In this document: one piece after another, positions 1-64,000 of the stretch | How the letters are laid out: each line of letters begins with the position of its first letter | Position numbering within the stretch: position 1 is the first letter of the stretch | NCBI GenBank assembly: GCA_000004985.1 | Contig: GG738868.1 | DNA from: Naegleria gruberi | Lineage: Eukaryota | Reading direction: 5' to 3' (one strand) | Length of the DNA: 64,000 nucleotides | Translations under genes and position numbers: made by a program | Notes under the pieces: model-generated | Database searches by the model: none | What the model saw: only the letters and a program-made list of their open reading frames with translations | Told to the model about the DNA's origin: nothing

Positions 1-106
1 ATGTGAATAGGAAACTCAATTCAACAAATCCTTGCTGGACACGTTAAACATCACCCATTATTACTGAGGTTTTGAAACTTGCAAATTAATTTCCAATTAC
101 AAAAAA

Positions 107-1672
107 ATGCCACCACGAAGAAAGGGACGAACTCTCTCGGTAGTTGGTTCGAGTCGTGGTGATGAAGCTGATCAGAGTAATTCATCCTCATCATCCACAT
201 CGACTGAATTGCAAGCTTATCTATCACCAACTAAATCAACTTTGGATGAGGAGGAAAATTCTTCTACAAATTCACCAAATCATATTAGTAATAATAATAA
301 TAATAATAGCCATAATAACTCTCCCTTGACAGCTATAACAACACGAAATACCAATAATAATAATAATTTATTTGTGAATAATAATTTAAATAATCAACAA
401 CAACAACAACAATATCAGAGGAGTTTTATGAGTTCGAGTCCAAGTGCGAATAGTCTTCTTTTTGGAGCCAATCATCATGTTATTCGTCCTACTAATTTTA
501 CAATCCACCAACAACAACAACAACAAACAACAACAAACAATGATAGGACAGATTCAGATCATTCCGAATCATTTTTGAGTAGGAGAACATTTTCAGTAGA
601 TTCATTTTCGGATAAAGGTGATAATGATGCTTATTTATCACCATGCTCGGATGAGGACGATTCAAATCCAAGTGGTTGGAAATCACCACTCTCTGCTCCA
701 GTTAGGGTTGTGGATATTGCATCTCTCATTCCAGAAGAAATTGAGTATCCAGAAGATGATGACGTGGATGTTGACCCTGAATTGTTGGTCATTCGTTCCA
801 AGTTGAATACTTCCGATATTCATGACTCAGATGCAATTGATCTCGTCATTGAGAATTCAAAGAAAAAGATTCCTACTAAAAGTCCAAGATCCAAAATAGT
901 TGATGAAACACCATTCTTCCAAGCTCATATTCACTACGACGATGATGATAAGCAGACGAATAATATTGAAAAGGTTACCACAACTTGTTGTGGTTGTTTT
1001 CTTGAAAAAATCCCAAAAGGAATTAGAACTAGAGTTGGATATTGTGGAAAGAAAGTTTGTGCACCTAGATTTAGTGTCAGTATTGGACTATTTATTGCCT
1101 TTAATACAGTAGCATTTATTTTGGCTGTCTTTGGTATTGCTGTACTAGGATTGAGTTATGGAGATTATCCTAAAATGCAAAGGGATCCAAATGCTATTGC
1201 TTACCTACATAGGGGATGTTGTGAAGTTTTTCTACAGGAAAAACACAGTACAGTCGATAATGGATATCCCTACGATGTCTATTTAAGAGTACCCATTCTA
1301 GGATTTTCATCAATGACTGAGGAACAGCTTGAAAAAAGAGGATATGATATTAAATGTGAATATAATCAGTATTCACATAGAATATTCGATTTACACATTG
1401 CTGGAAGTGCTCAAAATTTTACAAATAGATCCTTTGTCGATTGTTTTACAGATAAGGAGGAATTAGTAGTCTATTTGGAACCTTACAGTTACATGTATGA
1501 GGTGTTTCATTTTGTTGGCATTGTTTCTCTTGTTCTCTCCTTTTCACTATTCTGTTTGGCATTTTGTAGCTTTGGTCTTGCATGTATTGCCTTCAGAAAG
1601 AGAAAGAAGAACTCCTCAGCAAAACGTACAGGTTGTTGCAGTTCAATTCGATTATTCTTGTGTTGTAAATAA
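107..1672 (+). CDS. Hypothetical low-complexity (N/Q/S-rich) protein with two predicted C-terminal transmembrane helices
   Basis: Continuous 521-codon ORF from an ATG preceded by an A-run, ending in TAA. The N-terminal half holds poly-N, poly-Q and poly-S tracts encoded by (AAT)n/(CAA)n. The C-terminal part has two hydrophobic stretches (IGLFIAFNTVAFILAVFGIAVLGL and VGIVSLVLSFSLFCLAFCSFGLACIAF) and Cys-rich ends. I recognise no family. Confidence 0.5.
   Translation: MPPRRKGRTLSVVGSSRGDEADQSNSSSSSTSTELQAYLSPTKSTLDEEENSSTNSPNHISNNNNNNSHNNSPLTAITTRNTNNNNNLFVNNNLNNQQQQQQYQRSFMSSSPSANSLLFGANHHVIRPTNFTIHQQQQQQTTTNNDRTDSDHSESFLSRRTFSVDSFSDKGDNDAYLSPCSDEDDSNPSGWKSPLSAPVRVVDIASLIPEEIEYPEDDDVDVDPELLVIRSKLNTSDIHDSDAIDLVIENSKKKIPTKSPRSKIVDETPFFQAHIHYDDDDKQTNNIEKVTTTCCGCFLEKIPKGIRTRVGYCGKKVCAPRFSVSIGLFIAFNTVAFILAVFGIAVLGLSYGDYPKMQRDPNAIAYLHRGCCEVFLQEKHSTVDNGYPYDVYLRVPILGFSSMTEEQLEKRGYDIKCEYNQYSHRIFDLHIAGSAQNFTNRSFVDCFTDKEELVVYLEPYSYMYEVFHFVGIVSLVLSFSLFCLAFCSFGLACIAFRKRKKNSSAKRTGCCSSIRLFLCCK
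395..412 (+). repeat. (CAA)6 coding trinucleotide microsatellite (poly-Gln)
   Basis: Perfect caacaacaacaacaacaa inside the CDS 107..1672. Similar imperfect (CAA/AAC)n runs occur at ~508-540 and ~49190-49230. Confidence 0.7.
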
Positions 1673-1964
1673 ACCAAAAAAAGGACAAGTGAGAACAACA
1701 ACAATCACTAGTACAGGTGCATTTGTGAACAAATGTCCAAGAGAAGAGCCGAGACCGATCCACAAGTACTGGCAAAGGAGAGGAAGTTGCCATCCAGCAC
1801 AGCACACTTTATCACCAGATGTTATTCATCAAATTTCATTATTTGTGAATTTCTTTGATGGAAACAAGTTAAAACATGTCGATACAGAGAATGAAGAAGA
1901 GGTTGAAGATGATAATGAAAATAATAGCACACCAACATTTGATGAGCAATTTAATTTGTTGAAC

Positions 1965-3052
1965 ATGATGCTAATTGATTCACAATGGAATCAAGTGTTG
2001 AATTCCGATGAATATTACAAGGATATAATTTCAACGTTCTTATCCCAAGATGTAGCACCACACTATTTCAAAGTACCAGGTTATGGAAGAAAGAAATTGG
2101 ATGATTATGAAGTTTTAATAATGAAGGGAATTTATCAATCATGGAAAGAATTATTTGTTAATTTGTAAGTTTTTCATGTGTTCAAAATCTGATTAAACAT
2201 CTTGATAGATTCTTTAGAAAATTCGAAACATTTAATGAACAATACCATCAGGCAGAGACTATTCTTGCATTTGAACAAAATATCAGATACGGAAGTGAAA
2301 AGGAAGATGACGAAGAAGAAGTGGAGGATAATCAAGACGAGGAGAGCAATGAAAAAACCAACTTGACCCTATTATTGAAAGAAGAGGCAACTCTTTGCAT
2401 TAAAGCAATTGAACAATCCAATGACACAACAGATTCCCTTCCTATTGGATCTTCTAAATTTGGAGGTAGACCTGATTTACCAAATGATTGTGTGTGGCCA
2501 ACTATGAAGAATGATTCAACAACACACATGATTTTTGTTGGTCAAATTAACTTGAAAGACTTGAAAAATTGTCATGCACCTAAGGGTGTATTACCAGTAA
2601 CTGGTTGGATGTTCTTCTTTATGGATTGGGGAGTTAATGGAGATTACTTTTCATTTTATTGGAATGGACCGGAATCTGAACTAAAAAGACATGACATGCC
2701 AGAGAAAGTGTACAACGATACCAAGTCTTTAAAATCAGTTTCCTTAAGTTTTGAAGAAATTGTTCAACCTTTAAAGAAGAGTTCTATTGAAGAGCATGAA
2801 TTACCTGAGGATGAAGAAGTTTTACTGCCTGTTGGTGGTTTTTCCTCAATACTGGGCTATCCTATGGCTTTCCAAGATGATGGAAATTACCTTCATACTA
2901 GTGGAAAGGTTTTCCTTTTCCAATTCAGTGGTTCAAACCAAGTAGACATTGATATGGGTGATGCCAACTTTTATTATTGTGCAAATATTGAAGATTTTTG
3001 TGGAGAAAAGACCCAGTCCAAGGTTGGTATTTATTCTGAATTCCAATCTTAA
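1965..3052 (+). CDS. DUF1963 (YwqG-like) domain protein; last two exons about 1965..2164 and 2209..3052, 5' end uncertain
   Basis: The downstream ORF (2209..3052, TAA) has the DUF1963 signatures SKFGGRPDLP...WP, FVGQINLKDL and LPVTGWMFFF, then ILGYP...FLFQF...DMGDANFYYC near the C-terminus. It is joined in frame to the upstream ORF by a 44-nt intron 2165..2208 (GTAAGT...GATAG). The upstream exon frame is open back to ~1700. The first in-frame ATG is at 1965; the true start or further 5' exons are not resolved. Confidence 0.55.
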
Positions 3053-5250
3053 GCTGCTAACACGACATCCATATCATTCTTATCTACTTGAATTCTAATT
3101 GGTTCCATAAATCCATAATGGATCATTAATCTATACCATACATTCCATAACCATTGCTTGTATTCATAAATAAAGAGAATGGTTTCGAAATGTAAATATT
3201 GAGAATGTTGTTGATATTTCAATTTCATGTAATTCCACATTGACAAATTTTCACTCAAAGGTTTGCCTTCTTGACAAGCACTAAGAGTGTCTGGAAGAGA
3301 TTTAGAATGATACATTCCTCTTGATGCAATTCTTGCATTAATGACATATCTATTAACAGGAACTCCCATCGATTGATTAACATATCTCAATAAATTATTG
3401 GTTCTCATAATTAACAACATTTCTGTTGGCATATTTCTGACCATTTGTTGGAACTTGTCCATTCTGTGCTTGATAATTCCCTTAAAGAAGGTTTCAAATT
3501 CTGCCTTTGTTCCATGAGATGACAATCCAATACCACTCTTCTCATCATAACCTCTCATTAAAATCAGAGAGGCATACAATTGAGAATCATCAATACCCAA
3601 ATCTTTACAATATTGGTCAACAACTGGCTTGTCATGCATTACCAAAGCTCTCCAAAATCTTGCAAATTTCACTCTGAAATCTGGATCCAATGTCTGATAC
3701 AAACCATGATCGAGTAGGACAACCTGTGAATGATTTGGATTTTTGGGATGAGCCCTCACTAGAATATTCCCAGGATGTGGATCAGTGTGGACGAAACCAA
3801 ACACAAAGATCATCTTGGCAAATATACTCATAGTTGTCTTGGCAGATTCGACCATTCTCTTATGATCCATATGTTTGGTAATAGATTCAATGTCACTAAT
3901 TTTCCATCCATCGATAAATTCCATTGTGAGAACTCTTTTTGAAGAGAGTGGTGAAACAATTTTAGGAATGTAGAGACTTTGGGTGATTCCTTCTTCCTCC
4001 TTCTCAAATAATTTTCTAATCTTGTTTGAATTTTCATGTTCAATGTGAAAATCCAACTCTTGATTCAGAGTATCGTCCAACATTTTGCCCATCCATGAAA
4101 TGTTATAATGAGGAAAGAAGAAGTGAATAATCTCCATGGCAGCTTGCTTGGCAATCATATCTCCCTTATAGAAATAACGAATGGATGGATATTGAATTTT
4201 CACAGCAACTGTCGATCCGTCCAATTCAGTTCCTTTCAGTGATTCAATAGCCCCTTTTCTGAGCTTTGCCTTGTGTACTTGTGCCAAACTTGCTGCAGCA
4301 ATTGGCAATTCGTCAAATGACTCGAAAATATCTTCCAATTTCCTATCCTTCAATTCTGGATGTTTGTGAAATTCTTCCTCAAACATGAGCCTGATTTCTG
4401 ATAAATCTGCCTGATAAGGAACCTTATCTTGCAAGACTTGGAGTGTCTCTGTCCATGCATCTGGTAAGAAATTGGTCATTGAGGACATGTACTGACCAAC
4501 CTTGATGAAAATTCCTCCCAGATCAATAAACAAGTTCAAAAATTTGGTGGCACTTCTCTTGTGGGTCTGATAGATGAGAGTTTTTGTCTCATCAAACTCT
4601 TGATACTTTCCTTCGAGTGAATCTTTCAATCTCTTTTCACTTTCGATTAATTCCTTATCCCACTCATCACTTCCCATATTGTTGAGATAATCGTACAAAC
4701 AACTAATTCCCACAAATCCCACTCGTGAAAATCTATAAGTTCCCTCCAATAATTGAATGAAATTTGCAACTAGATGCATAATTTCATGTTCCACCTTGTC
4801 AAGAAAATCCAAATTTGAATGATGCTCTCCTTTCACATCATGTTGTGAATAATGCCAAAGAAAATTTCTAAATTTCATCATGTGTGGTTTCATTGGTTTT
4901 TCTAAATACTTTTCATAAACCAAAATCAAGTAATAAATAACAAATAAATTAAACAGTAAATTATTAAATCTCATAAATTTTGATTTCCTTCTTGAATTTT
5001 GTTCGGACTTTTCATTGTTTTTTGAAATTTGTCCATCATTCAATTTATTCTCTTCTCTTGGTTGATGATTATTCAAAAGGATTTGCTCAGAGTTATGAAA
5101 CTCTCTCGTTCGGAACAAATCAAACTTTGTATTCATGAATAATTTTGTCATCTTTGAATTATTCTTCATTAAACATGATAATTTTCTCTTCCCTAATCCA
5201 CTCAACACTGCATTTGAAAGTGAGAGGGTATTTCCTTGTCGTTTCATCAT
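3049..5250 (-). CDS. ABC1/ADCK-family atypical protein kinase (aarF-domain-containing, ADCK1/5-like)
   Basis: 733-aa single ORF. It carries the ABC1/UbiB kinase motifs AAASLAQVHKAKL, VAVKIQYP, HTDPHPGNILV and VLLDHGLY. Its stop codon overlaps the convergent DUF1963 gene stop. Confidence 0.8.
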   Translation of the reverse strand: MMKRQGNTLSLSNAVLSGLGKRKLSCLMKNNSKMTKLFMNTKFDLFRTREFHNSEQILLNNHQPREENKLNDGQISKNNEKSEQNSRRKSKFMRFNNLLFNLFVIYYLILVYEKYLEKPMKPHMMKFRNFLWHYSQHDVKGEHHSNLDFLDKVEHEIMHLVANFIQLLEGTYRFSRVGFVGISCLYDYLNNMGSDEWDKELIESEKRLKDSLEGKYQEFDETKTLIYQTHKRSATKFLNLFIDLGGIFIKVGQYMSSMTNFLPDAWTETLQVLQDKVPYQADLSEIRLMFEEEFHKHPELKDRKLEDIFESFDELPIAAASLAQVHKAKLRKGAIESLKGTELDGSTVAVKIQYPSIRYFYKGDMIAKQAAMEIIHFFFPHYNISWMGKMLDDTLNQELDFHIEHENSNKIRKLFEKEEEGITQSLYIPKIVSPLSSKRVLTMEFIDGWKISDIESITKHMDHKRMVESAKTTMSIFAKMIFVFGFVHTDPHPGNILVRAHPKNPNHSQVVLLDHGLYQTLDPDFRVKFARFWRALVMHDKPVVDQYCKDLGIDDSQLYASLILMRGYDEKSGIGLSSHGTKAEFETFFKGIIKHRMDKFQQMVRNMPTEMLLIMRTNNLLRYVNQSMGVPVNRYVINARIASRGMYHSKSLPDTLSACQEGKPLSENLSMWNYMKLKYQQHSQYLHFETILFIYEYKQWLWNVWYRLMIHYGFMEPIRIQVDKNDMDVVLAA

Positions 5251-5454
5251 TTTTTTATTTTATTTATTTGATTGTGTTGTTTTTAAGAATGTATCTGGAA
5301 TTAATCTCAATTTCGGAGGAATGGATTGGAATTGAAGCGACACAGTAGCGAAAAATGTCATCAAGTATGCCACAATTTTAACAAGAAGTGTTTTGAAGGA
5401 TAATAAAAAAGCCAACTTCCTTCAAGTATCATTCCTTAATCAATCCAAAATAAT

Positions 5455-5528
5455 TGCCTCCCTTGGGAATCGAACCCAAGACCTCTGTCTTACTAGGACA
5501 GCGCTACTGCCAACTGAGCTAGGAAGGC
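5455..5528 (-). tRNA. tRNA-Thr (anticodon AGU)
   Basis: The reverse complement folds as a cloverleaf: acceptor GCCTTCC/GGGAGGC with one G-U pair, anticodon stem CTGTC/GACAG, loop CTAGTAA with anticodon AGT, T-arm TTGGG-TTCGATT-CCCAA, discriminator A. A TTTT run follows about 5 nt downstream. Confidence 0.85.
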
Positions 5529-5576
5529 TTACATTCAAGTTGAAAATTAACCTCTGATATTCCTGGCAAATACTAT

Positions 5577-7157
5577 TTAATTTTTATTAAGAAAAGTATT
5601 TTCCCATTCTTTCATTGGAATATAACCTCTCGTTGATTTTTCTCTCATAACAGATAAATATTGTACAGGAAACTCAGCACAAGCTATTAAATGTTTTGGA
5701 AGATACAATTGCCCACCATATTCATGTTCCATTCTGATTTGATACAATTCTTGAAAGTAATGGTTATTTTGAGCATATCCATTTTGCTTGACCGCTTCAA
5801 TTCTCATTTCTAAAGTTGGTGAATTAACATATCTTAGAGCTAGACCATTTTGTTTGACAGCTATTATACAAAGTTCTGGATCAGATCTCACCGAATAATT
5901 AAAATACTGAATACTGGTTCCATTCTGTTTGAGCATTTTCTTAATAAAATCTCTATCTTTTCTAATTGGATTCTGACTTGGAATAAACTCTATAAAACTC
6001 TTATTCGCATGTCTAGACGCCATTTCAATCATATCAGGATCATTTCTTAAATCCGTACAAGCAAATTCATATATTATACAAGAGCTCTCCAAAGCTTTCA
6101 TCAATAATTTCTTATTGTTAAGAACTAAACTCTGAATTGTTGCAAGCCTATTGTAAAACACAAAGCAAGGCCAGGAATCTTGCTTGTAATACTTACTAGC
6201 AGCTTCAAGTGCTTCAATATTCATATCATGATTGGACTGAAATTCCTTGGAGGCATGGCACACTTCTAAGGCACATCTATTGATTGCTTTGCTCACTAAT
6301 TCTCTATCATTTTTGAATTCTTCTGAAACATATTTCAAGAAGTTAATCCCATCTGGATGACATGGTTGAATTAAATCGAGTAGCTCCATCACCATTTGTT
6401 TGTTGTTTCTTATTCTTTCAGAAACATGGATTAAACTTGGTAATTTGATCATGGAAGCACGGACAATCTCAATATCGTCTTTAAATTGTTTTGGAAAATA
6501 ATGCAAACAATCAAAATTTGAAACCAGTAACAGAGCACACTTCTTACTATACAGTACACTATCGGGAAGCCAATTAAACTGAATTTCCTTCCTCATATCA
6601 ATGGCTTGTTTGATAATTTCCACACTTTCATCTTCATTCTTTCCATTAAAGTCTTGAAATTCTAAACGACCTCTGTGAAAGAGTTTCAGAGCATCCTTAT
6701 TCAAAGCAACATCGTAATCTGTCAAATTATTCTCTAATGCAGCCTTGCAAATCATATAATTCTCGCGAATTCTCTTGGAACCATATGCAAGTGCTTTTCC
6801 ATCAAATGAAACACTATTAAGCATAAATTCATCATTATCCAATAAACAATCTGTTGAGGAATATAACTGAATAGCCTGTAATAGAGATCTATTGGTAGAA
6901 CTATCTCCATCGCTTGATAAGCTAGTTAATTGCTTCCTTAATATCATTCTATCGTTATGAAACTCTATCGGAATGTGAAATTCACTCATTTCTCGATAAT
7001 CTGTACAAAAAGCCTGTGTAAGAACTTCATCCCTCCGATTATTCCACTTGATAAACATTTTTCTCTGCTGTGAAAACTTGTTTAAAAGTAACCGATTAAG
7101 GGTTTCGTTTTTATGAGTCGTTTGTGTGAAATCGACTAGTAGAAGACAAACAGTCAT
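5577..7157 (-). CDS. DUF4116 repeat-containing protein
   Basis: 526-aa ORF with recurring ~35-aa units of the form (V/A)VKQNG.AL.Y...L..D.E.V..A, e.g. IIAVKQNGLALRYVNSPTLEMRIEAVKQNGYAQ. This is typical of the DUF4116 repeat family. Confidence 0.6.
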   Translation of the reverse strand: MTVCLLLVDFTQTTHKNETLNRLLLNKFSQQRKMFIKWNNRRDEVLTQAFCTDYREMSEFHIPIEFHNDRMILRKQLTSLSSDGDSSTNRSLLQAIQLYSSTDCLLDNDEFMLNSVSFDGKALAYGSKRIRENYMICKAALENNLTDYDVALNKDALKLFHRGRLEFQDFNGKNEDESVEIIKQAIDMRKEIQFNWLPDSVLYSKKCALLLVSNFDCLHYFPKQFKDDIEIVRASMIKLPSLIHVSERIRNNKQMVMELLDLIQPCHPDGINFLKYVSEEFKNDRELVSKAINRCALEVCHASKEFQSNHDMNIEALEAASKYYKQDSWPCFVFYNRLATIQSLVLNNKKLLMKALESSCIIYEFACTDLRNDPDMIEMASRHANKSFIEFIPSQNPIRKDRDFIKKMLKQNGTSIQYFNYSVRSDPELCIIAVKQNGLALRYVNSPTLEMRIEAVKQNGYAQNNHYFQELYQIRMEHEYGGQLYLPKHLIACAEFPVQYLSVMREKSTRGYIPMKEWENTFLNKN

Positions 7158-7214
7158 TTTTTTAAAGTTGCTATTATTGATTTTACAACTATTTTATTGG
7201 TAATAAGCGAAGTT

Positions 7215-7219
7215 AAAAA
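7215..7219 (-). terminator. Pol III oligo-T terminator following the 5S rRNA gene
   Basis: TTTTT on the minus strand directly after the 3' end of the 5S sequence (GCTGTAGTC-TTTTT). Confidence 0.45.
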
Positions 7220-7337
7220 GACTACAGCACCACAGGTTCCCAAGTTGTCTCCAACCTCAGTACTGATGTGGCTCGACGATGCTTAACTTCTCAAATCGGA
7301 CGGGATGAGGTGCATTCATCGTGATATGGCCGTAGCC
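7220..7337 (-). rRNA. 5S ribosomal RNA gene
   Basis: The reverse complement reads GGCTACGGCCATATCACGATGAATGCACCTCATCCCGTCCGATTTGAGAAGTTAAGCATCGTCGAGCCACATCAGTACTGAGGTTGGAGACAACTTGGGAACCTGTGGTGCTGTAGTC, about 118 nt. It contains the conserved 5S blocks CGGCCATA, CATCCCGTCCGAT, GAAGTTAAGC, AGTACT and GGGAA...GGTGCTGTAG. The 5' and 3' ends pair to form helix I. Confidence 0.8.
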
Positions 7338-7427
7338 ATCCATAACACCAATTTTTCGATCTTCAAATCATACCAAGGTCAGAGCGAAAGATAAGGATGG
7401 GATGAAGGTTGTGAAAAATATTACAAT

Positions 7428-10329
7428 TTATTCATCATCTTCATAGTCATCATCTTCATAATCACCTTCCTCATCATCCTCATCGTGATTAATACTGTGT
7501 TTGAAAGCAGCTTCTTCCTCCAATTTCTTTACCTTCATTTCAATAGCTCTTTGCTCCAAAACACAATCTGAGAAAATTTCGGCAATCTCTGCCAAGACTT
7601 CAAAATCCACTTTTTGTAACTCTTTTGCTGCACCTTCTAACTCATCACAGCTGAATGCTCCACTCGATACAAGTCTTCTGACATATTGTAACAAACTCTC
7701 TTTCAAAGAAATGTCTGCTATAAAATCGGCCATTGAATAAATATCAATAATGTACTGAGTAATGGTTTCTTGATTAATCTCAAAGGAAGGATTAATGTCA
7801 GTAGTGTCGCAAGTTGGAAAAGCAGATTTACATAAGATTACATTTTCAAAATCCACATCGTTAGTGTATGCAAAGTATACTAAGGCTGCTACAGAAATTA
7901 ATGGATGGGCTTGGTCTTGCAAATAAAATATCATTGAGACATCTGAAATATCAATCACATTACTTTCATCCACAACCATATTGTTGAACAAGTTGTTAAA
8001 ATATTCATAACGAATACAAAGGAGTGCCTTTGGTACTGTAATTTTCCAAGTTTTGTCTTCAAATGTCAAAGATAAAGTAGCGTTAGTGTTGATTTGTGAA
8101 TATTGAAGAGAGCTATCCATAAGCATGGAGAAATTAGTGTACATGTATTCTCTTGCCAATCTTACTCTCTTAGTTTCATAGCTATCGATCTGAGAAGTGC
8201 AACAGAGCTTGAAAAAGGAAATTTCTTCTTCTGAGAACCCTTTTTGACTGAGGAAGATATCAATATGTTTCTCTCGTGTTTCGTTGATTGTTGGGAGTAC
8301 ATTAAAGGATAAATAATTAGCAGTTAAAATTGCCAAATCTTTCAAGATAGCATCATTTGAAAGTTTAAGCTTGTCCCAAATAATCTTGAAAAGAGAAATA
8401 CCCTTCCTGATATCAATTGATATATATAATAACTTTCTTAAATAATCAATCATTTCTTGAATGCCAATAGAACAGACAGCTGAATATATCTCTATAAAGT
8501 CTTTAAAAATTGGCGTGTCTTTTTCATGATATGGAAGACTGACATCATTTGGGGTTAACTCAATACCATAGCAATACCTTAGTAAACACTTCAATGTCAA
8601 TGTAGTAAAGTGTGTAGTGTCAAGCTTTTTCTCAAACAATTCTCTAAAATATTGAATATGGGATAGCATGAATTTGTGGCATAGGAATCTGTCACCATCA
8701 GTTGATACTAGGGTATAATCTGAATAATTGTTTTCTTTAAGTAACTTCATGGACAATTCCTCAAACACAGCATCAGTAGAAGCACTTTTAGTTGGATCAA
8801 TAAGTAGAGAAGGGTCGTTTTGATAATCAAAGTGAGTCAAATCAAAAGTAAGAAGGGAAGAATCATAATCAGAATAACCAGTTTTGCCAGTTTTACCTCC
8901 AAAGCTAAGAAATTTCTTAGATAATGTTGTAGGATAAGAAGAAATCATTGGTCTGGAAAATGTGGTCATACTATCTCCATAATCATAGAATAAGCAGTTA
9001 GATTTAAAGTTAATATCATTATAACCAATACATAATCCAATATTTCCTCCTCTGTAAATTATTTCATCGTCGGTCAGTATTTTCTTTTTTAATTTTCTCT
9101 CCTTGCCTAGAGTAATTCTCTTCAAAGAAGATTTTTCATTCTCTTCTTCTCTCTGAATATCAAGCATTGAAAGTGAATCATCAACTAGTTTACAATTTTT
9201 CCAAATTTCTTCCTCAATGTTATATATTTGAGTATCTTTAAATCTATTTATGTCGTTTCTTCCACCATGAAGAATTAGGTATTCATATTGTGATTCAAAG
9301 TTATGATTGAACTTCATAGTCTTTGAAATAAACTTTGGTTTTCCATAAGATTGAAATGATGATAATCCAGCTGCAAATCTAGCATCTGGGAAAGAGTAGT
9401 TACAATCAACACTGAACCAAGTCTTACAATTAAAGTCAAAATATTCCAACAAGTTAAGTGAAGAGCTACTCGCATAGTAATGGTCATTACTTGTTCTTCC
9501 ACCAAAAATAAAGAACTTATTCAAGACCATTGCAGAACAAAGTACATGCCTGGAACTTGGTTTCTTACCTGCCAACACCTCGACATCCTTCCAAAGCAAA
9601 TCTCTAAAATCAAATTCAATAAAATCATCGAATTCAAAAAGTGATCCCTCACCCCCAAACACTACAAATCCCGATTGATCTGATTTCAATTCCATAGCAT
9701 GAGCATATCTTTTACAATCACCAATAGGAACAACTGTCTCAAAAACACTTTGATAATGGACTTTCCTCTCGTGTGGATAAGGGTAACCAGTTAGATTTCC
9801 AGTTGCTTGCCTCCAGTTAGTTAATCCTGTGTCACCAAGATGTGTTTTCCACTTGAATGTATTCAAATCCAATTTAAAAACGCCAATATCTAGAAATTGA
9901 TATCCCATATTGCTCTAAATGAATCATTCAGAAATGCAAAATGAAAAATAAACTCACCACATTACCACCAAAGAAATAGATTGCATGATCAGCTCTTCTA
10001 TAAACACATTTCATTCCCCATGCCTGACGAATTGCTGAATTATTAACAGAGTGTTGTTGCCAAACACCTGTTCTCAAATCTAATTCAAATACTTCAAGAT
10101 CTCCACTCACAACATGTTCTTCAACAACACCACCCATACAGAAGAGTGAATGTCTCGGAGGACAAGCCACAAGAGCAATTTGAGATCTTTGTGAAGGAAC
10201 TTTGCCTCGTTGTTGTTCCGCTGTAAATTTTCGATAGGGAATAAATGGATCGGAGCAAATATCATTCATGAAGCGAGACGAAGTGGTCGAACCAACACTA
10301 ACACTCTCGCTTTGATAATTTGATGACAT
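7428..10329 (-). CDS. BTB/POZ + Kelch-repeat protein; 2 exons 9958..10329 and 7428..9914
   Basis: The upstream exon encodes Kelch-like blades (FFGGNV, hydrophobic-GG motifs). It is joined to the large exon by a 43-nt intron 9915..9957 (GTGAGT...TTTAG) in phase 0. The large exon holds more Kelch/galactose-oxidase-type blades, a BTB domain (DGDRFLCHKFMLSHIQYFRELF) and an acidic tail (DEDDEEGDYEDDDYEDDE). Confidence 0.75.
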
Positions 10330-10381
10330 TTTTTTAAAAATAAAAATAAAATTGAAGAAGTGATTATTAGACTTATTACAT

Positions 10382-11270
10382 TTATTGATTGGAATTTGAT
10401 TCAGTTGGAAGGAAGCGTTGAAGACAATTCGACACCATCATTTTACAACTCAATATGTGTCTGCCAATGAGAGCCAACTCTTCATTTGTAAGATCAGAGA
10501 AATCCTTTTGGTCAATATCAAATCTGTTCATGGGAGCTTTGTAAATTTTGAGGTCATCATTGTGCTCTCTCAGTTTTTGCAAATTTTCAACTGCTCCTGA
10601 CAATACTTCACATAATTTACCATCATCAATATCTTCATCTTTCTGGAGAAATTGGCATTCGTTCATCACCAGTATTCACTCTTTTAGCTTTTCTAAACAA
10701 CCTTAAATTCAATTCAATTGAAAAATTCTTCTCTCTATTGGTCAAGAGTTCGTACAAATTCGCCAAGTAATCTTTTCTTTCTTTTTTCAATTCTTCCTCT
10801 GTGAGAGTCATTTTGTTGATCAATTTGGATCGTTCACGAATACTTTGCTCCACTTTTTCTGTTTCTTGTTGCAAAGATGTAAGTTTTGTAATTAATCGTT
10901 GCAAGCTGAGTTTTGTGAAATTAAGTGAAGAATAAGGATGAAAGACTTCTGCTTGCAATGGTGGAAATGATGATTCTGAAGCTTCTGATGATGGAGAATA
11001 AGAAGTATCATCAGATTCATTGTCTTCATCGTTAAGTACTTCCTCCTCGCTTCACCTTCATCAGAGGAAGAATCATTTTGTTGATGTTGTTCTTGTTGTA
11101 TTTTACTCAAAGGAGGTTCTTTTGTGGGATTGATCATCTGTGTAGCAATGTTCCTCTTTGATTGTTGTCAAAAAACAGCTATTATCAGCAGAAACGTCTG
11201 CCTTCTTCAATTTAGAAGGCTTTTCTGCGTGATCATTGTCGGATACAGAAGCACTCTTTCTTTTGACCAT
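10382..11270 (-). CDS. Hypothetical acidic coiled-coil protein; reading frame disrupted at two points (possible pseudogene, tiny introns or sequence errors)
   Basis: An ATG at 11270 opens an acidic, S-rich frame that shifts near 11042-11065. The middle segment (10635..10958 frame) is coiled-coil-like (LTSLQQETEKVEQSIRERSKLINKMTLTEEELKKERKDY). It can be joined to the 3' segment (10382..~10655) by a putative 37-nt GTGAAT...CCAG intron in phase 0. The exact structure is unresolved. Confidence 0.3.
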
Positions 11271-11341
11271 TTTTTTTTAGAAAATATTTAACCAATTCCG
11301 CCCTTCATACACAAAATTTTGTTTTTCTTACGGAATTAAAT

Positions 11342-12379
11342 TTAGTTGTGCAACACTTGACCAAGAATTGAATGTCGTAGTAGTGCATATTGTAGAGGTA
11401 GTATTACCTGAGAATATGAATCCTCAGCAGAACCCAATTCAAAATAATTTACTCTGCATTGCAGTAAGGGAATACCTTTAGAATAAATTTCGTCATTAGG
11501 AGTCAATTCTCTCATCAATTCCTCAATCATTTCGGTACTCACTTGTCTTTTCAATTCCTTCTTTAATCCAATAATTAAAAAAGTAATGTTTTTCTTACTC
11601 AACCAATCCATAATTGAATTTTCATTTAATTTTGAAAGAAAAAATGGAAGATATTTCATTCGTAAACTTTCGAATGATTCTTTCGAGCTCAAATCGAAAC
11701 AATATACAATAACATTACTTGATGGTATTTGAGATGATATTATTCCTTGATAAATCCACTCTCCTGAACAATCCCACAATTGAATTGAAAATGTTTCATT
11801 TAAAGCTGAAAATCTTACAAATTCCACTTCTGAACTTATTGTTGGTTCTATTTTCGTTTTAAATTTAGAGTTTGGAATTATCAATCTATCAACAAAACAT
11901 GATTTTCCACATGATTTAGGTCCCATGATGAGGAATTTCAAAAGTTTCCCACTTTCGGTAGTGTATTTAATATTTCTATTGAGAAATGGAAGAAAGGTTG
12001 AGTGAAAATGAGTAAAATATTCACTTGGTGAATTTTTGGGAATTGGTTTAAACCAAATAAAAGATCCATATTCTGAACTATCCCTCTCTTTCCAATTTAA
12101 TCGAATCCAATAATTTCTAAAATTCCTGCTAACTTGTTTTAACTTTGTATATTCAATATTATCCAAATATGATAATATTAAACTGAGTAATTCATCAGGT
12201 AATTGTTTTTCTAATGTGGAAATGTTGTTGAAATTGTAAACTTTCCGTTTATCAATATCATTATCAACATTAGTTTCGTATTTTGCAAGAAATAAATTTT
12301 TCGGATAATGATCAATTATTTCTGATGGTGACGGAGCGAGTGTTAGTGATTGTCCCATTTTTTTTTTAATAATTTTCAA
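11342..12379 (-). CDS. F-box-like domain fused to a Ras/Roc-type small GTPase domain
   Basis: There is an N-terminal F-box-like segment (LPDELLSLILSYLDNIEYTKLKQVSRNF). The P-loop is GPKSCGKS (GxxxxGKS) and a DxxG-type motif is LWDCSGE. It is a 345-aa single ORF. An alternative start MGQSLT (the second Met) would give an N-myristoylation-type N-terminus. Confidence 0.6.
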   Translation of the reverse strand: MKIIKKKMGQSLTLAPSPSEIIDHYPKNLFLAKYETNVDNDIDKRKVYNFNNISTLEKQLPDELLSLILSYLDNIEYTKLKQVSRNFRNYWIRLNWKERDSSEYGSFIWFKPIPKNSPSEYFTHFHSTFLPFLNRNIKYTTESGKLLKFLIMGPKSCGKSCFVDRLIIPNSKFKTKIEPTISSEVEFVRFSALNETFSIQLWDCSGEWIYQGIISSQIPSSNVIVYCFDLSSKESFESLRMKYLPFFLSKLNENSIMDWLSKKNITFLIIGLKKELKRQVSTEMIEELMRELTPNDEIYSKGIPLLQCRVNYFELGSAEDSYSQVILPLQYALLRHSILGQVLHN

Positions 12380-12547
12380 GATGACGTGTTATTGATTGTA
12401 AAATAATTTTCAATAATTACAAAATTAATAAAATGATATTGGAAAAATCAAAGAATAATTAACAAGAGTCTGCATACCTTATTGAAAGAAGGAATTTAAT
12501 TTACTGAAAATAATGAACAAACTTGAAAACTTAGATTTCTCAGTTTT

Positions 12548-13174
12548 CTAATTGGTAGTGATTGTCCAAAAACCATTTTCATCCTGACCAACAGCAACAT
12601 CAACACTGTCTTTGTGAAATGTACTCAAATCAATACAGGATACAGTGTTTGGATGAGATCTGATAATACCACCAGCTTCAAAATGAGTTTGATTGACAGC
12701 CAAATAAATCTTTGGAGACATTTTGATTTCGACATTGTTTTCAGGACCAACATTGGGAAATAAAACAGCTGGAGTGCCACTAATCATCAAACCAAGACTT
12801 TGGAAGGATCCAGTATTGTTCTCAATGTGAACAGTTGCTCCTGGAACGGCTACTCCACTTGATTCTTTGAAAATTGGAGCATCAAGATTTCCAGCCATCA
12901 CAACAGACACCGATTGACCTTCAGAAACATCCTTTGAAGTTGCAGCTCGGACCACATTTCCTTGAGTTTTATGCGAAACAAAAGCTTTCAAATTCATTTC
13001 AAACACGACCGAGGCATGAGAAGAACTATCATTGAAAGTAATTACTTTCCAGGCCACTGGGAACAGATCATTATAAAGTATGTATGGTTTAGTTTCAGGT
13101 TGAGTGAAAATCATCAAAGTGAAAGGTTGTTTAGCTTCCTTGGCAGTAAAATTAAGAACTCTCCTAAAGACCAT
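12548..13174 (-). CDS. Hypothetical protein (208 aa, Gly/Val/Ser-rich, probably beta-rich)
   Basis: Clean ORF flanked by intergenic AT-rich DNA. It has no signal peptide and no family I recognise. Confidence 0.45.
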   Translation of the reverse strand: MVFRRVLNFTAKEAKQPFTLMIFTQPETKPYILYNDLFPVAWKVITFNDSSSHASVVFEMNLKAFVSHKTQGNVVRAATSKDVSEGQSVSVVMAGNLDAPIFKESSGVAVPGATVHIENNTGSFQSLGLMISGTPAVLFPNVGPENNVEIKMSPKIYLAVNQTHFEAGGIIRSHPNTVSCIDLSTFHKDSVDVAVGQDENGFWTITTN

Positions 13175-13557
13175 CTTTGCTTTTTTTTGAGTTTGAACTA
13201 ATTTGGCCTTTAAATATCGACTATCACAAAGTCATCCAGAAAAGTCAGAGAAGAATTGCTGGCTTTTAAAAAATGTCAGTGAATGTATAATATTAAGGTG
13301 CTTTCAATGATTTTAACAAAAATGTTCAGATCCTATCACAGTCATTCACTCTTTGTAAAGAAATAGTTGTTGCCTTGACGACTTCAGTGAATGGACCAAA
13401 AACTCTTTGTAATTCTTCACTACTGCCTCTACTGTATTCACTGACTGCCTCAATGAGGAAAAGTTTGAGTGAATGGAAAATGAAATAATGTTGAATTGAC
13501 AGTCAACTATAACAATTCTGAAATTGAAAATCATATGGCTGCAAAATATTTAAAAAA

Positions 13558-14538
13558 ATGTTTCAACCACCAACTCTCGATGAATGCCAACAAGCTCTCG
13601 AATTTACTTCCCTCTCCGATCATGAAAAAACATGTAAATGTTATCAATCACAATATTTTGATCAATTGACAGAACAATTGTGGGGAAATTGGTTGAATCA
13701 ACACAAGGAAAGTGGGCAAACTTTTAGAAATTTCATGGATAAACATCAGGATGATGATTTATATTGTAAACAGGAGGAAAGACGAGTGGTTTATATTTAC
13801 CTGTTGGATAATGTATTGATGGATGGACAGGTTGACACAACAGCTCAGGAAATTCAATTCAAAGACAGAATTGGAAATCATCCATGTTTGAAAAAGGTGA
13901 TTGAGTTTCTGAGAGCTTTTTATTGGGGAGTTACTGTGAAAGCCATGCAACCATCCGAGAAGCAACTTTCTGATTATAGAAATCAATTCAAATTTACGAA
14001 TAGAATAACTTCGTTTGGGAAGAAACAGTTTCTAACAAGTGATATTATCAATTTTCTAAAACAAGTGAAACCTAAAGACTGTTATTGCATGTTGGCATTA
14101 ACAAGTTTTGATTTGTATCCAAAGGAAGATTGGAATTATGTCTTTGGAATTGCAAATATGACCCATCAAGTTGGAGTTATTTCTCATTCGAGATTTGATC
14201 CAAACTTTATGAACAAGTTTTATCCGATTCTTTCAGAAAAGGAGAAGGAAGAATTGATTTTGAAGAGAAGTTGCAAATTGGCTGCCCATGAGATTGGCCA
14301 TTTGTTCAAGTTCAAGCATTGCATTTATTATGATTGTCTAATGAATGGATACAATAGCTTAGAGGAGGTGGATGGGACTTTTATTGATATATGTCCGATA
14401 GAGATTAGAAAGTTGAAAGAGTCAATTGGATTTGATGAGCAGGAGAGATTTGGAAAGATGAGAGAATTTTTCAAAGGCAATGAGGAGTGTTTTGGGAAAG
14501 AATTGGAGTTTGTGGAAAAGATATTGAGTAAACCTTAA
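13558..14538 (+). CDS. Archaemetzincin-like zinc metallopeptidase (peptidase family M54)
   Basis: 326-aa ORF from an ATG after an A-run. It contains HEIGHLFKFKHCIYYDCLMNG followed by a downstream Cys pair (DICPIE). This matches the archaemetzincin HExxHxxGx3Cx4CxM...C motif, with K in place of the G. Confidence 0.75.
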   Translation: MFQPPTLDECQQALEFTSLSDHEKTCKCYQSQYFDQLTEQLWGNWLNQHKESGQTFRNFMDKHQDDDLYCKQEERRVVYIYLLDNVLMDGQVDTTAQEIQFKDRIGNHPCLKKVIEFLRAFYWGVTVKAMQPSEKQLSDYRNQFKFTNRITSFGKKQFLTSDIINFLKQVKPKDCYCMLALTSFDLYPKEDWNYVFGIANMTHQVGVISHSRFDPNFMNKFYPILSEKEKEELILKRSCKLAAHEIGHLFKFKHCIYYDCLMNGYNSLEEVDGTFIDICPIEIRKLKESIGFDEQERFGKMREFFKGNEECFGKELEFVEKILSKP

Positions 14539-14588
14539 TAACTGCTGTTATAGCTCAGGAATGTATTTTTAAGATATAAAGTGTGAAA

Positions 14589-14659
14589 TCAGGTGTGGTA
14601 TAGTGGTAGCATTCCAGACTGTCACTCTGGCGACCCGGGTTCAATTCCCGGCACTCGAG
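14589..14659 (+). tRNA. tRNA-Asp (anticodon GUC) candidate, possibly degenerate
   Basis: TCAGGTG-TG-GTAT-AGTGGTA-GCAT-T-CCAGA-CTGTCAC-TCTGG-CGAC-CCGGG-TTCAATT-CCCGG-CACTCGA-G. The anticodon loop is identical to eukaryotic tRNA-Asp and the T-arm is canonical. A TTTT run lies ~10 nt downstream. One A-C mismatch occurs in the acceptor stem and one in the D stem, which lowers confidence that the gene is functional. Confidence 0.55.
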
Positions 14660-15831
14660 AAGTAATAGTTTTATATTTTAATCATTTCTCAATAATTTTT
14701 TGCACTTTCTTGTGGTATGGTTTTGTATCTTCATTTGATTTCATTTTTATTTTTCAAAAATATTTTGTAATTCCTTTTTTGGAAGCCTCAGAAGAACCAT
14801 CATTTTTTTCACATCCCCTGTACTTTAATTTTCCAAACATTCTCAACCCAAAATCAATTCATCTCTCCACAAACTATTCTCCACCTTCACTTTCACCGAA
14901 ATATCAATTCTACCATTCATCCTTTATCTCGCTCAATTTTAATACAACCAATCAAGCATACTTCAATATTTTGTAAAAATAGCAAAAAAACGCCATACGC
15001 TCGAGTTATTACTTGTTCTTTCCCGCCAAAATCTCAGTTAGTATTTGTGGTAAGTGAGAGGACAACTCATTCTTGGTTTTGGTGTCACTCATCTCTATGA
15101 GATCTTGCAAACTGGAATGCAATCACTCTGTAGATGCAACGATATCTACAGAAATTTTACATTTTCCTCAACAAAATCTTGATAAACTTAGAGATAAATC
15201 TTTAGCCTATACTTTAATGCACTTTCTTCAAGTGTTTATTACAGTTTGTTGTCATGTAACAATATTTGGAATAGAGCACGAATCTTGATTGAGTCACTAA
15301 GTTTTCCTTCTTTACAAAAACCAAGCATATCAAAAAATCCCTGCCTAAATTGTTCCTAATTTTTGCTCTTCAACATTTGATTGGATCTTCAAAAAGAGAC
15401 TGGACGAATTGAATAGAGACACACTCATTACCGACTTTTGATGCTATCAATACACTTGTCTCAAAACTATTTCACATCTTCTATATACTTCATACAAAAC
15501 TTATTCGAAACATATTGTTAAAACTAATCAACATTATCCTTCTCGTTGTATGGAATCTGATACTCCCAATTGATGAACCTGTATTGTCAATTGACTGCTC
15601 CACTACATCGAAATAGTAAAGAGTTATTCTTTCAACATCCAAAATGTCACCCAAACCGCTAATTCAAATGACTTTCTTCTTCGCATCAGTGATTCGACAT
15701 GCTCGTGTCACCAATCCCCCATCATTTCACAACTAGTAATGTGTTCTCTCTGCTGAGCAATATTTAAAATGTCACTCGAGCCAACTGCCAATCAAATCAT
15801 CCACATAAAAAAATTCACAATTTATAACAAG

Positions 15832-17064
15832 ATGAATAAGACCCTCTTGTTCGCATTAGCCATGCTTTTCTGCATGGTTGCTTTCGTTTCTGCTGGTCCA
15901 TCTGCCAGTGCTGAAACTCTCGCTGCCACCACATTGTGCAACACTTTAGGAAATAAAACTAAAGGATGTGTCAAGTCATCTAGAAAACTCTTGAAAAGAG
16001 TTCCAAAGAATAAGAGAAGACAAGTTAAGAGATTGTTAAAGAAGGCCAGAAAGAATGCTCGTAAAGCAAAGAAACAACAAAGAAAGCTCAGAAAATTGAG
16101 AAGATGTGCCAAGAAGGCTAAATCTTTGAAGAAGAGAAGACAATGTAGAAGAGCATTGAAGAAGGTTGTTAAGAAGATCAAGAAGGCTAGACGTGCTGCT
16201 AGAAGAGCTGCCAAGAAGGCTGCTAAGAAGGCTAGAAAGGCCAGAAGATCTGCTAGACGTGCTGCTAGAAGAAAGGCCAGAAAAGCTTTGAAGAAGGCTA
16301 AGAAATCCTTGAAGAAGAGAAGAGCTTTGAAGAGAGCTGTCAGAAAGGGTAGAAAGTTCGGAAGAAAGGTCAGAAAGGTCAGAAAGTGTAAGAGATCTTC
16401 CTCAAGAAAGACCAGACGTGCTGCCAAGAGAAGAGTCAAGAAGGCAGTTAAGAAGGCTTTGAGAAAGTTGAAGAAACAATTGAAGAAGGCTAGAAAGGTT
16501 GCTAAGAAGGCTGCCAAGAAGGCTAGAAAGGCTAGAAGATTGAGAAGAAGACCAGCTAGAAAATGTAGACGTGTCTCAAAGAAGTCCATTAAGAGAGCTG
16601 TTAAGAGAGTTGTCAAGAGAGCTGTTAAGAAGGCTACTTTGAAGCTCAGAAAGCAATTGAAGAAGGCTAAGAAGCAAGTCAAGAAGGCTAGAAAGGTTGC
16701 CAAGAAGGCTGTTAAGAAGGCCAGAAAGGTTGTCAAGAAGGTCAAGAAGACTTGTAGAAGAAAGGTCAAGAAGGCTGCCAAGAAGATTGCTAAGAGAAGA
16801 TCTGCTGCCAAGAAGGTCGTCTTGAAGAAGGCTGCTGCTAAAAAGTTGAACAAGGTTGTTAACAAGTTGTTGAAATTGAAGAAGAAGCTCGGTAAGAGAT
16901 TCAACCCAAAGAAACACATCCCAAAGAAGGTTAGAAAGGTCTTGAGAAAATTGAGAATTTCTGCCAAGTGTGTCAAGAAGGTCAAGAAGGCTGCCAAGAA
17001 GGTTAAGGTCTCAAAGGCTTTGTTGAACAAGTTGAGAAAGGTTTCTTCCAAGTGTAGAAAGTAA
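15832..17064 (+). CDS. Secreted polycationic K/R/A-rich repeat protein (signal peptide + ~380 aa of lysine/arginine/alanine-rich low complexity with ~10 spaced Cys)
   Basis: ATG at 15832 begins MNKTLLFALAMLFCMVAFVSAGPSASA, a classical signal peptide. The rest is almost entirely KKA(R/K)K, RRA and KKV-type units with periodic Cys. Codon usage differs sharply from neighbouring genes: Lys is AAG, Arg is AGA, Ala is GCT, Leu is TTG and Val is GTC/GTT, and GC is higher. The antisense ORF 15822..17090 is a complement artifact. Confidence 0.7.
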   Translation: MNKTLLFALAMLFCMVAFVSAGPSASAETLAATTLCNTLGNKTKGCVKSSRKLLKRVPKNKRRQVKRLLKKARKNARKAKKQQRKLRKLRRCAKKAKSLKKRRQCRRALKKVVKKIKKARRAARRAAKKAAKKARKARRSARRAARRKARKALKKAKKSLKKRRALKRAVRKGRKFGRKVRKVRKCKRSSSRKTRRAAKRRVKKAVKKALRKLKKQLKKARKVAKKAAKKARKARRLRRRPARKCRRVSKKSIKRAVKRVVKRAVKKATLKLRKQLKKAKKQVKKARKVAKKAVKKARKVVKKVKKTCRRKVKKAAKKIAKRRSAAKKVVLKKAAAKKLNKVVNKLLKLKKKLGKRFNPKKHIPKKVRKVLRKLRISAKCVKKVKKAAKKVKVSKALLNKLRKVSSKCRK

Positions 17065-17295
17065 ATCAATTTCATTTGAATTTGAATCATTAAATTATTA
17101 AATACATATTTGGAAATTCAATTATTAATTTACCCATAAATTTGTTATTGTATTGCGTTTTGAAAAAAGCATGTAGATCAACAAAACTGATATGTATTGT
17201 AATATTATTTTAAATTGATTGGAAAAATTGTAAACTTTCAAAAAACGAAAAATTTGGTAATTCAAGATTAATTTTTTTTGAATTTGATAAAAAAA

Positions 17296-18447
17296 ATGCT
17301 CAACAATACTTTGGATAATAATTTTTCAATTAATCAGAATTCTGGTGATAATAATGATGGAAAAAAGAGAAAATTACAAATTGCCTTTGATGATGAATTA
17401 ATTAATCAACACGTTTCGGAGCAGATGAGTAAGAAGAGAATTCAGAATGATGAATTTGATTCGGAATTAATTCCTTTTTATCTGCAAGATGTATTTCTGG
17501 AAAATGTATTCCCGTTCATGAATGGAAGAGATTTGAATCGGATTCGATTGGTATGCAATAGTTGGTTTAATTTTCAGAAGGGAGATTATTTTGTATCGAA
17601 TCATGTGGCTCGTTTGAAATTAGAACATGATGTATTGAATATTTCAAAGAAAAAGACTCAATTATCTATTGTGAGAATGCATTTGGGATACAAGCAAGGG
17701 AAAATGTTGATTATTCATATAGAAAAGAATGATTCTCTTTCAGAGGATTTAATTGATGAACATGTATTGGATCCTGCTTGTACCAAACAAATAGATGATA
17801 CAATCATTTCAAAATTTGATTTTACAAAAATTAAATCAATTGTTGGATGGAAGGATGGAAAGAAACATGGAGAAGTTATTGATTATTTCAAAACTGGAGA
17901 AATTATGCAAATTGGACATTTTGAGAATGGAAAAAAGCATGGAGATTTTATCAAGTATTTCAACTCTCCTCATGTTGTGGAGAGGACATGTTCCTATAAG
18001 AATGACAAGTTGTGTGGTAAATTGGACGAATACAAGATAGTTCGCGATTTACAAAATCAAAAATTAGTGTTGAAAGATGTAGAATGTTCGTACGAGAATG
18101 GAAAGTATCATGGCGAGAAGATTGTCTATGATAAAGATGGAAAGATTACAGAAATTACCAATCACAAGAATGGAAAATTACATGGTGTTTCCAAATATTT
18201 CGAGGTTGGAAGAGGTTATTTGAAATTGGAAGTAAATTATCAAGATGGAAAATTACATGGCACCCACAAATCATTCTTTGCTAATGGAACACCATTTGAA
18301 ACCAAAGAATATGAAAATGGAAAGTTAATTTCTCAAACAATTGGCTCAACAGGGCGAAGAACTAGTCAAGGATTAGAATCTTCTGATGAAGATCAGGATG
18401 AGGAAATCATCAATTCAGACAATGACAACGAAGAAGATATTGAATAA
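17296..18447 (+). CDS. F-box-like + MORN-repeat protein with acidic C-terminus
   Basis: An N-terminal F-box-like motif (IPFYLQDVFLENVFPFMNGRDLNRIRLVCNSW) is present. At least 7 MORN-type repeats follow (G.KHGEVIDYFKTGEIMQIGHFENGKKHGDFIKYF ...). The C-terminus is acidic (SSDEDQDEEIINSDNDNEEDIE). Confidence 0.7.
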   Translation: MLNNTLDNNFSINQNSGDNNDGKKRKLQIAFDDELINQHVSEQMSKKRIQNDEFDSELIPFYLQDVFLENVFPFMNGRDLNRIRLVCNSWFNFQKGDYFVSNHVARLKLEHDVLNISKKKTQLSIVRMHLGYKQGKMLIIHIEKNDSLSEDLIDEHVLDPACTKQIDDTIISKFDFTKIKSIVGWKDGKKHGEVIDYFKTGEIMQIGHFENGKKHGDFIKYFNSPHVVERTCSYKNDKLCGKLDEYKIVRDLQNQKLVLKDVECSYENGKYHGEKIVYDKDGKITEITNHKNGKLHGVSKYFEVGRGYLKLEVNYQDGKLHGTHKSFFANGTPFETKEYENGKLISQTIGSTGRRTSQGLESSDEDQDEEIINSDNDNEEDIE

Positions 18448-18536
18448 TTGGATTTCTAGATTTGTTTGTTTCAAATTGTGAAATCATCACTTGTTGAAAA
18501 GGAACTTGTTATTTATAGAACTTTCATCATAAAAAA

Positions 18537-19208
18537 ATGGAACCACATCACACCAACATCCATGAATATGAAGAACCGATAGGCGAGTCCACTATTGTAA
18601 CACTTGATCACTATATCGGATCACGTATATTAACCAATTTTTATAGAACATCAGCTAGATTTAATAGTACACTGATCAATTTTGCACAATATCTTCAATT
18701 ATTCAGAGGAGAGTTAAGGACTCAACAATCTCCAAAATTAATATTTAGAGCGAGTAGGGATGGATTTTCAGATGTGACTTTTCATAAACAATGTGATGAT
18801 CAAGGAAAGATTGTAATTATTGTAAAATCAAAGGCAGGAGATTTATTTGGAGGGTACACAACCCAAACCTTGAAATTGGAAGATGATGCAGGAAGTAATG
18901 TAAAGGATGAACATGCATTTACATTTAGATTTGAATCTGATCGATTGCATATTTTCAGATTAAACCCACTTTATTCTGCACATGCATTGTATAGATATTC
19001 CTCCACTTATTTATTTGCATTTGGTTATTGCTTTTGGTTGTGTAACAATGCTGACAAACAAAACCTCTCTAGTTCACACGCTTCTACTGACAATTGCATA
19101 TTACCAGAATGTCAATTGCCTGGTAATTCATCATCGGAAAAGAGATACTATGCAGGATATGATTTTCTAGTTGAAGAGTTTGAAGTTTATAAAATTATGG
19201 ACTACTAA
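18537..19208 (+). CDS. TLDc-domain protein
   Basis: FRASRDGFSDVTFHKQCDDQGKIVIIVKSKAGDLFGGYTTQTL matches the TLDc core (RGSRDGF..F...CD..GPT....K...G.IFGGY). 223-aa single ORF. Confidence 0.65.
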   Translation: MEPHHTNIHEYEEPIGESTIVTLDHYIGSRILTNFYRTSARFNSTLINFAQYLQLFRGELRTQQSPKLIFRASRDGFSDVTFHKQCDDQGKIVIIVKSKAGDLFGGYTTQTLKLEDDAGSNVKDEHAFTFRFESDRLHIFRLNPLYSAHALYRYSSTYLFAFGYCFWLCNNADKQNLSSSHASTDNCILPECQLPGNSSSEKRYYAGYDFLVEEFEVYKIMDY

Positions 19209-19448
19209 TTTATGTTATTGCTCACCTTTAATGATTGGGATAATGAAAATGTTTGGCTAACGAAAAGAATCACTATTGGTATTATTTGCTGGATAAGTTT
19301 ACAATAACATTTTTAAATAGGTCCATATTTGGAGAGTGTAATTTCAAAACTACCTCCGGGCCAAAATTGGAGAAAAAACCAACACACAAAAAACAACTAG
19401 AATTGCATGCGAAAATTGTGTTTATAATATTTATATTGCAAAAACAAT

Positions 19449-20663
19449 ATGTATACAACAATACTATCATCAAACTCTTCCCTCGGAAATCAATCATCAT
19501 TATATATCGGAAACTGTTTACTGGTTGACCCAGATGGTTATCCCTATATTGAATGGATGTATAGCATAATGGGAGAGTGTGTTCATTCACCATTGGAACA
19601 GAGTTCATTCTACGTTGGATTGGGAAGTATAGTCCTCTATTTATTTGGAGGTATTCCACAGATTGTTCAGAATTTTATAAAGCATCATGCTGATGGATTG
19701 TCGCCTTGGACATTGGCTCAGTGGATGGTAGGGGATGGCAGTAATTTGTTGGGTGCAGTTCTGACAGGACAATTATTCACACAGATATTGTTGGCTGTTT
19801 ACTTTGTTTTGGTGGATATCATTCTTATTGGACAATATGTTGGATATAAATTGAGGGATTGGTACAGAGGAAGGAAAGATAAGAAGAAACAAGTGGAAAT
19901 GAAAGATTTTGAAGAGGATCACCATCATAAAATGGTTTTGGATAAAATAGAGCAAACCAGTAATAATGAATCAACAATGAAGAGAATTACCTCAAAGGTA
20001 ATATCTGTTTTTGGAGAGAATAAGGAGGATGTTCATGATATGCATGTTGAAATGGTACATTCAGATCATTCAGATGATGAGCACCATCATGAAGAAACAA
20101 TTCATGAAGATACTAATGCTGCAAAACTCAATTCTCCTCTCAATATTTCAATTCTATTGGTTTTGATTGCATTTTTCTGTATTTTTCAAATTATCAACAC
20201 AGCTCAATTGAATCCAAATCTAATTGGTGCCGAGTTCACAAATCAAAGAGTTGGCAGGAAATTGCTTACCATTCAAGAAGAGAAGGATCACAATAGTGTT
20301 GAATTTCCTCCAACTTCTGCCAAATCAATCATTGGATATGTTATTGGATGTATTGCAACTGTTTCCTACCTTGGTTCGAGGATTGCACAAACATTCAAAA
20401 ATTTTAAAAGAGGGAGTACCGAAGGAATGAATCCAATTTTATTCCTTTGTTCTGTATCAGGAAATATACTCTATTCGCTCTCGATATTCTTGTTTTCAGT
20501 GGATAGCTCATTCTTAATGTACAAAATTCCGTGGTTATGTAGCAGTTTGGGTAATATTACTCTTGATACAGTCATATTATCTCAATACACTTTCTATACA
20601 TTTATCAAAAAACATATCAAAGCAGGAAAATCCTCTAAGGGAAATCAATCAAATAAGGTTTAA
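19449..20663 (+). CDS. PQ-loop repeat membrane protein (lysosomal cystine/cationic amino-acid transporter-like)
   Basis: Two PQ-loop repeats are present: GGIPQIVQNFIKHHADGLS and GSRIAQTFKNFKRGSTEGMN. There are seven hydrophobic segments and a His-rich loop. The 5' end or an upstream exon is not verified. Confidence 0.6.
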   Translation: MYTTILSSNSSLGNQSSLYIGNCLLVDPDGYPYIEWMYSIMGECVHSPLEQSSFYVGLGSIVLYLFGGIPQIVQNFIKHHADGLSPWTLAQWMVGDGSNLLGAVLTGQLFTQILLAVYFVLVDIILIGQYVGYKLRDWYRGRKDKKKQVEMKDFEEDHHHKMVLDKIEQTSNNESTMKRITSKVISVFGENKEDVHDMHVEMVHSDHSDDEHHHEETIHEDTNAAKLNSPLNISILLVLIAFFCIFQIINTAQLNPNLIGAEFTNQRVGRKLLTIQEEKDHNSVEFPPTSAKSIIGYVIGCIATVSYLGSRIAQTFKNFKRGSTEGMNPILFLCSVSGNILYSLSIFLFSVDSSFLMYKIPWLCSSLGNITLDTVILSQYTFYTFIKKHIKAGKSSKGNQSNKV

Positions 20664-20685
20664 CATGGTAATTCAACATGGATGG

Positions 20686-23075
20686 TTACATTGAAGTAGG
20701 ATAAGGTCTATCATAAATTACTGCTTCTGGTTGTTCAATTGAAGAAGATGTAGTGGTTGGCTGTATTGGTAATGATTGATTTTTCTCGCTTCTAGGGGAA
20801 ACTATACCTTCTTTAAGCACCTCACTGGATTTGTGTAACTCTTCAATTGCATTATTGACTTCATCTATTGAGGTTCCCGAGGAGGAGGAGGAGGAACTTG
20901 AGGAGGAGCTACTATCATGATTGGTTTCGACCACAGCTGCCGTAGCTGGTACTGTCACTGGTATAATTGGTTCACAAGGAATAATATTACTATTATTATT
21001 AGTATTTTTAGTTGTGCCAACTTTGTTCCTCTTAAGGTTCAAACTAGAGGGCAGATAATGATGTAAGAATAGTAGTTTCCCACCCTCTCTGCTTTGAAGA
21101 GTTTCATAAACCAAACACATAAAATATCCAATCGAAAGGGAAATGAAGAATACACCTATCACAATACCAGATACACCTAGTCCAATAACGTGATCCAACA
21201 TATCTGGTGCCAATACAATTTCCATGTTTGGACAAGTTTTAAGATATTCAATCACACCCCTATGTCCTCCATCAACATTTTCCCAAGGAATATTTCTATT
21301 CAATCTTTCACCATTAATTCTAATGTCATTGTAGAAATTTTGAGTTGTTACTTTGAAATCATCAGACAAGGAACATTTCATACCCAATGGATTAATCTGC
21401 TCTGAGGTCATGTTATTCAAGCAACAAATACGGAATGATGTTGAGCTAGATAGTTTCGATGGCTTAAATTTTATACCATCTGGACCGACCATATTAGAGG
21501 TCATGTAGAGACTCTCAGTAATTTCTCTCAAAATATCTCCATAGACGGCAACAAATGATACAAAACTCAAAAGACCTATCAAAAATGTTAATATACAATT
21601 GAATACAATAGCATATCTATAATTGCCAGCAAAAGTAAATAGTTGATAAATACACTAGATCACATACCTCATTTTCTTGTGGTAATCACTGGTTATTTTA
21701 CCAAAAAGCTTTGAGGTATAGACAGCTACGTATTGTAAATAATTAGTGATACATAAATCAACATACCTCCAATTAAGAAGAAGCCAACAGGCATCACCAT
21801 CATTTTCAAATTATTGCCCTTTGATGTAAGGAGACTTTCATCATAACTAAACCCTTCTTTCCATATTACTATATGGGAAAAAGCAAGATAAATCAGAATT
21901 AAGGCACCAACAACTCCAGTTAGAAAGCCTCCAGTCAATACTGGGCTCTCAATTAGACCAACTCCAAACTTTCTATCGGTTGCAATCGAAGAAGAACGAG
22001 GCGAATAGGAACCAGAATCGTCTGTTGTGTAATAGTCAATTTGTTTATCCTCTTTAAGCCAAATAATCAATGCTTGCCACTCTCCTCCTCTTTTTGGAAC
22101 ATTTCCAGAGATGGTTTCAAATAAATTTATCTTTTTGTTTTCTCTCCATGTTAAAGTTGTCCTGTTTAGCAATGCTTGTTCAAATGTTTTTCCTGAAGTA
22201 AAGAGTAGAGATCCATAAACACTATAGGGAAAAAAGTTAGGTGAAGAAAATTGCAATGTTAGATCGAACCCGTCTACTAGTTCAGAAGATAAATAGTATG
22301 CTTGATAAATATGTTGAGCACTGGATGGGTTTCCTTCTTTGAGATCTGAATAATAGACCGTAAAGAACGGATTTCCGCTTACTACTGTTGATGTTGAATT
22401 TGTTGTAGTATTTGATGAACTAGTTGCTAATTGATTTACAGTGCCATTAATTGCTAATTGATCTATAGTTCCATTTGTTAATGTATCAGGTTTGGATGTA
22501 TCATTAAGAGTTTGATTATTGATCATTGTATCATTCAAAGTGGAATCCATCCATTTCAATGATTCTCTTTTTGCAAATACTGGAGATGAAGTTGTTTTGA
22601 ACAGTATATCAATGAATCCAGAGAAGTCAAATCTTCCATTCATTGAAACAAACTTCATACTTTTAGAATCAACAGTGGCAATTGCTGAATCTCCATTAAA
22701 AAAGAACCTCAAACTGAAACTAGTTGTGTAAGGATATTGATTCATTAATTCCGTTTTAAAATCATAATTTGATGATGAGGCAGTATCTCCAACCTTGATG
22801 AATATTTGCCCTGGCCTATCCAAAAATTGCAAATTAAATGCGTTAAATCCTATAAATAATTGAGCATCAGATGCCCTATTATCCCTAAACGTTAACCTGT
22901 GATGATATTCATTACTTGAAGATGTACTGGGAAGAGAGACCTTACTAACGGAAGACATTCGTGAGCTGATGATGGTCTCAGCACCCATAACTTGCCATCC
23001 TCCCGAGCAATTTGCTATTATTATTACTAATATTGTCCAACTAATAACCACTCCCGACCACAATAATTTGCTCAT
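20686..23075 (-). CDS. Hypothetical N-glycosylated multi-pass membrane protein; 3 exons 21767..23075, 21668..21725 (58-nt micro-exon), 20686..21616
   Basis: Exon 1 has a signal peptide (MSKLLWSGVVISWTILVIIIANCSGG) and a large ectodomain with many NxS/T sites. It ends ..FLIGG at a GTATGT donor; intron 21726..21766 is 41 nt. The micro-exon encodes AVYTSKLFGKITSDYHKKM(R) and ends at a second GTATGT donor; intron 21617..21667 is 51 nt. Exon 3 continues in frame (YAIVFNCILTFLIGLLSFVSFVAVYG...) with more TM segments and a poly-Ser cytoplasmic tail. All phases are consistent, total 765 aa. Confidence 0.6.
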
Positions 23076-23435
23076 TCTCGTATGTTATTGAATGAGAACT
23101 CAAACTATTGATGTATTGAAGAAGAGGGAAGCGACGCCTTTTTTTCCTTAATTTTTTAAAAAACGACAAATTTATTGTGGCGGTTTTTTACTGTTACGAT
23201 GTTATTCACCTTAGAAAAAGTTCATCCTCCGACGGAAATCAATGAATGGATCAACGAACAAAGCATATGAAATAGGGAACAACGGAAGATGTGATGATGC
23301 AAAAAGATGAAACATTCAATAAGATTTGAAGAAGACCAAGCTTAATGTTACTTGAGATTTGTTTTTAATTGGAAATGGAAATGTTATAATTTAATAATAT
23401 ATATATTAATAATCAGTATAAATAATATTTAAAAA

Positions 23436-25109
23436 ATGGGACAAGATCAATCAACAGTTTCCATTCCGAAGAATAACATGTTTATTTGTGGAGAAAACAA
23501 AGAATGTAATTATATTTAAATACTTACATTTAGAATGAAAACAATTTGATAATTATTTAAATATATCATTGTATTATCAATATGATAAATAATGATCAAA
23601 TAATATTAAAGATCAATTCGGAATTGGATTTTCAAATTATACAACATTGAGAGAAATTAATAATTTCAAACAGGAAAATATTAAGAAGGTGTGCTGTGGA
23701 CCAAACTTTACAATTGTTCTAACCGATAGAGATGAAGTATATGGAACAGGATCGAATATTTATGGAGTTTTGGGTTTAGATTCATTTAGTCAATCGGATA
23801 GTCATCACTTTAATATTAATCGATTTGTAAAATTGCCAATTTCATTCAAGGTACAACATATTTGCTGCTGTAGATCGATGGTTGCTATTATTTCGAATGG
23901 ATATTTGAAAGCAAATAGGGAAACATTGTTGAATAGATCGATTATTTCGAATAGTTCCAGTCCTACCCAATTAAATGCCTATGGGCAAATGTTTTTCTGG
24001 AGTGGAGGTGATATTTCAATATCTGGTTGTCCAATCAATAAGAAATTCACTCCAATATATGATTGGAATTTTAATATAATGGGAAAAGTCAAGTTTTTCG
24101 AGTCGAGTCCATTTTCTTCCTTTTTTATAGTAGTAACAGGTAATTATTAATATTTCATTAGATTATAATTTTCGTTGGAATATATTAGAATTCAATAGGG
24201 TTTACTTTTCTGGACAAAATTGTAGTGGACAATTTGGAAATGGAGAGGAGAAACGAAATTTTAAATCCTTGTACCAATTGACTGATAATTTATTTCCAAC
24301 TTTTAAAGGCATAAAGCATGTTGCTTGTGGATCTAAACATTGTATTATAGTAACAGATGATAATGAACTCTACTCGAGTGGTAGTAATCAATATTTTCAA
24401 TTAGGACACTCCAACAATGCGAAACAAGACACCTTCCAGAAACCTGCAACAGAATTTCAAGGCAAAAAAATTGAACTAGTCAAGTGTGGAGAAAATTATA
24501 CAATGGTTTATTTGAGTAGTAAGTTTTGAGAGTTGGTTCGAATTTTTAATAATGAGGAAATTGTCAGATGGTGATTTATATGCTTGTGGAGCTAATCATT
24601 TTGGACAATTACTCAATAATCAAACTCAAAGGAAGGTTATATTTCACAAGATTCTAACTGATCGATCACTTGTTTCCCTCTCTTGTGGTAATAACTTTTC
24701 GCTCTATTTGACCAGGAATTGCCAAGTAATGAGGGCAGGTTCTAATGAATATGGTCAATTATTCTCTACGAAGAATGGATTTCAAATGCAAACTACAAAG
24801 GTGGATAAATCAATGCGTTTATTTGGATTGACTTGCTCCAACAATCTGACAATACTATATAAACAAAAGGATAATGATTGTGGAGAGATTTATTTGAGAA
24901 GATATTGCTCACAATTTGTCAAATCCTCTCCAAACAATAATAGACAACAGAACAAGGTATTATCACCCACAAAAAAGAGGAAGAAAAACTACCTTATGTA
25001 CAGATCTATCCACGACCATTTCTCGTTCATGTTTGATATTGCTTCGAGCTTGAAAATGGAGAATGCTACCCACCTTTTGTGCGATATTGAGGTGAAAATT
25101 TTGGAATGA
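23436..25109 (+). CDS. RCC1-repeat protein with N-terminal MGQ (N-myristoylation-type) start; 4 exons 23436..23505, 23612..24139, 24189..24518, 24568..25109
   Basis: RCC1 motifs occur in every exon: ICGENKEYQFGIG, CCGPNFTIVLTDRDEVYGTGSNIYGVLG, VYFSGQNCSGQFGNG, VACGSKHCIIVTDDNELYSSGSNQYFQLG and YACGANHFGQLL. The introns run 23506..23611 (106 nt, GTAATT..AAAG), 24140..24188 (49 nt, GTAATT..TTAG) and 24519..24567 (49 nt, GTAAGT..TCAG), and all phases check (1/1/1). Total 489 aa. Confidence 0.65.
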
Positions 25110-25561
25110 TGAACAATGAAGACCTGCCCCACTACTGGTTGCAACTCTAATTCAAGAGTGTAATTCAAAGCACATCTTTCTTTTATTAAGGCAAATTGGT
25201 CTATTTCATTGATTAATTTTGAATATTTGTGATAGATTCATTTTAGTATGAATTTCTGAATGGGAAGATCAAAATGGGTGGTATCACTGTTTGGTTTTTA
25301 TGTATTCTATGAAGTATCAACTTTCCAATTTTGATTTTTGGTTTCTACATGGCGAAGGAGGAGGAGCTGAGAATTAGAACATTGCTAATTGGTTAAAAAA
25401 ATACTTGCTAAAACAAGGGTTGGGAATTCAGAATAAATCGACAATTTTCAGGTTTATTCAACAATATCACGGGAGCAAGCGGTATTTACAATAAACACGT
25501 GTCTGTGCAATCAGCATGTGTTGACTTTAGGTTAGTTTAGCCCTGTGCTTTCTTGTGTGAA

Positions 25562-27244
25562 ATGATTTCAAAAATTAAAAAAATGTTTGCAACAGAATGT
25601 CTGTTGAACGAACATAGAATATTCAAAAGAGATTACAGCAATTACCTTCATCAGTTCCATGATGATTCTTCATCAACATGTGGGAATGAACAATTCGAAT
25701 CTTTATCTTACTCAAGAAATTCATCTATGGAAGAAAGCTTGAACATTCAAACTAAAGAACTTGCTAAATCAATGCTTGAACATGCTGAAAGCTATGTTAA
25801 AGGTACTAATGGATATCCAAAATCCAATGAAAACGCTTTCGAATGGTATCTCAAATCTGCCAAACTTGGCAATGCTTCAGCCCAATATATTGTTGGACTA
25901 ATGAACATGGACGGTATTGGAACCTCTATTTCTCATACCAAGGCATTGAAATATTTCAAGAAAGCTGCCAAACAAGATAACATTGGTGCCCAACATAATT
26001 ATGGGAAACTGTTAGAAAGAAATGGTAAGCCTTATAAAGCTTTCAAATGGTTTGTAAGAGCTGCTGAAAAGGGTAACTGTAGGTACTCACAACATCGTCT
26101 CGGTGAATTATATCTGGATGGTATTGGAGTTGAGAATGATGATTCTACAGCTTTCGAATGGTTTCAACGAGCTGCAAATCAAGAATATTCAGAGGCACAG
26201 CTTGCTCTTGCTAGAATGTATTTTTATGGTCAAGGAGTAAGTCGTTCTCTGAAGAAATCCTTTGAATGGGCCTTAAAGGCAGCAACAAGTAATGAAAATG
26301 GAAGAGCCCAATATGAAACTGGCCTAAACTATTTGAAAGGTTGCGGAGTTGAACCATCAACAGAAGAAGCATTAAAATTCTTAAGAAAAGCAGCTGATAA
26401 CGAAGATGCAGATGCTCAATTACTTCTTTGTGTAATGCACTATGAAGAAGTAATACCAAAGACCACTCCTGAAGAAGTAATATTTCAATGGTGTTCCAAA
26501 GCAGCTGACAATTATATTCACCAAATTGCACTATTCATCTTGGGAGAACTCTATGAAAAAGGAATTGGAGTAGAGCAAGATAATGAAATGGCATTTGAGA
26601 AGTACATGTCTCTTGAAGTATCAACATCAAATTTTATACTGTTTCCTTATCATTATTACAAAGAGTTATTGTTTCGTATAGGTGATATGTATTTGAATGG
26701 AAAAGGTGTTGAACGATCAAGTAAAAAGGCAGGGGAATGGTTTAATAAGGCAGCCAATAGAGGGCACTCAGAATCCAAATTTCGATTTGGGGTTTTAATG
26801 TTCCTTATTGGAAAACATTCAGAAAAAGCTCTATATTGGATTTCACAGGCAGACCAAGATGGCCATGTATTAGCCTCTGTTTTCGAAATGTGGACACAAG
26901 ATATCCAAGACCTATTAGAGACAACTTCTTCATTCAAATTAGCTTGGATAATTAGAGAATGTTGCAATTTCTTTCTCTCCAACAAATATGAGACAATAAG
27001 GGATGTCGAGGAATATTTAGCAGGGAGGTTTCATGATGGAGGCTTTTATGAGCAAGCTTTTAAATGGTATAATATGTCTGCTGAAAAGGGAAACATACTA
27101 TCACAATATAACATAGGAGTTATGTATAAGAAAGGTATTGGTGTGGCTCAATCCTATTCGAAATCTGCTGAATGGTATGAAAAAGGATTTTACAAATTAT
27201 TACTTGAAACAGATTATTTATCAGGAAAGGATTTGGATTTTTAA
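25562..27244 (+). CDS. Sel1-like (TPR-family) repeat protein
   Basis: More than 8 Sel1-type repeats are present (A..W..KAA.QG...AQ..LG..Y..G.GV..). Examples are SAQYIVGLMNMDGIGTSISHTKALKYFKKAAKQDNIGAQHNYG and AQLALARMYFYGQGVSRS. 560-aa single ORF. Confidence 0.7.
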   Translation: MISKIKKMFATECLLNEHRIFKRDYSNYLHQFHDDSSSTCGNEQFESLSYSRNSSMEESLNIQTKELAKSMLEHAESYVKGTNGYPKSNENAFEWYLKSAKLGNASAQYIVGLMNMDGIGTSISHTKALKYFKKAAKQDNIGAQHNYGKLLERNGKPYKAFKWFVRAAEKGNCRYSQHRLGELYLDGIGVENDDSTAFEWFQRAANQEYSEAQLALARMYFYGQGVSRSLKKSFEWALKAATSNENGRAQYETGLNYLKGCGVEPSTEEALKFLRKAADNEDADAQLLLCVMHYEEVIPKTTPEEVIFQWCSKAADNYIHQIALFILGELYEKGIGVEQDNEMAFEKYMSLEVSTSNFILFPYHYYKELLFRIGDMYLNGKGVERSSKKAGEWFNKAANRGHSESKFRFGVLMFLIGKHSEKALYWISQADQDGHVLASVFEMWTQDIQDLLETTSSFKLAWIIRECCNFFLSNKYETIRDVEEYLAGRFHDGGFYEQAFKWYNMSAEKGNILSQYNIGVMYKKGIGVAQSYSKSAEWYEKGFYKLLLETDYLSGKDLDF

Positions 27245-27369
27245 GATTTTAATAAATAAGGTGTGTTGGTTTTTTATTGTTTTTAGAGTTTTGTGGTTTT
27301 TTGTGTGTGAGCTATTTACAAACCTTAGGCTAGTGATATGTTTGAGCTCAAAATGAGTCAAACAGTTAG

Positions 27370-28491
27370 TCACTCGGCCTTTGGAGATTCATTTTGTTGT
27401 TTTGGTTTCAGTTTGGCCAAACAGCCTGCAGAGTTTTGGAGGCATTGATTAAAGAGGCCAGCATTCCCAAGACTTGTTTCCAAAGTATGAGGAAGAATTT
27501 GTCGTGTATCCACAACACGATGACTTCCATACTCGAATGCATAAGGATCTAATCCAAATGAAGGGAAACATTCTAAAAGTGTGACATTATCCAAAGAAGA
27601 AATATCCCACTCAGTTTCAGGTTGAATCAAGATTGAGATTGGAACCCCTTCTTCATAATCGTAAAAGGTTTGAACTGTGATACTAGTGTCAAATTTACAG
27701 CAAAGTTCAGGGCTTTGTACTGACTTTTGATAGATATAAATAGTCTCTGAGGTAAGGAGAACTCTTTGCATGTGGAGACTGTCGTCTTCATCAGAATCTT
27801 CATCATCCTCATCTCTGACACTAATGACTGTATCTTCGAGGGCTTCCCGTACAATCTTTCCAATGAAACGAATAGGGATTCTACTGTTTGGTTGTCTATC
27901 CTTATTCAATTGAAGGAATGAGGAATATTCCTTCATGACGAATTCAATATGTTTTGGATCTTCATTGCCATACCAGAATGGAATTTCAATATCTACAAAT
28001 TCATCGTCTTCGTCCATTTCTTCATTGTCCTCTTCTTCGTCCTCCTCATCACTTTCATCGTCACTTTCTTCAGAATGTCTAAAGTAAAAATGTTTAGATT
28101 TAGGTTTAGATGGGACGACATTATCATCTTCATCGACATCGATCCAATCATCGTCATTATCGTCTTCCATTGAATCTTGTTGATTTGATTCTGTTGTGGA
28201 ATGTTCCTTTCCTTTGATTTTCGATGGGACTAGTTTATGTGAGTTGGCTAATTCGCCACTCACTTGTTGATTCACCACTGTTGTTGTGATAGTTGAGTGT
28301 TGGTGCACTACTGATGAAGAAGAAGGTGCTTGCATCATCTTAAAGTAGATAAAGTTAGTTGTAGTAGCTTGCTGATTCATAAACGGGTGCTGAAAGCCAA
28401 TGGCAATATCTGTTCTTGGAGCATAAAATGTTTGGTTCATTGTCAAGGTCATTGTTAATAATACTATTAATGTTGTTGTTGTTGGTGACAA
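27370..28491 (-). CDS. Hypothetical acidic protein (D/E-rich clusters)
   Basis: 373-aa ORF with a T/S/Q-rich N-terminus, long D/E runs (DDNDDDWIDVDEDD, DDESDEEDEEEDNEEMDEDDE) and a C-terminal globular-looking region. I recognise no family, and the start codon is not verified. Confidence 0.45.
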   Translation of the reverse strand: MSPTTTTLIVLLTMTLTMNQTFYAPRTDIAIGFQHPFMNQQATTTNFIYFKMMQAPSSSSVVHQHSTITTTVVNQQVSGELANSHKLVPSKIKGKEHSTTESNQQDSMEDDNDDDWIDVDEDDNVVPSKPKSKHFYFRHSEESDDESDEEDEEEDNEEMDEDDEFVDIEIPFWYGNEDPKHIEFVMKEYSSFLQLNKDRQPNSRIPIRFIGKIVREALEDTVISVRDEDDEDSDEDDSLHMQRVLLTSETIYIYQKSVQSPELCCKFDTSITVQTFYDYEEGVPISILIQPETEWDISSLDNVTLLECFPSFGLDPYAFEYGSHRVVDTRQILPHTLETSLGNAGLFNQCLQNSAGCLAKLKPKQQNESPKAE

Positions 28492-29526
28492 TAGAGAAGA
28501 ACATAGGATTATAGAATTGAGTCAAACGATATAAATCGTGAGTGCGGAATAGTTGGTTGGTTTGGTTGTTGTTTTAAATATATAGTCTTGTCTAATTAAT
28601 TGTAGAAGCTCTTGATAATAATTGTATTGGGCTTTCTACTAAGTTCAAAGAGGTATGAATAATACTACTAATGATGTTGTTGAGTTTTTTTAAAATTATC
28701 AAATTCCAGATGCAAACCCGCCTACTTAAAACAATTGCTATCGTAACGGCTGTAGTTGAGGTTAAATTTAGAATAATAAGCGAAAGAAGAGGAAGAATGA
28801 AAACGTGAGGATTATTTTTAAACGCCAGAGTTCCTTTCGCAGCAGATATGGTGTTGATGGTATTTGCTTGTTGTGTTACACAAATATGCAATGATGGTGA
28901 TGATGGTCGAATGATTGTTGTATGAAAGATTCAACAATACTTAATGTGATGTTTTTCATTATCTATGTTATACTCAAACACAAAATACCTACACTTTCGG
29001 AAATTAAAATGTGATGGTGAATGTAGTGTTGTTATATGCTTGCTTCAATGTGCAATATAAACAACCTAGTTAGAAACGTAGGGTAGTACAGTTTACTAGT
29101 ATTGATAATGTTGTCGAATCAAATAACACACGCTTGTCTAAATGTGTGTTTCGTTCCGTGGCGAAGAGTTTGATGATGTGGTTAATCACTCTTTTTTTTT
29201 CAATGTTCCTCATCACTTTTCGCAACTTTGACGAAAAAAAGTCTAGTGGTAAATTAAAGGTTCTTTGCCATTAAAGACCAGCTTGTAGAATTGCCAAATG
29301 GAAATTTAGTTTACAATTGGCTTTACAGAATTTACCGATGAATTAAACTGCTACTCAAAGTTGAAATTGAGATTTCTTTTGGTTCTTTTCTTTATCCTGA
29401 TCATTCATATTTGATCAAAATGTAACAAAGTTAAGATTATTAATATTACTGTCTCTCGAACAAAAAAACGAATTGAGACTTTTCTAATCAGTGTAGCAAG
29501 AACAAACAGAATAAAGATTAAAACAA

Positions 29527-29613
29527 TCCGATGAGACGGAATCGAACCGCCGACCACAGGATGACAGTTTTTCTTGCTACAGTCCCATGCTCTACCAGCT
29601 GAGCTATCATCGG
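29527..29613 (-). tRNA. tRNA-Tyr (anticodon GUA) with a 14-nt intron
   Basis: The reverse complement reads CCGATGA-TA-GCTC-AGCTGGTAGA-GAGC-A-TGGGA-CTGTAG-[CAAGAAAAACTGTC]-A-TCCTG-TGGTC-GGCGG-TTCGATT-CCGTC-TCATCGG-A. The intron lies after position 37, as in other eukaryotic tRNA-Tyr genes. The acceptor and T stems are fully paired, and a T-run follows downstream. Confidence 0.85.
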
Positions 29614-29733
29614 TTACATTCCATTGGTAATTAAGGAATCTGACCCTTAGTACAATAATATGTTATCCATGCCTGTTACCTATGCTTAATAGTGGTAGAT
29701 ATTTAATATTCATCATTAATAATGTACAATTTT

Positions 29734-31754
29734 TTACTTCTTAAGCTTTGGGAAAATGGATCCAAGGTGAGGAATGAGTTCAGTGTGGAATTGGTATGAT
29801 TGACCAGTTGCATAAATTACAATTTTTCCTGCAGGATTAATTCTAAAAACTAAAAATCATATATAAATTAAAATATGAATGAGTAACACTTACTTCTTTC
29901 TGGAGCAATTCCTAATTGTGACATGGCAACATCATCAGTAGCTCTATTACCAAATCCAGAATAGAATGGAGTGACCTTCTTTAGAGCTTCATGACGTTGT
30001 TCTGTGGTAGTTGACAAAAGCCCTGGTACAAAGGTCTTTAACACAATGTCCAACATGTAAATCTTGAATGTATCTGGTCTCTTTAACACAATTTCTCTCA
30101 CAAGAGCATTTCCTCCTGAATTGTAAGCAGTAAATACAGCACCCTCAGGTAAATCCACTGACTTTCCATTCTTGGAGTATTTTTGTTGCAATCTTTCAAT
30201 GAAAAATCTAGTGCTGGAAGACATTGTAATTGGACGAGCTGTCAAGTAGAGCATCTTGTAACCAGCTTGATGAATTTCAGAGTATGCTTCAGTGATATCC
30301 TTGTGTACATAGTCCTTTCCAATTCTACAAGCAACATGACCTCCCAAATCAGATTTTGTAATAGTGCCGTCAATGTCCGAAACGATAATCTTGTCAGTAT
30401 CTTTCCACAAGTAGAGTCTTCCGAGAGCAAGTTGTTCCTTATTGGTACCACTGCTTTCCTTTTGCTTGGCACCTGCAACCTTGGCAATATTGCTGCCAAA
30501 CATTGAAAATTCAGGTAATTGTTGTTCTAACACCTTGGTTTTGAAAATCAAAGTCAACTTGGTTTCACCCTTTTCATAGAACTTGTTCAATTCAGTTTCG
30601 ATAGCTTTCAAGTGACTTCCGGCTGGAATAAACCATTCGTGTGGGTAGAGCAATTCATCGTGAATATTCTTCAAAACCTTCTTCTTGAGTCGTTCTCTTC
30701 TAGAAGACTTTTCCTCATTGGTTTCACTTGGTGTGGATGGAGTGTTAGATTTTTTGAGTTTTTGTTTGAAACTGGATAAACGGTGTTTCAATCCCTTCTT
30801 TTGTGTTGGTGTTTCTGGAGTCAATGTTGATGGAGAAGAGCTTTCATCGTCAGAAACTGGTGTTACAGGTGAGGAAATATCATGATGCATACTGTTGGTA
30901 GAACTAGTGTGAATGCTTGGAGTTGTAGAGTCAGAGAAACTTCCAAATCCCATAGAGAGGGCCATCTCTCCAGCAAAGTGTTTAAGCATGTCTCTCTTTT
31001 TCAGCTTTTCCTCTTCTTCCTGCTTTTCATCACGTCTCTTCTTTGTCATTTCTTTCAGGTATTTGATTTTTTCCTTTGGTGTTTTCAAGGAATTGTAATG
31101 TTTGTAAAATTCATTCATTTCCTCTTGGGTGGCATGTTGGAAATATTCAAATTCTTCGCCCTCAATTGGTGATGAATTCAATCCATTCTCCTTCTTTACC
31201 TCTTCAAGAATTGATGCAATATTCAATTGTGGAGCATCATGATCCAAGTCCTCACTTTCAATATCCTGATCAGCATGTTCTGCAATTTGCTGTTCCCACC
31301 TTTGAATCTTTTCTTGTTCTTTCAAATCATCTTCCACAGGTTTAAGTTCATCACCCAAATCCTTACTCAATTCTTTAGTTTCCTTTTTCATTTCCTTCAT
31401 CATGTCGCTAATCTTTCCACCAAATACTTTTTGGTCAAAGAAGGGAATTTTGAATCCACTTTCAATAGTCATGGTAGCAATCAAAGTTTCCTGTCCTCTC
31501 TTTGTGCTTGATCTATAATGTTCAGCAGTTAAATCAGTCTTGGCATCATAAGATTTAACAAATACTTGTACAGATTGATTGACTGTTGATTTCTTTGGAA
31601 ATCTAACAAAGAATGGTGTTGTTTTCACAGAGCATGATTCATCCCTCGACTTGACAGCAATAACATCAATACAATTACCAATCAATAATCGTTTCTGATC
31701 AGCAATCTTTGTAGTTGGTGCAATATTGTGCAAATCCGATGATGAGGCAGACAT
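29734..31754 (-). CDS. Lipin / Mg2+-dependent phosphatidate phosphatase (PAH1/SMP2 family); 2 exons 29894..31754 and 29734..29849
   Basis: An N-LIP-like N-terminus is present (GNCIDVIAV...TTPFFVRFPK). The C-LIP/LNS2 region carries the catalytic DxDxT motif (IIVSDIDGTITKSD). A 44-nt intron 29850..29893 (GTAAGT...TTTTAG) joins phase-1 ..GIAPER to the last exon (I)FRINPAGKIVIYATGQSYQF...PKLKK-TAA. Total 658 aa. Confidence 0.75.
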
Positions 31755-32421
31755 GTTTTCTTCTTGTTTTATATTAAATAATTTGCTTTTTGACAGTGAA
31801 TGAACAATTTTGCAAAATAAACTTTTCATACACTATAGTGTTCGGGTAGAGTATCTATTATTATTTTCCCTACAAAATCAAACAACAACAACTTCTTGAT
31901 GAGTCAATATAGACGATAATTGTCGGACAAATGGTTAAACACACAATCAGCAGCTACGTGTGATTTTTGTGAAGAGAGGGTTTGATGAGTTTTTTCTGTT
32001 GCTGATTTTGTTGTTGCTGTATTAGATTGGTTTTGTCTCATGTCTGAAAAAGTTCAAAATAGGAACAGAAAAATTTCATCACCTATGAACGAGTTGATTT
32101 GTTGTTGTTGGGTTGCCCTCATGTCAGTGCTACTCAGAAATTGGAATCTTATTACACAAGTTCCATCACTGTAAATATTTACAATTTATCATACCATGCA
32201 TGCCCTTCAATTATGTTAATCAACAAGACAATTAATTGTAAACAAATAAATCAAAAAAAAATGATTGAAATAGCACCAGAAGAAAAAATAAAATCACCAC
32301 CTCCCTTGAAAAAGAAGAAACTTTCTCAATGTTTGGTCACGACAATGAAAAATTTTACGGAAGAGAGAAATACTGATCAGCATGTAACAATTATTCTTAC
32401 CGATTTATTTGATAATCAAAT

Positions 32422-33694
32422 ATGTTGAAGAAGAAAATGAGAGGAAACACAATTAGAATTCTTCAAACAAATGAGTCACATTCAACACTTAATCTTACAA
32501 TACCTGGTAAAGTTTTAACTGTCCAAAATTGTTCGCAGAGAAAGTGGTTAATTCTTGGATTACACGATGGTGTTCATATTTATAATTCCGAGAATTTGAG
32601 TTTTATTGGGAAAATTGAAAGACGTGATTTTTATAACTTTCTAATAGATAGTAATGGTGAACACATGTTTTACAGGTTTTCTGATTCCGTTTCCAAAATT
32701 AGAATTGATGATAGGTCAGTTTTATGGACTGTAAAAGAAGCTGTTGAGTGTTTTACTATTTGTAAATCCAAGAATGAATTGTTCATTGCCATTGATTCAC
32801 AAATTGTTGTTTTGGACATGAACAATGGATCAGTGAAAAGGAAAATTCCATTCCTTAAGAAAGTGTTGAAATGTCTCTATATTACCTATGATGAAGTGAA
32901 TGAAAGGATTTATCTATAGGTCAACAAAGAAGATTCTTTTAAAAATGGCTTTTCAGAAAGCACCAACAAACTGTTAGTAATTGAGGAAAAAACCGAATCA
33001 CAAGTTGAGGTTGTATGTCTACATGACAAGGTTAATTTCATTCTATTCTGTGGAAAGTATTATATTGTAAACACTTCATTTCTGACATTGGCTATCTGTT
33101 TGATAGGAAAACTAACGAGTTTCTGATCAAGTTTAGATTTGGATAACAAAATTATTTTTGACCCATTTTGATGACTCGACTAACAGTTTATTCTACAAAA
33201 TGGACTCGAAAATAGGTGTTGCAAAGTTCCAGATTAAGGAAGTTATAGCTGATCTTCCACTTAATAAGAAAATATGTCAAGCTCTTGAGAAATTGGGAGG
33301 AAAATTGCCATCCATTATTTCCAAATTACAATTCCATGACGAGTTCATTATTCCTGAATGTTTACGATATCTATTTCATGTTGTCTTTCCATTGGCTTCT
33401 AAATTATTATATTGTGACAAAGAGGTTACAAAAGTTGTTTCGTTTATTCATGTAAAAACGGCTGAACTATTGTTGGAGCATGATTTGTTCTATATTGGAA
33501 ATCCTTTTCCCATTAATGATCCGAAATCAGCTAGTCTCTATGTAAAGAAAGCAGAAATATCCAAAGTGTCAAACAATGGTGATTTTCCAATTTATTTGCG
33601 TTATAGAATTGATGAAAATTCTCATATTCGATACATAACTAAGAGTTTCCTATTCTCAGAGTTTATTTCTAAAGTGAGAATTGAATATTTCTAA
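32422..33694 (+). CDS. Hypothetical protein-coding region; exon structure unresolved (ORFs 32422..32919 and 33158..33694 plus coding-like sequence between them)
   Basis: Two substantial ORFs lie in the same orientation. The 240 nt between them also reads as coding (LVIEEKTESQVEVVCLHDKVNFILFCGKYYIVNTSF) but in another frame with stops. This suggests a single gene with one or more short introns. No family recognised. Confidence 0.3.
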
Positions 33695-34103
33695 CATAAT
33701 TCCTTGGAGTGCCATCTCATTATTCTGAAAGTTCAGTTTACAATCAAACAAGTCAATTCTCTTATCAAAAGTCCTTGTTTCCTATAAAATTGTAAATACA
33801 GATTGTCGCTAACAATAGGATTCATCAATTCAGATTCAATCTCAAAAATACGATTGCTTCACTTCTTTCCTTTTGCATTGGTCAATATTACCGGCTCCAC
33901 AATCAGGTATGGGATTCTGTGGTTGGAGGGAATTGAATGTGGAAGCAACTAGCCTGTAAACTCCAACATGTAACAGCATCCACCATCTTGTTGATTATTA
34001 TGAGAAACTGAGTATCAAGGATCAACTTCCAATTATAATGAGTTTCATTCGTGGTTGGAGCCAATCATAGATTTGGACAAATTGAGTAATTTATTGTTGG
34101 TAC

Positions 34104-37100
34104 TTAAATGCCAATTTTTAAGGACTTGCCAAGATTATTTTGTGAAAAATCAAAAACTTGTGAAAAGAATTCATATTCACTAGTCAATACAAATCTTGAA
34201 AAGGTATCAGAAAGATTCATAATGACATTATCTCTCAAATTCAAAAAACATTCATCAGCTTGTTCTTTCATTGGATTATTCTGCTTTAAATCAACCATTT
34301 CACTCTCTTGATTATTAGAAACTTGAAGCAGTTTCTTAAACTCTTTCGAACAAGAAGATGGAATATTAACTTCCATTTCAGAACCATTCTTGATATAGGT
34401 ATTGTAAATTCTTTCAATGAAATTGTTGATATCGTTTGCATTATTCGAATCCAATTTCTCCTTCTCTTGCAAATCCAAAAACAAGTACAAATTTTCAACA
34501 CTAAATTCCTTCCTGCAAAAAGCTTCAAATATTTCTCTTCCATATGAGTTTCCAATCAATTCCAACATTTCTCTATTTTCTTCTTGATCAGAAACCAGAG
34601 TTTCTGGAACTTTTCTCAATTTGAACCTAATCTTATTCGAAATGATAATCAATAGAGAATATCCACCAAACACCAGAATATAAACAGCCACATAGACCAC
34701 TTCAAATATGAATGCAATCACATCATTGGTCAGAACATTTCTATAACTCTGTTCATTATCATATCTGAAAGGAAGTGTACTCATTCCCAATGATTGATTT
34801 ACAATCAACAAGATGAAAAACACAATGTACAATAACATTTCACCTCTGAAATAGAGTGGTGTATCCATTGAGATGAGCCATTTGTGAATTCCCATTGAGG
34901 AAATTTTTTCCTTAACGATTTGTAAATCAACTTTTGTCTTTTTTGTTTCTTCTATTGATTTCTTATTGGACGAATGTTGCTTAATCATGGAATAAATGAA
35001 ATCCACAACTGCAGTGCCTGAAATGACAAGACTCAATGCAAATATGATAATAATATATGAAATGGAAATGATATAGGTATAGGCAGTAAGTGAAATGACA
35101 TCACATCTTCTTAAAATAACCCACAATGTCCAATAAAGTAAATTCAAAATGACAAATGTCAACAGAATGGAATTAACAACCTTTTTAGATGTGAATCTTT
35201 TAAGGTTTTTCAATAAACTTGATTGTGAAATATTGGATTGACTCTTTCTTAGTTGATGGAGAATATTGTAAAGATATTTCATTAATTGGAATCTCAATAC
35301 TTGAATGAGGTATGCAAGAATTGCTGTTAAATTCAAAGTATTTACAAAAATCATTACAATATTTGCAATCCAATTAGCAGCAAGATCACCACTTGACCAA
35401 TTCGTTGAATCTTTAAATAATTGATCAACTAGAACACTTCTCTGAATAATATAGATCAATAAACTTTCCACCATTAAGGCAATCATTCCCAAATAAGGAG
35501 TTGATAATCTAGAAATCAAAGGTTGACTTTTTCTAAATATTATCATTAAAATCAACACAGTGATTGAAATGATAAAGTAGAAAATACCCAAAGAAATTTG
35601 CCCATAATAAAGAGAAGCAACTTGACGTTTCGTATTATCACTTAGTGGAATAGTCTTTTGTTCGAGGAAGGTTGTAAAGAGTGTTGTGTGATTGCAAGCA
35701 CATTGAACAATTCTAGTTTCTAAATTGAAAGAATAGAGATAACATCCCTCATCACTCCAGGTTCCTGAACTTTCTTCCAAATAAGTACATGTGAAATTGT
35801 AATTGGAAGAATTTTGTAATTTTTCAAGAATGTTTTGATCCGTCAATTTGAATTCAATGATAATTGGATTGGCAAGATTCTCCAATTTTACCACTTTTTG
35901 ATTCTTTAAAAATTTGAAATCTGTTGTAATTGAAATTCCTTCACTTGTTCCATTATTATTCGAATAAGAATTGTTGAAAAGATTCGAATAGGTTAATAAA
36001 GAAACAGCACATTCACTGGAATAGGCAACATTTTGTGAAATGATATAAGAAGCATTAAAGGAAACACTTGTTTGATCTTGTTCCACTTTTTGGTTGACCA
36101 ATTGAGTGGAAGCACTTGAAATTACAAAAGCTGAAATTGTCATGTTAATATTCGATGAGGAATATGAGCTAACCACCAAACTACCATCATTAGTATCCAC
36201 ATACGTGACCAATTGACCAAGAATAATAAGATCAGCCAAATTCTGAGCTAATTCTCTTGAATTTGACAGTAAAAGTTCAGCACCAAGAAATTGAGAAGCA
36301 TACGAAAGGATTGAATTGACATTGCTGTTGGAAATCTTTGAATTAACATATCCATAGCTTGATTTACTTGTATTGTAACGGTTATACGAGTAGGATACAA
36401 GTTCTGATAATTTCGATAATGTAGTATTAGCAATAGTTTCGTCCAATTGAGTTTTTGAAATAATTTCTGAAAGACTTGACAAGGCAGATGAAGGATCACT
36501 TCCGCTAACATCTATATTACTCAATAAAGAAGCATAATACGTTGTAGATGAAGAGAATGACACGTCATAAATCAATGAAGTAATCAAATTGAAGTTTGTT
36601 CCAGAATTTGAAGAAATTTTTGAATATTCTTCCATGGTTCCATTGAAAAAAGCGACAAGTATGGATAATGATGAAGATTTGGAGTAATAATTGCCCAAAC
36701 TATCCATTACAATGATTCCCAATGAAATAGTTTCGCCAACATTCGGTAAAACAATTGACCGATTCAAATCCTGTGAAAAATCAGTAATTCTAATGGAACT
36801 TAGTTTTGAACTTGAGAATGTAATGGCATATTTCAATGGAAGTAACATTGAATCTGCACTCCATGGATTAATATTCAAGTTTACAATTTCCTTAATTGCT
36901 GAACATTTGGTTGAATTTGAATTCAATAAATTGTTTGGTGATTTTGGAGGAATTCTGAATTGTAATTCGAAAGAGGAATATAAACTAACACTGTCTATTT
37001 GTAGAGAAGCAGTTGCAGTGGATGAAAATCCAAATGTTAATGATGTGAAATTCACTGAAATTTGATTGGAAATTGAAATTGTTGGGAAAAGTGTTAAAAT

Positions 37101-40100
37101 TCCACTTTGAGTATTTTGAATTGAAATTCCAGTAAATGTTTTTGCTGAATTGGAGATTTGAACAGTAAAAGTTACTACTGAGCTAGTGAGTTTCAAAGAA
37201 TCAATAATTGTTTGGTCAACTGAAAGTTTAGAAATAATCAAATCAAAATTAACAAGATCACTTTTCGCAATATAGTAAGAAGGAAGTCCTAGAATCGAAA
37301 AAGGTCTTTCACAAATTGAAGAATATGCATTACAATAGGGTGTGAGCTTTCGAATAACACTATTTTCAGTATCAGCAAAATATAGCTCACCACTTGGTCC
37401 AATAGAAACAGTTCCTGGAGCATTCAATGAAGCAAGTGAAGCTAATCCATTATCTCCTTTGTATCCATTCGAAAGAGTTCCTGCAATTGTATAAATTGTA
37501 CCGTTTGTCAACACTTTACGAATTCTATTGGTTTCGGATATATAAATTTCTCCTCCTGAACTAATCGAAACTCCCACAGGAAGACTCAATTTAGCTGTAG
37601 TAGCTAAACCATTATCTCCACCATAACCATTTGTTCCAGTTCCAGCAATTGTAGTTATAGTTCCATTTGTGAAAACCTTTCGAATACGATTATTGGAATA
37701 GTCTGCAATAATTAATTCACCATTTGAACTCACAGCTACATCCTTAGGATTATTCAACTGTGCACTAGTTGCCTGACCTCCATCTCCTGCATATCCACCA
37801 ATTCCATTTCCAGCAATTGTAATTATCGTTCCATTTGTGAAAATCTTTCGAATTCTATGATTACCTGTGTCAGCAATGTAAATTTCTCCACTATTCGAAA
37901 TATCAAATAAAGTTGATACTAAAAAAGCGTTGCTAGCATTCAATCCATCTCCTATTCCTCCAGCAATGGTAGAAACCATTCCAGTAGTTGCCAAAATTTT
38001 ACGAATCTTCCAAGAAGAAGTTGTTTCACAAACTATCAAATTTTCACTCGAATCAAAAGTCAAACCAACAGGGTAAGCAAAATTAGTAATTGATTCATGT
38101 AAACCATCGCCGTTATATTCACTTCGACCTGTTCCTGCTATATTGGAAATTATACCAGTAACGCTAGATATAACTCGAATACGATGATTGTAATTATCTG
38201 AAATGTAAATATCACCTGTTGAACTAATTGCAATTCCGGCTGGATAAGATAATTGTGCATTGGATGCTTTCCCACCATCTCCTCCATAGGTACAAGTACC
38301 TGCTTTACCAGATATGGTAGTAATGGTACCATTCGAATAAATTTTACGAATCACACAATATACTATATCGGTAAAATAAACATTTCCTGAATTGAATAAA
38401 ACTGAAGAAGGATAACCAATGGTTGCATTGGAACCCAATCCATTGTCACCACTAAATCCATTCGTTCCAGTTCCAGCAATTGTTACGATGGTTCCATTTG
38501 TGAAAATCTTTCGAATACGATAATTACCAGCATCTGCAATGTAAATTTCATTATTTGCACCAATGGAAACATCAACAGGACTATAAAGTGATGCATTTGC
38601 GGCATCTATTCCATCTCCATTGTAAATAGTGTTTCCATTTCCTGCAATGGTTGTAATTATTCCATTATTCGAAACTTTACGAATTCTATGATTACCATAA
38701 TCAGCAATGTATAATTCTCCACTAGAAGAAATGGCAATTCCATTTGGTCTATTCAAGCATGTATTCACAGCAAGTCCTCCATCTCCACAAAATCCTGCAG
38801 TACCATTACCAGCAATAGTTGTAATTATTCCATTATTAGAAACCTTTCGAATACGATGATTATTCATATCACTAATAATTAGTTCACCATTCGTAGAATT
38901 AATAACACAATGTGATGGATAGTTCATAATAGCACTGGTTGCTGGAATATTATCTCCATTGTAAAAGATAGCTCCTGCCAATTTAACAGCAGGTCCATAA
39001 TTTAGATTAACAATTCTATCAATATACGAAACACTATTGGAAGTGTACATGACGTACATGTCATTATTAAAGAATTTGATTGAATTTGGATTGGAATAGG
39101 TCTGTATAATCGTTGTGTATCCAACAGTTCCAGCAAGTGTTGTAATCAAATTGGAAGTTAAATTAATTTGTCTGAATTGACCACTGCTGTCAGCAAATGA
39201 CAATTGATTGTTATTTAAAGACATTGAGCCAATTGGAGAAATGAATGCTGGAATTGCTGGGACATTATTTCCAAAACTACTGGTTCCTCCTGCAATCGTT
39301 GTAATTTTTCCACTGGACGAAACCTTTCTAATTCTATTGTTATTACTATCGGCAATATAAAATTCATTATTTGACGAATCAATTGCAATTCCAACAGGAT
39401 TATTAAGGGTTGCAATGGTTGCATCAATACCGTCATAATTATAACCAGATTGTCCATCACCTGCAATACTTGAAATTATCCCACTAGTAGCCGAAACCTT
39501 TCTAATTCTTTGGTAACTATCAGAAAAGTATAAATCATTACTTTTAGTCAGTGCAACAGATAATGGAAATCGAATAGGTGCATTATTAGCTAGGCTTCCA
39601 TCTGGACTGTTTGCAGCCTCTCCAGTTCCTACAATAGTTACAATAGTTCCACTTGAATAAACCTTTCGAATACGATTATTCACTAAATCTGCAAAAACAA
39701 TATTACCATCCGAGTCAATAGCCACACCAAAAGGTGTATTCAACATGGCATTCACAGCTGGTCCTCCATCTCCTGAATATCCACCTGTTCCATTTCCTGC
39801 AATAGTTGTAATCATTCCATTATTCGAAATCTTTCGAATACGATTATTGAGAGTATCAGCAATAAATACTTCACCACCAGAAGAAACAGCAATACCAATA
39901 GGATAACCCAACTGAGCACTTGTAGCAGGGATATTATCTCCATTGTAATTTGGCTCACCATTTCCTGCAATGGTTGTGATGGTACCATTCGAATAAATTT
40001 TACGAATTCGATGATTTGCATAATCAGCAAAATATACTTCACCACTTGTTGGATGGAAAGCAACACCATGTGGACTATTTACTGTGGCTTTGGTAGCATC

Positions 40101-40442
40101 TATTCCGTCTCCGTTATATCCTGCTTGACCATTACCGGCTATTGTAGAAATAATTCCATTATTCGAAATCTTTCTAATACGATTGTTGAGAGTATCAGCA
40201 ATAACAATCACACCAGAATAATAGGCAACATCTCTAACAGAATTTAACAAGGCATTCACAGCTGGTAGTCCATCACCAACAGAATTTCCTCCACCAGCCA
40301 CAGTTGTAATGTTATACGAAACTACCGACGAAACCGATTGACCACTCACACAACAACATGCGAGAATCACCACAAAAAGACTCAACCACACATCATGGCG
40401 TGTCCTTATTGTCATTTCGTTTTTTTTGATGTTCAATGTCAT
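34104..40442 (-). CDS. Giant single-exon receptor: signal peptide + ~30 NHL repeats + Ser/Thr-rich stalk + GPS/GAIN-like motif + 7TM + C-terminal RGS domain
   Basis: 2112-aa uninterrupted ORF. A signal peptide is present (MTIRTRHDVWLSLFVVILACCCVSG; an alternative ATG lies 27 nt upstream). The unit NNRIRK(I/V)(S/F).NG.I(T/S)TIAG.G...GDGG.A..A.LN.P.GVA repeats about 30 times. A long S/T/N-rich region follows. CACNHTTLFTTF (C-x-C-x-H-x-T-x-F) sits immediately before 7 hydrophobic helices. The C-terminal REIFEAFCRKEFSVENLYLFLDLQEK...FVLTSEYEFF matches an RGS box. Confidence 0.75.
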   Translation of the reverse strand: MTLNIKKNEMTIRTRHDVWLSLFVVILACCCVSGQSVSSVVSYNITTVAGGGNSVGDGLPAVNALLNSVRDVAYYSGVIVIADTLNNRIRKISNNGIISTIAGNGQAGYNGDGIDATKATVNSPHGVAFHPTSGEVYFADYANHRIRKIYSNGTITTIAGNGEPNYNGDNIPATSAQLGYPIGIAVSSGGEVFIADTLNNRIRKISNNGMITTIAGNGTGGYSGDGGPAVNAMLNTPFGVAIDSDGNIVFADLVNNRIRKVYSSGTIVTIVGTGEAANSPDGSLANNAPIRFPLSVALTKSNDLYFSDSYQRIRKVSATSGIISSIAGDGQSGYNYDGIDATIATLNNPVGIAIDSSNNEFYIADSNNNRIRKVSSSGKITTIAGGTSSFGNNVPAIPAFISPIGSMSLNNNQLSFADSSGQFRQINLTSNLITTLAGTVGYTTIIQTYSNPNSIKFFNNDMYVMYTSNSVSYIDRIVNLNYGPAVKLAGAIFYNGDNIPATSAIMNYPSHCVINSTNGELIISDMNNHRIRKVSNNGIITTIAGNGTAGFCGDGGLAVNTCLNRPNGIAISSSGELYIADYGNHRIRKVSNNGIITTIAGNGNTIYNGDGIDAANASLYSPVDVSIGANNEIYIADAGNYRIRKIFTNGTIVTIAGTGTNGFSGDNGLGSNATIGYPSSVLFNSGNVYFTDIVYCVIRKIYSNGTITTISGKAGTCTYGGDGGKASNAQLSYPAGIAISSTGDIYISDNYNHRIRVISSVTGIISNIAGTGRSEYNGDGLHESITNFAYPVGLTFDSSENLIVCETTSSWKIRKILATTGMVSTIAGGIGDGLNASNAFLVSTLFDISNSGEIYIADTGNHRIRKIFTNGTIITIAGNGIGGYAGDGGQATSAQLNNPKDVAVSSNGELIIADYSNNRIRKVFTNGTITTIAGTGTNGYGGDNGLATTAKLSLPVGVSISSGGEIYISETNRIRKVLTNGTIYTIAGTLSNGYKGDNGLASLASLNAPGTVSIGPSGELYFADTENSVIRKLTPYCNAYSSICERPFSILGLPSYYIAKSDLVNFDLIISKLSVDQTIIDSLKLTSSVVTFTVQISNSAKTFTGISIQNTQSGILTLFPTISISNQISVNFTSLTFGFSSTATASLQIDSVSLYSSFELQFRIPPKSPNNLLNSNSTKCSAIKEIVNLNINPWSADSMLLPLKYAITFSSSKLSSIRITDFSQDLNRSIVLPNVGETISLGIIVMDSLGNYYSKSSSLSILVAFFNGTMEEYSKISSNSGTNFNLITSLIYDVSFSSSTTYYASLLSNIDVSGSDPSSALSSLSEIISKTQLDETIANTTLSKLSELVSYSYNRYNTSKSSYGYVNSKISNSNVNSILSYASQFLGAELLLSNSRELAQNLADLIILGQLVTYVDTNDGSLVVSSYSSSNINMTISAFVISSASTQLVNQKVEQDQTSVSFNASYIISQNVAYSSECAVSLLTYSNLFNNSYSNNNGTSEGISITTDFKFLKNQKVVKLENLANPIIIEFKLTDQNILEKLQNSSNYNFTCTYLEESSGTWSDEGCYLYSFNLETRIVQCACNHTTLFTTFLEQKTIPLSDNTKRQVASLYYGQISLGIFYFIISITVLILMIIFRKSQPLISRLSTPYLGMIALMVESLLIYIIQRSVLVDQLFKDSTNWSSGDLAANWIANIVMIFVNTLNLTAILAYLIQVLRFQLMKYLYNILHQLRKSQSNISQSSLLKNLKRFTSKKVVNSILLTFVILNLLYWTLWVILRRCDVISLTAYTYIISISYIIIIFALSLVISGTAVVDFIYSMIKQHSSNKKSIEETKKTKVDLQIVKEKISSMGIHKWLISMDTPLYFRGEMLLYIVFFILLIVNQSLGMSTLPFRYDNEQSYRNVLTNDVIAFIFEVVYVAVYILVFGGYSLLIIISNKIRFKLRKVPETLVSDQEENREMLELIGNSYGREIFEAFCRKEFSVENLYLFLDLQEKEKLDSNNANDINNFIERIYNTYIKNGSEMEVNIPSSCSKEFKKLLQVSNNQESEMVDLKQNNPMKEQADECFLNLRDNVIMNLSDTFSRFVLTSEYEFFSQVFDFSQNNLGKSLKIGI

Positions 40443-40883
40443 TATTCTCTAAAAAGGAAGTTTTTTCAATGAGAATGTTACAAGATATTAACAAACTTTC
40501 TATTAAGTTCCTGATTTTGTAAATTTGTAGAATTGTAACATGATGTCTACAGTACTGGGGATAATTAGGTTTGTTTTTATCACAGCAAATTGCATGTCAA
40601 TCTTTAAGATCTTTCCTATATAATGAAAATAGGACAAATAATTGGCGATCCTTCTTCGATGAGATTGGAGCTAGTTACAGCATTTCTAGCTCATGATAAT
40701 TCATTAATTGTGGGTATAATGCATTGAATTTTTATGGATTTGAGAATGATAATATTATTAGTTTAGCATGTGGAAAAAATCACTTTATTGCCAGATCGAA
40801 ACGAGATTTAATTGAATATCTTCAATTTTGTGGTCGAACAAATAAGGGTCCACCAATCGTTCCAACAGCCGTTTTCAAAAAAA

Positions 40884-41678
40884 ATGAGCAAACAACAACA
40901 AAACAACGCCGACACTATCACTCTCTACGGCAATCACATTAGCCAACCATCCCGAGCCATAATGTGGTTCATGTTATTGAATCAAATTCCTCACGAATTT
41001 AAATTAATTAAATTGGAGAAGGGAGAACATTTGAAGCCGGAATATAAGGAAATTAATCCAATGCAACAAGTACCTTCATTATCCATTTCATCATCTACAT
41101 CATATTCGGATCAGAAGGTTACTGTTAATTTGTTTGAAAGTCAAGCAATTTTAATTCACTTGATACATAAATATAGAAGACAATACAAGATTGCTGATTC
41201 ATGGTATCCAAATCCACATTCTGAGTTGATGGTTCATACAAAGATTAATCAATATTTGAATTATCATTTAGCATCATTGAGGATGGGAATTGCTGGATGG
41301 GCTTGGGAAGCTGCTATTGGACCAAATGCTTTTGGCACTGAGAGAAGTGAAAGAAAAATTGAATCTTTCAAGAAGAAGGGAATGAAAGTATTGAAACAAC
41401 TTGATACCTATTGGTTGAAGAAACAAGATGAAAAATGTGGAGATTACTTGTGTGGACAAGAGAAAATGTCAATTGCTGACTTGTTATTGTACAGTGAATT
41501 GATGCAATTGTTGCTGATTGTTGAATCAGCCACATTGTGGGAATCTGACTTGTTGAAAGCCTTTCCAAATGTTGCTAAATGGGCACAAATCATGTCACAA
41601 ACTCCACACCACGATAAGATTTTCCAAATTCTCTTCTTGCTTAAAGCAAAGACCTCTTCAAAACCTTCCAAATTGTAA
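40884..41678 (+). CDS. Glutathione S-transferase (theta/zeta-like, thioredoxin-fold N-domain)
   Basis: ITLYGNHISQPSRAIMWFMLLNQIPHEFKLIKLEKGEHLKPEYKEINPMQQVPSL and ESQAILIHLIHKY match the GST N-terminal motifs. An alpha-helical C-domain follows. The ATG at 40884 follows an A-run. Confidence 0.7.
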   Translation: MSKQQQNNADTITLYGNHISQPSRAIMWFMLLNQIPHEFKLIKLEKGEHLKPEYKEINPMQQVPSLSISSSTSYSDQKVTVNLFESQAILIHLIHKYRRQYKIADSWYPNPHSELMVHTKINQYLNYHLASLRMGIAGWAWEAAIGPNAFGTERSERKIESFKKKGMKVLKQLDTYWLKKQDEKCGDYLCGQEKMSIADLLLYSELMQLLLIVESATLWESDLLKAFPNVAKWAQIMSQTPHHDKIFQILFLLKAKTSSKPSKL

Positions 41679-41700
41679 AATAACTCATTGTAAAATTTAT

Positions 41701-43563
41701 TTACATGCTTACCCTGGTTGATTCTTGTTCACGTGAATTTGTCTTTCCAGATAGTGATGTAGCATAAATGTCAGTGGAATAATTCTGCTCATATGATGGA
41801 TTGGTAGTGGTTCCACTCGTTGTTGTGAACCCAGTTAATATTCCACTATTTTCACTATCCTCATTCAACAATTTACCATTCTTTCTATTCCTCAAATTAC
41901 GAATTGGATCAATAAGACGTTGATAACATTCAGAAAATTTGGACTTGTCGAAAATAATGATAATAATCACAACAAATGTGGAAATGTTTGCAAAATTACT
42001 GACAATTTCCAAATAGAAACTGCTGATGAAAAAGTAAGCATTGGTACCAAATTGTCTTCCAAGGAAATTGCACAAACAAGCAACCAATGAAACCAACGAA
42101 AGCCCACAATATAATGAGAATTGAAACATGTACTATATTTCAATATATTAAATTGGAAAATTCAATGAAATTCTTGCACGTACCTTTGATTTGTAAAATG
42201 AAATGTGAGTCTTTTCCTGCAATTGATCACCCAACTTTTTGGCAATGTAAATGAAAACTAAAAAGTTTACAATCCATGGCAGAGAATAAGACACATAGGA
42301 CATTCCAGTAAGGATAATATTGACCTGTTGTGTCTCCAATTCATAAATAAGATATGAAACAATGTAAATGGCACATAGTGAATTGCAAACAAAACTAAAC
42401 CCAATCAATATAAGAGCAACTAGGGAATTCTTATTATCTCCAGCTTTGAGGAATTGACAAATTCTATCAAAGACCAACAGAACAGCCAGGGAACCATAAT
42501 GTGTGAAAAAGACATTCAAACTCAAAGCAATTGACGTTGTAAAGTAGAGAGTATCAAAACTATCGTACGTAGGATTCCAAAACATCATACAGGCAACCAC
42601 AACACAAATTGATTGCAACAAGATGATTATTGCACACAAGGCATTCAAAACTCGTAGCTTTCTCCGTATAATCATGGTTACAAATTCAGGAACAACATAG
42701 CCCAATATTGCAAACGGACACAAAGGTATTGAAATAAGCAATGACAGAATAAACTTGATCATATTGACAGCATCAGTTCTCAATAGAGAATTCATCACTG
42801 GATCACATAAATTTGAATAGATATCAAACCTATGACAATAGCAAAGAAATGGCGTCCTCAATCTCTCAAAATATTGATCCATAAAATAGACAGGAAACCC
42901 TGTTTGAACAGCTTCACAAAAGAAGGAAGATGGAAATCGTGTAAAAGAAGGACACTTGGATTTCTTTGTATCCGAATAATTGTCCATATCAATAATTAAA
43001 GTATGAAATTCCAAAAAATCCTTTCCCTCACTACAATATTGACAATAGTTCAATAATTCGTATTTAACCGTACTATTTTCGCCATTACAAAATGTTTCTA
43101 CACAGCTCACATTAGAATATTTTGCACACAAATCAAAATGGTCTCCCATAGGTTTAACAGGAGAGAATAAATTAGAATTCCTATCCTCCACATAGGCAGT
43201 TCCAAATGGTATCGACATTATCTTATCTGGAAAGTACACTTGTCGACATCCAAATCCAAAAGGTAAATCATAAAACTCAATAAAATTATCATTAATAAAT
43301 ATCTTCCTACTCGTTCCATTATCCGATCGTTCTATATAGGAACAATCCATCCATCTGTAGAATACATCAGAAGATTCCCTTCCAATGACAAAATCCCCAA
43401 TAATAAAAATCATCATGATGGTCGAATACAATATTATTTTCATCAAGGAAATATTCTTCTTCATCAGCCTACTACTAGTACTATCAATGAAATTCTGATG
43501 ATGACCAGAAGCAACGGGTGCTCTTAAAAGTCGCGACATTTTTTTGTGGTTGTTTTTAACCAT
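41701..43563 (-). CDS. Cys-rich-ectodomain 7TM receptor-like protein, paralog A; 2 exons 42184..43563 and 41701..42132
   Basis: An N-terminal signal-anchor TM is followed by a Cys-rich ectodomain (DLPFGFGC, SIPFGT, CQYC, CPSF, FLCYCH) and then 7 TM helices. LVFDRICQFL lies after TM3. A 51-nt phase-0 intron 42133..42183 (GTACGT...TATAG) is present. The last exon aligns with the C-terminus of paralog B. Confidence 0.65.
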
Positions 43564-43768
43564 TACGGCAAATTTACGGAGCTTTTTTGGTTACTCCTTA
43601 GAATTTGGCAATTTTATTGTAAAGAGGAAGAAAGTACGTTCTTAGAGGAAAGGTTTTAAGTGGAGCACTTGGCTGTGCAAGGACAAATTAAATAACTCTT
43701 CCCATAAGTTTCCCAGAAGGTTCCATCTCAAAATTTAACATAAAAATCTTACAATATTTAGAAGATTT

Positions 43769-45778
43769 CTAGTTAATAGTTACATTGTTTGAGGATAATT
43801 CACTCACAAAGGATGTTGGGGTTGGTGGTACATAGTAAGAACTGTCTTTTCTATAGGTTTGATCTGAGTTGGTTGTTGAGTTGGTTGGTGGATAGGAAAC
43901 TGGAATTGAATTATTGTAATTTGTTTCTTCATTCGTTTCTTCGCTGGACAACAGAGAATCTTTGAGTTGATTATTATTCCTTCTACTATCGAATAATTTG
44001 AATAGTTGTAATATTGGTCTGTAACAATCGGTAAATAATTGAGAATCGTAGAGAATAACCAACATGATTAGAAGGGTTGAATAATTTGCAAATAGACTCA
44101 CTTGTTCAATATAGTAACTGAATTGATAAGTAGTAGAGTCGCTTCCAAATTGTCTTGCTAAAAATGCAGATAGACATGAGAATAAGGCAATACCTGACAA
44201 GGTGTTGAGGGCACAGAATTGATAGAAATACTTGGTTTTGAAAAATGGAACATTTGTCTTATTTCTAAGGGCCTTTCTCAATCGATATGATAAAACGAAA
44301 AACAACATCAAGTTATCAATCCATGGAATGGCAAAAGCAATATAACCAATCGCAACAACAATTGTTGCAATGGTTAGTCCTATTTTGGAAAATTCTAAAA
44401 TGTAACTTGTTGTCACATAAACTGCATTGATTGTCAATAAGATAAATGCCATCAAAATCATAATCTTGAACTTTGGACAATTACGTTTCTCTCCCGTATA
44501 TAAATAATTGTAAATTCTATCAAAGGTTAACATGACTGGTAACATGGAATAATAAGTGAAAAAGACATTGAAAGAGAGTGCCATATTTGAAAGGGTAGTG
44601 TTTTCAGATTCACCCAAGTAAGCAACAGCATACATGACACTTGAAATGACAACAGAACTAGATGCTGCCAATATAGTTAAAATACTGCAAGTATTGAGAA
44701 TGCCAATTTTTCTAACTCTTGATACTTGTCTAATTTGTGGAATTACATAGGTTATCAATGCTCCTAAGGCCAAAGAAGTGGAAAATAATATTGAAACGAC
44801 AATCTTGGCAAAATCAAATGCTGTGGTGAATAAAGATGAGTCACACATTGAATTAAAAGTTGAATATGTATGACAAAAGCAAAAGAATGGATTCCTTAAC
44901 CGTATGTAAAAACTATCCAAAAAATACAAGGGAAGGCCAGTTTGAATATTTCCACAATAGAAAGCTGATGGGAAAGTGGCAAATGCAGGACATTCAACAT
45001 TTCTAGAGGTAGTTTCATTTACTACAGCATCCTCTCTGTAATAAATCTTGTACTGAAATTGCAAAAAATCCTCCCTATTGTTCTTGCAATATTTACAATA
45101 ATTGAAAATTTCATACTTGTATGGATCTACACTTCCTAGAGATGAATTAGAGTAGCAAAAATAATCCATACAGCTGACATTTGAATATTTCTGACAAATA
45201 TCAATATTAACTCTACCAGGTTTAATTGGCGAAAATATGTCACTATTTCTTTCATTCATATGTTGAGTGCCAAAAGGTATTGATGTAATACTAGGTAATT
45301 TGACAACTTTACATCCAAATCCAAAAGGAAGGTCCTTAATACGAGGTAAATTACTCTTACTTATTGGAACAGTCTCAGTAGCTCCATTCAATAAAGGCCT
45401 CTCATACGAACAATCTTCAAATAGATTGAACACTTGCGCTGAAGATGATGGTAAAGTTCGTTCTCTCCCAGTTGCTACTTTACTTTCAATATTCTCTCCT
45501 TTAATTTGGGTCAATGTTGAAATATGATGCTGCCGATCATCAAATAGTTTCGTCGTTAAAGATGAATTTGTAGTATTCATTATAAATTGCATAATAGCTA
45601 GTGTACATAAACTCGACATGATGAAAATTACTAAAATTATTAACCAGCCGATGGGCAGTCGATGATTATTATTATCATTGTCATCATTATGCACAATAAT
45701 GGCAGACTTTTGTGAGATGGGCACTTCAACACTATTCACAACGATCCCCACACAATTATTGTTGTTATTATTATTCAT
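43769..45778 (-). CDS. Cys-rich-ectodomain 7TM receptor-like protein, paralog B (single exon)
   Basis: 669 aa with the same architecture and motifs as paralog A (DLPFGFGC, SIPFGT, CKYC, CPAF, FFCFCH). LTFDRIYNYL (DRY-like) lies after TM3. The N-terminus is poly-N and the C-tail is S/T/N-rich. Confidence 0.65.
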   Translation of the reverse strand: MNNNNNNNCVGIVVNSVEVPISQKSAIIVHNDDNDNNNHRLPIGWLIILVIFIMSSLCTLAIMQFIMNTTNSSLTTKLFDDRQHHISTLTQIKGENIESKVATGRERTLPSSSAQVFNLFEDCSYERPLLNGATETVPISKSNLPRIKDLPFGFGCKVVKLPSITSIPFGTQHMNERNSDIFSPIKPGRVNIDICQKYSNVSCMDYFCYSNSSLGSVDPYKYEIFNYCKYCKNNREDFLQFQYKIYYREDAVVNETTSRNVECPAFATFPSAFYCGNIQTGLPLYFLDSFYIRLRNPFFCFCHTYSTFNSMCDSSLFTTAFDFAKIVVSILFSTSLALGALITYVIPQIRQVSRVRKIGILNTCSILTILAASSSVVISSVMYAVAYLGESENTTLSNMALSFNVFFTYYSMLPVMLTFDRIYNYLYTGEKRNCPKFKIMILMAFILLTINAVYVTTSYILEFSKIGLTIATIVVAIGYIAFAIPWIDNLMLFFVLSYRLRKALRNKTNVPFFKTKYFYQFCALNTLSGIALFSCLSAFLARQFGSDSTTYQFSYYIEQVSLFANYSTLLIMLVILYDSQLFTDCYRPILQLFKLFDSRRNNNQLKDSLLSSEETNEETNYNNSIPVSYPPTNSTTNSDQTYRKDSSYYVPPTPTSFVSELSSNNVTIN

Positions 45779-46055
45779 TGTTGATTTTGTACTTTTCCTC
45801 TTCGAAATTCAGCGATCGAATGATGTACAGCGAGCGGGGAAAAAAGAATCTCAAGATGTTTTGATTTTTTTTTATGATTTTTTAAATTTGTGGGTTTTTA
45901 GTATTTCTCAGGAAATTCAAGCTCCGAAGTTTCATTCTCCTCTTAACAATAATTGAAATCAATAAGAAGTAAGCAGCTTATTTATCATTCTTAATTATGG
46001 CAGATCTTAGAGAGACAAAAATAGTTCATCTTTTGTCAAGTAGATCAAAAAAAAA

Positions 46056-47423
46056 ATGTTCAAAAGACCAGGAAAAAATCTGCCATTTTATTCGAGATCA
46101 GAATTGGGTTCATCGTGTGTTGTTAGAGATGATCGTCATCATCGGATGAGAAATGATCGGCATCACCATCAAATTATTTCTCTTTGTATTAGTAATTATG
46201 AAGATGAGACGAAACGAATAATTTCCAACATGAGGAATACAATTTACAAATTATTAGCCTTGGAATATCAGAATATATTATTGACTATTGATGGGATGGT
46301 ACTTGTTAAAGATAGGAATTCTGATGCAATGTTTAGAATAGTTTGTGGAAATAATGTAGAGGAGGAAGTTGTTGATTTGTTTGCTTCAGAGGTGAATGTG
46401 TATCTGCTGACCAGATCTGGAAAATGTTTCGGCGTTTCGAATTATAATAGTTGGGGTCAAACTGGAACAAACCACAGAAATTCACATGAGTTTAATGCGC
46501 CAATCATTCATGCCGAGGAAGTGTGGTGTGAAAATCCAGAAACTAGATTTATATCAGTACATTCAGGATATGGTGGGTTTCTTCTGATTTACATTGCAAT
46601 TAATAACATTTTAATGTGAATTCTCATTGTTAAATAGGTCATACATACTTTATTTCAACGAACCAGAAAATATATTTCAGTGGAAATACTCAACTCGGCC
46701 AAGCAGCAAAACAAGTGGAGGATGCCAATATTTTAATTGTTACAGAGATTAAATCCTTTTCAGAAAAGAGAGTTAAATTAATTGCTTCTGGATATGCTTT
46801 TGGATTGGCTGTTTTTGATGATAACTCATTTTATGGCTGGTAAGTTTCAAATGGCTCGATATAATATTAATATGGACATAAGGGGGTCTAATGATTGTTG
46901 CCAACTTGGTTTTAAACATACAAACAAGTCATTTGAATTTGATCCGCTACCTATTAAGCTACCAACACAAGCAGAGGTTAAAGGATTATCTGCAGGACAA
47001 AATATTAGTTTAGTACTTGTGGAGGGTTGTGAAATTTATCTTAGTGGAGCATTAGAACACCTAAAATTTGAGGAATTTACAAAACTTGAGCTCAATGAAT
47101 TCTGTAAAAATCCCTCTGAAAGTTTTCTTGATGCTTACATTATTAGAAATAAGATTTACCTACTTGGCACTGACCATTTTTCTATTTACTCTGGATCACA
47201 AATGGATAAAATTTCAGTATCCGAACTAAAACCATCAGAATTAGGACTTCCATCCCAATCACAATTAAGCTACAAAGTGGTACCTCAACAAATGGCAGGC
47301 GAGTACCTATCACTCTTCATATTCGATGTTAAAGAACCTCAGCATTTTCTATTCAAATTCAATGAGAAGAATGATTTTTGTGACGTAATAATTCAAGCAT
47401 GGAATCCTTATTATGATGTTTAG
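46056..47423 (+). CDS. RCC1-like repeat protein; 3 exons 46056..46572, 46638..46839, 46883..47423
   Basis: Glycine-rich RCC1-like blades occur in every exon: SGKCFGVSNYNSWGQTG, IYFSGNTQLGQAAK, YAFGLAVFDDNSFYGW|GSNDCCQLG and GQNISLVLVEGCEIYLSG. The introns run 46573..46637 (65 nt, GTGGGT..ATAG) and 46840..46882 (43 nt, GTAAGT..TAAG), and all phases check. Confidence 0.55.
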
Positions 47424-47631
47424 AATAACAGAGTCCAACTCGACCAGATTAAGACTTAGACTCTTAAGGAACTTACCGGAGGTCTAGGAGTACACAAACT
47501 CCTCCCACTTTTTCACTGGAATAAACAGCGGGAAAATTCCAATCTCCTTACTCCTCGCGCACAATTTGACAATTGAACCCTTTTTTTGCAGTAGAGATTT
47601 CCAACAGTTTGTACTAGTAACATTTAAAAAA

Positions 47632-48687
47632 ATGCAAAGAAATACTTTTGCTGTTTTATTATTGTGCTTGATTGGAGCTACCTGTTTTATTAATCATGTA
47701 GCTGCCAGTTGTCCAGCAGGTTATTATGATTCCTCTAATATTGAAAGACCTTGCTACCAATGTTCTCCGGGAACCTATTGTCCAGGTATGTATGAAGAAA
47801 AACTGTTTGTTTTTTATATAAATAATATAACATTGTTTTCACTATTCACAGGTGATGGTAAACCATATGCATGTCCATCCGGTACTGTCGCTCCACACCA
47901 AGGTGCATCATCATGCTCTTCATGCAGTACTAAACGTTCAAATTCTGATCATACCATTTGTTTACTTGCTGACACACCTGCCAATGCTCAAGAATATGTT
48001 TATGGATCCAACTTGGTGATCAACTCTAAGAATCCATATTATTACATTACTTTATATAATTCATTTGGTCAAGCACCAAGATCTGTTCAATTGACAATTG
48101 CTGGAAAGCAACCTGTTCCAGTAACCCTTCATGCATCATATACTACTGGAAAACCATCTGAAACTAATGCACAATTCTCAAATAAGGGAGTTAATGCTAC
48201 AATTTCTTTCGAACAAGATGTTTTTAGAATTTTGTACTTGTACATTGTTCCAGATAATGCTGATTACGTTATTGGTGATTTGAAATTATTTAAATATTTG
48301 GATCTGATTGAAAATTTACAACCAAATCAAGTTAATTATTACAAATTCAATGCTGAACTCTCTCAATATGATAGAAATATGTTATTATTTAGATTGGATA
48401 ATGTTCCTGCTGGTTCAAGAGTTAATTTCACTTTGAATTGTGATTTTTGGAAGAAGGATTGGAGTTTCCCATTTTCATACACTTTATACCATTCCACTTT
48501 ATCAAATATTGCTTATCCAAATGAGAATAATGCCAATATTATTGTAAAGAGTCAAACTTCAAGCCATCCAAGTACTTCAAACATTTTCTACATGCCTAAA
48601 GATAGCACTCAATTTGCCATTGCCTTCTATTATGATAATACTTATTATTATGGAGAAATGTATGCAAGTGCTAAAATTATTAATTAA
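47632..48687 (+). CDS. Secreted Cys-rich (TNFR/ephrin-receptor-like CxxGxY repeats) hypothetical protein; 2 exons 47632..47785 and 47852..48687
   Basis: A signal peptide is present (MQRNTFAVLLLCLIGATCFINHVAAS). CPAGYYDSS..CYQCSPGTYCPG|DGKPYACPSGTVAPHQGASSCSSCS spans a 66-nt intron 47786..47851 (GTATGT..CACAG, phase 1). The rest is a Cys-free, probably beta-rich domain. Confidence 0.55.
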   Translation: MQRNTFAVLLLCLIGATCFINHVAASCPAGYYDSSNIERPCYQCSPGTYCPGMYEEKLFVFYINNITLFSLFTGDGKPYACPSGTVAPHQGASSCSSCSTKRSNSDHTICLLADTPANAQEYVYGSNLVINSKNPYYYITLYNSFGQAPRSVQLTIAGKQPVPVTLHASYTTGKPSETNAQFSNKGVNATISFEQDVFRILYLYIVPDNADYVIGDLKLFKYLDLIENLQPNQVNYYKFNAELSQYDRNMLLFRLDNVPAGSRVNFTLNCDFWKKDWSFPFSYTLYHSTLSNIAYPNENNANIIVKSQTSSHPSTSNIFYMPKDSTQFAIAFYYDNTYYYGEMYASAKIIN

Positions 48688-48932
48688 ATAATTTTATTCA
48701 AATCTTGTTTGAAAATGATCATTGCTAAAATAAATTCAATGAATTTTTCCAATATCAAATTTGTTATCTTTTCCAACAATTTCTTCCAATGTTTAGTTTA
48801 GTTTCGAATATTGATCAGAAAACAATGATAAACAATGAATATTGTAAAGTGTTGAGCAGATCAGCAAGCACCTTGATATTTGTCACATCCACATTACCTG
48901 TCACCATGTTACCTAATACCATTATAAAAAAA

Positions 48933-51635
48933 ATGGGTCAGTCACAGTTATCCCGTGACTCTCAAAATAATCAATCGGATAATGACTATTACCAACCCAA
49001 TAATAATACTAACAACAACAATAACCCTGAACAACAAGATGATAATGTGAGCATTACTTCAGACAATTCACAACAACAACAACACGACGACAATATCAAA
49101 CAAATTAATAGACTATACGGATGGAGCATGATTGAATCAATGAATTCCTCTCATCACTCTCTCACACCCAGAAATAACAACAATAACACAACACGACTTC
49201 GATATTTGCAAAACAATAATCAACAGCAACAGCAGCAACAATTCCCGCCAACCACTACAACAACCACTTCTAAAAACCAGACAAGTCCAAGATTTGGCGC
49301 CAAAAAACAATCACACTCATCTGATAATTTGGAAGCAGGCAAAGAAAAAGAGAGGCGAGGAGTGGGCAGTGTCTATGATGGTATTTCTGGTGTTGAATTT
49401 GATAGTGTGGAAGAGCAGGAGAGACAACGAGAATTGGAGGAATTGTTAGCCTCATCGGCATCAACAACTTCATCAATTTTGAATGAAAATGATATAACAA
49501 TGATGAATAATAACAATAATTTGAATAATGATAATAGTAATAATAATAGAGTGAGACGTTCGATGGCAATTCATACCGGAAAACATTATTCGATTAGTTT
49601 GGGAAATGCCATTCATGAAAGATTACAAAAAGAATTGAAAAATCATGATGAAGCACAGAATAATGAAAAGGGGTTTTCAGCTCCGATTGGAAATGAAAAT
49701 TCAATAGATAATTACTATAGGGAAAGATCGGCTGAAAGAGGATCAACGAGAATGCATCACCGTCGTTCTTCATCGATAGATTCGAATATTTCCAATATGA
49801 TCAATAATGAAATGTTAAGTGTAAATAATCAGATAACAACTCTCTCACCACCAAATCAACCTTCCGAATTGATTGCAGGATCCCTCGTTCATGAAATGAC
49901 TTTTATTGAAGAGGAGTTGGATCCTGTGGAAAAGGCATCATGGAATGAAAAACATAGAGATATTGCCGAGTTGTGGAATTCAATTCCAAAATCATATCAT
50001 GCTGGTATTAATAGAGTTTACAACAAACTAAAAATTAGATTCAAGAATGATATTGATGTTTCTGATTATCAGATCAGACAAATGGCAATTGATTTGGGTT
50101 TTCCAAACTTTTTGTACGAATACATGTTCAGCAAACTCGAGAGAACAGTGTTTAGTTTACTGCACGACGAATACATTTTAAAGAAGAAAAAGAATAAGAA
50201 TAGAAGAAATCTACCAAAGAGACCTTCCTCTTCAGCAACAAAGAATGAATATATCACCACAAAAAATGTCACACCTGACATTCCAAATGTGACAGCTGTC
50301 TTACAGAGTCATGTTGTGGAATTCAAGACATTACCTTCTTCACCAGCTCTGCCAAGAACAGAATTATTGAATCGTTTATTCAATGATGAAGACGTTCATA
50401 GACAAGAGCCAAATAGACTTTTATCATCCTTTGACGAGTATATCAATATCAATCAAGACATGGTATTTGAGAAGGGTTTAAAGATTAAATTAATCATTAC
50501 TGAAGTGGGTAAGAGTCCTGGTAGAATTAGAACTGCTGCTTCTCCGATTATTAGTAGACTGAAAGTTTTTGATCAATTTGGATGGTTCCACACCAGTTTT
50601 TCAATTGGAAATCTTCGTTTTGATTGGACAAATAGTGGATACTGTGCTGTAACAACTGTCAAGTCAGCAACTTCATTGTTGGCCATAACAGTGAAGGAAA
50701 TTAGCACACTTCGTGAATTGGAGAGCATCATTAAACTACTTTCCATTGAAATTTCTCGTTGGAATAGAAACTTTTCATACACCAATTTGAAGGGAAATAT
50801 TTCCAAAGAGACAGGAAGTTGCCAAACATTCACTGTTGAAATGATGAAGATAATGGGAGTTTCGGATTTATCCTTTGCAGGAAATAATAGTATTCACAAC
50901 TTTTTACAGGACTTGCTCACAAAGGGTGATCCAATAACCAAGTTCTCCATGAATGAAGAATTTAAAAAGAAGTATACTGACTTGATTGATACCAAGATTG
51001 AGCAGTGCAAAGCTGTCACTGTAGTATCATCTCGTGAGCTGTTACTCGCCCAAAATTCTGTAGCCGAATCTTCCACAACATCAGACGAGGATGTTCTAGG
51101 TCAAGCATTCGCTCAACAACAACAAGCCCACTTTGAAATTAAGAAACAACAAAGTGCCAAAGTTAAGAGATGGGAACACTTTAAATCTCAATACTTTACA
51201 AGCAACAAGAAGCACATTATTTTTAACAGTCATAGAGAATTGGATTATTTTGTACTTTACTTGAAAGAACTCGATGAAAAGTTCAATGAAACTCAAGAAT
51301 GTGGATTATTGAATGCATTTGACAGAGGTTACTGGTTAAGATACTCGAGTGCAGTCTCTGTCATGCAAAGAATTCAACAACGTAAAAAACAACGAGAAAA
51401 TGCAAGATCAAAACTAGGTTTTTCAGATCCATTAAAACTTTCAAAAGAGGAACAAGAGGAATACATTCGAGTTAAAAGAGATTTGGAAATTTGTCAACCA
51501 CTCATAGAAGACGATCAATTCAAATGCGCATTTGGAGATCCTTCTCAGAGTCGTTCTCTTTTCATAGCAAATACCAAACGAGAAGATGTACTCACCATTC
51601 AAAAGGACTTGCAAGTGGGTTCCCTAAAGTTATAA
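48933..51635 (+). CDS. Hypothetical 900-aa protein with MGQ N-terminus, N/Q/S-rich N-terminal half and unknown C-terminal globular region
   Basis: The ATG at 48933 follows an A8 run and gives MGQSQLS (N-myristoylation-type). Long poly-N/poly-Q tracts follow. The C-terminal ~450 aa is non-repetitive. The ORF is open from 48789 but has no better start. Confidence 0.5.
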   Translation: MGQSQLSRDSQNNQSDNDYYQPNNNTNNNNNPEQQDDNVSITSDNSQQQQHDDNIKQINRLYGWSMIESMNSSHHSLTPRNNNNNTTRLRYLQNNNQQQQQQQFPPTTTTTTSKNQTSPRFGAKKQSHSSDNLEAGKEKERRGVGSVYDGISGVEFDSVEEQERQRELEELLASSASTTSSILNENDITMMNNNNNLNNDNSNNNRVRRSMAIHTGKHYSISLGNAIHERLQKELKNHDEAQNNEKGFSAPIGNENSIDNYYRERSAERGSTRMHHRRSSSIDSNISNMINNEMLSVNNQITTLSPPNQPSELIAGSLVHEMTFIEEELDPVEKASWNEKHRDIAELWNSIPKSYHAGINRVYNKLKIRFKNDIDVSDYQIRQMAIDLGFPNFLYEYMFSKLERTVFSLLHDEYILKKKKNKNRRNLPKRPSSSATKNEYITTKNVTPDIPNVTAVLQSHVVEFKTLPSSPALPRTELLNRLFNDEDVHRQEPNRLLSSFDEYININQDMVFEKGLKIKLIITEVGKSPGRIRTAASPIISRLKVFDQFGWFHTSFSIGNLRFDWTNSGYCAVTTVKSATSLLAITVKEISTLRELESIIKLLSIEISRWNRNFSYTNLKGNISKETGSCQTFTVEMMKIMGVSDLSFAGNNSIHNFLQDLLTKGDPITKFSMNEEFKKKYTDLIDTKIEQCKAVTVVSSRELLLAQNSVAESSTTSDEDVLGQAFAQQQQAHFEIKKQQSAKVKRWEHFKSQYFTSNKKHIIFNSHRELDYFVLYLKELDEKFNETQECGLLNAFDRGYWLRYSSAVSVMQRIQQRKKQRENARSKLGFSDPLKLSKEEQEEYIRVKRDLEICQPLIEDDQFKCAFGDPSQSRSLFIANTKREDVLTIQKDLQVGSLKL

Positions 51636-52032
51636 GAGGTATTTAGATCATCATTTCAATATTTCAAATCAATTGAAGTGTTTACAATATGCGCACTTCA
51701 ATTTACAAACCAATAAAAAATGGAATCATTACATCTTGCTGCCTCTCCAATCATGCAGGTGTTGTCCGCAACATCTTCATCACAACCCAATTCCGAATCA
51801 TCATCTTTATTACACACAGCAACAATTAATACAACAATCAATAAGCCAACGAATAGTAACAAGGCATCCGAAGAACTTTTCAATGAATTCAATGAAAAAT
51901 CAAGCAACAATACTCCTTCAGCAGCATCATCATTGAATGTAACCTCCACACTGTTCACTCTTCCCAATACTGATAGTTTACCTGTACCAAACCTCCTCAT
52001 CAAACCTCGAACAAAAAACAAAAAAGAAAACC

Positions 52033-53676
52033 ATGAAGAAGAAACAATCGGATCAGATTTTCATGAATCAGTCAGTGATTTTCAATCATGAAGGAAAGAA
52101 ACAGAGAAATAAGACTATTTATTCAGTGAATCATCCAAAGGTTTCGAATCAGTTACGTAATTTTCATTTTCAAGTGGGTGAGGAAGTTAAGGTCAATGTG
52201 TGTGAATGTAAATCAGAGAAAAAGACTGAACATTTCGATAGGATTATTATAGAACATTTGGGATATACGAATCAGCATAATATGGATGCATCGAAAACTA
52301 TTGCAATTGAATTTGTAAATGTGTTGGCTTTCAAGAGGAGGAAGAATGACTCGAAAATATTGTGGATTTATGAATCGGTTGTGTTGGAATTGTTGAATTC
52401 TGATTCTTCTGATAATAGTCAACACACTTCAATGAATGAATCACCTGTTTTAAAGAGAAAATTGGATAGTATGAGCGAATCAGATCAGAGTAGTACGAGT
52501 AATGGCAGTACAGTTCATAACTCAAATTTGGAAGATGAATTTGAAAAGTGCTTTTTGGTAGCCGCTAATCCATTCATTGATTCGAATTTACTTTCTAATA
52601 TTGATGAAGAACAAACAAAGAGAAGTAAGCTCGATACCAAGATTGAGAATCTCTACCTAGAAAGTATTGAACCAGAGGATGCCCCGTCGAAAAAGCCAAC
52701 ACTATTTCAATTATCATTAGATTTGAATATTGAACAACCATATCACTTGTTCAATCCAATGATGAAACATTTCTGTTTGGATTTTGTTTCATTAGCTGAG
52801 GAACAGACAACCTTTGATGCAGTCATTATTAGTGTACAACCAATTATTACAAATATGGCTTCACTGAAGGGAAAGAAATTTGAATTGATTGGAAAAACAC
52901 CAATCATATCAATGTATGATAGTGTAAATACTTTTGTAAGATTATGTGTAGATACTCAAATTTTCATTTGTCAAAATTCGAATGAGGGAAAGCTATTCTT
53001 CTACTTTTATGGAGAGGACAAGAGAATGAGAAGTGAACAAATTATTCAAAATCCAAATGTTTATTCAAAGCAATCTGATGTGGAAAATTACAACTCAAAG
53101 ACTACTAATGAAAATATGAATCAAAAGGATTCTACATATTCTGATTTGATACTCTTTGAATTTGGGAGTGAAGACAACTTTCTATTCGAACAATTCAAGA
53201 ATGTTAATTTAGAACCAAAGAAATCTAGAAACTTACTCTTTGACAGATATTTGGAACTTAAAAAAGAAATGAATGACAGTGAAGAAGCAATCAAAGCCCT
53301 GGTCCATATTCAAGATGCACTTGGCTTTACCTTGTTGATGCATTTTGCAGCACGAAATATGGTAGAAGAGGCAAGAGAGTGTATTTATTGGAAGGCAAAT
53401 ATTTCACAACAAGATTCGTTTGGTCATGATGCCTTATTCTGGAGTAATTACTTTAAGGCACATTTGGTTACAGAGCTACTCACAGAGATCATCTCTGAAA
53501 TAGACCAAACAAGAGGTGACAGATCTGATGAAATTGCATTCCAACAACAAATAAGATTTGGTTTGGTGAATGCATCTTCAAGATTGGAAAAACGTAACAT
53601 CAAAGCATTCAATGAAAATAACGGCTGTTCAACTGATTTTTCCAATGAAGAAGAAAATGCAACTATTCTCAAATAA
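52033..53676 (+). CDS. Hypothetical protein with C-terminal ankyrin-like repeats; may extend 5' to 51720 (frame switch in A-rich run)
   Basis: 547-aa ORF whose C-terminal region resembles ANK repeats (GFTLLMHFAARNMVEEARECIYWKANISQQDSFGHDALFWSNYFKAHLVTELL). The upstream ORF 51720..52091 is S/T/N-rich. It overlaps in another frame across aaaaaacaaaaaagaaaacc at 52010-52030. Confidence 0.4.
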   Translation: MKKKQSDQIFMNQSVIFNHEGKKQRNKTIYSVNHPKVSNQLRNFHFQVGEEVKVNVCECKSEKKTEHFDRIIIEHLGYTNQHNMDASKTIAIEFVNVLAFKRRKNDSKILWIYESVVLELLNSDSSDNSQHTSMNESPVLKRKLDSMSESDQSSTSNGSTVHNSNLEDEFEKCFLVAANPFIDSNLLSNIDEEQTKRSKLDTKIENLYLESIEPEDAPSKKPTLFQLSLDLNIEQPYHLFNPMMKHFCLDFVSLAEEQTTFDAVIISVQPIITNMASLKGKKFELIGKTPIISMYDSVNTFVRLCVDTQIFICQNSNEGKLFFYFYGEDKRMRSEQIIQNPNVYSKQSDVENYNSKTTNENMNQKDSTYSDLILFEFGSEDNFLFEQFKNVNLEPKKSRNLLFDRYLELKKEMNDSEEAIKALVHIQDALGFTLLMHFAARNMVEEARECIYWKANISQQDSFGHDALFWSNYFKAHLVTELLTEIISEIDQTRGDRSDEIAFQQQIRFGLVNASSRLEKRNIKAFNENNGCSTDFSNEEENATILK

Positions 53677-53759
53677 AATCTTGAATATCTTGGCCACTTT
53701 TTACTTCTTAATTAAGCAATTCCAAATAACTTGGTCACCAAGTTGCTTTTGAAAGTCTG

Positions 53760-54337
53760 TTAAATCAGGAACAACATGAGATTTGTAACCTGATTTGAGT
53801 GTTCTGATACTAAGTTATAATTCTCACCTGGTAAGCCTCCAATTATGGATCCTAATAGTTTCCCTTCACTATTTAAACAAGCACCTCCACTCATTCCTGG
53901 GAATGAAGAAGCATCAACTGCTATAATTCCATCTTTGAATGCCAAGACCTTTCCGTTCTGACACCTTCTCTAAACATTCGTTTGATTGAAGGTATTTTGT
54001 TTATGGTAATATATAGTGCATCTCTTTCGTCGAAAGTTGCAAGCTCAGGATTTCTCTTCTTCACATAGTTTTCTTCCAACCACTGCTTAATCTCCATATC
54101 AGAATAATTTGCTGGGAAACCTATCAAGTAGATTTCATCACCAACTTGAGGTTCCTTTGCACAGGGGTAACAAATCTCATTTTGATCAAACTTCTCAAAA
54201 GTTACACAAAAACTAATATCAGCTTCAGTTGCAAGAAAACATTTTTCATTCAGTGGAGTTCTATCCTTTTCCCATTCAATCTCAATAGGATCCTTTTTGA
54301 AAAAACACTTCTGCCACTTTTTCTTTGGAATCCTCAT
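53760..54337 (-). CDS. Trypsin-like (chymotrypsin-fold, Trypsin_2-type) peptidase domain fragment, frame-disrupted; possible pseudogene or unresolved intron
   Basis: The downstream ORF carries the catalytic-Ser motif GMSGGACLNSEGKLLG. The upstream ORF has VGDEIYLIGFP, typical of the preceding beta-barrel. The two overlap in different frames at 53921-53945. No His or Asp region was found. Confidence 0.3.
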
Positions 54338-54452
54338 TGAAGAATTGGGAATGGAAAGGCTACTTTAGGTTGAGATTAATCAGACTTGGTGAAATTGAGA
54401 ATTGAATAAGGGTCAATAAATGATTATCAAACCTTTAAAAAGTTGCAAAAAT

Positions 54453-55211
54453 TCATTTTGTACAGACAATATTCACATCAGAGCAATTTCTTCCCATTCC
54501 AAAGAGTTTCATCCTCTGTTTCAGACACATCATATCTGTGTATAAAAATGGCTTTCTAACAAGATCTAATCCAAGATTGATTTCCATCTCGAAAGATTGT
54601 TCACATTTCGAACTAATCATTGGTTTGAATATCTTGGATTTGTATTTTTCATTGGTAAATCGATTTCCTAATGCATTTTCCAATAATTTTCCATTTCTTG
54701 TCACTTTGAATTCACCATTTTCATGATCGAGCAAAAATCCAAACACTTCATCTCCCTTCACATCAGCTAAATGCACTTTATTAGCAATGTATGCAGTAAA
54801 TCTCGTTTCCTGATAAACATTTCCAGTATCATAGCGAAATCCAATTGTGTCTTCATCCCATCCAACAATATCTTCTTTTACATGTTCAGTATTCGCTGTA
54901 AATCCAAATCCGAAAAAGAGATTCTTTAATTGTTGTTGTGGCCATAATTTTACTTCATAGTAGGTAAATCTCGTAGTGTCGTATAGTGTGGTTGATTCGG
55001 AAGGAATGGGAAGCAATAATGACTTGTAAGGTTTAATTCGAATGTTACCTATTGATGGAGGAATATCTGAAATGAGATTTGGATCATTGTTTTCCATATG
55101 AATCACATCAAGTGTTTGGATAGGAAGCATATCATCCTCATAATCCAATTCTGTCATTTTTTTCTTGTTAAAAAATTCAAAAGTTGACTTGGTTAAGAAT
55201 GTTGTAATCAT
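54453..55211 (-). CDS. SPRY (B30.2-like) domain protein
   Basis: 252-aa ORF. YYEVKLWPQQQ...FFGFGFT...VGWDEDTIGFRYDTGNVY...GDEVFGFLLDHENGEFKVTRNGKLL matches the SPRY core (W.V...........G.......GW....SIGY..DG......G.....F..GDVIG...D...G.L.F..NG). Confidence 0.6.
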   Translation of the reverse strand: MITTFLTKSTFEFFNKKKMTELDYEDDMLPIQTLDVIHMENNDPNLISDIPPSIGNIRIKPYKSLLLPIPSESTTLYDTTRFTYYEVKLWPQQQLKNLFFGFGFTANTEHVKEDIVGWDEDTIGFRYDTGNVYQETRFTAYIANKVHLADVKGDEVFGFLLDHENGEFKVTRNGKLLENALGNRFTNEKYKSKIFKPMISSKCEQSFEMEINLGLDLVRKPFLYTDMMCLKQRMKLFGMGRNCSDVNIVCTK

Positions 55212-55321
55212 TATTCAAGATCAATTTTAGAGTTTGCATTGCTTACCACATAGTATTCAAAAAGGACAAATTAGAACATGAAGAAAATACAATCATTCTC
55301 AAATAAAATCCAAAATTTAAT

Positions 55322-57129
55322 TTAGAGTTGACCATTTTCCCACTTGTCTTCAATCAAGCTCTTAACAATGGACCAACCACGGTGACCAATGATTGGATTT
55401 TCCATTTCACTGAATTCATCAGCCAACTTGTTGGCAGCAAGACCAGTTGGAATATTTTGATCTCTAGAAGTTTGCAAAATACGGGAAGCAATAACATAGA
55501 CAGCATTGTCCCAATCTCTACCGAAGTGTTTCAAAATTGCTGGGTCGTTCTTGACATAACCAAAGCATTCATTGGCACAATTGACAATACCCATACGGTT
55601 GTTCAAGTAATCTGGAACATAAATGATACCACGATTCTTAATCATGTGATCATGTTCAACAGGATCCAAAAGTTGATTGTTGGCAGCACCACAGACAATC
55701 TTACAGTTGAGCATTGGAATGGTAGTAGAGTTGATGATACCACCCAAAGCAGCTGGAGCAAAAACGTCACATGGTTCAGCAAAGATGCTCAAATCGTTTG
55801 GAGCAACAACTCTGAATTCAACATTTGGTGCATGCTTGAATTGTTCCTTTCTCATGGCAATCAAGTTCTTGTCGATATCAGTAGCAATAACCTTACCAAC
55901 ATTTCTCTTGACGAGTTCTTCAACAATGAAGCTAGCAACATTACCAGCACCTTGGACGACAACCTTCTTTCCACTCAAATCTCCCATACCGAGGAAATTA
56001 ACAGCAGCTTCCATACCACAGACAGTACCAATGGCAGTGGAGTGAGATGGGTTACCAGAACCACCAATACCTTGTGACAAACAACTGACGAAACGAGAAG
56101 ACTTTGATGAAGAAGAAATTATGATAAGTGTGTGAAAATTGATGATGATGAAATTGTAACGGTAACAAAAATATTTCACATTTGCATTTTGATTGGAAGT
56201 TGAAGGTGTTAATAATAAAGAGAGATAATATACATACATTGTGCATTCTATCACAATCTGGTGTAGTGAGACCAACGTCTTCAGCACCATAGTAGGCACC
56301 CTTCAATGAAGAAAGGAACTTTCCGTATTCACCAAAGATGACATCACGAGTAACATCATTAGCATAAGTAGCACCATCAGTCTTTTGGATGATACCCTTA
56401 CCACCACCTGTTGATTATTGATCCATCAAGTTTTAATAATTATTTTCCAATATTTGTTGTTCATATGATGATAGAATCGATTGTGTGTGAAAATATCGTG
56501 TGTGATTTTTAAAATTATATGAATTGTAAATATCATCAATAATAAATACTAACCCCACCATAAACCAGCAAGAGCATTCTTTCTATTAATTAAATTCAAC
56601 AAGTCCGATATCATCACAAGGAATTAAATTTCACAATCATCATCAATATTATGAAAATTAATTTCATATAAAATCACACAACATACCTAGTCATACCCAA
56701 GCTCAATCTCAAACCATCTCTAACGTAATCTTCCATAGAATTGTACTTCCACAATCTGACACCACCGTGTGCCAAACCTCTGTTTGATTTATGGAGGAAA
56801 GCAGAGAACAAGAGGTTAGACTTTGGACCAACTTGGAAGAAACAAGCTTCATGCTTCAAGAAATCTCTCTTATCCTTTGAAATAAATTCACCCAATTGAG
56901 CAAAAAGTGGATGACTAGTCACAACTTGTTGCTTTTCAGCATCATAAACAACATAACCTCTTTGAATGCCAGCCTTTTGCATTTCTTCTTGGAATTTTTC
57001 AACAGACAAGGATGCAACTCCATTTTGTTGTTGATTCAATTTTTGGGAGAATTGTCTGACGATCATTCCGGCTTGGAAAGTTGTTTGCTTATTACCAGCA
57101 ACAACACGACGGCTCACAGTGTTGAACAT
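55322..57129 (-). CDS. Leu/Phe/Val-type amino-acid dehydrogenase (ELFV dehydrogenase family, leucine-dehydrogenase-like) with N-terminal presequence; 4 exons 56687..57129, 56554..56582, 56238..56407, 55322..56101
   Basis: The spliced product aligns along its whole length with bacterial LeuDH: GLAHGGVRLWKY, RLSLGMT|RKNALAGLWWG|GGGKGII, YYGAEDVGLT, GGSGNPSHSTA, VVQGAGNVA, ATDID, DVFAPAALGGIIN, GAANNQL and YVPDYLNNRMGIVNCANE. The introns run 56583..56686 (GTATGT..AATAG), 56408..56553 (GTTAGT..AACAG) and 56102..56237 (GTATGT..CAAAG), and phases 2/0/0 check. The N-terminal ~55 aa is basic and hydroxylated, like a presequence. The exon-4 acceptor choice is the least certain element. Confidence 0.65.
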
Positions 57130-57632
57130 TTTTTTTTCTTCTTTCAAAAACACGCTCAATGCAGAACTCGCCGTTTTCAAAGCCTAATTAAGACTGTTAG
57201 ACAATAAAGGAAGGGAAGGCGCGAAAATGATTTTTTTGATTAAGGCTTCTAATTTGGACTTGATATGAAATTTAACATGCATTGTGTGTGAAATTATTTG
57301 TAATGCATGGCAAGGAATACAAGTATTAGCTTGTTGAAAATAAATCATAAAATTGGGTGGAGTGTATAGGTTGGGGAAAATTTCAGATTGTGTATTGGTC
57401 TATTCATTACAGTACATCAAAGTGAGCTCTTTATAGGAAGTTATCCAACTCCCTATCGTCCTTCCTCATTGAAAAAGCATTCCTTGCTACTGCAATTTCA
57501 GAGTTGTTTGATGGTTCATTCTGTTTGGACAATTTTCCTTTGAACAAAAAAAACCCTTGATATCAACACTAAAACCATTCACCTTCCTTGCAAAGACCAA
57601 TTGTCCTGAAATTTACCTCTCTCTTAAACAAC

Positions 57633-59411
57633 ATGTTGGGCGACAATGAAGAAGAATTGCAAAACTATCAATATTATCTTCATGAAAACTCCGAGAGCTT
57701 CAACCAGACAAAAAAAATGAGAAACGAGACTTTTCTGGAGGCTCATGATGATGAAAATAATTACTCTTCATCAGGGATGAGCAAACATCAGCAGCATCAG
57801 CAGCAACAACAGGAAGTCTCCTCTTCATCATTGAATTCTCGGGAACAATATGGAGATGAAGATAACTTGTATGTCCGAGGAAGTTGGAGGAGTAGAATCA
57901 AGAGTTATTTGGAAAATAGATTTGGAGAATTAACATTCAAAAATTTATCGTTGAGAGGATTGAGATTTTTGGCTGTTTTCTTATTTTCTCAAGTGATATC
58001 TTGTTTATTAACATCGACAGGAATATTTAGTACTTTTTTAACAAACAAATTCAATATTAATTTACCAACATTACAGAATGCGATTAGTTACACGACATTG
58101 TTGGCATTTTACTTTCCTTTATTGCTGGTTCACAAATGGTGTTTTCCAGTTGTGAAGAAAGTAAAGAGAATTAATTTTGCAGCTATTGGAGCTAGGAAAT
58201 CGAGGAAAGCTAGGAAAACTTCAGAGAATAGTCGATTAATATCTGAATCTAGTGAATCATCATTGAGACAGCAAGAAGTATCTTCGCCAACTGAGAGTGG
58301 TATTGCTGCTTCGGAGTCAATGAGTAGTGTGGGAGAAACTGCACTCACTACAGCAGATGTCAATACCACAACTATTACTTCACCAAAACCACTCGTGACA
58401 CATACCTCATTCCAAAAAATTGAGGACGAGGAAGAACAAGAGGAAGAAGAGGGAATCAAGACATGTTTCCAATCAATTTTCAAACGTTTATATATACCTG
58501 AAAGATGGAATATGAAGCCATGGAAATACATCTTCTTTGCTTTTGCTGACGTGGAGGCCAACTTTTTGGTTGTTAAGGCCTATCAGTACACAACCATTAC
58601 TTCTGTCATGCTCTTGGATTGTTTCACAATTCCAAGTGTCATGTTACTGAGCTTTTTATTTTTGAATAGAACTTATAGGTGGACTCACATTGTAGGTGTT
58701 TTGATTTGTTTGACAGGTTTAGGGCTTTTGGTATTGAGCGACTATTTGAGAAGTATTAGTGAGGAACATCATCAAACTTCGGAAAATCCATGGTATTACC
58801 TATTGATGGGCGATGCCTTCTGTATTGTTGGCTCATTTTGCTATGCTATCAGTAATGTAGCTCAAGAATATGCCTTAAAATCAGAGGATCACTTTTCACA
58901 ACTCATGGCTGACCCATCATCCACCGATATCGAACCAACATCACCAACATCCACAACTGCTCCTCCAGAAGTTTCCAAACCAAGACTCAGTGACAATGAT
59001 TGTGCCATTGAATATTTGGGTATGGTAGGATTATTTGGAACTATCATTGCCATCATTCAAACACTCATTTTCGAAAGAGAAGATATCATGAACACAAAAT
59101 GGACACCTCAATCAATGATGTACATGGCTGGATTTGCTGCTTCCATGTTCTTTATCTATACCCTTGTTCCTCACTTGATTAGATGGAGTAGTGCAACCTT
59201 TATGAATCTTTCCTTCCTGACGAGTGATATCTTTGCAGTCATTGCTAGTGTATTCCTCTTTGGTCAATCAGTTTATCCACTCTATTATTTTGCCTATGCC
59301 ATTATTGCCATTGGTTTAGTTTTCTACAATCTCTTACAGGAAGAAGAAAGAAAATCAAAGAGTGTTTGGGCCAAGGGAAAACTGTTACTTGTAAAATGTT
59401 TCAGAAAGTAA
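57633..59411 (+). CDS. SLC35F1/F2-like (EamA/DUF914) solute carrier
   Basis: KAYQYTTITSVMLLDCFTIPSVMLLSFLFLNRTYRWTHIVGVLICLTGLGLLVLSD matches the SLC35F signature. About 10 TM segments are present. A long S/E-rich loop sits after TM2. The first ATG in the ORF is at 57633. Confidence 0.65.
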   Translation: MLGDNEEELQNYQYYLHENSESFNQTKKMRNETFLEAHDDENNYSSSGMSKHQQHQQQQQEVSSSSLNSREQYGDEDNLYVRGSWRSRIKSYLENRFGELTFKNLSLRGLRFLAVFLFSQVISCLLTSTGIFSTFLTNKFNINLPTLQNAISYTTLLAFYFPLLLVHKWCFPVVKKVKRINFAAIGARKSRKARKTSENSRLISESSESSLRQQEVSSPTESGIAASESMSSVGETALTTADVNTTTITSPKPLVTHTSFQKIEDEEEQEEEEGIKTCFQSIFKRLYIPERWNMKPWKYIFFAFADVEANFLVVKAYQYTTITSVMLLDCFTIPSVMLLSFLFLNRTYRWTHIVGVLICLTGLGLLVLSDYLRSISEEHHQTSENPWYYLLMGDAFCIVGSFCYAISNVAQEYALKSEDHFSQLMADPSSTDIEPTSPTSTTAPPEVSKPRLSDNDCAIEYLGMVGLFGTIIAIIQTLIFEREDIMNTKWTPQSMMYMAGFAASMFFIYTLVPHLIRWSSATFMNLSFLTSDIFAVIASVFLFGQSVYPLYYFAYAIIAIGLVFYNLLQEEERKSKSVWAKGKLLLVKCFRK

Positions 59412-59526
59412 AAATTTACCGCTCAAAACAATTTGCATCTAAGGATCTATTTTGAACTTTTACTCTGGCTTATCAGCCATCAAGTCATTTCAGTGAAACC
59501 CTCTCTGTCACTAATCATACAAAAAA

Positions 59527-62500
59527 ATGGTTCAACAACAGCAGAACGTTCCATCACCAATTGGCACGATGGATCGTTCGACTGCCACTGTCGAATTACA
59601 TCAATTACATCATCACCAGCAACACCAAGAAGAGCATCAACAACAACAACAATATTACACTCTCAACAAGAAAAAGAAGAGAAATTTGCTCCTTCTCATT
59701 ATTCTCTCCTTGTTTGGTGCTAGTCTCTTGTTGGTTTTGGCTTTCCCATTGATGAGAAAATTGTTCCATCATCACTTTGGTCACCAACAAGAACATCATA
59801 ACGGAATGATGGATTCGAATCAACAACATCATTACTTCCATAGAAAACATGGCTCTCCAGATGGCCTTTTTCATAGACAACATTCACCACAAGGGGCTCA
59901 TCCGAATCCATTCAAAGAATTTTCTCAACATCAACATCATCACGATCGTCACTATAATTCCATTCATCTCAAAAATAGACAAATTCACATTCCTTCTACA
60001 GATGATCATTTTAAGAGATTTGGAAATTCTCATCATTCTCAATCACAACAATTTTCCTCCTCAATTATTAAACTCTTCCGTTCAGCACTTTCAATCTTTT
60101 CTTCAGAAAAGAATGAAAATTTTGGCGCCAAAACTACAAGAAGCTTGAATGAAAAGGGTGAGATGATGCAAACCTTCTTATTACATTTTAAAAAAAATTA
60201 CGATAAAGTTGGCGCGCAAAGACAAGCAACAACAAGAAGCAATGCAGAAGGAAAGGATGAAGTTTTTGAGGCTTGGTTAGAGAAGGGCTTGAAACAATTC
60301 AATGTTCGATTGGGACATTATATTCCTCACAGAACTTTTATGATTAGTGGAAGTGAGAATAATGTTTGGAGAGCAAGAGAGTGGATTAATTCTGAATTGA
60401 GTGAATTGTCTTGGTTTGAATCATTGTTTGAAGAGAGTGAGGCTTGCTGGATTGGACCAGTTGAGAGTAAGGATAAATCAGTTTCTGATGATATTTTGGA
60501 AGTTCACTTGGATAAGACTGTTGCAGTTGAACGTATCATGAGAGGTGATGCACCATATGATGATGCTTTCAGATACATGACAAGAAAATTGTTGGCTAAC
60601 AATGATAAGGGTAGAGATGTACATTTTATTGTTACTGCCAATGTTGCCAAACATGAAAGTAAGGAAGAATTGGAAAAGAGTGAACTTTTGAATGCAAATT
60701 CTGAAATTATGCAAAGGCTCAAGAAACATGACATTGTCAATGTTCAAGCTGTTTCAAATTCCAAGATTGCCATTGGTGTTAATGGTCATAAGGATGCAAT
60801 GAATGTTGCTCAAGATCTCAGAGAACACGGTTTGATTCATTGGGTGGAAGTTAAAACTCCAACCACCACCCACGGTAAATATTCGAATGGTCTCGTCCAA
60901 AGTTATAAGAAACCAACAGAGAAACCAATTTGGAATATGGGCATTACAGGTCAAGGACAAGTTATTGGTGTAGGTGATACTGGCGTAGATTATTATCATT
61001 GTTTCTTCTATGACGAAAATAATGAACCACCATTCCAAACTACTTTGGCTGGCGCCTCAGCAACAACCACCTCTGCTCACAGAAAGTTCAAATCATTCTG
61101 GGCCTATATGGACAAGATTGACTCTGAACAAGGACACGGTACTCACGTTACAGGTATTGCTGCTGGTAAGGCTCACACCTCAAGTAATCCAACCACTATG
61201 CAAGAACACAATGCAGTAGCTCAAGATGCTAAACTTGCTTTCATGGATGCTGGTTGTGATACTGACTCTTGTAAATGTCCTGCTGATGTTTTGTGTGAAT
61301 GCGATATGAAGGATGGCAAGATTTGTCCAAAAAAGTTCGGTGTTGTTTACTTGCCACTCGATCTTTATGAATCATATTTCCCATACTTTTATCAAAATGG
61401 AGCCAGAGTTGTTAGTAGCTCATGGGGAACTGGCTTTTTCAAAGATTTTGGATTTGGTTATTCCACAAATTCTAGAGAAATTGACATGTTTGCTTGGGAA
61501 AAGAAAGATTTCTTACCAGTCTTTGCTGCTGGTAATAGTGGTGGTGTTTTTGGTTATGCTTCTCTAACTAGTGAAGCTGAATCAAAGAATGGTGTTTCTG
61601 TTGGAGCTTCTTTGAGCACCTATCAAAGTTTCGAACAAACTGTTAACCTGACTTCTACTCAATTAATTATTGACAGATTGAGAATTGAACTCTATCAAAG
61701 ATTTTGCCAAAAATCAAGTGATTTATATGATGCTGACAAGTGTACTGCTGCCCAAAAGTTCACCACTGTCGATGACTGCTGTAATAATGGAGGAAAATGT
61801 ACTACAATTAGTAGCGCTTGTTGTGGTGTTCAAACTTTCTCTCCATTCACAACCATTGGTTTCAGATGTTGCCCAGATTGTATCAGACTTGAAATGAAGG
61901 AACACCCAGAATATTACAGTCAAGAAAATCTTGCAGTTTTTACTGCCAGAGGTCCAACTCGTAAGTATCTCCAAAATCTAATAATTTCTAACAATTACAA
62001 ATAGTTGATAACCGTATCAAGCCAGATATCGTCACTGTTGGAGAAAAGATTCTCTCAGCTCGCTCAGCTGGTACAACCTCAGATAGAAAGTGTGGAGCTT
62101 CAGAATTTAAAAAGATTGAAGATCAAATGATTTATCACGAAGGTACTTCAATGGCTGCACCTCTTGCTGTACGTGTTTATAATTTTCTTTTACTAATTGT
62201 TCTTGTTATTATTCATTTCAATTTTGAAAATATAGGCCTCAGCTATTGCCTTGATTAGACAATACTATCAAGAAGGATATTTAAGTGGAGCTAAGGATCC
62301 TGCTAAGGGATTCAATCCTTCTGCTGCTTTGGTTAAGGCCACCTTGATTCACTCTGCCAAACCATTGACTGGTTATGTTCATCTGCTTTCAAAGCATATG
62401 GTATGTTTTATATTTGTCATTTAGAACTAATTGAATTTTGTTAGTATTGGCCACTTCAATATAAGGAAGGACACACCTTTGCACTTCAAAGTACATACAT

Positions 62501-63351
62501 GCAAGGATTCGGACACATTGATCTCAGTAATGTCATGGATAAGAGTATGAATCTCTATATTCCAAACAAGGAAGATGCCCAACTTTCAACAGGTCAAGCT
62601 CACCAATATTGTCTCAATGTCAAGTCTCAAGCAACTAATCCACTCAAGGTAACAATTGTTTGGACCGATCCACCTAGTTCACCTGCAGCAAAAATTCACC
62701 TTGTCAATGACTTGGACTTGGTTGTCGTTACTCCAAGTGGTGATAAATTGTTTGGTAATGGAGGTAAATCTTCTGTCAAGCAAACAAGAGATGAACCTGA
62801 TCAATTGAATAATGTAGAACAAGTTGAAATGGAAACAACTGATCCAGTAGGAAAGTACAATATTAGTAAGTTTTTCAAAATCTTAATTTAGTATTAACAA
62901 TCAAATAGTCGTGAGAGGTAATGCTGTAACTAAAGGACCACAACCATATGCTATCGTTATTACAGGTGATTTTGAACTTACAAGTGGTTGCGCTGCTTAT
63001 TCTTTCATTCCATATGCTTATTTGGCAGAAAGAGTTCAAACATACAGTAACTTGTCTATTGCTTTTGGTATTCTATCAGTTATTTGTATTCCAGCTCTTG
63101 CATTCTTGTCCATTTATTTATACATACAATATAGAAAGATTACCACCTCTAGTCAAGGTTATAGATCTGCAGACATTGGTCAAAACACAAGAACCTATGT
63201 CGATATTGGAGACGATGACAATTTTGAATTGAAAAACTTGAGAAAGAATTATCAAATTGATGAAAGTGACGACGATGATAATACTGAAATCAATAGAAGA
63301 GGAGGTACAGCAAGTGAAAAGGCTCAATTAGGTATGACAGATCGTGAATAA
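59527..63351 (+). CDS. Membrane-anchored subtilisin/kexin-like serine protease (S8) with I9 propeptide and P-domain-like beta-sandwich; 5 exons 59527..61960, 62005..62168, 62236..62400, 62445..62865, 62909..63351
   Basis: The order is N-terminal signal-anchor, then a His/Gln-rich linker, then an I9-like propeptide (HFIVTANVAKHES...), then the catalytic Asp (GVGDTGVDYYH), His (HGTHVTGIAAG), KPDIVTVG and Ser (EGTSMAAP). A P-domain-like block (VTIVWTDPP...LVNDLDLVVVTPSG...QPYAIVITG) and a C-terminal TM follow. The introns run 61961..62004 (GTAAGT..AATAG), 62169..62235 (GTACGT..TATAG), 62401..62444 (GTATGT..GTTAG) and 62866..62908 (GTAAGT..AATAG), and phases 1/0/0/1 all check. Total 1208 aa. Confidence 0.75.
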
Positions 63352-63455
63352 AGTATTTTTTATAAGTTTAAGGAAGATGAGCAAAACAATGCGTAAACTT
63401 CTAGGGTAAAGATTGGAACTTTAATGAAAGACTAAACAGTAAAGTAGATAATAAA

Positions 63456-63998
63456 TTAATTGAGTTTATGTGATTCATCTTCGTAATTTACAATGTAAAA
63501 ACTGCCTGATTCCAAACTACTGAGGAAAAAACCTTGTTCTCCGACCAAATAATCTTGATAGGCAAACTCCTTGATAAAACCAATTTGTGTAAACATATCC
63601 TTAGTGGCTGCAACACAAATGACACAAATGAATACTGGAATAAAGTCATCTGCAGAAACAAATTGATCTCCCTCAGATTTCAATGGTTGTTTTGTTTTGG
63701 AGAAGTAAATCTTATTCATCACTTCTTTGGCAGCCAATGTAATGATATTAAGTTTGGCAGATGGGCTGTATGGTTTGGTATCTGAAACCTTATCATGAGA
63801 ATCTTCAGAAATTGTTCGAATTAAATCTATGGCTGTCTTGTATTCTTCCTTGAATTTTACCATTTCTTCATCAATTATAAATTGTCTATACTCGTTATCG
63901 TGTAAATCCTTCTCGTCTATCTTTTTACTTTCAAGTAATAGTTGGCCAACAAGTTTGTTGGAAACATCTAAACATTTAACATAAAAGGCCTCGTCCAT
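63456..63998 (-). CDS. VPS9-domain protein (Rab5-family GEF-like), 5' end at or beyond window edge
   Basis: VSADDFIPVFICVICVAATKDMFTQIGFIKEFAYQDYLVGEQGFFLSSLESG matches the VPS9 core (DDFLP..IYVV....P.L.SNL.YI.RF.....L.GE.GY.LTNLEAA). The stop is at 63456. An ATG at 63996-63998 may be the start or may be internal. Confidence 0.55.
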   Translation of the reverse strand: MDEAFYVKCLDVSNKLVGQLLLESKKIDEKDLHDNEYRQFIIDEEMVKFKEEYKTAIDLIRTISEDSHDKVSDTKPYSPSAKLNIITLAAKEVMNKIYFSKTKQPLKSEGDQFVSADDFIPVFICVICVAATKDMFTQIGFIKEFAYQDYLVGEQGFFLSSLESGSFYIVNYEDESHKLN

Positions 63999-64000
63999 CA

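What the first reader, a model, noticed from the sequence alone, without database searches (positions are those of the whole stretch)
15832..17064. Secreted ~410-aa polycationic protein (about 40% Lys plus Arg and Ala, spaced Cys) with codon usage unlike its neighbours
The product starts with a textbook signal peptide and is then almost pure K/R/A repeat (KKARK, RRAAKKAAKKARKARR, KKVKK...) with about 10 regularly spaced cysteines. At the DNA level Lys is nearly always AAG, Arg AGA, Ala GCT, Leu TTG and Val GTC/GTT, whereas surrounding genes use AAA/AAT-rich codons. This points to a very highly expressed gene or to compositional selection. Candidate roles are a secreted nucleic-acid- or polyanion-binding protein, an antimicrobial or cell-penetrating polycation, or a wall/cyst matrix protein; all of these are inference. 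Its antisense strand gives a 422-aa F/L-rich pseudo-ORF that could be mis-annotated as a membrane protein.
Basis: partly seen in the sequence, partly recalled or inferred. Interest (0 to 1): 0.7.

Follow-up and report, generated by a model that had tools for sequence, protein, structure and literature searches.

The report
Unannotated secreted polycationic helix protein, Naegleria
This is a real but apparently unannotated Naegleria gruberi gene for a secreted 45-kDa protein that is almost one long, extremely positively charged (net about +195) amphipathic helix; it belongs to a tiny uncharacterised family found so far only in Naegleria and Willaertia, and its function is still unknown.

Summary
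Window 15832-17064(+) is an intronless 410-codon ORF in Naegleria gruberi. It encodes a signal peptide, a short neutral spacer, about 290 aa with 55% Lys+Arg and no acidic residue, and a 75-aa C-terminal module.

It is coding rather than a simple repeat:
- Only this sense frame is open.
- All repeat spacings are multiples of 3.
- The C-terminal module is conserved far beyond composition (z = 12.6-15.6) in two secreted proteins. These are N. gruberi XP_002671385 and Willaertia magna ABK040_008784, which add VWD/GDPH domains that the window protein lacks.

Hydrophobic residues recur every 3.7 residues, the pattern of an amphipathic helix. All three proteins show a period of 3.45-3.7.

Codon bias is the strongest of 27 window genes (ENC 30.4). 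It persists without Lys/Arg/Ala codons and matches the window's other strongly biased gene. This fits translational selection, but expression was not measured.

Searches found no matching annotated N. gruberi protein, and trypsin would leave only one peptide of 7 aa or more.

Function is inferred only. My best guess is an abundant secreted polycation that binds polyanionic surfaces, such as bacterial prey envelopes or wall/matrix polymers. The antisense 422-aa ORF is a compositional artefact.

The parts
15832..17064 (+). Complete intronless CDS, 410 codons plus TAA. The precursor is a secreted polycationic protein. The mature form is 389 aa, 45.1 kDa, with calculated pI 12.0 (at the top of the calculator's range) and net charge +195.
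15832..15894 (+). Signal peptide, aa 1-21 (MNKTLLFALAMLFCMVAFVSA). Predicted cleavage is after Ala21 (Val at -3, Ala at -1). The start MNK(T/S) is shared with the Willaertia homologue.
15895..15969 (+). Near-neutral spacer, aa 22-46. It holds the only acidic residue (Glu28), Cys36 and Cys46, and the sequon N41-K-T. It separates the signal peptide from the basic body.
15970..16836 (+). Polycationic amphipathic-helix body, aa 47-335. K+R is 55% and there are no acidic residues. Basic residues never run more than 4 in a row. Hydrophobic residues recur every 3.70 residues. The DNA is a degenerate repeat with periods of 12, 21 and 33 nt. Cys92, 105, 186 and 245 sit at or next to predicted helix breaks; Cys308 lies within a helix.
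16837..17061 (+). Conserved C-terminal module, aa 336-410 (…LLKLKKKLGKRFNPKKHIPKK…KC…KC..). It is shared with N. gruberi XP_002671385 and W. magna ABK040_008784 and includes two cysteines (Cys380 and Cys408).
15769..15831 (+). In-frame upstream extension of 21 codons from an earlier ATG. It is probably 5' UTR: it contains ATA AAA AAA, is absent from the homologue, and would bury the signal peptide.
15822..17090 (-). Antisense 422-aa F/L-rich ORF. It is a compositional artefact and not part of the gene.

Best explanation
Window 15832-17064(+) is a genuine, intronless and apparently unannotated Naegleria gruberi gene.

Shown:
- It encodes a cleavable-type signal peptide, a short neutral spacer, about 290 residues of polycationic sequence patterned as an amphipathic alpha-helix, and a 75-aa Cys-containing C-terminal module.
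- The module defines a small family also seen in N. gruberi XP_002671385 and Willaertia magna ABK040_008784. The window protein is a member that lacks the VWD domains of those two.
- Its synonymous codons are the preferred set.

Inferred:
- The gene is highly expressed.
- The protein enters the ER and is released into a lumen or outside the cell. It stays largely unfolded because of charge repulsion until it meets a polyanionic surface.
- It then binds electrostatically and folds into long helices. The narrow Ala/Val/Leu stripe lies in the interface and Lys/Arg point outward.
- The odd number of cysteines (9) and the C-terminal module link molecules into disulfide-bonded multimers.

My preferred target is the anionic envelope or membrane of bacterial prey, in phagosomes or the medium, with carpet-like coating, aggregation or permeabilisation. 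That sub-claim is the weakest step (about 0.3). General extracellular or luminal binding of polyanions is about 0.6. The gene and family identity is about 0.9.
For: Organism:
- The neighbouring ORF 13558-14538 is identical to N. gruberi XP_002677081.

Coding:
- The sense frame has no internal stop, against 25 and 41 in the other sense frames.
- Repeat spacings are all multiples of 3.
- The C-terminal 75 aa align to the C-termini of P0001 and P0005 with z = 15.6 and 12.6 against 2000 composition-preserving shuffles. The best match is at the C-terminus in each protein (alignment).

Secretory route:
- The hydrophobic N-terminus obeys the -3/-1 rule, and no other hydrophobic segment exists.
- Both homologues have signal peptides.
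- The Pfam VWD match of P0001 scores 32.9 bits against a cut-off of 22.9. The VWD regions of P0005 are 46% identical to it. In both proteins the VWD lies on the same chain as the polycationic region.

Amphipathic helix:
- The periodicity peak is at 3.70 residues with power 4.0-4.35, above the highest shuffle value (2.6-3.1).
- P0001 and P0005 give significant peaks at 3.45-3.65.
- Mean hydrophobic moment over 18-residue windows is 0.59, against 0.28 +/- 0.02 when shuffled.
- The AlphaFold single-sequence model is almost all helix, with mean pLDDT 73.6.

Codon selection:
- The log-likelihood ratio for the biased-gene model over the background model is +0.405 bits per codon. All 25 background genes are negative (highest -0.11).
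- It stays at +0.30 without Lys codons, +0.42 without K/R/A codons, and +0.60 in the C-terminal module.
- ENC is 30.4, the lowest in the window.
- There are 0/36 GTA/GTG and 0/68 AGG/CGA/CGG/CGC codons, against 41% and 27% in the background.
- The Willaertia homologue is also enriched in AAG and TTC relative to its neighbours.

Not annotated:
- The exact sequence is absent from the collection.
- No N. gruberi protein covering it was found, either in the word-based search or in the exhaustive phmmer search of 1.84 billion representatives.
Against: - No transcript, proteomic or localisation data could be reached.
- SignalP could not be run.
- Mean hydrophobicity (-0.72) is far below that of known helical antimicrobial peptides (-0.39 to +0.30). 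Membrane insertion may therefore be weak, and plain polyanion binding is equally compatible.
- The VWD domains in the relatives point at least as much to a multimerising matrix or adhesive role as to killing prey.
- Only three family members are known, so conservation statistics rest on few sequences.
- The N-terminal 55 codons show little codon bias (LLR -0.08).
- The codon reference is one biased gene in the window, not a ribosomal-protein set.
Confidence: 0.55

Rival explanations
1. It is a structural or adhesive polyelectrolyte. The protein is secreted into the cyst wall, ostiole plug, glycocalyx or substrate-adhesion layer. There it neutralises and cross-links acidic polysaccharides or glycoproteins, or sticks cells to negatively charged surfaces like a natural polylysine. 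Disulfides between cysteines give a network.
For: - Both relatives carry VWD/GDPH domains. From general knowledge, these are typical of multimerising extracellular matrix, mucin or adhesive proteins.
- The mature protein has nine cysteines, an odd number, and most sit at or next to predicted helix breaks.
- The C-terminal two-Cys module is conserved.
- Hydrophobicity is very low for a membrane-active peptide.
Against: - No polysaccharide-binding or lectin domain was found.
- The heparin-binding consensus XBBXBX is not enriched: 3 observed against 6.0 +/- 2.3 in shuffles.
- From general knowledge, strong codon optimisation is more usual for genes expressed during rapid growth than for differentiation-specific wall genes. 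This argument is weak.
- There are no expression data.
Confidence: 0.25
2. It is a luminal counter-ion or condensing partner. The protein stays inside a secretory or acidic organelle and packages a polyanion such as polyphosphate, nucleic acid or acidic cargo proteins, in the way that basic proteins and polyanions are co-packaged in secretory granules.
For: - Net charge is +195 with a single acidic residue. Such a chain needs a polyanionic partner to be compact.
- It has a signal peptide but no membrane anchor.
Against: - No retention or sorting signal was recognised.
- No acidic pro-piece or neighbouring acidic partner gene was seen.
- The conserved amphipathic periodicity is not required for simple charge neutralisation.
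Confidence: 0.1
3. The N-terminal hydrophobic segment is not a functional signal peptide, and the product is a cytosolic, nuclear or nucleolar polybasic protein that binds nucleic acid, like linker histones or protamines.
For: - K/A-rich composition resembles linker-histone tails (general knowledge).
- The body would act as a very strong nuclear localisation signal if it were exposed to the cytosol (inference).
Against: - The N-terminus has the signal-peptide layout: a short basic start, a hydrophobic core of about 17 residues, and a Val-Ser-Ala cleavage motif.
- It is followed by about 20 uncharged residues before the basic body.
- Both homologues place the same kind of polycationic region on one chain with extracellular VWD domains.
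- There is no linker-histone globular domain.
- There are only 5 prolines and no SPKK-type motifs.
Confidence: 0.05
4. It is not a gene on this strand. Either the region is a non-coding purine-rich simple repeat with accidental open frames, or the real gene is the antisense 422-aa F/L-rich ORF.
For: - The antisense frame is fully open.
- The DNA is repetitive.
- No matching annotated gene model was found.
Against: - Two of the three sense frames are full of stops, which would not be expected of a neutral repeat.
- The sense-frame protein has a signal peptide.
- The C-terminal module is conserved in two proteins far beyond composition.
- The antisense frame is open simply because the protein has no Tyr and few Gln/His (plus inspection).
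- The antisense frame uses atypical codons, for example AGA 0.14 of Arg codons.
- In Willaertia the antisense of the homologue is open for only 167 codons.
Confidence: 0.02

Closest known systems
N. gruberi NAEGRDRAFT_59485 (XP_002671385, 926 aa, 'predicted protein') and Willaertia magna ABK040_008784 (KAL9654998, 575 aa, 'hypothetical protein')
   Same: - N-terminal signal peptide.
- Long K/R/A/V/L region with helical amphipathic periodicity.
- Homologous C-terminal module of about 75 aa with two cysteines.
   Different: - These proteins carry two and one VWD/GDPH domains respectively; the window protein has none.
- The Willaertia gene has an intron and a second polycationic segment upstream of the VWD domain.
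- No synteny was found with the Willaertia locus.
- Neither relative has any described function.
Alpha-helical cationic antimicrobial peptides such as cecropin, magainin and LL-37 (own knowledge)
   Same: - Made as secretory precursors.
- Lys/Arg-rich amphipathic helix.
- Comparable hydrophobic moment: 18-residue windows have median 0.63 and maximum 0.95, against 0.51-0.89 for the reference peptides.
   Different: - About ten times longer (389 aa mature).
- K+R about 53% against typically 15-30%.
- Mean hydrophobicity -0.72 against -0.39 to +0.30.
- No sequence relationship.
- Processing into peptides and any activity are untested.
Linker histone H1 C-terminal tails and protamines (own knowledge)
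   Same: - Extreme basicity with K/A-rich low complexity.
- Expected to fold only when the charge is neutralised by a polyanion.
   Different: - These are nuclear proteins without a signal peptide.
- H1 has a winged-helix globular domain and Pro-rich S/TPKK motifs.
- The window protein has a signal peptide, no Pfam domain, 5 prolines and a strict helical periodicity.
Polyelectrolyte adhesive or matrix proteins (sandcastle-worm Pc and mussel foot proteins) and the basic C-terminal tail of Giardia cyst wall protein 2 (own knowledge)
   Same: Secreted, strongly basic segments thought to act through electrostatic pairing with polyanions in granules, walls or glues.
   Different: - Those proteins are much less basic.
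- They carry other hallmark features (DOPA/Gly/Tyr-rich sequence, or leucine-rich repeats) that are absent here.
- No acidic partner was identified.
- No homology.
Proteins with 11-residue amphipathic repeats: group 3 LEA proteins, apolipoproteins, alpha-synuclein (own knowledge)
   Same: - Periodicity close to 11/3 = 3.67 residues.
- DNA sub-repeats of 33 nt.
- Predicted long uninterrupted helices.
   Different: - Those proteins are charge-balanced or acidic-basic zwitterionic; this one has a single acidic residue.
- No Pfam LEA or apolipoprotein match.
- The homologues peak at 3.45-3.65, so a strict 11-residue repeat is not conserved.

Membership tests
Heterolobosean signal peptide-(VWD)-polycationic-tail family (XP_002671385 / ABK040_008784; unnamed, defined here) | N-terminal cleavable-type signal peptide | tested here: met
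   Hydropathy and the -3/-1 rule. SignalP was not available.
Heterolobosean signal peptide-(VWD)-polycationic-tail family (XP_002671385 / ABK040_008784; unnamed, defined here) | Long K/R-rich region with alpha-helical amphipathic periodicity | tested here: met
   Peak at 3.70 residues in the window protein and 3.45-3.65 in P0001 and P0005. None of 300 shuffles reached the observed power, except for the short P0001 N-terminal segment, where 2 of 300 did.
Heterolobosean signal peptide-(VWD)-polycationic-tail family (XP_002671385 / ABK040_008784; unnamed, defined here) | Conserved C-terminal module L-[KR]-L-K-[KR]-[KR]-L-G-[KR]-[KR]-[FW]-[ND]-P-K-K … two Cys | tested here: met
   Alignment A1 has 14 invariant columns. 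Smith-Waterman z = 15.6 and 12.6 against shuffles, with the best match at the C-terminus in every protein.
Heterolobosean signal peptide-(VWD)-polycationic-tail family (XP_002671385 / ABK040_008784; unnamed, defined here) | VWD domain with GDPH motif | tested here: not met
   No Pfam hit in the window protein. tblastn with the VWD parts of P0001 and P0005 finds no credible match in the 64-kb window; the only weak hits lie in or next to the unrelated Kelch/BTB gene. The window protein is therefore a VWD-less member.
Linker histone H1/H5 | Winged-helix globular domain (Pfam PF00538) | tested here: not met
   No Pfam family at E <= 0.01.
Linker histone H1/H5 | Nuclear protein without a secretory signal | tested here: not met
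   A signal-peptide-like N-terminus is present. Localisation itself is not testable here.
Alpha-helical cationic antimicrobial peptides | Amphipathic cationic helix with a high hydrophobic moment | tested here: met
   Mean hydrophobic moment over 18-residue windows is 0.59 (shuffled 0.28), and 61% of windows exceed 0.6. This is comparable with the reference peptides.
Alpha-helical cationic antimicrobial peptides | Short mature peptide (about 12-50 aa) of moderate hydrophobicity | tested here: not met
   The encoded mature chain is 389 aa with mean hydrophobicity -0.72. Proteolytic processing into peptides cannot be tested here.
Alpha-helical cationic antimicrobial peptides | Membrane-permeabilising or bactericidal activity | not testable with these tools
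   Needs recombinant protein or peptide assays.
Group 3 LEA proteins (Pfam LEA_4) | Match to the LEA_4 profile, with charge-balanced 11-residue repeats | tested here: not met
   No Pfam hit. There is 1 acidic residue in 410. Only the periodicity of about 11/3 is shared.
Heparin-binding proteins with Cardin-Weintraub consensus | Enrichment of XBBXBX / XBBBXXBX motifs | tested here: not met
   3 and 0 motifs, against 6.0 and 1.5 expected from shuffles. Electrostatic polyanion binding is still expected from the charge alone.
VWD / gel-forming mucin-like proteins | VWD domain | tested here: not met
   Absent from the window protein. Present only in the two relatives.

The most novel reading that the evidence does not exclude
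The gene may found a new class of very large, abundant, secreted polycations: giant carpet-type amphipathic helices, in effect a natural polylysine. Heterolobosean amoebae would use them to coat, aggregate or kill bacterial prey, or to glue themselves to anionic surfaces. The class would have escaped notice because such genes are easily dropped by gene callers and the proteins leave almost no usable tryptic peptides. It would also be a natural case of efficient translation and ER translocation of about 360 residues at 53% Lys/Arg. That is useful for work on polybasic ribosome stalling and translocation.
Probability: 0.25. Interest if true: 0.7.

Novelty: new variant of a known kind. Interest (0 to 1): 0.5.

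Why it matters
If it is expressed as the codon bias suggests, Naegleria makes a large amount of a secreted protein with a net charge near +195. No matching entry was found in the annotated protein collections searched. Only one tryptic peptide of 7 aa or more can be produced, and that peptide carries a glycosylation sequon.

This bears on several questions:
- How bacterivorous and pathogenic amoebae handle anionic surfaces such as prey, host mucus or cells, cyst walls and substrates.
- Annotation practice for low-complexity genes.
- Polybasic stalling and Sec61 translocation, for which it offers a natural extreme substrate.
- Polycationic biomaterials and antimicrobials, for which it offers a template.

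It also shows that the rare protist VWD proteins of Naegleria belong to a family defined by a polycationic tail and a conserved C-terminal module.

Tried and rejected
1. Pfam scan of the protein: no family.
2. PDB sequence search: only designed helical bundles, at E >= 0.014.
3. Foldseek of the AlphaFold model against the PDB: nothing at E <= 0.001.
4. Homologue search with the C-terminal 90 aa and with the three-sequence profile A1: no hits even at E <= 10, probably because of short length and composition correction.
5. Exhaustive phmmer search: one true hit (P0005) and one spurious Ala-rich giant repeat protein (P0004).
6. Metagenome scans and viral-contig scans: no relatives.
7. The N. gruberi genome is not in the positional index, so I obtained no paralogue DNA and no view of the official gene models.
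8. Literature:
   - No paper names the paralogue.
   - It is absent from the held supplements of one N. gruberi proteomics paper.
   - Searches on Naegleria secretome, cyst wall and VWD gave nothing relevant, except that VWD domains were noted in Naegleria (PMC4948705).
9. Poly(A)-track avoidance as the cause of the AAG bias: rejected as sufficient. Lys runs are at most 3 residues, so even background codon usage gives no window of 11 or more A in 12 nt. The bias also persists without Lys codons.
10. Heparin-binding consensus enrichment: rejected.
11. Hidden VWD exon near the gene: rejected.
12. Synteny with the Willaertia locus: none by tblastx.
13. Rfam: no RNA family in the region.
Full report
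**Origin and observation**

The window is Naegleria gruberi. The ORF at 13558-14538 is residue-for-residue identical to XP_002677081/EFC44337. The window has about 34% G+C, densely packed and mostly unspliced ORFs, and eukaryotic domains such as F-box/Ras, MORN, TLDc and PQ-loop.

The reported ORF is real. It runs from ATG 15832 to TAA 17062-17064 and encodes 410 aa.
- Composition is K 31.5%, R 16.6%, A 15.1%, L 8.8% and V 8.8%, with one Glu and no Asp.
- There are ten cysteines, one of them inside the signal peptide. The other nine are spaced 10, 46, 13, 81, 59, 63, 72 and 28 residues apart, which is only loosely regular.

**Coding or simple repeat?**

A purine-rich repeat can be open in several frames, so ORF length alone proves little. 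Five lines of evidence show that the sense frame is coding.
- It has no internal stop, while the two other sense frames have 25 and 41.
- All repeat periods and spacings are multiples of 3. The periods are 9, 12, 21, 33 and 54 nt, apart from three very short low-scoring arrays.
- The product begins with a signal-peptide-like segment.
- The last 75 residues are homologous to the C-termini of two other proteins. Smith-Waterman scores are 188 and 145. Means from 2000 composition-preserving shuffles are 64 and 51 (maxima 100 and 92), giving z = 15.6 and 12.6. The best-matching position is the C-terminus in each protein (alignment A1).
- The Willaertia gene model was built in a study that mapped mRNA reads for its annotation (PMC11702301).

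The antisense 422-aa ORF (15822-17090, minus strand) is open because the protein has no Tyr and few Gln/His. It uses atypical codons. Its counterpart in Willaertia is open for only 167 codons.

The in-frame ATG at 15769 is unlikely to be the start. The 21 extra codons include ATA AAA AAA, they would bury the signal peptide, and the Willaertia protein starts MNKS just as this one starts MNKT.

**Anatomy**
- **Residues 1-21** (MNKTLLFALAMLFCMVAFVSA) are the only strongly hydrophobic segment. The 11-aa Kyte-Doolittle mean reaches 2.65 here and is at most 0.53 after residue 40. Val at -3 and Ala at -1 precede Gly22.
- **Residues 22-46** are nearly neutral. They hold the only acidic residue, Cys36 and Cys46, and the sequon N41-K-T.
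- **Residues 47-335** have 55% K+R and no acidic residue. Basic residues never run more than four in a row.
- **Residues 336-410** form the conserved module (…LLKLKKKLGKRFNPKKHIPKK…KC…KC), with Cys380 and Cys408.
- **The mature protein** is 389 aa and 45.1 kDa, with net charge +195 and a calculated pI of 12.0, the top of the calculator's range.

Hydrophobic residues in the body recur with a period of 3.70 residues. The power is 4.0-4.35, against a highest shuffle value of 2.6-3.1. The mean hydrophobic moment over 18-residue windows is 0.59, against 0.28 +/- 0.02 for shuffled sequence.

A single-sequence AlphaFold model is almost entirely helical, with mean pLDDT 73.6 and pTM 0.30. The long helices span 59-95, 99-186, 193-243 and 250-356. 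The breaks coincide with Cys-containing linkers.

**Relatives**

I found only two true relatives.
- The word-based search gave Willaertia magna ABK040_008784 (P0001, 575 aa).
- An exhaustive phmmer scan of 1.84 billion representatives gave N. gruberi XP_002671385/NAEGRDRAFT_59485 (P0005, 926 aa). It also gave one spurious Ala-rich giant protein.

Both relatives have a signal peptide, VWD domains with the GDPH motif, and a long polycationic region ending in the same C-terminal module.
- P0001 has one VWD domain, with a Pfam score of 32.9 bits against a cut-off of 22.9.
- P0005 has two, each 46% identical to the P0001 domain.
- Their polycationic regions also show helical periodicity, at 3.45-3.65 residues.

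The window protein has no VWD domain, and no credible VWD match lies anywhere in the window. Its tail is closer to the Willaertia tail than to its own paralogue's tail. There is no local synteny with the Willaertia locus.

Because VWD is an extracellular, disulfide-rich domain on the same chain with no membrane span, the polycationic module of this family must be luminal or extracellular. This is an inference.

VWD domains had been noted in Naegleria as a rarity among protists (PMC4948705). No paper names these proteins.

**Codon usage**

The bias is real and is not just a consequence of composition.
- AAG is 0.88 of Lys codons (background 0.42).
- AGA is 0.93 of Arg codons (background 0.61), with CGT as the only other Arg codon.
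- GTT+GTC is 36/36 for Val (background 0.58).
- TTC is 5/5, CCA 5/5 and CAA 7/7.
- ENC is 30.4 at GC3 0.49, the most extreme of 27 window genes.

I used the window's other strongly biased gene as the reference. It is a spliced Glu/Leu/Phe/Val-dehydrogenase-like gene at 55322-57129 on the minus strand.
- The target scores +0.405 bits per codon for the biased-gene model over the background model.
- All 25 background genes are negative, with a maximum of -0.11 and a median of -0.51.
- The value stays positive without Lys codons (+0.30), without K/R/A codons (+0.42), and in the less repetitive C-terminal module (+0.60).
- It is about neutral in the first 55 codons (-0.08).

Simple inheritance of codons through repeat amplification does not explain this. 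Repeat copies differ at synonymous sites (GCT/GCC, GTT/GTC, AGA/CGT). Yet no GTA/GTG occurs in 36 Val codons and no AGG/CGA/CGG/CGC occurs in 68 Arg codons. From the background frequencies (41% and 27%) the binomial chances are roughly 6e-9 and 5e-10.

Avoidance of poly(A) tracks is not sufficient either. Lys runs are at most three residues, so background codon usage would never create a window of 11 or more A in 12 nt. The Willaertia homologue is likewise enriched in AAG and TTC relative to its neighbours.

Translational selection, and hence high expression, is the best reading. Expression itself was not measured.

**Annotation status**

Neither the 410-aa nor the 431-aa product, nor the antisense product, is in the 15-billion-protein collection, which does hold other N. 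gruberi proteins. Neither homology search returned an N. gruberi model overlapping the ORF. I could not inspect the official gene models directly.

Trypsin would leave a single peptide of 7 aa or more, and that peptide carries the N-glycosylation sequon. Standard proteomics would therefore miss the protein.

**Mechanism**

All of this is inference. A chain with net charge +195 cannot compact without counter-ions. Its conserved amphipathic pattern, a narrow Ala/Val/Leu stripe with Lys/Arg elsewhere, predicts folding on contact with a polyanionic interface. Nine cysteines and the conserved two-Cys module suggest disulfide-linked multimers.

I rank the options as follows:
- **About 0.3:** binding, aggregation or carpet-like permeabilisation of bacterial prey envelopes, in phagosomes or the medium. 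This fits a codon-optimised gene in a bacterivore.
- **About 0.25:** wall, matrix or adhesive polyelectrolyte. This fits the VWD relatives and the very low hydrophobicity (-0.72, against -0.39 to +0.30 for known helical antimicrobial peptides).
- **About 0.1:** luminal counter-ion for polyphosphate or other polyanions.

A nuclear or cytosolic role and a non-coding reading are unlikely.

The heparin-binding consensus motif is not enriched, and no lectin or other domain is present.

**Verdict**

The protein works like known secreted cationic amphipathic polypeptides or polyelectrolytes. It is not a member of any described family. It is a VWD-less member of an uncharacterised family found so far only in two heterolobosean genera, and its composition is extreme. 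I rate it a new variant of a known kind, with moderate interest (0.5).

Noticed in passing
window 55322-57129 (-): A spliced gene (at least 3 introns) resembling Glu/Leu/Phe/Val dehydrogenase (Pfam ELFV_dehydrog). It is the only other gene in the window with strong preferred-codon bias (AAG 0.73-0.88 across its two main ORF segments, ENC 32.6). I used it as the in-window reference for optimal codons.
   Followed up: partly
window 7219-7337 (-): A 5S rRNA gene (Rfam 105 bits) lying between protein-coding genes (DUF4116 gene 5577-7157 and Kelch/BTB gene 7428-9908).
   Followed up: no
window 29527-29613 (-): An 87-nt tRNA found by Rfam (54.8 bits) but missed by ARAGORN. It probably contains an intron or has a long variable arm. 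tRNA-Thr(AGT) lies at 5455-5528(-). tRNA-Asp(GTC) lies at 14589-14659(+), about 50 nt after the archaemetzincin stop.
   Followed up: no
window 34104-40442 (-): A 2112-aa ORF combining many NHL/teneurin-type repeats, a GPS (GPCR proteolysis site) motif and a C-terminal RGS domain. The layout resembles an adhesion GPCR with an RGS domain, in a protist.
   Followed up: no
window 14660-15831: A gap of about 1.1 kb without a convincing ORF lies upstream of the target gene, which is long for this compact genome. It may hold the promoter and 5' UTR. The listed ORFs 14593-14976 and 15073-15288 look spurious.
   Followed up: no
L001 6877-9638 (+) and 2842-4236 (-): In Willaertia magna a 899-aa glycosyltransferase family 2 gene lies directly upstream of the homologue, on the same strand, and a MORN-repeat gene lies nearby. 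A MORN gene also follows the target in the window (17296-18447). tblastx found no synteny between the two loci.
   Followed up: partly
window 13558-14538 (+): An archaemetzincin-like (Peptidase_M54) gene identical to XP_002677081. It was the only one of the five sense-strand window ORFs I looked up exactly that is present unchanged in the protein collection, and it identified the organism.
   Followed up: yes

What the first reader, a model, noticed from the sequence alone, without database searches (positions are those of the whole stretch)
41701..45778. Tandem pair of paralogous Cys-rich-ectodomain 7TM receptors with a DRY-like motif, forming a receptor cluster with the NHL-7TM-RGS gene and a GST
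Two adjacent minus-strand genes share an architecture and conserved motifs: a signal-anchor, a Cys-rich ectodomain (DLPFGFGC...SIPFGT...CxYC...CP(A/S)F...F(F/L)C(F/Y)CH), then 7 TM. After TM3 they read LTFDRIYNYL and LVFDRICQFL, which resemble the class-A GPCR E/DRY position. One paralog has a 51-nt intron and the other is intron-less, so the duplication and intron gain or loss are recent enough to align. Together with the giant NHL-GPS-7TM-RGS gene (34.1-40.4 kb) and the GST at 40.9-41.7 kb, they form a 12-kb block of three same-strand receptor genes. I do not recognise the ectodomain family.
Basis: partly seen in the sequence, partly recalled or inferred. Interest (0 to 1): 0.7.

Follow-up and report, generated by a model that had tools for sequence, protein, structure and literature searches.

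The report
Orphan Naegleria cysteine-rich 7TM receptor pair
Two neighbouring Naegleria gruberi genes are old duplicates from a small, undescribed, apparently Naegleria-restricted family of surface proteins with a disulfide-rich outer domain on a GPCR-like seven-helix bundle, which makes them candidate receptors whose ligand and signalling partner are unknown.

Summary
Window 41701-45778 (minus strand) carries two homologous genes of Naegleria gruberi. Gene A is NAEGRDRAFT_67575, 669 aa and intron-less. Gene B is NAEGRDRAFT_67574, here re-modelled to 603 aa with a 51-nt GT..AG intron. They share 37% identity (E 7e-90). Each has an N-terminal anchor, a Cys-rich glycosylatable ectodomain, seven TM helices with a clear positive-inside bias, and FDR at the cytoplasmic end of TM3.

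They belong to an undescribed family. It has no Pfam or PDB sequence match. A search of 1.84 billion cluster representatives found 23, all Naegleria or unnamed environmental eukaryotes, with about 6-7 paralogues in N. gruberi.

- FDR is confined to one subgroup, so it is not a family hallmark.
- The intron is ancestral and gene A lost it.
- The duplication is old (dS is saturated).
- The "receptor cluster" with the NHL-GPS-7TM-RGS gene is not supported. Their 7TM domains are unrelated, and the syntenic N. fowleri locus has one family gene and no RGS or GST neighbour.

Best reading: an orphan surface receptor family, possibly G-protein-linked. Interest is moderate.

The parts
43769..45778 (-). 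Gene A (NAEGRDRAFT_67575), intron-less CDS, 669 aa plus stop
   Evidence: ORF. 100% identical to the public N. gruberi protein.
45581..45652 (-). Gene A N-terminal hydrophobic signal-anchor (residues 43-66)
   Evidence: Kyte-Doolittle peak of 2.61. Helix in the AF2 model. Distant relatives have classical short signal peptides at this position.
44822..45580 (-). Gene A Cys-rich ectodomain (residues 67-319): 12 Cys, 5 N-x-S/T sequons, and the motifs FGFGC, NYCKYC (CxxC) and CFC...CD (CxC)
   Evidence: Ten Cys are invariant in all 20 family sequences. This is the most conserved region of the family (mean BLOSUM62 sum-of-pairs score 1.28).
44045..44821 (-). Gene A seven-helix core (residues 320-578)
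44516..44524 (-). Gene A FDR triplet at the cytoplasmic end of TM3 (residues 419-421)
   Evidence: Conserved only in subgroup I.
42184..43563 (-). Gene B exon 1 (residues 1-460): anchor, ectodomain, TM1-TM5 and ICL3
   Evidence: The public model XP_002677177.1 starts at Met116 and runs into the intron.
42133..42183 (-). Gene B intron, 51 nt, GTACGT...ATATAG, phase 0, between ICL3 and TM6
   Evidence: There are introns at the homologous site in P0003 (134 nt), P0010 (76 nt), P0032 (157 nt) and P0020.
41701..42132 (-). Gene B exon 2 (residues 461-603 plus stop): TM6, TM7 and the C-terminal tail
   Evidence: 35% identity to the C-terminal part of A, E 2e-13.
42463..42471 (-). Gene B FDR triplet (residues 365-367)
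40884..41678 (+). Context only: glutathione S-transferase gene, convergent with B (stop codons 22 nt apart)
   Evidence: Pfam GST_N and GST_C. ATG position. Absent from the syntenic N. fowleri locus.
34104..40442 (-). Context only: NHL-repeat / GPS / 7TM / RGS gene, 2112 aa. Not homologous to A or B.
   Evidence: Pfam NHL x11, GPS and RGS. hhalign finds no homology to the family.

Best explanation
A and B are two old tandem paralogues of a small orphan family of surface membrane proteins. The family has been found only in Naegleria and in a few unnamed environmental eukaryotes.

Shown: each protein is inserted by an N-terminal signal or anchor. Each exposes a roughly 200-250-residue glycosylatable domain held by about six disulfides, with invariant CxxC and CxC motifs. 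This domain sits directly on a seven-helix bundle with N-out / C-in topology and a GPCR/rhodopsin-like predicted fold.

Inferred: the conserved ectodomain is the ligand- or contact-sensing module. The seven-helix bundle passes the signal to a conserved cytoplasmic surface made of ICL1, ICL2, the family-wide L-K-K-x-S-D-[IV] motif of ICL3, and an FDxxxFxxxY helix after TM7. The most likely partner is a heterotrimeric G protein. Naegleria has conventional slow-exchange G-alpha subunits but only one recognisable GPCR. In subgroup I (A and B) the TM3 FDR triplet may play the role of DRY.
For: - Homology and gene structures.
- Family size and restriction: 23 representatives among 1.84 billion, and every named one is Naegleria.
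- Topology: 1 + 7 hydrophobic segments in most complete members. Classical signal peptides in distant members. K+R 14 inside against 2 outside, with N-x-S/T sequons in the ectodomain and ECL1.
- Conservation pattern: ectodomain (1.28) > ICL3 (0.95) = TM7 (0.95, only 13 columns scored) > helix 8 (0.82) > ICL1 and ICL2 (0.6-0.7) > the other six TM helices (0.2-0.5) > ECL1 and ECL2 (negative). This is what is expected if binding is by the ectodomain and a conserved partner docks on the cytoplasmic face.
- No charged or polar TM residue is invariant across the family. The only TM residue present in at least 19 of 20 sequences is Pro347.
- Literature: N. fowleri has one cAR-like candidate GPCR, unassigned 7TM proteins, arrestin-like genes, and G-alpha subunits that need an exchange factor (PMC9283941).
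- Weak lead: an RGS-domain gene lies within two genes of a family member at 3 of 8 loci examined.
Against: - No sequence profile links the family to any GPCR class (Pfam, 16 members, E up to 10; PDB sequences).
- The model is shallow (5 sequences, mean pLDDT 55).
- FDR is subgroup-specific. NPxxY, CWxP and the TM3-ECL2 disulfide are absent.
- The ectodomain fold could not be modelled (pLDDT 36).
- The RGS adjacency is not significant when all neighbours within 10 kb are counted: 3 of about 112 genes against 1.0 expected, P about 0.08. It is also absent from the orthologous N. fowleri locus.
- There are no expression, localisation or binding data.
Confidence: 0.55

Rival explanations
1. The proteins are endocytic, sorting or adhesion receptors that do not use G proteins. 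The Cys-rich domain binds cargo, prey or substrate. The protein cycles through the endocytic or phagocytic system via adaptor complexes, as GOLD-domain seven-helix (GOST) proteins, Wntless or lysosomal seven-helix proteins do.
For: - All seven complete distant members end in a YxxPhi motif within the last 4-10 residues (YSLV, YQQI, YSKM, YSEF, YYLL, YSQM, YTRF). The Tyr column is at least 90% conserved in an otherwise unconserved tail.
- The architecture, a luminal domain on a seven-helix bundle, is the same as in GOST proteins.
- No GPCR signature motifs are conserved across the family.
Against: - A and B themselves lack a canonical YxxPhi (YYVP, YATS) and instead end in a subgroup-specific (N/R)V(S/T)(M/I) tail.
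- There is no Pfam match to Lung_7-TM_R, GOLD or Wntless.
- YxxPhi motifs also drive ordinary internalisation of signalling receptors, so the motif does not exclude signalling.
Confidence: 0.25
2. The pair, the GST and the NHL-GPS-7TM-RGS gene form a functional, co-regulated receptor cluster.
For: - The three minus-strand membrane-protein genes lie within 12 kb.
- Family members also sit next to a GPS-7TM-RGS gene in N. lovaniensis (L002) and next to a soluble double-RGS gene on an environmental contig (L001).
Against: - The 7TM domains are not homologous.
- The orthologous N. fowleri locus (L007) is syntenic with window 48.7-64 kb, yet it carries one family gene and no RGS or GST neighbour. 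An inversion breakpoint lies between B and the GST.
- The L002 7TM-RGS gene is a different paralogue from the window gene: the N. fowleri protein P0045 is 31% identical to the window gene and 25% to L002.
- Four further loci have no RGS neighbour.
- RGS genes are very common in Naegleria, 108 in N. fowleri (PMC9283941).
- The rest of the neighbourhood is unrelated: lipin, Sel1, RCC1-like and SPRY genes.
Confidence: 0.1
3. The seven-helix core is a transporter, channel or membrane enzyme, and the Cys-rich domain is a regulatory or metal-binding cap. The invariant CxxC and CxC motifs would bind metal.
For: - The invariant N-Y-C-x-Y-C and C-x-C motifs resemble metal- or redox-active motifs.
Against: - No charged, His or other polar TM residue is conserved across the family. 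Six of the seven TM helices (0.2-0.5) score below every cytoplasmic segment (0.6-0.95); TM7 (0.95, 13 columns) is the exception.
- There is no retinal-binding Lys position and no PAQR His/Asp motif.
- There is no Pfam transporter or enzyme hit, only single-member stray matches with E above 0.01.
- The even Cys count and extracellular location fit structural disulfides.
Confidence: 0.07

Closest known systems
Class A (rhodopsin-like) GPCRs
Frizzled / Smoothened (class F) and Dictyostelium Frizzled-like receptors
   Same: The architecture: a Cys-rich extracellular domain (about 10-12 Cys) joined by a short linker to a seven-helix bundle.
   Different: No match to the Pfam Fz or Frizzled profiles. 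hhalign against a genuine Naegleria Fz-domain protein (L002 3465-4052) finds nothing. No KTxxxW motif after TM7. The Cys spacing differs, with CxxC and CxC.
Naegleria / plant seven-transmembrane RGS proteins (Nf 7TM RGS1-28, AtRGS1) and adhesion GPCRs
   Same: Large ectodomain plus seven helices in the same organism. One such gene is the neighbour in the window. The juxtamembrane C-x-C-H motif before TM1 lies where the GPS C-x-C-x-H-T-T motif lies, and it is the only hhalign match, though a very weak one (probability 2.9%).
   Different: No RGS domain and no GPS profile match in A or B. The 7TM domains are not detectably homologous. No H-L/T-T cleavage site.
GOLD-domain seven-transmembrane (GOST) proteins: TMEM87, GPR107/108, GPR180, Wntless
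   Same: A luminal N-terminal domain on a GPCR-like bundle with no GPCR motifs. The C-terminal sorting-type motifs in distant members suggest trafficking.
   Different: No Lung_7-TM_R or GOLD profile match. None appear among the top structural matches. The ectodomain is far richer in Cys, and its fold is unresolved.
Fungal Pth11-like CFEM-domain 7TM receptors
   Same: A lineage-restricted family that joins a small multi-Cys extracellular domain containing a CxC motif to seven helices. (This resemblance is from my own knowledge.)
   Different: No CFEM profile match. The ectodomain here is about three times longer. No taxonomic overlap.

Membership tests
Class A rhodopsin-like GPCR (Pfam 7tm_1) | Significant match to the 7tm_1 sequence profile | tested here: not met
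   hmmscan of A, B and 14 relatives against Pfam-A found no GPCR family even at E up to 10.
Class A rhodopsin-like GPCR (Pfam 7tm_1) | E/DRY at the cytoplasmic end of TM3, conserved across the family | tested here: inconclusive
   FDR is at the right position in A, B, P0002, P0003 and P0005. It is replaced by W/F plus variable residues in 13 other members.
Class A rhodopsin-like GPCR (Pfam 7tm_1) | NPxxY in TM7, CWxP in TM6 and the TM3-ECL2 disulfide | tested here: not met
   TM7 reads QVSLFANYSTLLIMLVILY and TM6 reads YQFCALNTLSGIALFSCLSAFLA. ECL1 and ECL2 contain no Cys.
GPCR superfamily in the broad sense | Seven-helix bundle, N-terminus outside, C-terminus inside, GPCR-like helix packing | tested here: met
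GPCR superfamily in the broad sense | Catalyses nucleotide exchange on a heterotrimeric G protein or recruits arrestin | not testable with these tools
   This needs biochemistry. Only context is available (PMC9283941).
Frizzled / class F | Fz cysteine-rich domain and Frizzled 7TM profile | tested here: not met
   No Pfam Fz or Frizzled hit. hhalign against a Naegleria Fz-domain protein gives probability 0.1%.
Adhesion GPCR / 7TM-RGS | GAIN/GPS autoproteolysis motif before TM1, and (for 7TM-RGS) a C-terminal RGS domain | tested here: not met
   No GPS or RGS profile hit in A or B, whereas the neighbouring gene has both. Profile-profile probability is 2.9% over 20 columns.
GOST / LUSTR (TMEM87, GPR107/108) | Luminal GOLD beta-sandwich plus the Lung_7-TM_R profile | tested here: inconclusive
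   The sequence profiles are not met. The ectodomain fold could not be modelled (pLDDT 36), and the AFDB library was unavailable.
The undescribed Naegleria Cys-rich 7TM family defined here | Ten invariant ectodomain Cys including N-Y-C-x-Y-C and C-x-C...C-D just before TM1. [ILV]-P at the cytoplasmic end of TM1. Seven helices. A basic, Ser/Thr-containing ICL3 motif followed by a phase-0 intron site. | tested here: met
   A and B carry every invariant residue. HMM E-values to relatives range from 1e-19 to 1e-4 and better. B keeps the intron and A has lost it.

The most novel reading that the evidence does not exclude
The family is a previously unrecognised class of G-protein-coupled receptors specific to Heterolobosea. 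Its novel disulfide-rich ligand-binding domain would supply the missing exchange factors for the conventional, slow-exchange G-alpha subunits of Naegleria, which so far have only one recognisable GPCR. The subgroup-I FDR triplet and the family-wide ICL3 motif would form the coupling surface.
Probability: 0.2. Interest if true: 0.75.

Novelty: new variant of a known kind. Interest (0 to 1): 0.4.

Why it matters
Naegleria has an unusually rich G-protein system: many G-alpha subunits, 108 RGS proteins and arrestin-like genes. Yet it has only one recognisable GPCR (PMC9283941). An orphan family of about 6-7 ectodomain-bearing seven-helix proteins per genome, conserved between N. gruberi and the brain-eating N. 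fowleri, gives concrete candidates for how these amoebae sense prey, surfaces or hosts. Because the family has no detected human relative, it could also serve as a selective surface target in N. fowleri.

More modestly, the work corrects the public model of NAEGRDRAFT_67574. It also documents a clean case of intron loss in one copy of an old tandem duplicate.

Tried and rejected
1. Pfam scans of A, B and 14 relatives found no family. The stray single-member hits (THH1_TOM1-3 at E 0.024, others weaker) were rejected as noise.
2. Searches of PDB sequences with profiles A1 and A3 found nothing below E 0.15.
3. The word-index homologue search with the 16-sequence profile returned only 2 proteins and was uninformative. 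With the 7TM-RGS tail as query it returned 1 protein.
4. AlphaFold of the ectodomain alone gave pLDDT 36 and is unusable, so it was not sent to a fold search.
5. The afdb50 fold library was not available.
6. dN/dS between A and B: dS is 1.6-2.0 and 64-71% of four-fold sites differ. This is saturated, so the ratio (about 0.24-0.57, depending on the region) is not trustworthy.
7. Homology between the pair and the 7TM of the NHL-7TM-RGS gene was rejected.
8. A relationship of the ectodomain to the Frizzled CRD was rejected.
9. Conserved synteny of the pair with the RGS gene was rejected using the N. fowleri locus L007. The L002 7TM-RGS gene is a different paralogue.
10. Look-ups of the genomic context of the N. 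gruberi paralogues P0012 and P0013, and of P0001, P0002 and P0045, failed because they are not on record.
11. Literature searches for the locus tags and for any description of the family found nothing.
Full report
**What is there**

The window is Naegleria gruberi DNA. Gene A is a 669-aa uninterrupted ORF at 43769..45778 on the minus strand. It is 100% identical to XP_002677178.1 / NAEGRDRAFT_67575, annotated only as 'predicted protein'.

Gene B lies 205 nt downstream on the same strand. Its exon 1 is 43563..42184. A 51-nt intron (GTACGT...ATATAG, phase 0) occupies 42183..42133. Exon 2 is 42132..41701. The product is 603 aa. The public model of B (XP_002677177.1 / NAEGRDRAFT_67574, 356 aa) starts at internal Met116 and reads through the intron. 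The model given here is supported by homology to A and to the N. fowleri protein on both sides.

A and B are 37% identical over 419 residues (E 7e-90). The second exon adds 35% identity over 89 residues (E 2e-13). No third copy lies in the window.

**Anatomy**

Hydropathy gives one N-terminal hydrophobic segment and seven further helices after the last ectodomain Cys. This holds for A, B and most complete relatives. AlphaFold2 draws the same seven helices plus a helix after TM7.

In A the three cytoplasmic loops carry 14 Lys+Arg and the three outer loops carry 2. The region between the anchor and TM1 holds 12 Cys and five N-x-S/T sequons, and ECL1 has one more. Distant relatives begin with short classical signal peptides. 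The Cys-rich domain is therefore extracellular or luminal, and the C-terminus is cytoplasmic.

FDR sits at the cytoplasmic end of TM3 in both genes (A 44516-44524, B 42463-42471).

**The family**

Pfam-A has no match for A, B or 14 relatives, even at E up to 10. Profiles of the family find nothing among PDB sequences.

An exhaustive HMM search of 1.84 billion cluster representatives found 23 proteins at E of 1e-3 or better. Every named one is from N. gruberi, N. fowleri or N. lovaniensis. The rest come from unnamed metagenome or read-archive assemblies with eukaryotic gene structure.

N. gruberi has at least six or seven loci: 67575, 67574, 73843, 63548, 72913 and 73520/76743. N. lovaniensis has three members in tandem on one contig, so tandem duplication recurs in the family.

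Ten ectodomain Cys are invariant in all 20 aligned sequences. They include N-Y-C-x-Y-C (a CxxC motif) and C-x-C...C-D just before TM1. A Pro at the cytoplasmic end of TM1 is present in 19 of 20 sequences.

Mean column conservation (BLOSUM62 sum of pairs) is:
- ectodomain 1.28
- ICL3 0.95
- TM7 0.95 (only 13 columns scored)
- helix after TM7 0.82
- ICL1 0.71
- ICL2 0.64
- the other six TM helices 0.2-0.5
- ECL1 and ECL2 negative

ICL3 holds a family-wide L-K-K-x-S-D-[IV]-x-F type motif.

1. The 'DRY-like' FDR is conserved only in subgroup I (A, B, N. fowleri P0002, N. lovaniensis P0003, environmental P0005). The other members have W/F followed by variable residues. NPxxY, CWxP and the TM3-ECL2 disulfide are absent.

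2. The intron between ICL3 and TM6 is ancestral. A phase-0 GT..AG intron lies at the homologous codon boundary in P0003 (134 nt), P0010 (76 nt), P0032 (157 nt) and the environmental P0020. Gene A lost it, as did P0021 independently.

3. The duplication is old. dS is 1.6-2.0, with 64-71% of four-fold sites different, which is saturated. dN is 0.63 overall, 0.48 in the ectodomain and 0.67 in the 7TM region. A, B and the N. fowleri orthologue are about equidistant at 34-38% identity, whereas N. fowleri and N. lovaniensis orthologues are 65% identical. The N. fowleri locus L007 is syntenic with window 48.7-64 kb and holds a single family gene. Either the duplication happened on the N. gruberi branch and A then diverged fast, or N. 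fowleri lost a copy. The data do not decide between these.

4. The 'cluster' is not supported:
   - The GST is on the plus strand, convergent with B.
   - The 7TM region of the NHL-GPS-7TM-RGS gene shows no homology to the family.
   - The N. fowleri syntenic locus has neither an RGS nor a GST neighbour. An inversion breakpoint falls between B and the GST.

A weak lead does remain. In N. lovaniensis, P0003 is divergently adjacent to a GPS-7TM-RGS gene. This is a different paralogue from the window gene: the N. fowleri protein P0045 is 31% identical to the window gene and 25% to the L002 gene. On an environmental contig, a family member sits 219 nt from a soluble double-RGS gene. The other five loci have none.

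RGS genes make up about 1% of Naegleria genes. The count of 108 in N. fowleri is from PMC9283941, and the total gene number is from my own memory. Counting all neighbours within 10 kb gives 3 of about 112 genes against 1.0 expected (P about 0.08). Counting only neighbours within two genes gives P about 0.003, but that distance was chosen after the fact.

**Fold**

The full-length model, built from a 5-sequence alignment, has mean pLDDT 55. Block means in the helical core are mostly 55-80, and the ectodomain is poor.

The ectodomain modelled alone gave pLDDT 36, so its fold is unknown. hhalign against a genuine Naegleria Fz domain is negative.

**Interpretation**

Shown:
- The genes belong to a lineage-restricted family of proteins with an extracellular disulfide-rich domain seated directly on a seven-helix bundle.
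- The ectodomain framework and the cytoplasmic face are conserved.
- Six of the seven TM helices and the outer loops are variable (TM7 is the exception), and no TM residue is polar or charged and invariant.

Inferred: the ectodomain senses a ligand or surface, and the bundle relays this to a conserved cytoplasmic partner. I consider a heterotrimeric G protein the most likely partner. Naegleria has exchange-factor-dependent G-alpha subunits, arrestin-like genes and only one recognisable GPCR (PMC9283941). This step is untested.

The main rival is a non-G-protein endocytic, sorting or adhesion receptor. It is suggested by YxxPhi motifs at the extreme C-terminus of all seven complete distant members, although A and B themselves lack the canonical form. 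A transporter or enzyme reading is unlikely given the conservation pattern.

**Novelty and score**

The genes are in public databases as 'predicted proteins'. No paper in the searchable library mentions them or the family.

Lineage-specific orphan seven-helix families are common in protists, so a specialist would not be very surprised. The family does, however, offer concrete candidates for the missing receptors of the Naegleria G-protein system.

I rate it a new variant of a known kind, with interest 0.4.

Noticed in passing
window 15769-17064 (+): The ORF has a classical signal peptide (MNKTLLFALAMLFCMVAFVSAGPSASA). About 400 residues of almost pure Lys/Arg/Ala follow, built from degenerate 12/21/33/54-nt repeats. 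Locally GC rises to 0.415 with a strong purine skew. It may be a secreted polycationic protein.
   Followed up: partly
window 41701-43563 (-): The public gene model of B (XP_002677177.1, 356 aa) is wrong at both ends. It starts at internal Met116 and reads through the 51-nt intron into a stop, so it loses the anchor, part of the ectodomain, and TM6, TM7 and the tail.
   Followed up: yes
family alignment; A residues about 640-669, window 43772-43860: All seven complete distant family members end in a YxxPhi sorting-type motif within the last 4-10 residues. Subgroup I keeps the Tyr but adds a tail ending in (N/R)VSM, or NVTIN in A.
   Followed up: partly
A residues 296-313, window 44840-44893; L002 and window GPS motifs: The invariant juxtamembrane motif P-F-x-C-Y-C-H...Y...C-D lies just before TM1, where adhesion-GPCR and 7TM-RGS proteins carry the GPS motif C-x-C-x-H-T-T. 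It is the only segment hhalign pairs between the two families. The match is very weak (probability 2.9%).
   Followed up: partly
L003 5855-11591 (N. lovaniensis PYSW02000009.1): Three family members lie in head-to-tail tandem (579, 592 and 504 aa). Tandem arrays of this family are therefore not unique to the N. gruberi window.
   Followed up: partly
L002 3465-4052 (-) (N. lovaniensis PYSW02000020.1): A small secreted protein with a Frizzled-type cysteine-rich (Fz) domain lies next to a GPS-7TM-RGS gene, which is itself divergently adjacent to family member P0003.
   Followed up: no
P0038 (N. fowleri FDP41_009793) versus L002 10001-13063: The 732-aa N. fowleri model appears to fuse a family member with the downstream O-methyltransferase. 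In N. lovaniensis these are two separate genes. It also lacks TM2-TM4. This is probably a mis-annotation.
   Followed up: partly
window 41678-41701, and window about 41.7-53.7 kb versus L007: The stop codons of B and the GST are convergent and only 22 nt apart. Relative to N. fowleri, the block from A/B to the 52-53.7 kb gene is inverted, with one breakpoint between B and the GST.
   Followed up: partly

What the first reader, a model, noticed from the sequence alone, without database searches (positions are those of the whole stretch)
55322..57129. Bacterial-type leucine/phenylalanine/valine dehydrogenase gene with three spliceosomal introns and a presequence: candidate ancient horizontal transfer, now domesticated
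The spliced protein aligns end to end with the bacterial LeuDH/PheDH/ValDH subfamily: GGxR.W.Y, GGGK, AEDVG, GSSGNPS, QGxGNVA, the Rossmann segment and GAANNQL. Short ~360-aa ELFV enzymes of this subfamily are overwhelmingly bacterial. Here the gene carries GTATGT/GTTAGT introns, including a 29-nt micro-exon, and a basic N-terminal extension consistent with organellar targeting. Its introns (104-146 nt) are clearly longer than the 41-67-nt introns of neighbouring genes.
Basis: partly seen in the sequence, partly recalled or inferred. Interest (0 to 1): 0.6.

Follow-up and report, generated by a model that had tools for sequence, protein, structure and literature searches.

The report
Naegleria mitochondrial leucine-dehydrogenase-like gene
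This is a real, intron-containing Naegleria gruberi gene for a probably mitochondrial amino-acid dehydrogenase related to bacterial leucine dehydrogenase, but its little-studied enzyme subfamily also occurs in many other eukaryotes, including marine animals, so it is an old eukaryotic resident and not a Naegleria-specific import from bacteria.

Summary
The described sequence features are present. A minus-strand gene at 55322-57129 has four exons, including a 29-nt micro-exon, and three GT..AG introns of 104, 146 and 136 nt. It encodes a 473-aa ELFV dehydrogenase identical to an existing NCBI "predicted protein" of Naegleria gruberi. All catalytic residues are intact, and the best solved relatives are bacterial leucine dehydrogenases.

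The protein is not the short ~360-aa type. It belongs to an uncharacterised long-form subfamily with a ~435-aa core, an extra N-terminal module, a C-terminal helix and a different substrate pocket. About 38 basic, acid-free, disordered N-terminal residues with a conserved R-x-F|S motif indicate mitochondrial import.

The subfamily is not overwhelmingly bacterial. Members occur in other Heterolobosea, Colponema, Diphylleia, Platysulcus, early-diverging fungi and many invertebrates (amphioxus, echinoderms, molluscs, a cnidarian), as well as Myxococcota and a few other bacterial phyla. My maximum-likelihood analysis places the Naegleria gene with the non-fungal eukaryotes plus Myxococcota. A heterolobosean-specific bacterial sister is disfavoured but not excluded.

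Verdict: an ordinary, vertically inherited nuclear gene of an understudied enzyme subfamily. Any bacterial transfer is far older than the Naegleria lineage, and its direction is unresolved. The substrate is unknown.

The parts
55322..57129 (-). Whole coding span (ATG to TAA) of the long-form ELFV (LeuDH-like) dehydrogenase gene, 473 aa
   Evidence: Spliced model built. It is identical to the NCBI N. gruberi predicted protein P0001.
56687..57129 (-). Exon 1 (443 nt; aa 1-147 plus 2 nt of codon 148)
   Evidence: The donor is ACTAG|GTATGT.
57016..57129 (-). Predicted mitochondrial presequence (aa 1-38), with an R25-Q-F|S28 motif of R-3 MPP type at 57046-57057
   Evidence: The segment is absent from bacterial homologues (alignment A1). 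The first 30 aa contain 5 K/R and 0 D/E. AF2 pLDDT is below 50-66 for residues 1-36. R-x-F-S is conserved in the same alignment column in N. lovaniensis, Willaertia and Colponema.
56851..57015 (-). Long-form-specific N-terminal module (aa 39-93: helix, beta-hairpin, helix), absent from characterised LeuDH/PheDH
   Evidence: It is conserved in bacterial and eukaryotic long-form members. AF2 pLDDT is about 95. PDB LeuDH alignments start at residue 94.
56583..56686 (-). Intron 1 (104 nt, GTATGT..TAG, phase 2); specific to N. gruberi
   Evidence: It is absent at this site in N. lovaniensis and Willaertia.
56554..56582 (-). Exon 2, a 29-nt micro-exon encoding (R148)KNALAGLWW(G158), including K149 (= LeuDH K68)
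   Evidence: It is needed to keep the reading frame and the family-invariant motif.
56408..56553 (-). Intron 2 (146 nt, GTTAGT..CAG, phase 1 in the G158 codon); position shared with N. lovaniensis
56238..56407 (-). Exon 3 (170 nt), containing the catalytic K161 (= K80) and A199-E-D201 (= A113-E-D115)
56102..56237 (-). Intron 3 (136 nt, GTATGT..AAG, phase 0); position shared with N. lovaniensis
55322..56101 (-). Exon 4 (780 nt including TAA): GGSGNPS, the Rossmann domain, GAANNQL, the pocket helix and the C-terminal helix
55871..55954 (-). Dinucleotide-binding segment Q264-GAGNVA...ATD289ID. The acidic residue at the end of beta-2 suggests a preference for NAD+.
   Evidence: Sequence. It aligns to the LeuDH Rossmann segment. 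The cofactor preference is an inference from general Rossmann-fold knowledge.
55568..55600 (-). Pocket helix N382-RMGIVNCANE392. R383, M384, I386 and C389 replace LeuDH A288, G289, V291 and V294.
   Evidence: The residues are invariant or nearly so in long-form members.
55325..55405 (-). Long-form-specific C-terminal extension (aa 447-473) with the PIxGHRG motif and a terminal helix

Best explanation
The locus is a native nuclear gene of Naegleria gruberi. It encodes a matrix-targeted, probably NAD+-dependent L-amino-acid dehydrogenase of a distinct long-form branch of the Glu/Leu/Phe/Val (ELFV) dehydrogenase superfamily.

Mechanism (inferred by homology with LeuDH/PheDH chemistry):
- After import and removal of a ~27-38-residue presequence, the enzyme binds the alpha-carboxylate of an L-amino acid through K149 and N356.
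- It uses K161 and D201 for acid/base catalysis and transfers hydride to NAD+ bound in the Rossmann domain.
- It releases the 2-oxo acid and ammonium, and the reaction is reversible.
- The side-chain pocket (H121, A199, R383, M384, I386, C389) is neither LeuDH-like nor GDH-like. The substrate is therefore probably a neutral or hydrophobic amino acid, with branched-chain amino acids the default guess, but this is not established.
- Physiologically it would let a bacterivorous amoeba feed amino-acid carbon into mitochondrial oxo-acid oxidation without a transaminase/2-oxoglutarate cycle.

Evolution:
- The gene has been inherited vertically within Heterolobosea, with orthologues in N. lovaniensis and Willaertia and rapid intron turnover.
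- It belongs to a subfamily shared by many non-fungal eukaryotes and Myxococcota.
- It is an old eukaryotic gene and not a lineage-specific bacterial import.
- Whether early eukaryotes obtained it from a myxobacterium-like donor, or the reverse, is unresolved.
For: Shown:
- Gene model and identity to the public N. gruberi protein.
- Both Pfam ELFV domains score above their cut-offs.
- The best PDB sequence hit is LeuDH at 2e-70, followed by TrpDH, PheDH and GDH. The AF2 model has pLDDT 90 and pTM 0.87, and Foldseek's top hits are LeuDH at TM 0.83-0.85.
- K68, K80, D115, N261/N262, G41/G42 and E297 are all conserved, while the pocket residues differ.
- Presequence: a 38-aa extension relative to bacteria, K/R-rich, with no D/E and disordered, carrying a conserved R-x-F|S motif. 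Most other eukaryotic members have similar 21-83-aa basic extensions.
- Orthologues at 81% (N. lovaniensis) and 70% (Willaertia) identity. The N. lovaniensis gene keeps the SLC35F neighbour, and two of the three intron positions are shared with it.
- Native-like composition: GC3 is 0.348 against 0.306 +/- 0.064 for neighbouring ORFs.
- Eukaryotic breadth: Colponema, Diphylleia and Platysulcus; spiders, Priapulus, bivalves, echinoderms, amphioxus, Owenia, Clytia and Tubulanus. The amphioxus gene has 10 introns and animal neighbours.
- Environmental relatives P0006, P0022 and P0135 sit on eukaryotic contigs.
- Phylogeny: in the NJ tree Heterolobosea has bootstrap 100, Heterolobosea plus eukaryotic P0021/22 has 98, and Metazoa has 100. 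The ML tree and constrained alternatives are: the eukaryote(+Myxococcota) placement takes RELL 0.92.
Against: - No transcript, localisation or enzymatic data were available. The substrate, the cofactor and mitochondrial import are inferences.
- The pocket carries His, Arg, Met and Cys where LeuDH has Leu, Ala, Gly and Val, so a non-BCAA substrate is quite possible.
- Backbone NJ support is below 50.
- Four-cluster likelihood mapping preferred Heterolobosea plus an AT-rich bacterial clade (0.62-0.63 of quartets), also after Dayhoff-6 recoding. That grouping follows amino-acid composition.
- Leave-one-clade-out profile scoring had no discriminating power.
- The ML analysis used home-written code, a BLOSUM62-derived model, 34 taxa and fixed within-group topologies. 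The alternatives are rejected only at z = 1.4-1.9.
- The eukaryotic distribution is patchy, which multiple transfers could also produce. The fungal members group with Gemmatimonadota and the Riflebacteria-type clade, not with the other eukaryotes.
Confidence: 0.6

Rival explanations
1. One reading: a bacterial LeuDH-type gene was transferred specifically into the heterolobosean (Naegleria/Willaertia) lineage. It then acquired introns and a presequence, independently of the copies in other eukaryotes.
For: - Bacterial long-form proteins at 50-54% identity are as similar to the query as any non-heterolobosean eukaryotic protein.
- Quartet likelihood mapping favours Heterolobosea plus the Riflebacteria-type clade in 0.45-0.63 of quartets.
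- The eukaryotic distribution is patchy.
- The fungal copies appear to have a separate bacterial affinity, so transfers do occur in this family.
- No intron position is shared between Naegleria and Willaertia.
Against: - The supported sister group (bootstrap 98) is eukaryotic: P0021 comes from EukProt, and P0022 lies on contigs with a split 5-FTHF ligase gene and a RING protein.
- Constrained ML trees with Heterolobosea next to the Riflebacteria-type clade, next to Myxococcota alone, or in the Riflebacteria-type/Gemmatimonadota/fungi clade are 28.5, 11.4 and 11.0 lnL units worse, with RELL of 0.024, 0.002 and 0.049.
- The quartet signal matches compositional similarity: FYMINK is 0.29 in Heterolobosea and 0.28 in the Riflebacteria-type clade, against 0.17 in Myxococcota.
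- F182 is shared by 20 of 22 eukaryotes, while 32 of 35 bacteria have Y.
- Two paralogues already existed before the Naegleria/Willaertia split.
Confidence: 0.15
2. The patchy eukaryotic distribution reflects several independent bacteria-to-eukaryote or eukaryote-to-eukaryote transfers among phagotrophs. Alternatively, a eukaryote-to-Myxococcota transfer explains why Myxococcota nest among eukaryotes. In either case there was no single ancestral eukaryotic gene with many losses.
For: - Most holders are phagotrophic protists or marine invertebrates. The gene was not seen in vertebrates, insects, yeasts or plants in the hit lists.
- In the ML tree Myxococcota nest as sister to Colponema plus Metazoa.
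- The fungi group elsewhere.
- Forcing all eukaryotes to be monophyletic costs about 56 lnL units.
- Myxococcota are predators with many eukaryote-like genes (my own knowledge).
Against: - Monophyly of the non-fungal eukaryotes costs only 3.3 lnL units (z = 0.29, RELL 0.37).
- Within Metazoa the tree roughly follows the species tree from cnidarian to deuterostomes and protostomes, showing long vertical inheritance.
- One intron position and phase is shared exactly between amphioxus and N. lovaniensis, and two more lie within 5 nt.
Confidence: 0.25
3. The enzyme does not act on branched-chain amino acids. The conserved His/Ala/Gln at position 40 together with R383, M384 and C389 would define a different substrate, such as a polar, sulphur-containing or charged amino acid, or a non-proteinogenic amine. 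The LeuDH-like label would then be misleading.
For: - Only A113 of the four LeuDH pocket residues is kept. R288 and M289 are nearly invariant across the long-form family.
- No curated NCBIfam equivalog is reached; the best, TrpDH ScyB, scores 214 bits against a cut-off of 600.
- There is no bkd-type operon context in Myxococcota.
Against: - The pocket is still mostly hydrophobic (A, I, M, C).
- The closest structures and sequences are LeuDH.
- A sister branch of the wider family is fused to a class-I aaRS-like domain (Ile/Leu/Met/Val type) and sits next to ValRS, linking relatives to aliphatic amino acids.
- The GDH residues that bind the gamma-carboxylate are absent.
Confidence: 0.35
4. The feature is an artefact: bacterial contamination, a pseudogene or a mis-spliced model.
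For: None found. The only weak point is the lack of transcript data for the 29-nt micro-exon.
Against: - Canonical GT..AG introns restore one long frame and the invariant motifs.
- The model is identical to the public one.
- Orthologues in two other genera conserve the micro-exon sequence.
- The eukaryotic neighbours are syntenic.
- All catalytic residues are intact and the fold prediction is confident.
Confidence: 0.02

Closest known systems
Bacterial leucine dehydrogenase (EC 1.4.1.9), e.g. Geobacillus stearothermophilus 6ACF and Lysinibacillus sphaericus 1LEH
   Same: It has the same two-domain ELFV fold (Foldseek TM 0.80-0.85) and 36-45% identity over residues 94-446. The catalytic and carboxylate-binding residues K68, K80, D115 and N261/262 are identical, as is the Rossmann motif with an acidic residue at the end of beta-2.
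   Different: - The core is about 70 residues longer, with an added N-terminal helix-hairpin-helix module (aa 39-93) and a C-terminal helix (aa 447-473).
- The pocket residues are H, A, I and C plus R383/M384, in place of L40, A113, V291 and V294 plus A288/G289.
- It has a eukaryotic presequence and introns.
- It has no bkd operon context.
Phenylalanine dehydrogenase (1C1D/1BW9) and tryptophan dehydrogenase ScyB (5B37; NCBIfam NF035922)
   Same: They belong to the same LeuDH/PheDH/TrpDH branch of the ELFV superfamily. ScyB is the best-scoring NCBIfam model (214.5 bits), and Foldseek TM is 0.81-0.87.
   Different: The ScyB score is far below the equivalog cut-off of 600. Identity is only 27-32%. 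Neither has the long-form extensions, and neither is known from eukaryotic mitochondria.
Mitochondrial glutamate dehydrogenase (GLUD1 type) and other GDHs
   Same: It is in the same superfamily and uses the same chemistry. It has the same predicted compartment in eukaryotes and a similar overall length.
   Different: Similarity is remote: PDB E-values are 1e-16 or weaker, and NCBIfam GDH models score at most 56 bits against cut-offs above 500. The lysine and serine that bind the glutamate gamma-carboxylate are replaced by H121 and C389.
Mitochondrial catabolic enzymes of proposed myxococcal ancestry (acyl-CoA dehydrogenases including ACADSB, ETF and others; Schlueter et al. 2011, PMC3131387)
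   Same: It shows the same phylogenetic pattern: a eukaryotic, mitochondrion-targeted catabolic enzyme whose nearest bacterial relatives are Myxococcota and not Alphaproteobacteria.
   Different: This ELFV family is not among the 15 genes listed in that paper. Its eukaryotic distribution is patchy and appears to exclude vertebrates. In my ML tree Myxococcota nest within the eukaryotes, so the direction of transfer is open.

Membership tests
ELFV (Glu/Leu/Phe/Val) amino-acid dehydrogenase superfamily | Both Pfam domains (PF02812 dimerisation domain, PF00208 NAD(P)-binding domain) score above their gathering thresholds | tested here: met
   PF00208 scores 57.1 bits (cut-off 23.4) and PF02812 scores 39.9 bits (cut-off 25.3).
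ELFV (Glu/Leu/Phe/Val) amino-acid dehydrogenase superfamily | Catalytic Lys and Asp, plus the alpha-carboxylate-binding Lys and Asn (LeuDH K80, D115, K68, N262) | tested here: met
   K161, D201, K149 and N356 are aligned and conserved.
ELFV (Glu/Leu/Phe/Val) amino-acid dehydrogenase superfamily | Two-domain fold with a Rossmann dinucleotide-binding domain | tested here: met
   The AF2 model has pLDDT 90. Foldseek's top hits are LeuDH, PheDH, TrpDH and then GDH.
ELFV (Glu/Leu/Phe/Val) amino-acid dehydrogenase superfamily | NAD(P)+-dependent oxidative deamination activity | not testable with these tools
   This requires an enzyme assay.
Leucine dehydrogenase sensu stricto (EC 1.4.1.9, Bacillus type) | Side-chain pocket L40, A113, V291, V294 | tested here: not met
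   The query has H121, A199, I386 and C389, and also R383/M384 in place of A288/G289.
Leucine dehydrogenase sensu stricto (EC 1.4.1.9, Bacillus type) | A ~360-370-aa architecture without an extra N-terminal module or C-terminal helix | tested here: not met
   LeuDH chains cover only query residues 94-446. Residues 39-93 and 447-473 are structured, conserved additions.
Leucine dehydrogenase sensu stricto (EC 1.4.1.9, Bacillus type) | Reaches a curated equivalog model for a named ELFV enzyme | tested here: not met
   The best NCBIfam hit is TrpDH ScyB at 214.5 bits against a cut-off of 600. No LeuDH, ValDH or PheDH equivalog is reached.
Leucine dehydrogenase sensu stricto (EC 1.4.1.9, Bacillus type) | Preference for Leu, Ile or Val as substrate | not testable with these tools
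   There are no biochemical data and no literature on any long-form member.
Glutamate dehydrogenase | Lys and Ser that bind the gamma-carboxylate (C. symbiosum K89, S380), and a match to curated GDH models | tested here: not met
   The equivalent positions are H121 and C389. GDH NCBIfam models score at most 56 bits against cut-offs of at least 536.
Long-form LeuDH-like subfamily (defined operationally here) | N-terminal module plus the motifs LAGLWWGGGKG, GGSGNPS, NRMGIVNCANE and the C-terminal PIxGHRG | tested here: met
   All are present, and they are invariant or nearly so across 23 bacterial and eukaryotic members (alignment A1).
Nuclear-encoded mitochondrial matrix protein with a cleavable presequence | An N-terminal extension relative to prokaryotic homologues that is basic, hydroxyl-rich and free of acidic residues | tested here: met
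   The extension is about 38 aa. The first 30 aa contain 5 K/R, 0 D/E and 5 S/T. It is disordered in the AF2 model.
Nuclear-encoded mitochondrial matrix protein with a cleavable presequence | A processing-peptidase motif (R-2 or R-3) | tested here: met
   R25-Q-F|S28 fits the R-3 pattern. RCFS, RNFS and RSFS occupy the same column in N. lovaniensis, Willaertia and Colponema. The motif definition comes from my own knowledge of MPP sites.
Nuclear-encoded mitochondrial matrix protein with a cleavable presequence | A dedicated predictor score (TargetP, MitoFates) or experimental localisation | not testable with these tools
   No such tool or proteome look-up was available.
Lineage-specific bacterium-to-eukaryote horizontal transfer | Absence from other eukaryotes | tested here: not met
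   Members occur in Colponema, Diphylleia, Platysulcus, many Metazoa, Blastocladiomycota, Zoopagomycota and environmental eukaryotes.
Lineage-specific bacterium-to-eukaryote horizontal transfer | The recipient clade is nested in, or sister to, a specific bacterial clade with support | tested here: not met
   The sister group is eukaryotic (bootstrap 98). ML trees that place Heterolobosea with bacteria are 11-28 lnL units worse, with RELL at most 0.05. Quartet mapping disagrees but is confounded by composition, so the result is not decisive.
Lineage-specific bacterium-to-eukaryote horizontal transfer | Compositional or codon-usage anomaly relative to the host genome | tested here: inconclusive
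   GC3 of 0.348 lies within the neighbours' range. The RSCU correlation of 0.70 is just below the range for other real ORFs (0.72-0.96), which is compatible with expression-linked bias.

The most novel reading that the evidence does not exclude
The long-form LeuDH-like enzyme may be an ancestral mitochondrial amino-acid dehydrogenase of eukaryotes, distinct from GDH. It would date to LECA, or at least predate the split of Discoba, Alveolata, Stramenopila, CRuMs and Metazoa. It would share ancestry with Myxococcota enzymes, carry a substrate pocket unlike any characterised ELFV enzyme, and have been overlooked because every standard model organism (vertebrates, insects, nematodes, yeasts, plants) lost it. 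The exactly shared intron position between amphioxus and N. lovaniensis would then be a relic of an ancient intron.
Probability: 0.35. Interest if true: 0.6.

Novelty: new member of a known kind. Interest (0 to 1): 0.38.

Why it matters
For the scan, this finding should be downgraded from a domesticated bacterial transfer to a normal nuclear gene.

Three points have wider interest:
- LeuDH/PheDH/ValDH-type enzymes are usually described as bacterial. Here a sister subfamily with mitochondrial presequences turns out to be widespread in protists and marine invertebrates, and none of its members has been characterised biochemically or structurally.
- If it oxidises branched-chain or other neutral amino acids directly to oxo acids and ammonium, then these organisms have a transaminase-independent entry into mitochondrial amino-acid catabolism that vertebrates lack.
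- Its nearest bacterial relatives are Myxococcota. That would add a case to the debated myxobacterial contribution to mitochondrial catabolism (PMC3131387), with the unusual twist that the direction of transfer is open.

Tried and rejected
- **Contamination or pseudogene:** rejected on introns, synteny, orthologues and intact catalytic residues.
- **Transcript or contig look-up of the exact protein:** it is not in the index. No RNA-seq tool was available.
- **Bacterial gene neighbourhood as a clue to function:**
  - Plesiocystis, a related metagenome bin and seven GTDB loci show no bkd or other catabolic operon.
  - The neighbours are ABC transporters, peptidases and DUF7790.
  - In one MAG a short-form ELFV gene lies next to the long-form gene. 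None of this was informative.
- **Rfam scan of the introns and flanks:** only sub-threshold snoRNA-like hits, and these lie outside the introns.
- **Literature:** nine full-text searches found no description of eukaryotic LeuDH-like enzymes or of this Naegleria gene. The two papers that matched on 'leucine dehydrogenase' say nothing about eukaryotic enzymes; one only cites a bacterial enzyme.
- **Leave-one-clade-out HMM classification (eukaryotic versus bacterial profile):** no discriminating power, because every clade scores about equally on both profiles.
- **Four-cluster likelihood mapping:** it favoured Heterolobosea plus the AT-rich Riflebacteria-type clade. That is exactly the compositional grouping, and the full-tree ML analysis contradicts it, so I treat it as unreliable but report it.
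- **Monophyly of all eukaryotes including fungi:** 56 lnL units worse than the ML tree, so I do not claim it.
- **afdb50 fold search for more named eukaryotic members:** the library was unavailable.
- **Longer introns as a sign of foreign origin:** rejected. N. lovaniensis has four introns of 95-286 nt, Willaertia has one of 55 nt, and environmental relatives have none. Intron content in this gene simply turns over quickly.


Full report
**1. The observation**

The gene lies on the minus strand between 57129 (ATG) and 55322 (last base of TAA).
- Joining four exons gives a 1422-nt frame encoding 473 aa. The exons are 57129-56687, 56582-56554, 56407-56238 and 56101-55322.
- The joins cross three AT-rich introns of 104, 146 and 136 nt with donors GTATGT, GTTAGT and GTATGT.
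- The product is identical over its full length to a public 'predicted protein [Naegleria gruberi]'. This identifies the window's organism and shows that the model is already annotated.
- The 29-nt micro-exon encodes (R)KNALAGLWW(G), a family-invariant stretch that contains the carboxylate-binding lysine. In N. lovaniensis and Willaertia the same residues are contiguous with the upstream exon. The micro-exon therefore results from an intron present only in N. gruberi.
- Intron positions 2 and 3 are shared with N. lovaniensis in both site and phase.
- N. lovaniensis has four introns (95-286 nt). Willaertia has one 55-nt intron at another site. Environmental relatives have none.
- Other genes in the window do have shorter introns of 43-49 nt with GTAAGT donors.

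**2. What the protein is**

- Both ELFV Pfam domains pass their thresholds.
- The best solved relatives by sequence are bacterial leucine dehydrogenases (6acf at 2e-70), then TrpDH and PheDH, and far behind them GDH.
- An AlphaFold model built from a 23-sequence alignment is confident (pLDDT 90, pTM 0.87). It matches LeuDH structures at TM 0.80-0.85.
- LeuDH residues K68, K80, D115, N261/262, G41/42 and E297 are all conserved, so the catalytic machinery is intact.
- The Rossmann motif GAGNVA is followed by an aspartate at the end of beta-2 (ATD289), which suggests NAD+ use. This is an inference.

It is not a canonical LeuDH.
- LeuDH chains align only to residues 94-446.
- Residues 39-93 form a confidently predicted helix-hairpin-helix module, and residues 447-473 form an extra helix.
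- Both additions, together with the motifs LAGLWWGGGKG, NRMGIVNCANE and PIxGHRG, are conserved in a large family of ~435-aa bacterial proteins and their eukaryotic counterparts.
- The LeuDH side-chain pocket (L40, A113, V291, V294, with A288/G289) is replaced by H121, A199, I386 and C389 with R383/M384.
- No NCBIfam equivalog is reached.
- I found no solved structure or publication for any long-form member.

The chemistry can therefore be stated with confidence. The substrate cannot. My working guess is a neutral aliphatic amino acid.

**3. Targeting**

- Relative to the bacterial start, the Naegleria protein has about 38 extra N-terminal residues. The first 30 contain five K/R, no D/E and five S/T, and the segment is disordered in the model.
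- An R-x-F|S motif of R-3 processing type sits in the same alignment column in N. gruberi, N. lovaniensis, Willaertia and Colponema.
- Most other eukaryotic members carry comparable extensions of 21-83 residues.
- Mitochondrial matrix localisation is thus well supported by sequence, but it has not been tested.

**4. Who else has it**

Beyond the orthologues in N. lovaniensis (81%) and Willaertia (70%), the named eukaryotic members are:
- Protists: Colponema vietnamica, Diphylleia rotans and Platysulcus tardus.
- Arthropods, priapulids and molluscs: spiders, Priapulus and bivalves.
- Other invertebrates: four echinoderms, two Branchiostoma species, Owenia, Clytia and Tubulanus, mostly on chromosome-scale scaffolds.
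- Fungi: Allomyces, Blastocladiella and Syncephalis.

Further points on distribution:
- The amphioxus gene has 10 introns and lies between a USP gene and a death-domain kinase gene.
- Metagenomic relatives P0006, P0022 and P0135 lie on contigs with Ras, gelsolin, a split P-type ATPase, a split 5-FTHF ligase, a RING finger protein or ribosomal protein L32e, so they are eukaryotic.
- The bacterial long-form members are mostly Myxococcota (Nannocystaceae, Polyangiaceae). There are scattered representatives in Gemmatimonadota, Ignavibacteriota, Riflebacteria and an 'Eubacteriales' MAG. Acidobacteriota and Sericytochromatia appear in a related branch fused to an aaRS-like domain.

The premise that this enzyme type is overwhelmingly bacterial is therefore wrong for the subfamily to which this gene belongs.

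**5. Phylogeny**

*Neighbour joining.* I used 110 taxa, 417 columns, Scoredist distances and 200 bootstraps.
- Supported groups: Heterolobosea with environmental relatives 100; that clade plus eukaryotic P0021/P0022 98; Metazoa 100; Myxococcota 88; the Riflebacteria-type clade 95.
- The Metazoa topology is roughly species-tree-like.
- The backbone is unresolved.

*Profile test.* A leave-one-clade-out profile test had no power.

*Quartet mapping.* Four-cluster likelihood mapping preferred Heterolobosea plus the Riflebacteria-type clade, also after Dayhoff-6 recoding. That is exactly the split predicted by amino-acid composition.

*Maximum likelihood.* I wrote a small engine using a reversible BLOSUM62-derived rate matrix with four gamma categories and alpha of about 0.9. 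It searched backbone rearrangements by NNI for 34 taxa, with the well-supported groups held fixed.
- The ML tree is (outgroups, ((((P0135, Platysulcus), Diphylleia), (((Colponema, Metazoa), Myxococcota), Heterolobosea)), ((Gemmatimonadota, Fungi), Riflebacteria-type clade))).

| Constraint | Cost in lnL | z | RELL |
|---|---|---|---|
| Non-fungal eukaryotes monophyletic, Myxococcota as sister | 3.3 | 0.29 | 0.37 |
| Heterolobosea sister to the Riflebacteria-type clade | 28.5 | 1.78 | 0.024 |
| Heterolobosea sister to Myxococcota alone | 11.4 | 1.86 | 0.002 |
| Heterolobosea in the Riflebacteria-type/Gemmatimonadota/fungi clade | 11.0 | 1.41 | 0.049 |
| All eukaryotes including fungi monophyletic | about 56 | not computed | not computed |

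*Independent hints.*
- F182 is shared by 20 of 22 eukaryotes, while 32 of 35 bacteria have Y.
- One intron position and phase (NRM|GIV) is shared exactly between amphioxus and N. lovaniensis. Two more heterolobosean introns lie within 3-5 nt of amphioxus introns.
- Naive chance probabilities for these coincidences are 0.046 and 0.010, uncorrected for protosplice-site bias.

These analyses use simple models and home-made code, so they are indicative and not decisive.

**6. Interpretation**

The best-supported reading is as follows.
- The locus is a native nuclear gene for a mitochondrial NAD+-dependent amino-acid dehydrogenase of an uncharacterised long-form LeuDH-like subfamily.
- It has been inherited vertically in Heterolobosea.
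- It belongs to a clade of non-fungal eukaryotic genes whose closest bacterial relatives are Myxococcota.
- This pattern resembles the mitochondrial catabolic enzymes of proposed myxococcal ancestry (PMC3131387), which do not include this family.
- A very old inter-domain transfer is likely in one direction or the other. A transfer specific to the Naegleria lineage is not supported.
- The fungal copies may be a separate acquisition.

**7. Novelty and score**

- The gene model is already public, and the enzyme superfamily is classic.
- What is little known is the breadth of this subfamily in eukaryotes, its distinctive pocket and its myxobacterial affinity.
- I rate it a new (uncharacterised) member of a known kind, of modest interest (0.38).
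- The more novel reading is an ancestral, overlooked mitochondrial amino-acid dehydrogenase. I give that a probability of 0.35.

Noticed in passing
Not in the window: P0179 (XP_002679755.1, NAEGRDRAFT_65087), with orthologues P0369 (Willaertia) and P0370 (N. lovaniensis): N. gruberi has a second, fast-evolving long-form ELFV paralogue (477 aa, 33% identical) that is conserved in Willaertia and N. lovaniensis. It has lost D115 (now G), N261/N262 (now Q and S) and G42 (now N), so it is probably catalytically dead or repurposed.
   Followed up: partly
L090 111-3770 (P0149); also P0146, P0150, P0155, P0156, P0157, P0164, P0167 and L015 (Thermoanaerobaculia MAG): A bacterial branch of the family has the ELFV dehydrogenase fused at its C-terminus to a partial class-I aminoacyl-tRNA-synthetase (Ile/Leu/Met/Val type) domain, giving proteins of 700-1200 aa. 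In L090 the fusion gene lies directly upstream of a full valyl-tRNA synthetase gene. I know of no description of such a fusion.
   Followed up: partly
L093 16792-17245 (Branchiostoma floridae) versus L001 7674-7839 (N. lovaniensis): A phase-0 intron between the codons for NRM and GIV lies at exactly the same aligned position in amphioxus and N. lovaniensis. It is absent from N. gruberi and Willaertia. Two other heterolobosean introns lie 3 and 5 nt from amphioxus introns. These could be ancient introns or parallel insertions at glycine-rich protosplice sites.
   Followed up: partly
L094 3001-4386 (Clytia hemisphaerica): The cnidarian orthologue is intronless and lies antisense within the span of the DNA polymerase delta catalytic-subunit gene. 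It may be a retrogene or a nested gene.
   Followed up: no
P0153 (Allomyces), P0165 (Blastocladiella), P0136 (Syncephalis), L012 (Gemmatimonadota MAG): The fungal long-form members group with a Gemmatimonadota sequence and the Riflebacteria-type clade, not with the other eukaryotes. They mostly lack a typical presequence, which suggests a separate acquisition. P0165 is annotated as fused to a NuA4 subunit domain, which is probably a gene-model merge.
   Followed up: partly
L007 6001-7212 and 7303-8322 (Nannocystaceae MAG): A long-form and a short-form (339-aa) ELFV dehydrogenase gene lie next to each other in convergent orientation. The two forms therefore coexist and presumably differ in function.
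   Followed up: no
L091 2852-5995 and 8001-9452 (Logan contig SRR17331971_97713): A presequence-bearing long-form ELFV gene (P0141) lies about 2 kb from a class-I aaRS gene. The contig is made up of many small unannotated ORFs and carries a faint EsV-1-7 cysteine-repeat hit, so it may come from a stramenopile or a giant virus.
   Followed up: no
window 2165-2208, 24519-24567, 61961-62004, 62866-62908: These are candidate very short introns (43-49 nt, GTAAGT...[CT]AG) joining long open frames in other genes of the window. The dehydrogenase introns are 2-3 times longer and use GTATGT or GTTAGT donors.
   Followed up: partly
window 15757-17117: Overlapping long ORFs on both strands (435 and 431 aa) have unusually high GC (0.40-0.41) and GC3 (0.49) for this window. 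The plus-strand frame has host-like codon usage (r = 0.76) and the minus-strand frame does not (r = 0.19). This is probably one highly expressed gene with a spurious antisense ORF.
   Followed up: no
window 57634-59411 (+): An SLC35F/EamA-like transporter gene lies head-to-head with the dehydrogenase gene, about 500 bp between their start codons. N. lovaniensis conserves this arrangement and Willaertia does not.
   Followed up: partly
Metazoan members in alignment set2: A minority of the sampled animal copies have substitutions at K68, K80 or D115 (for example K80 to S or I, and D115 to G or T). This suggests that inactive paralogues have arisen repeatedly in animals as well.
   Followed up: no
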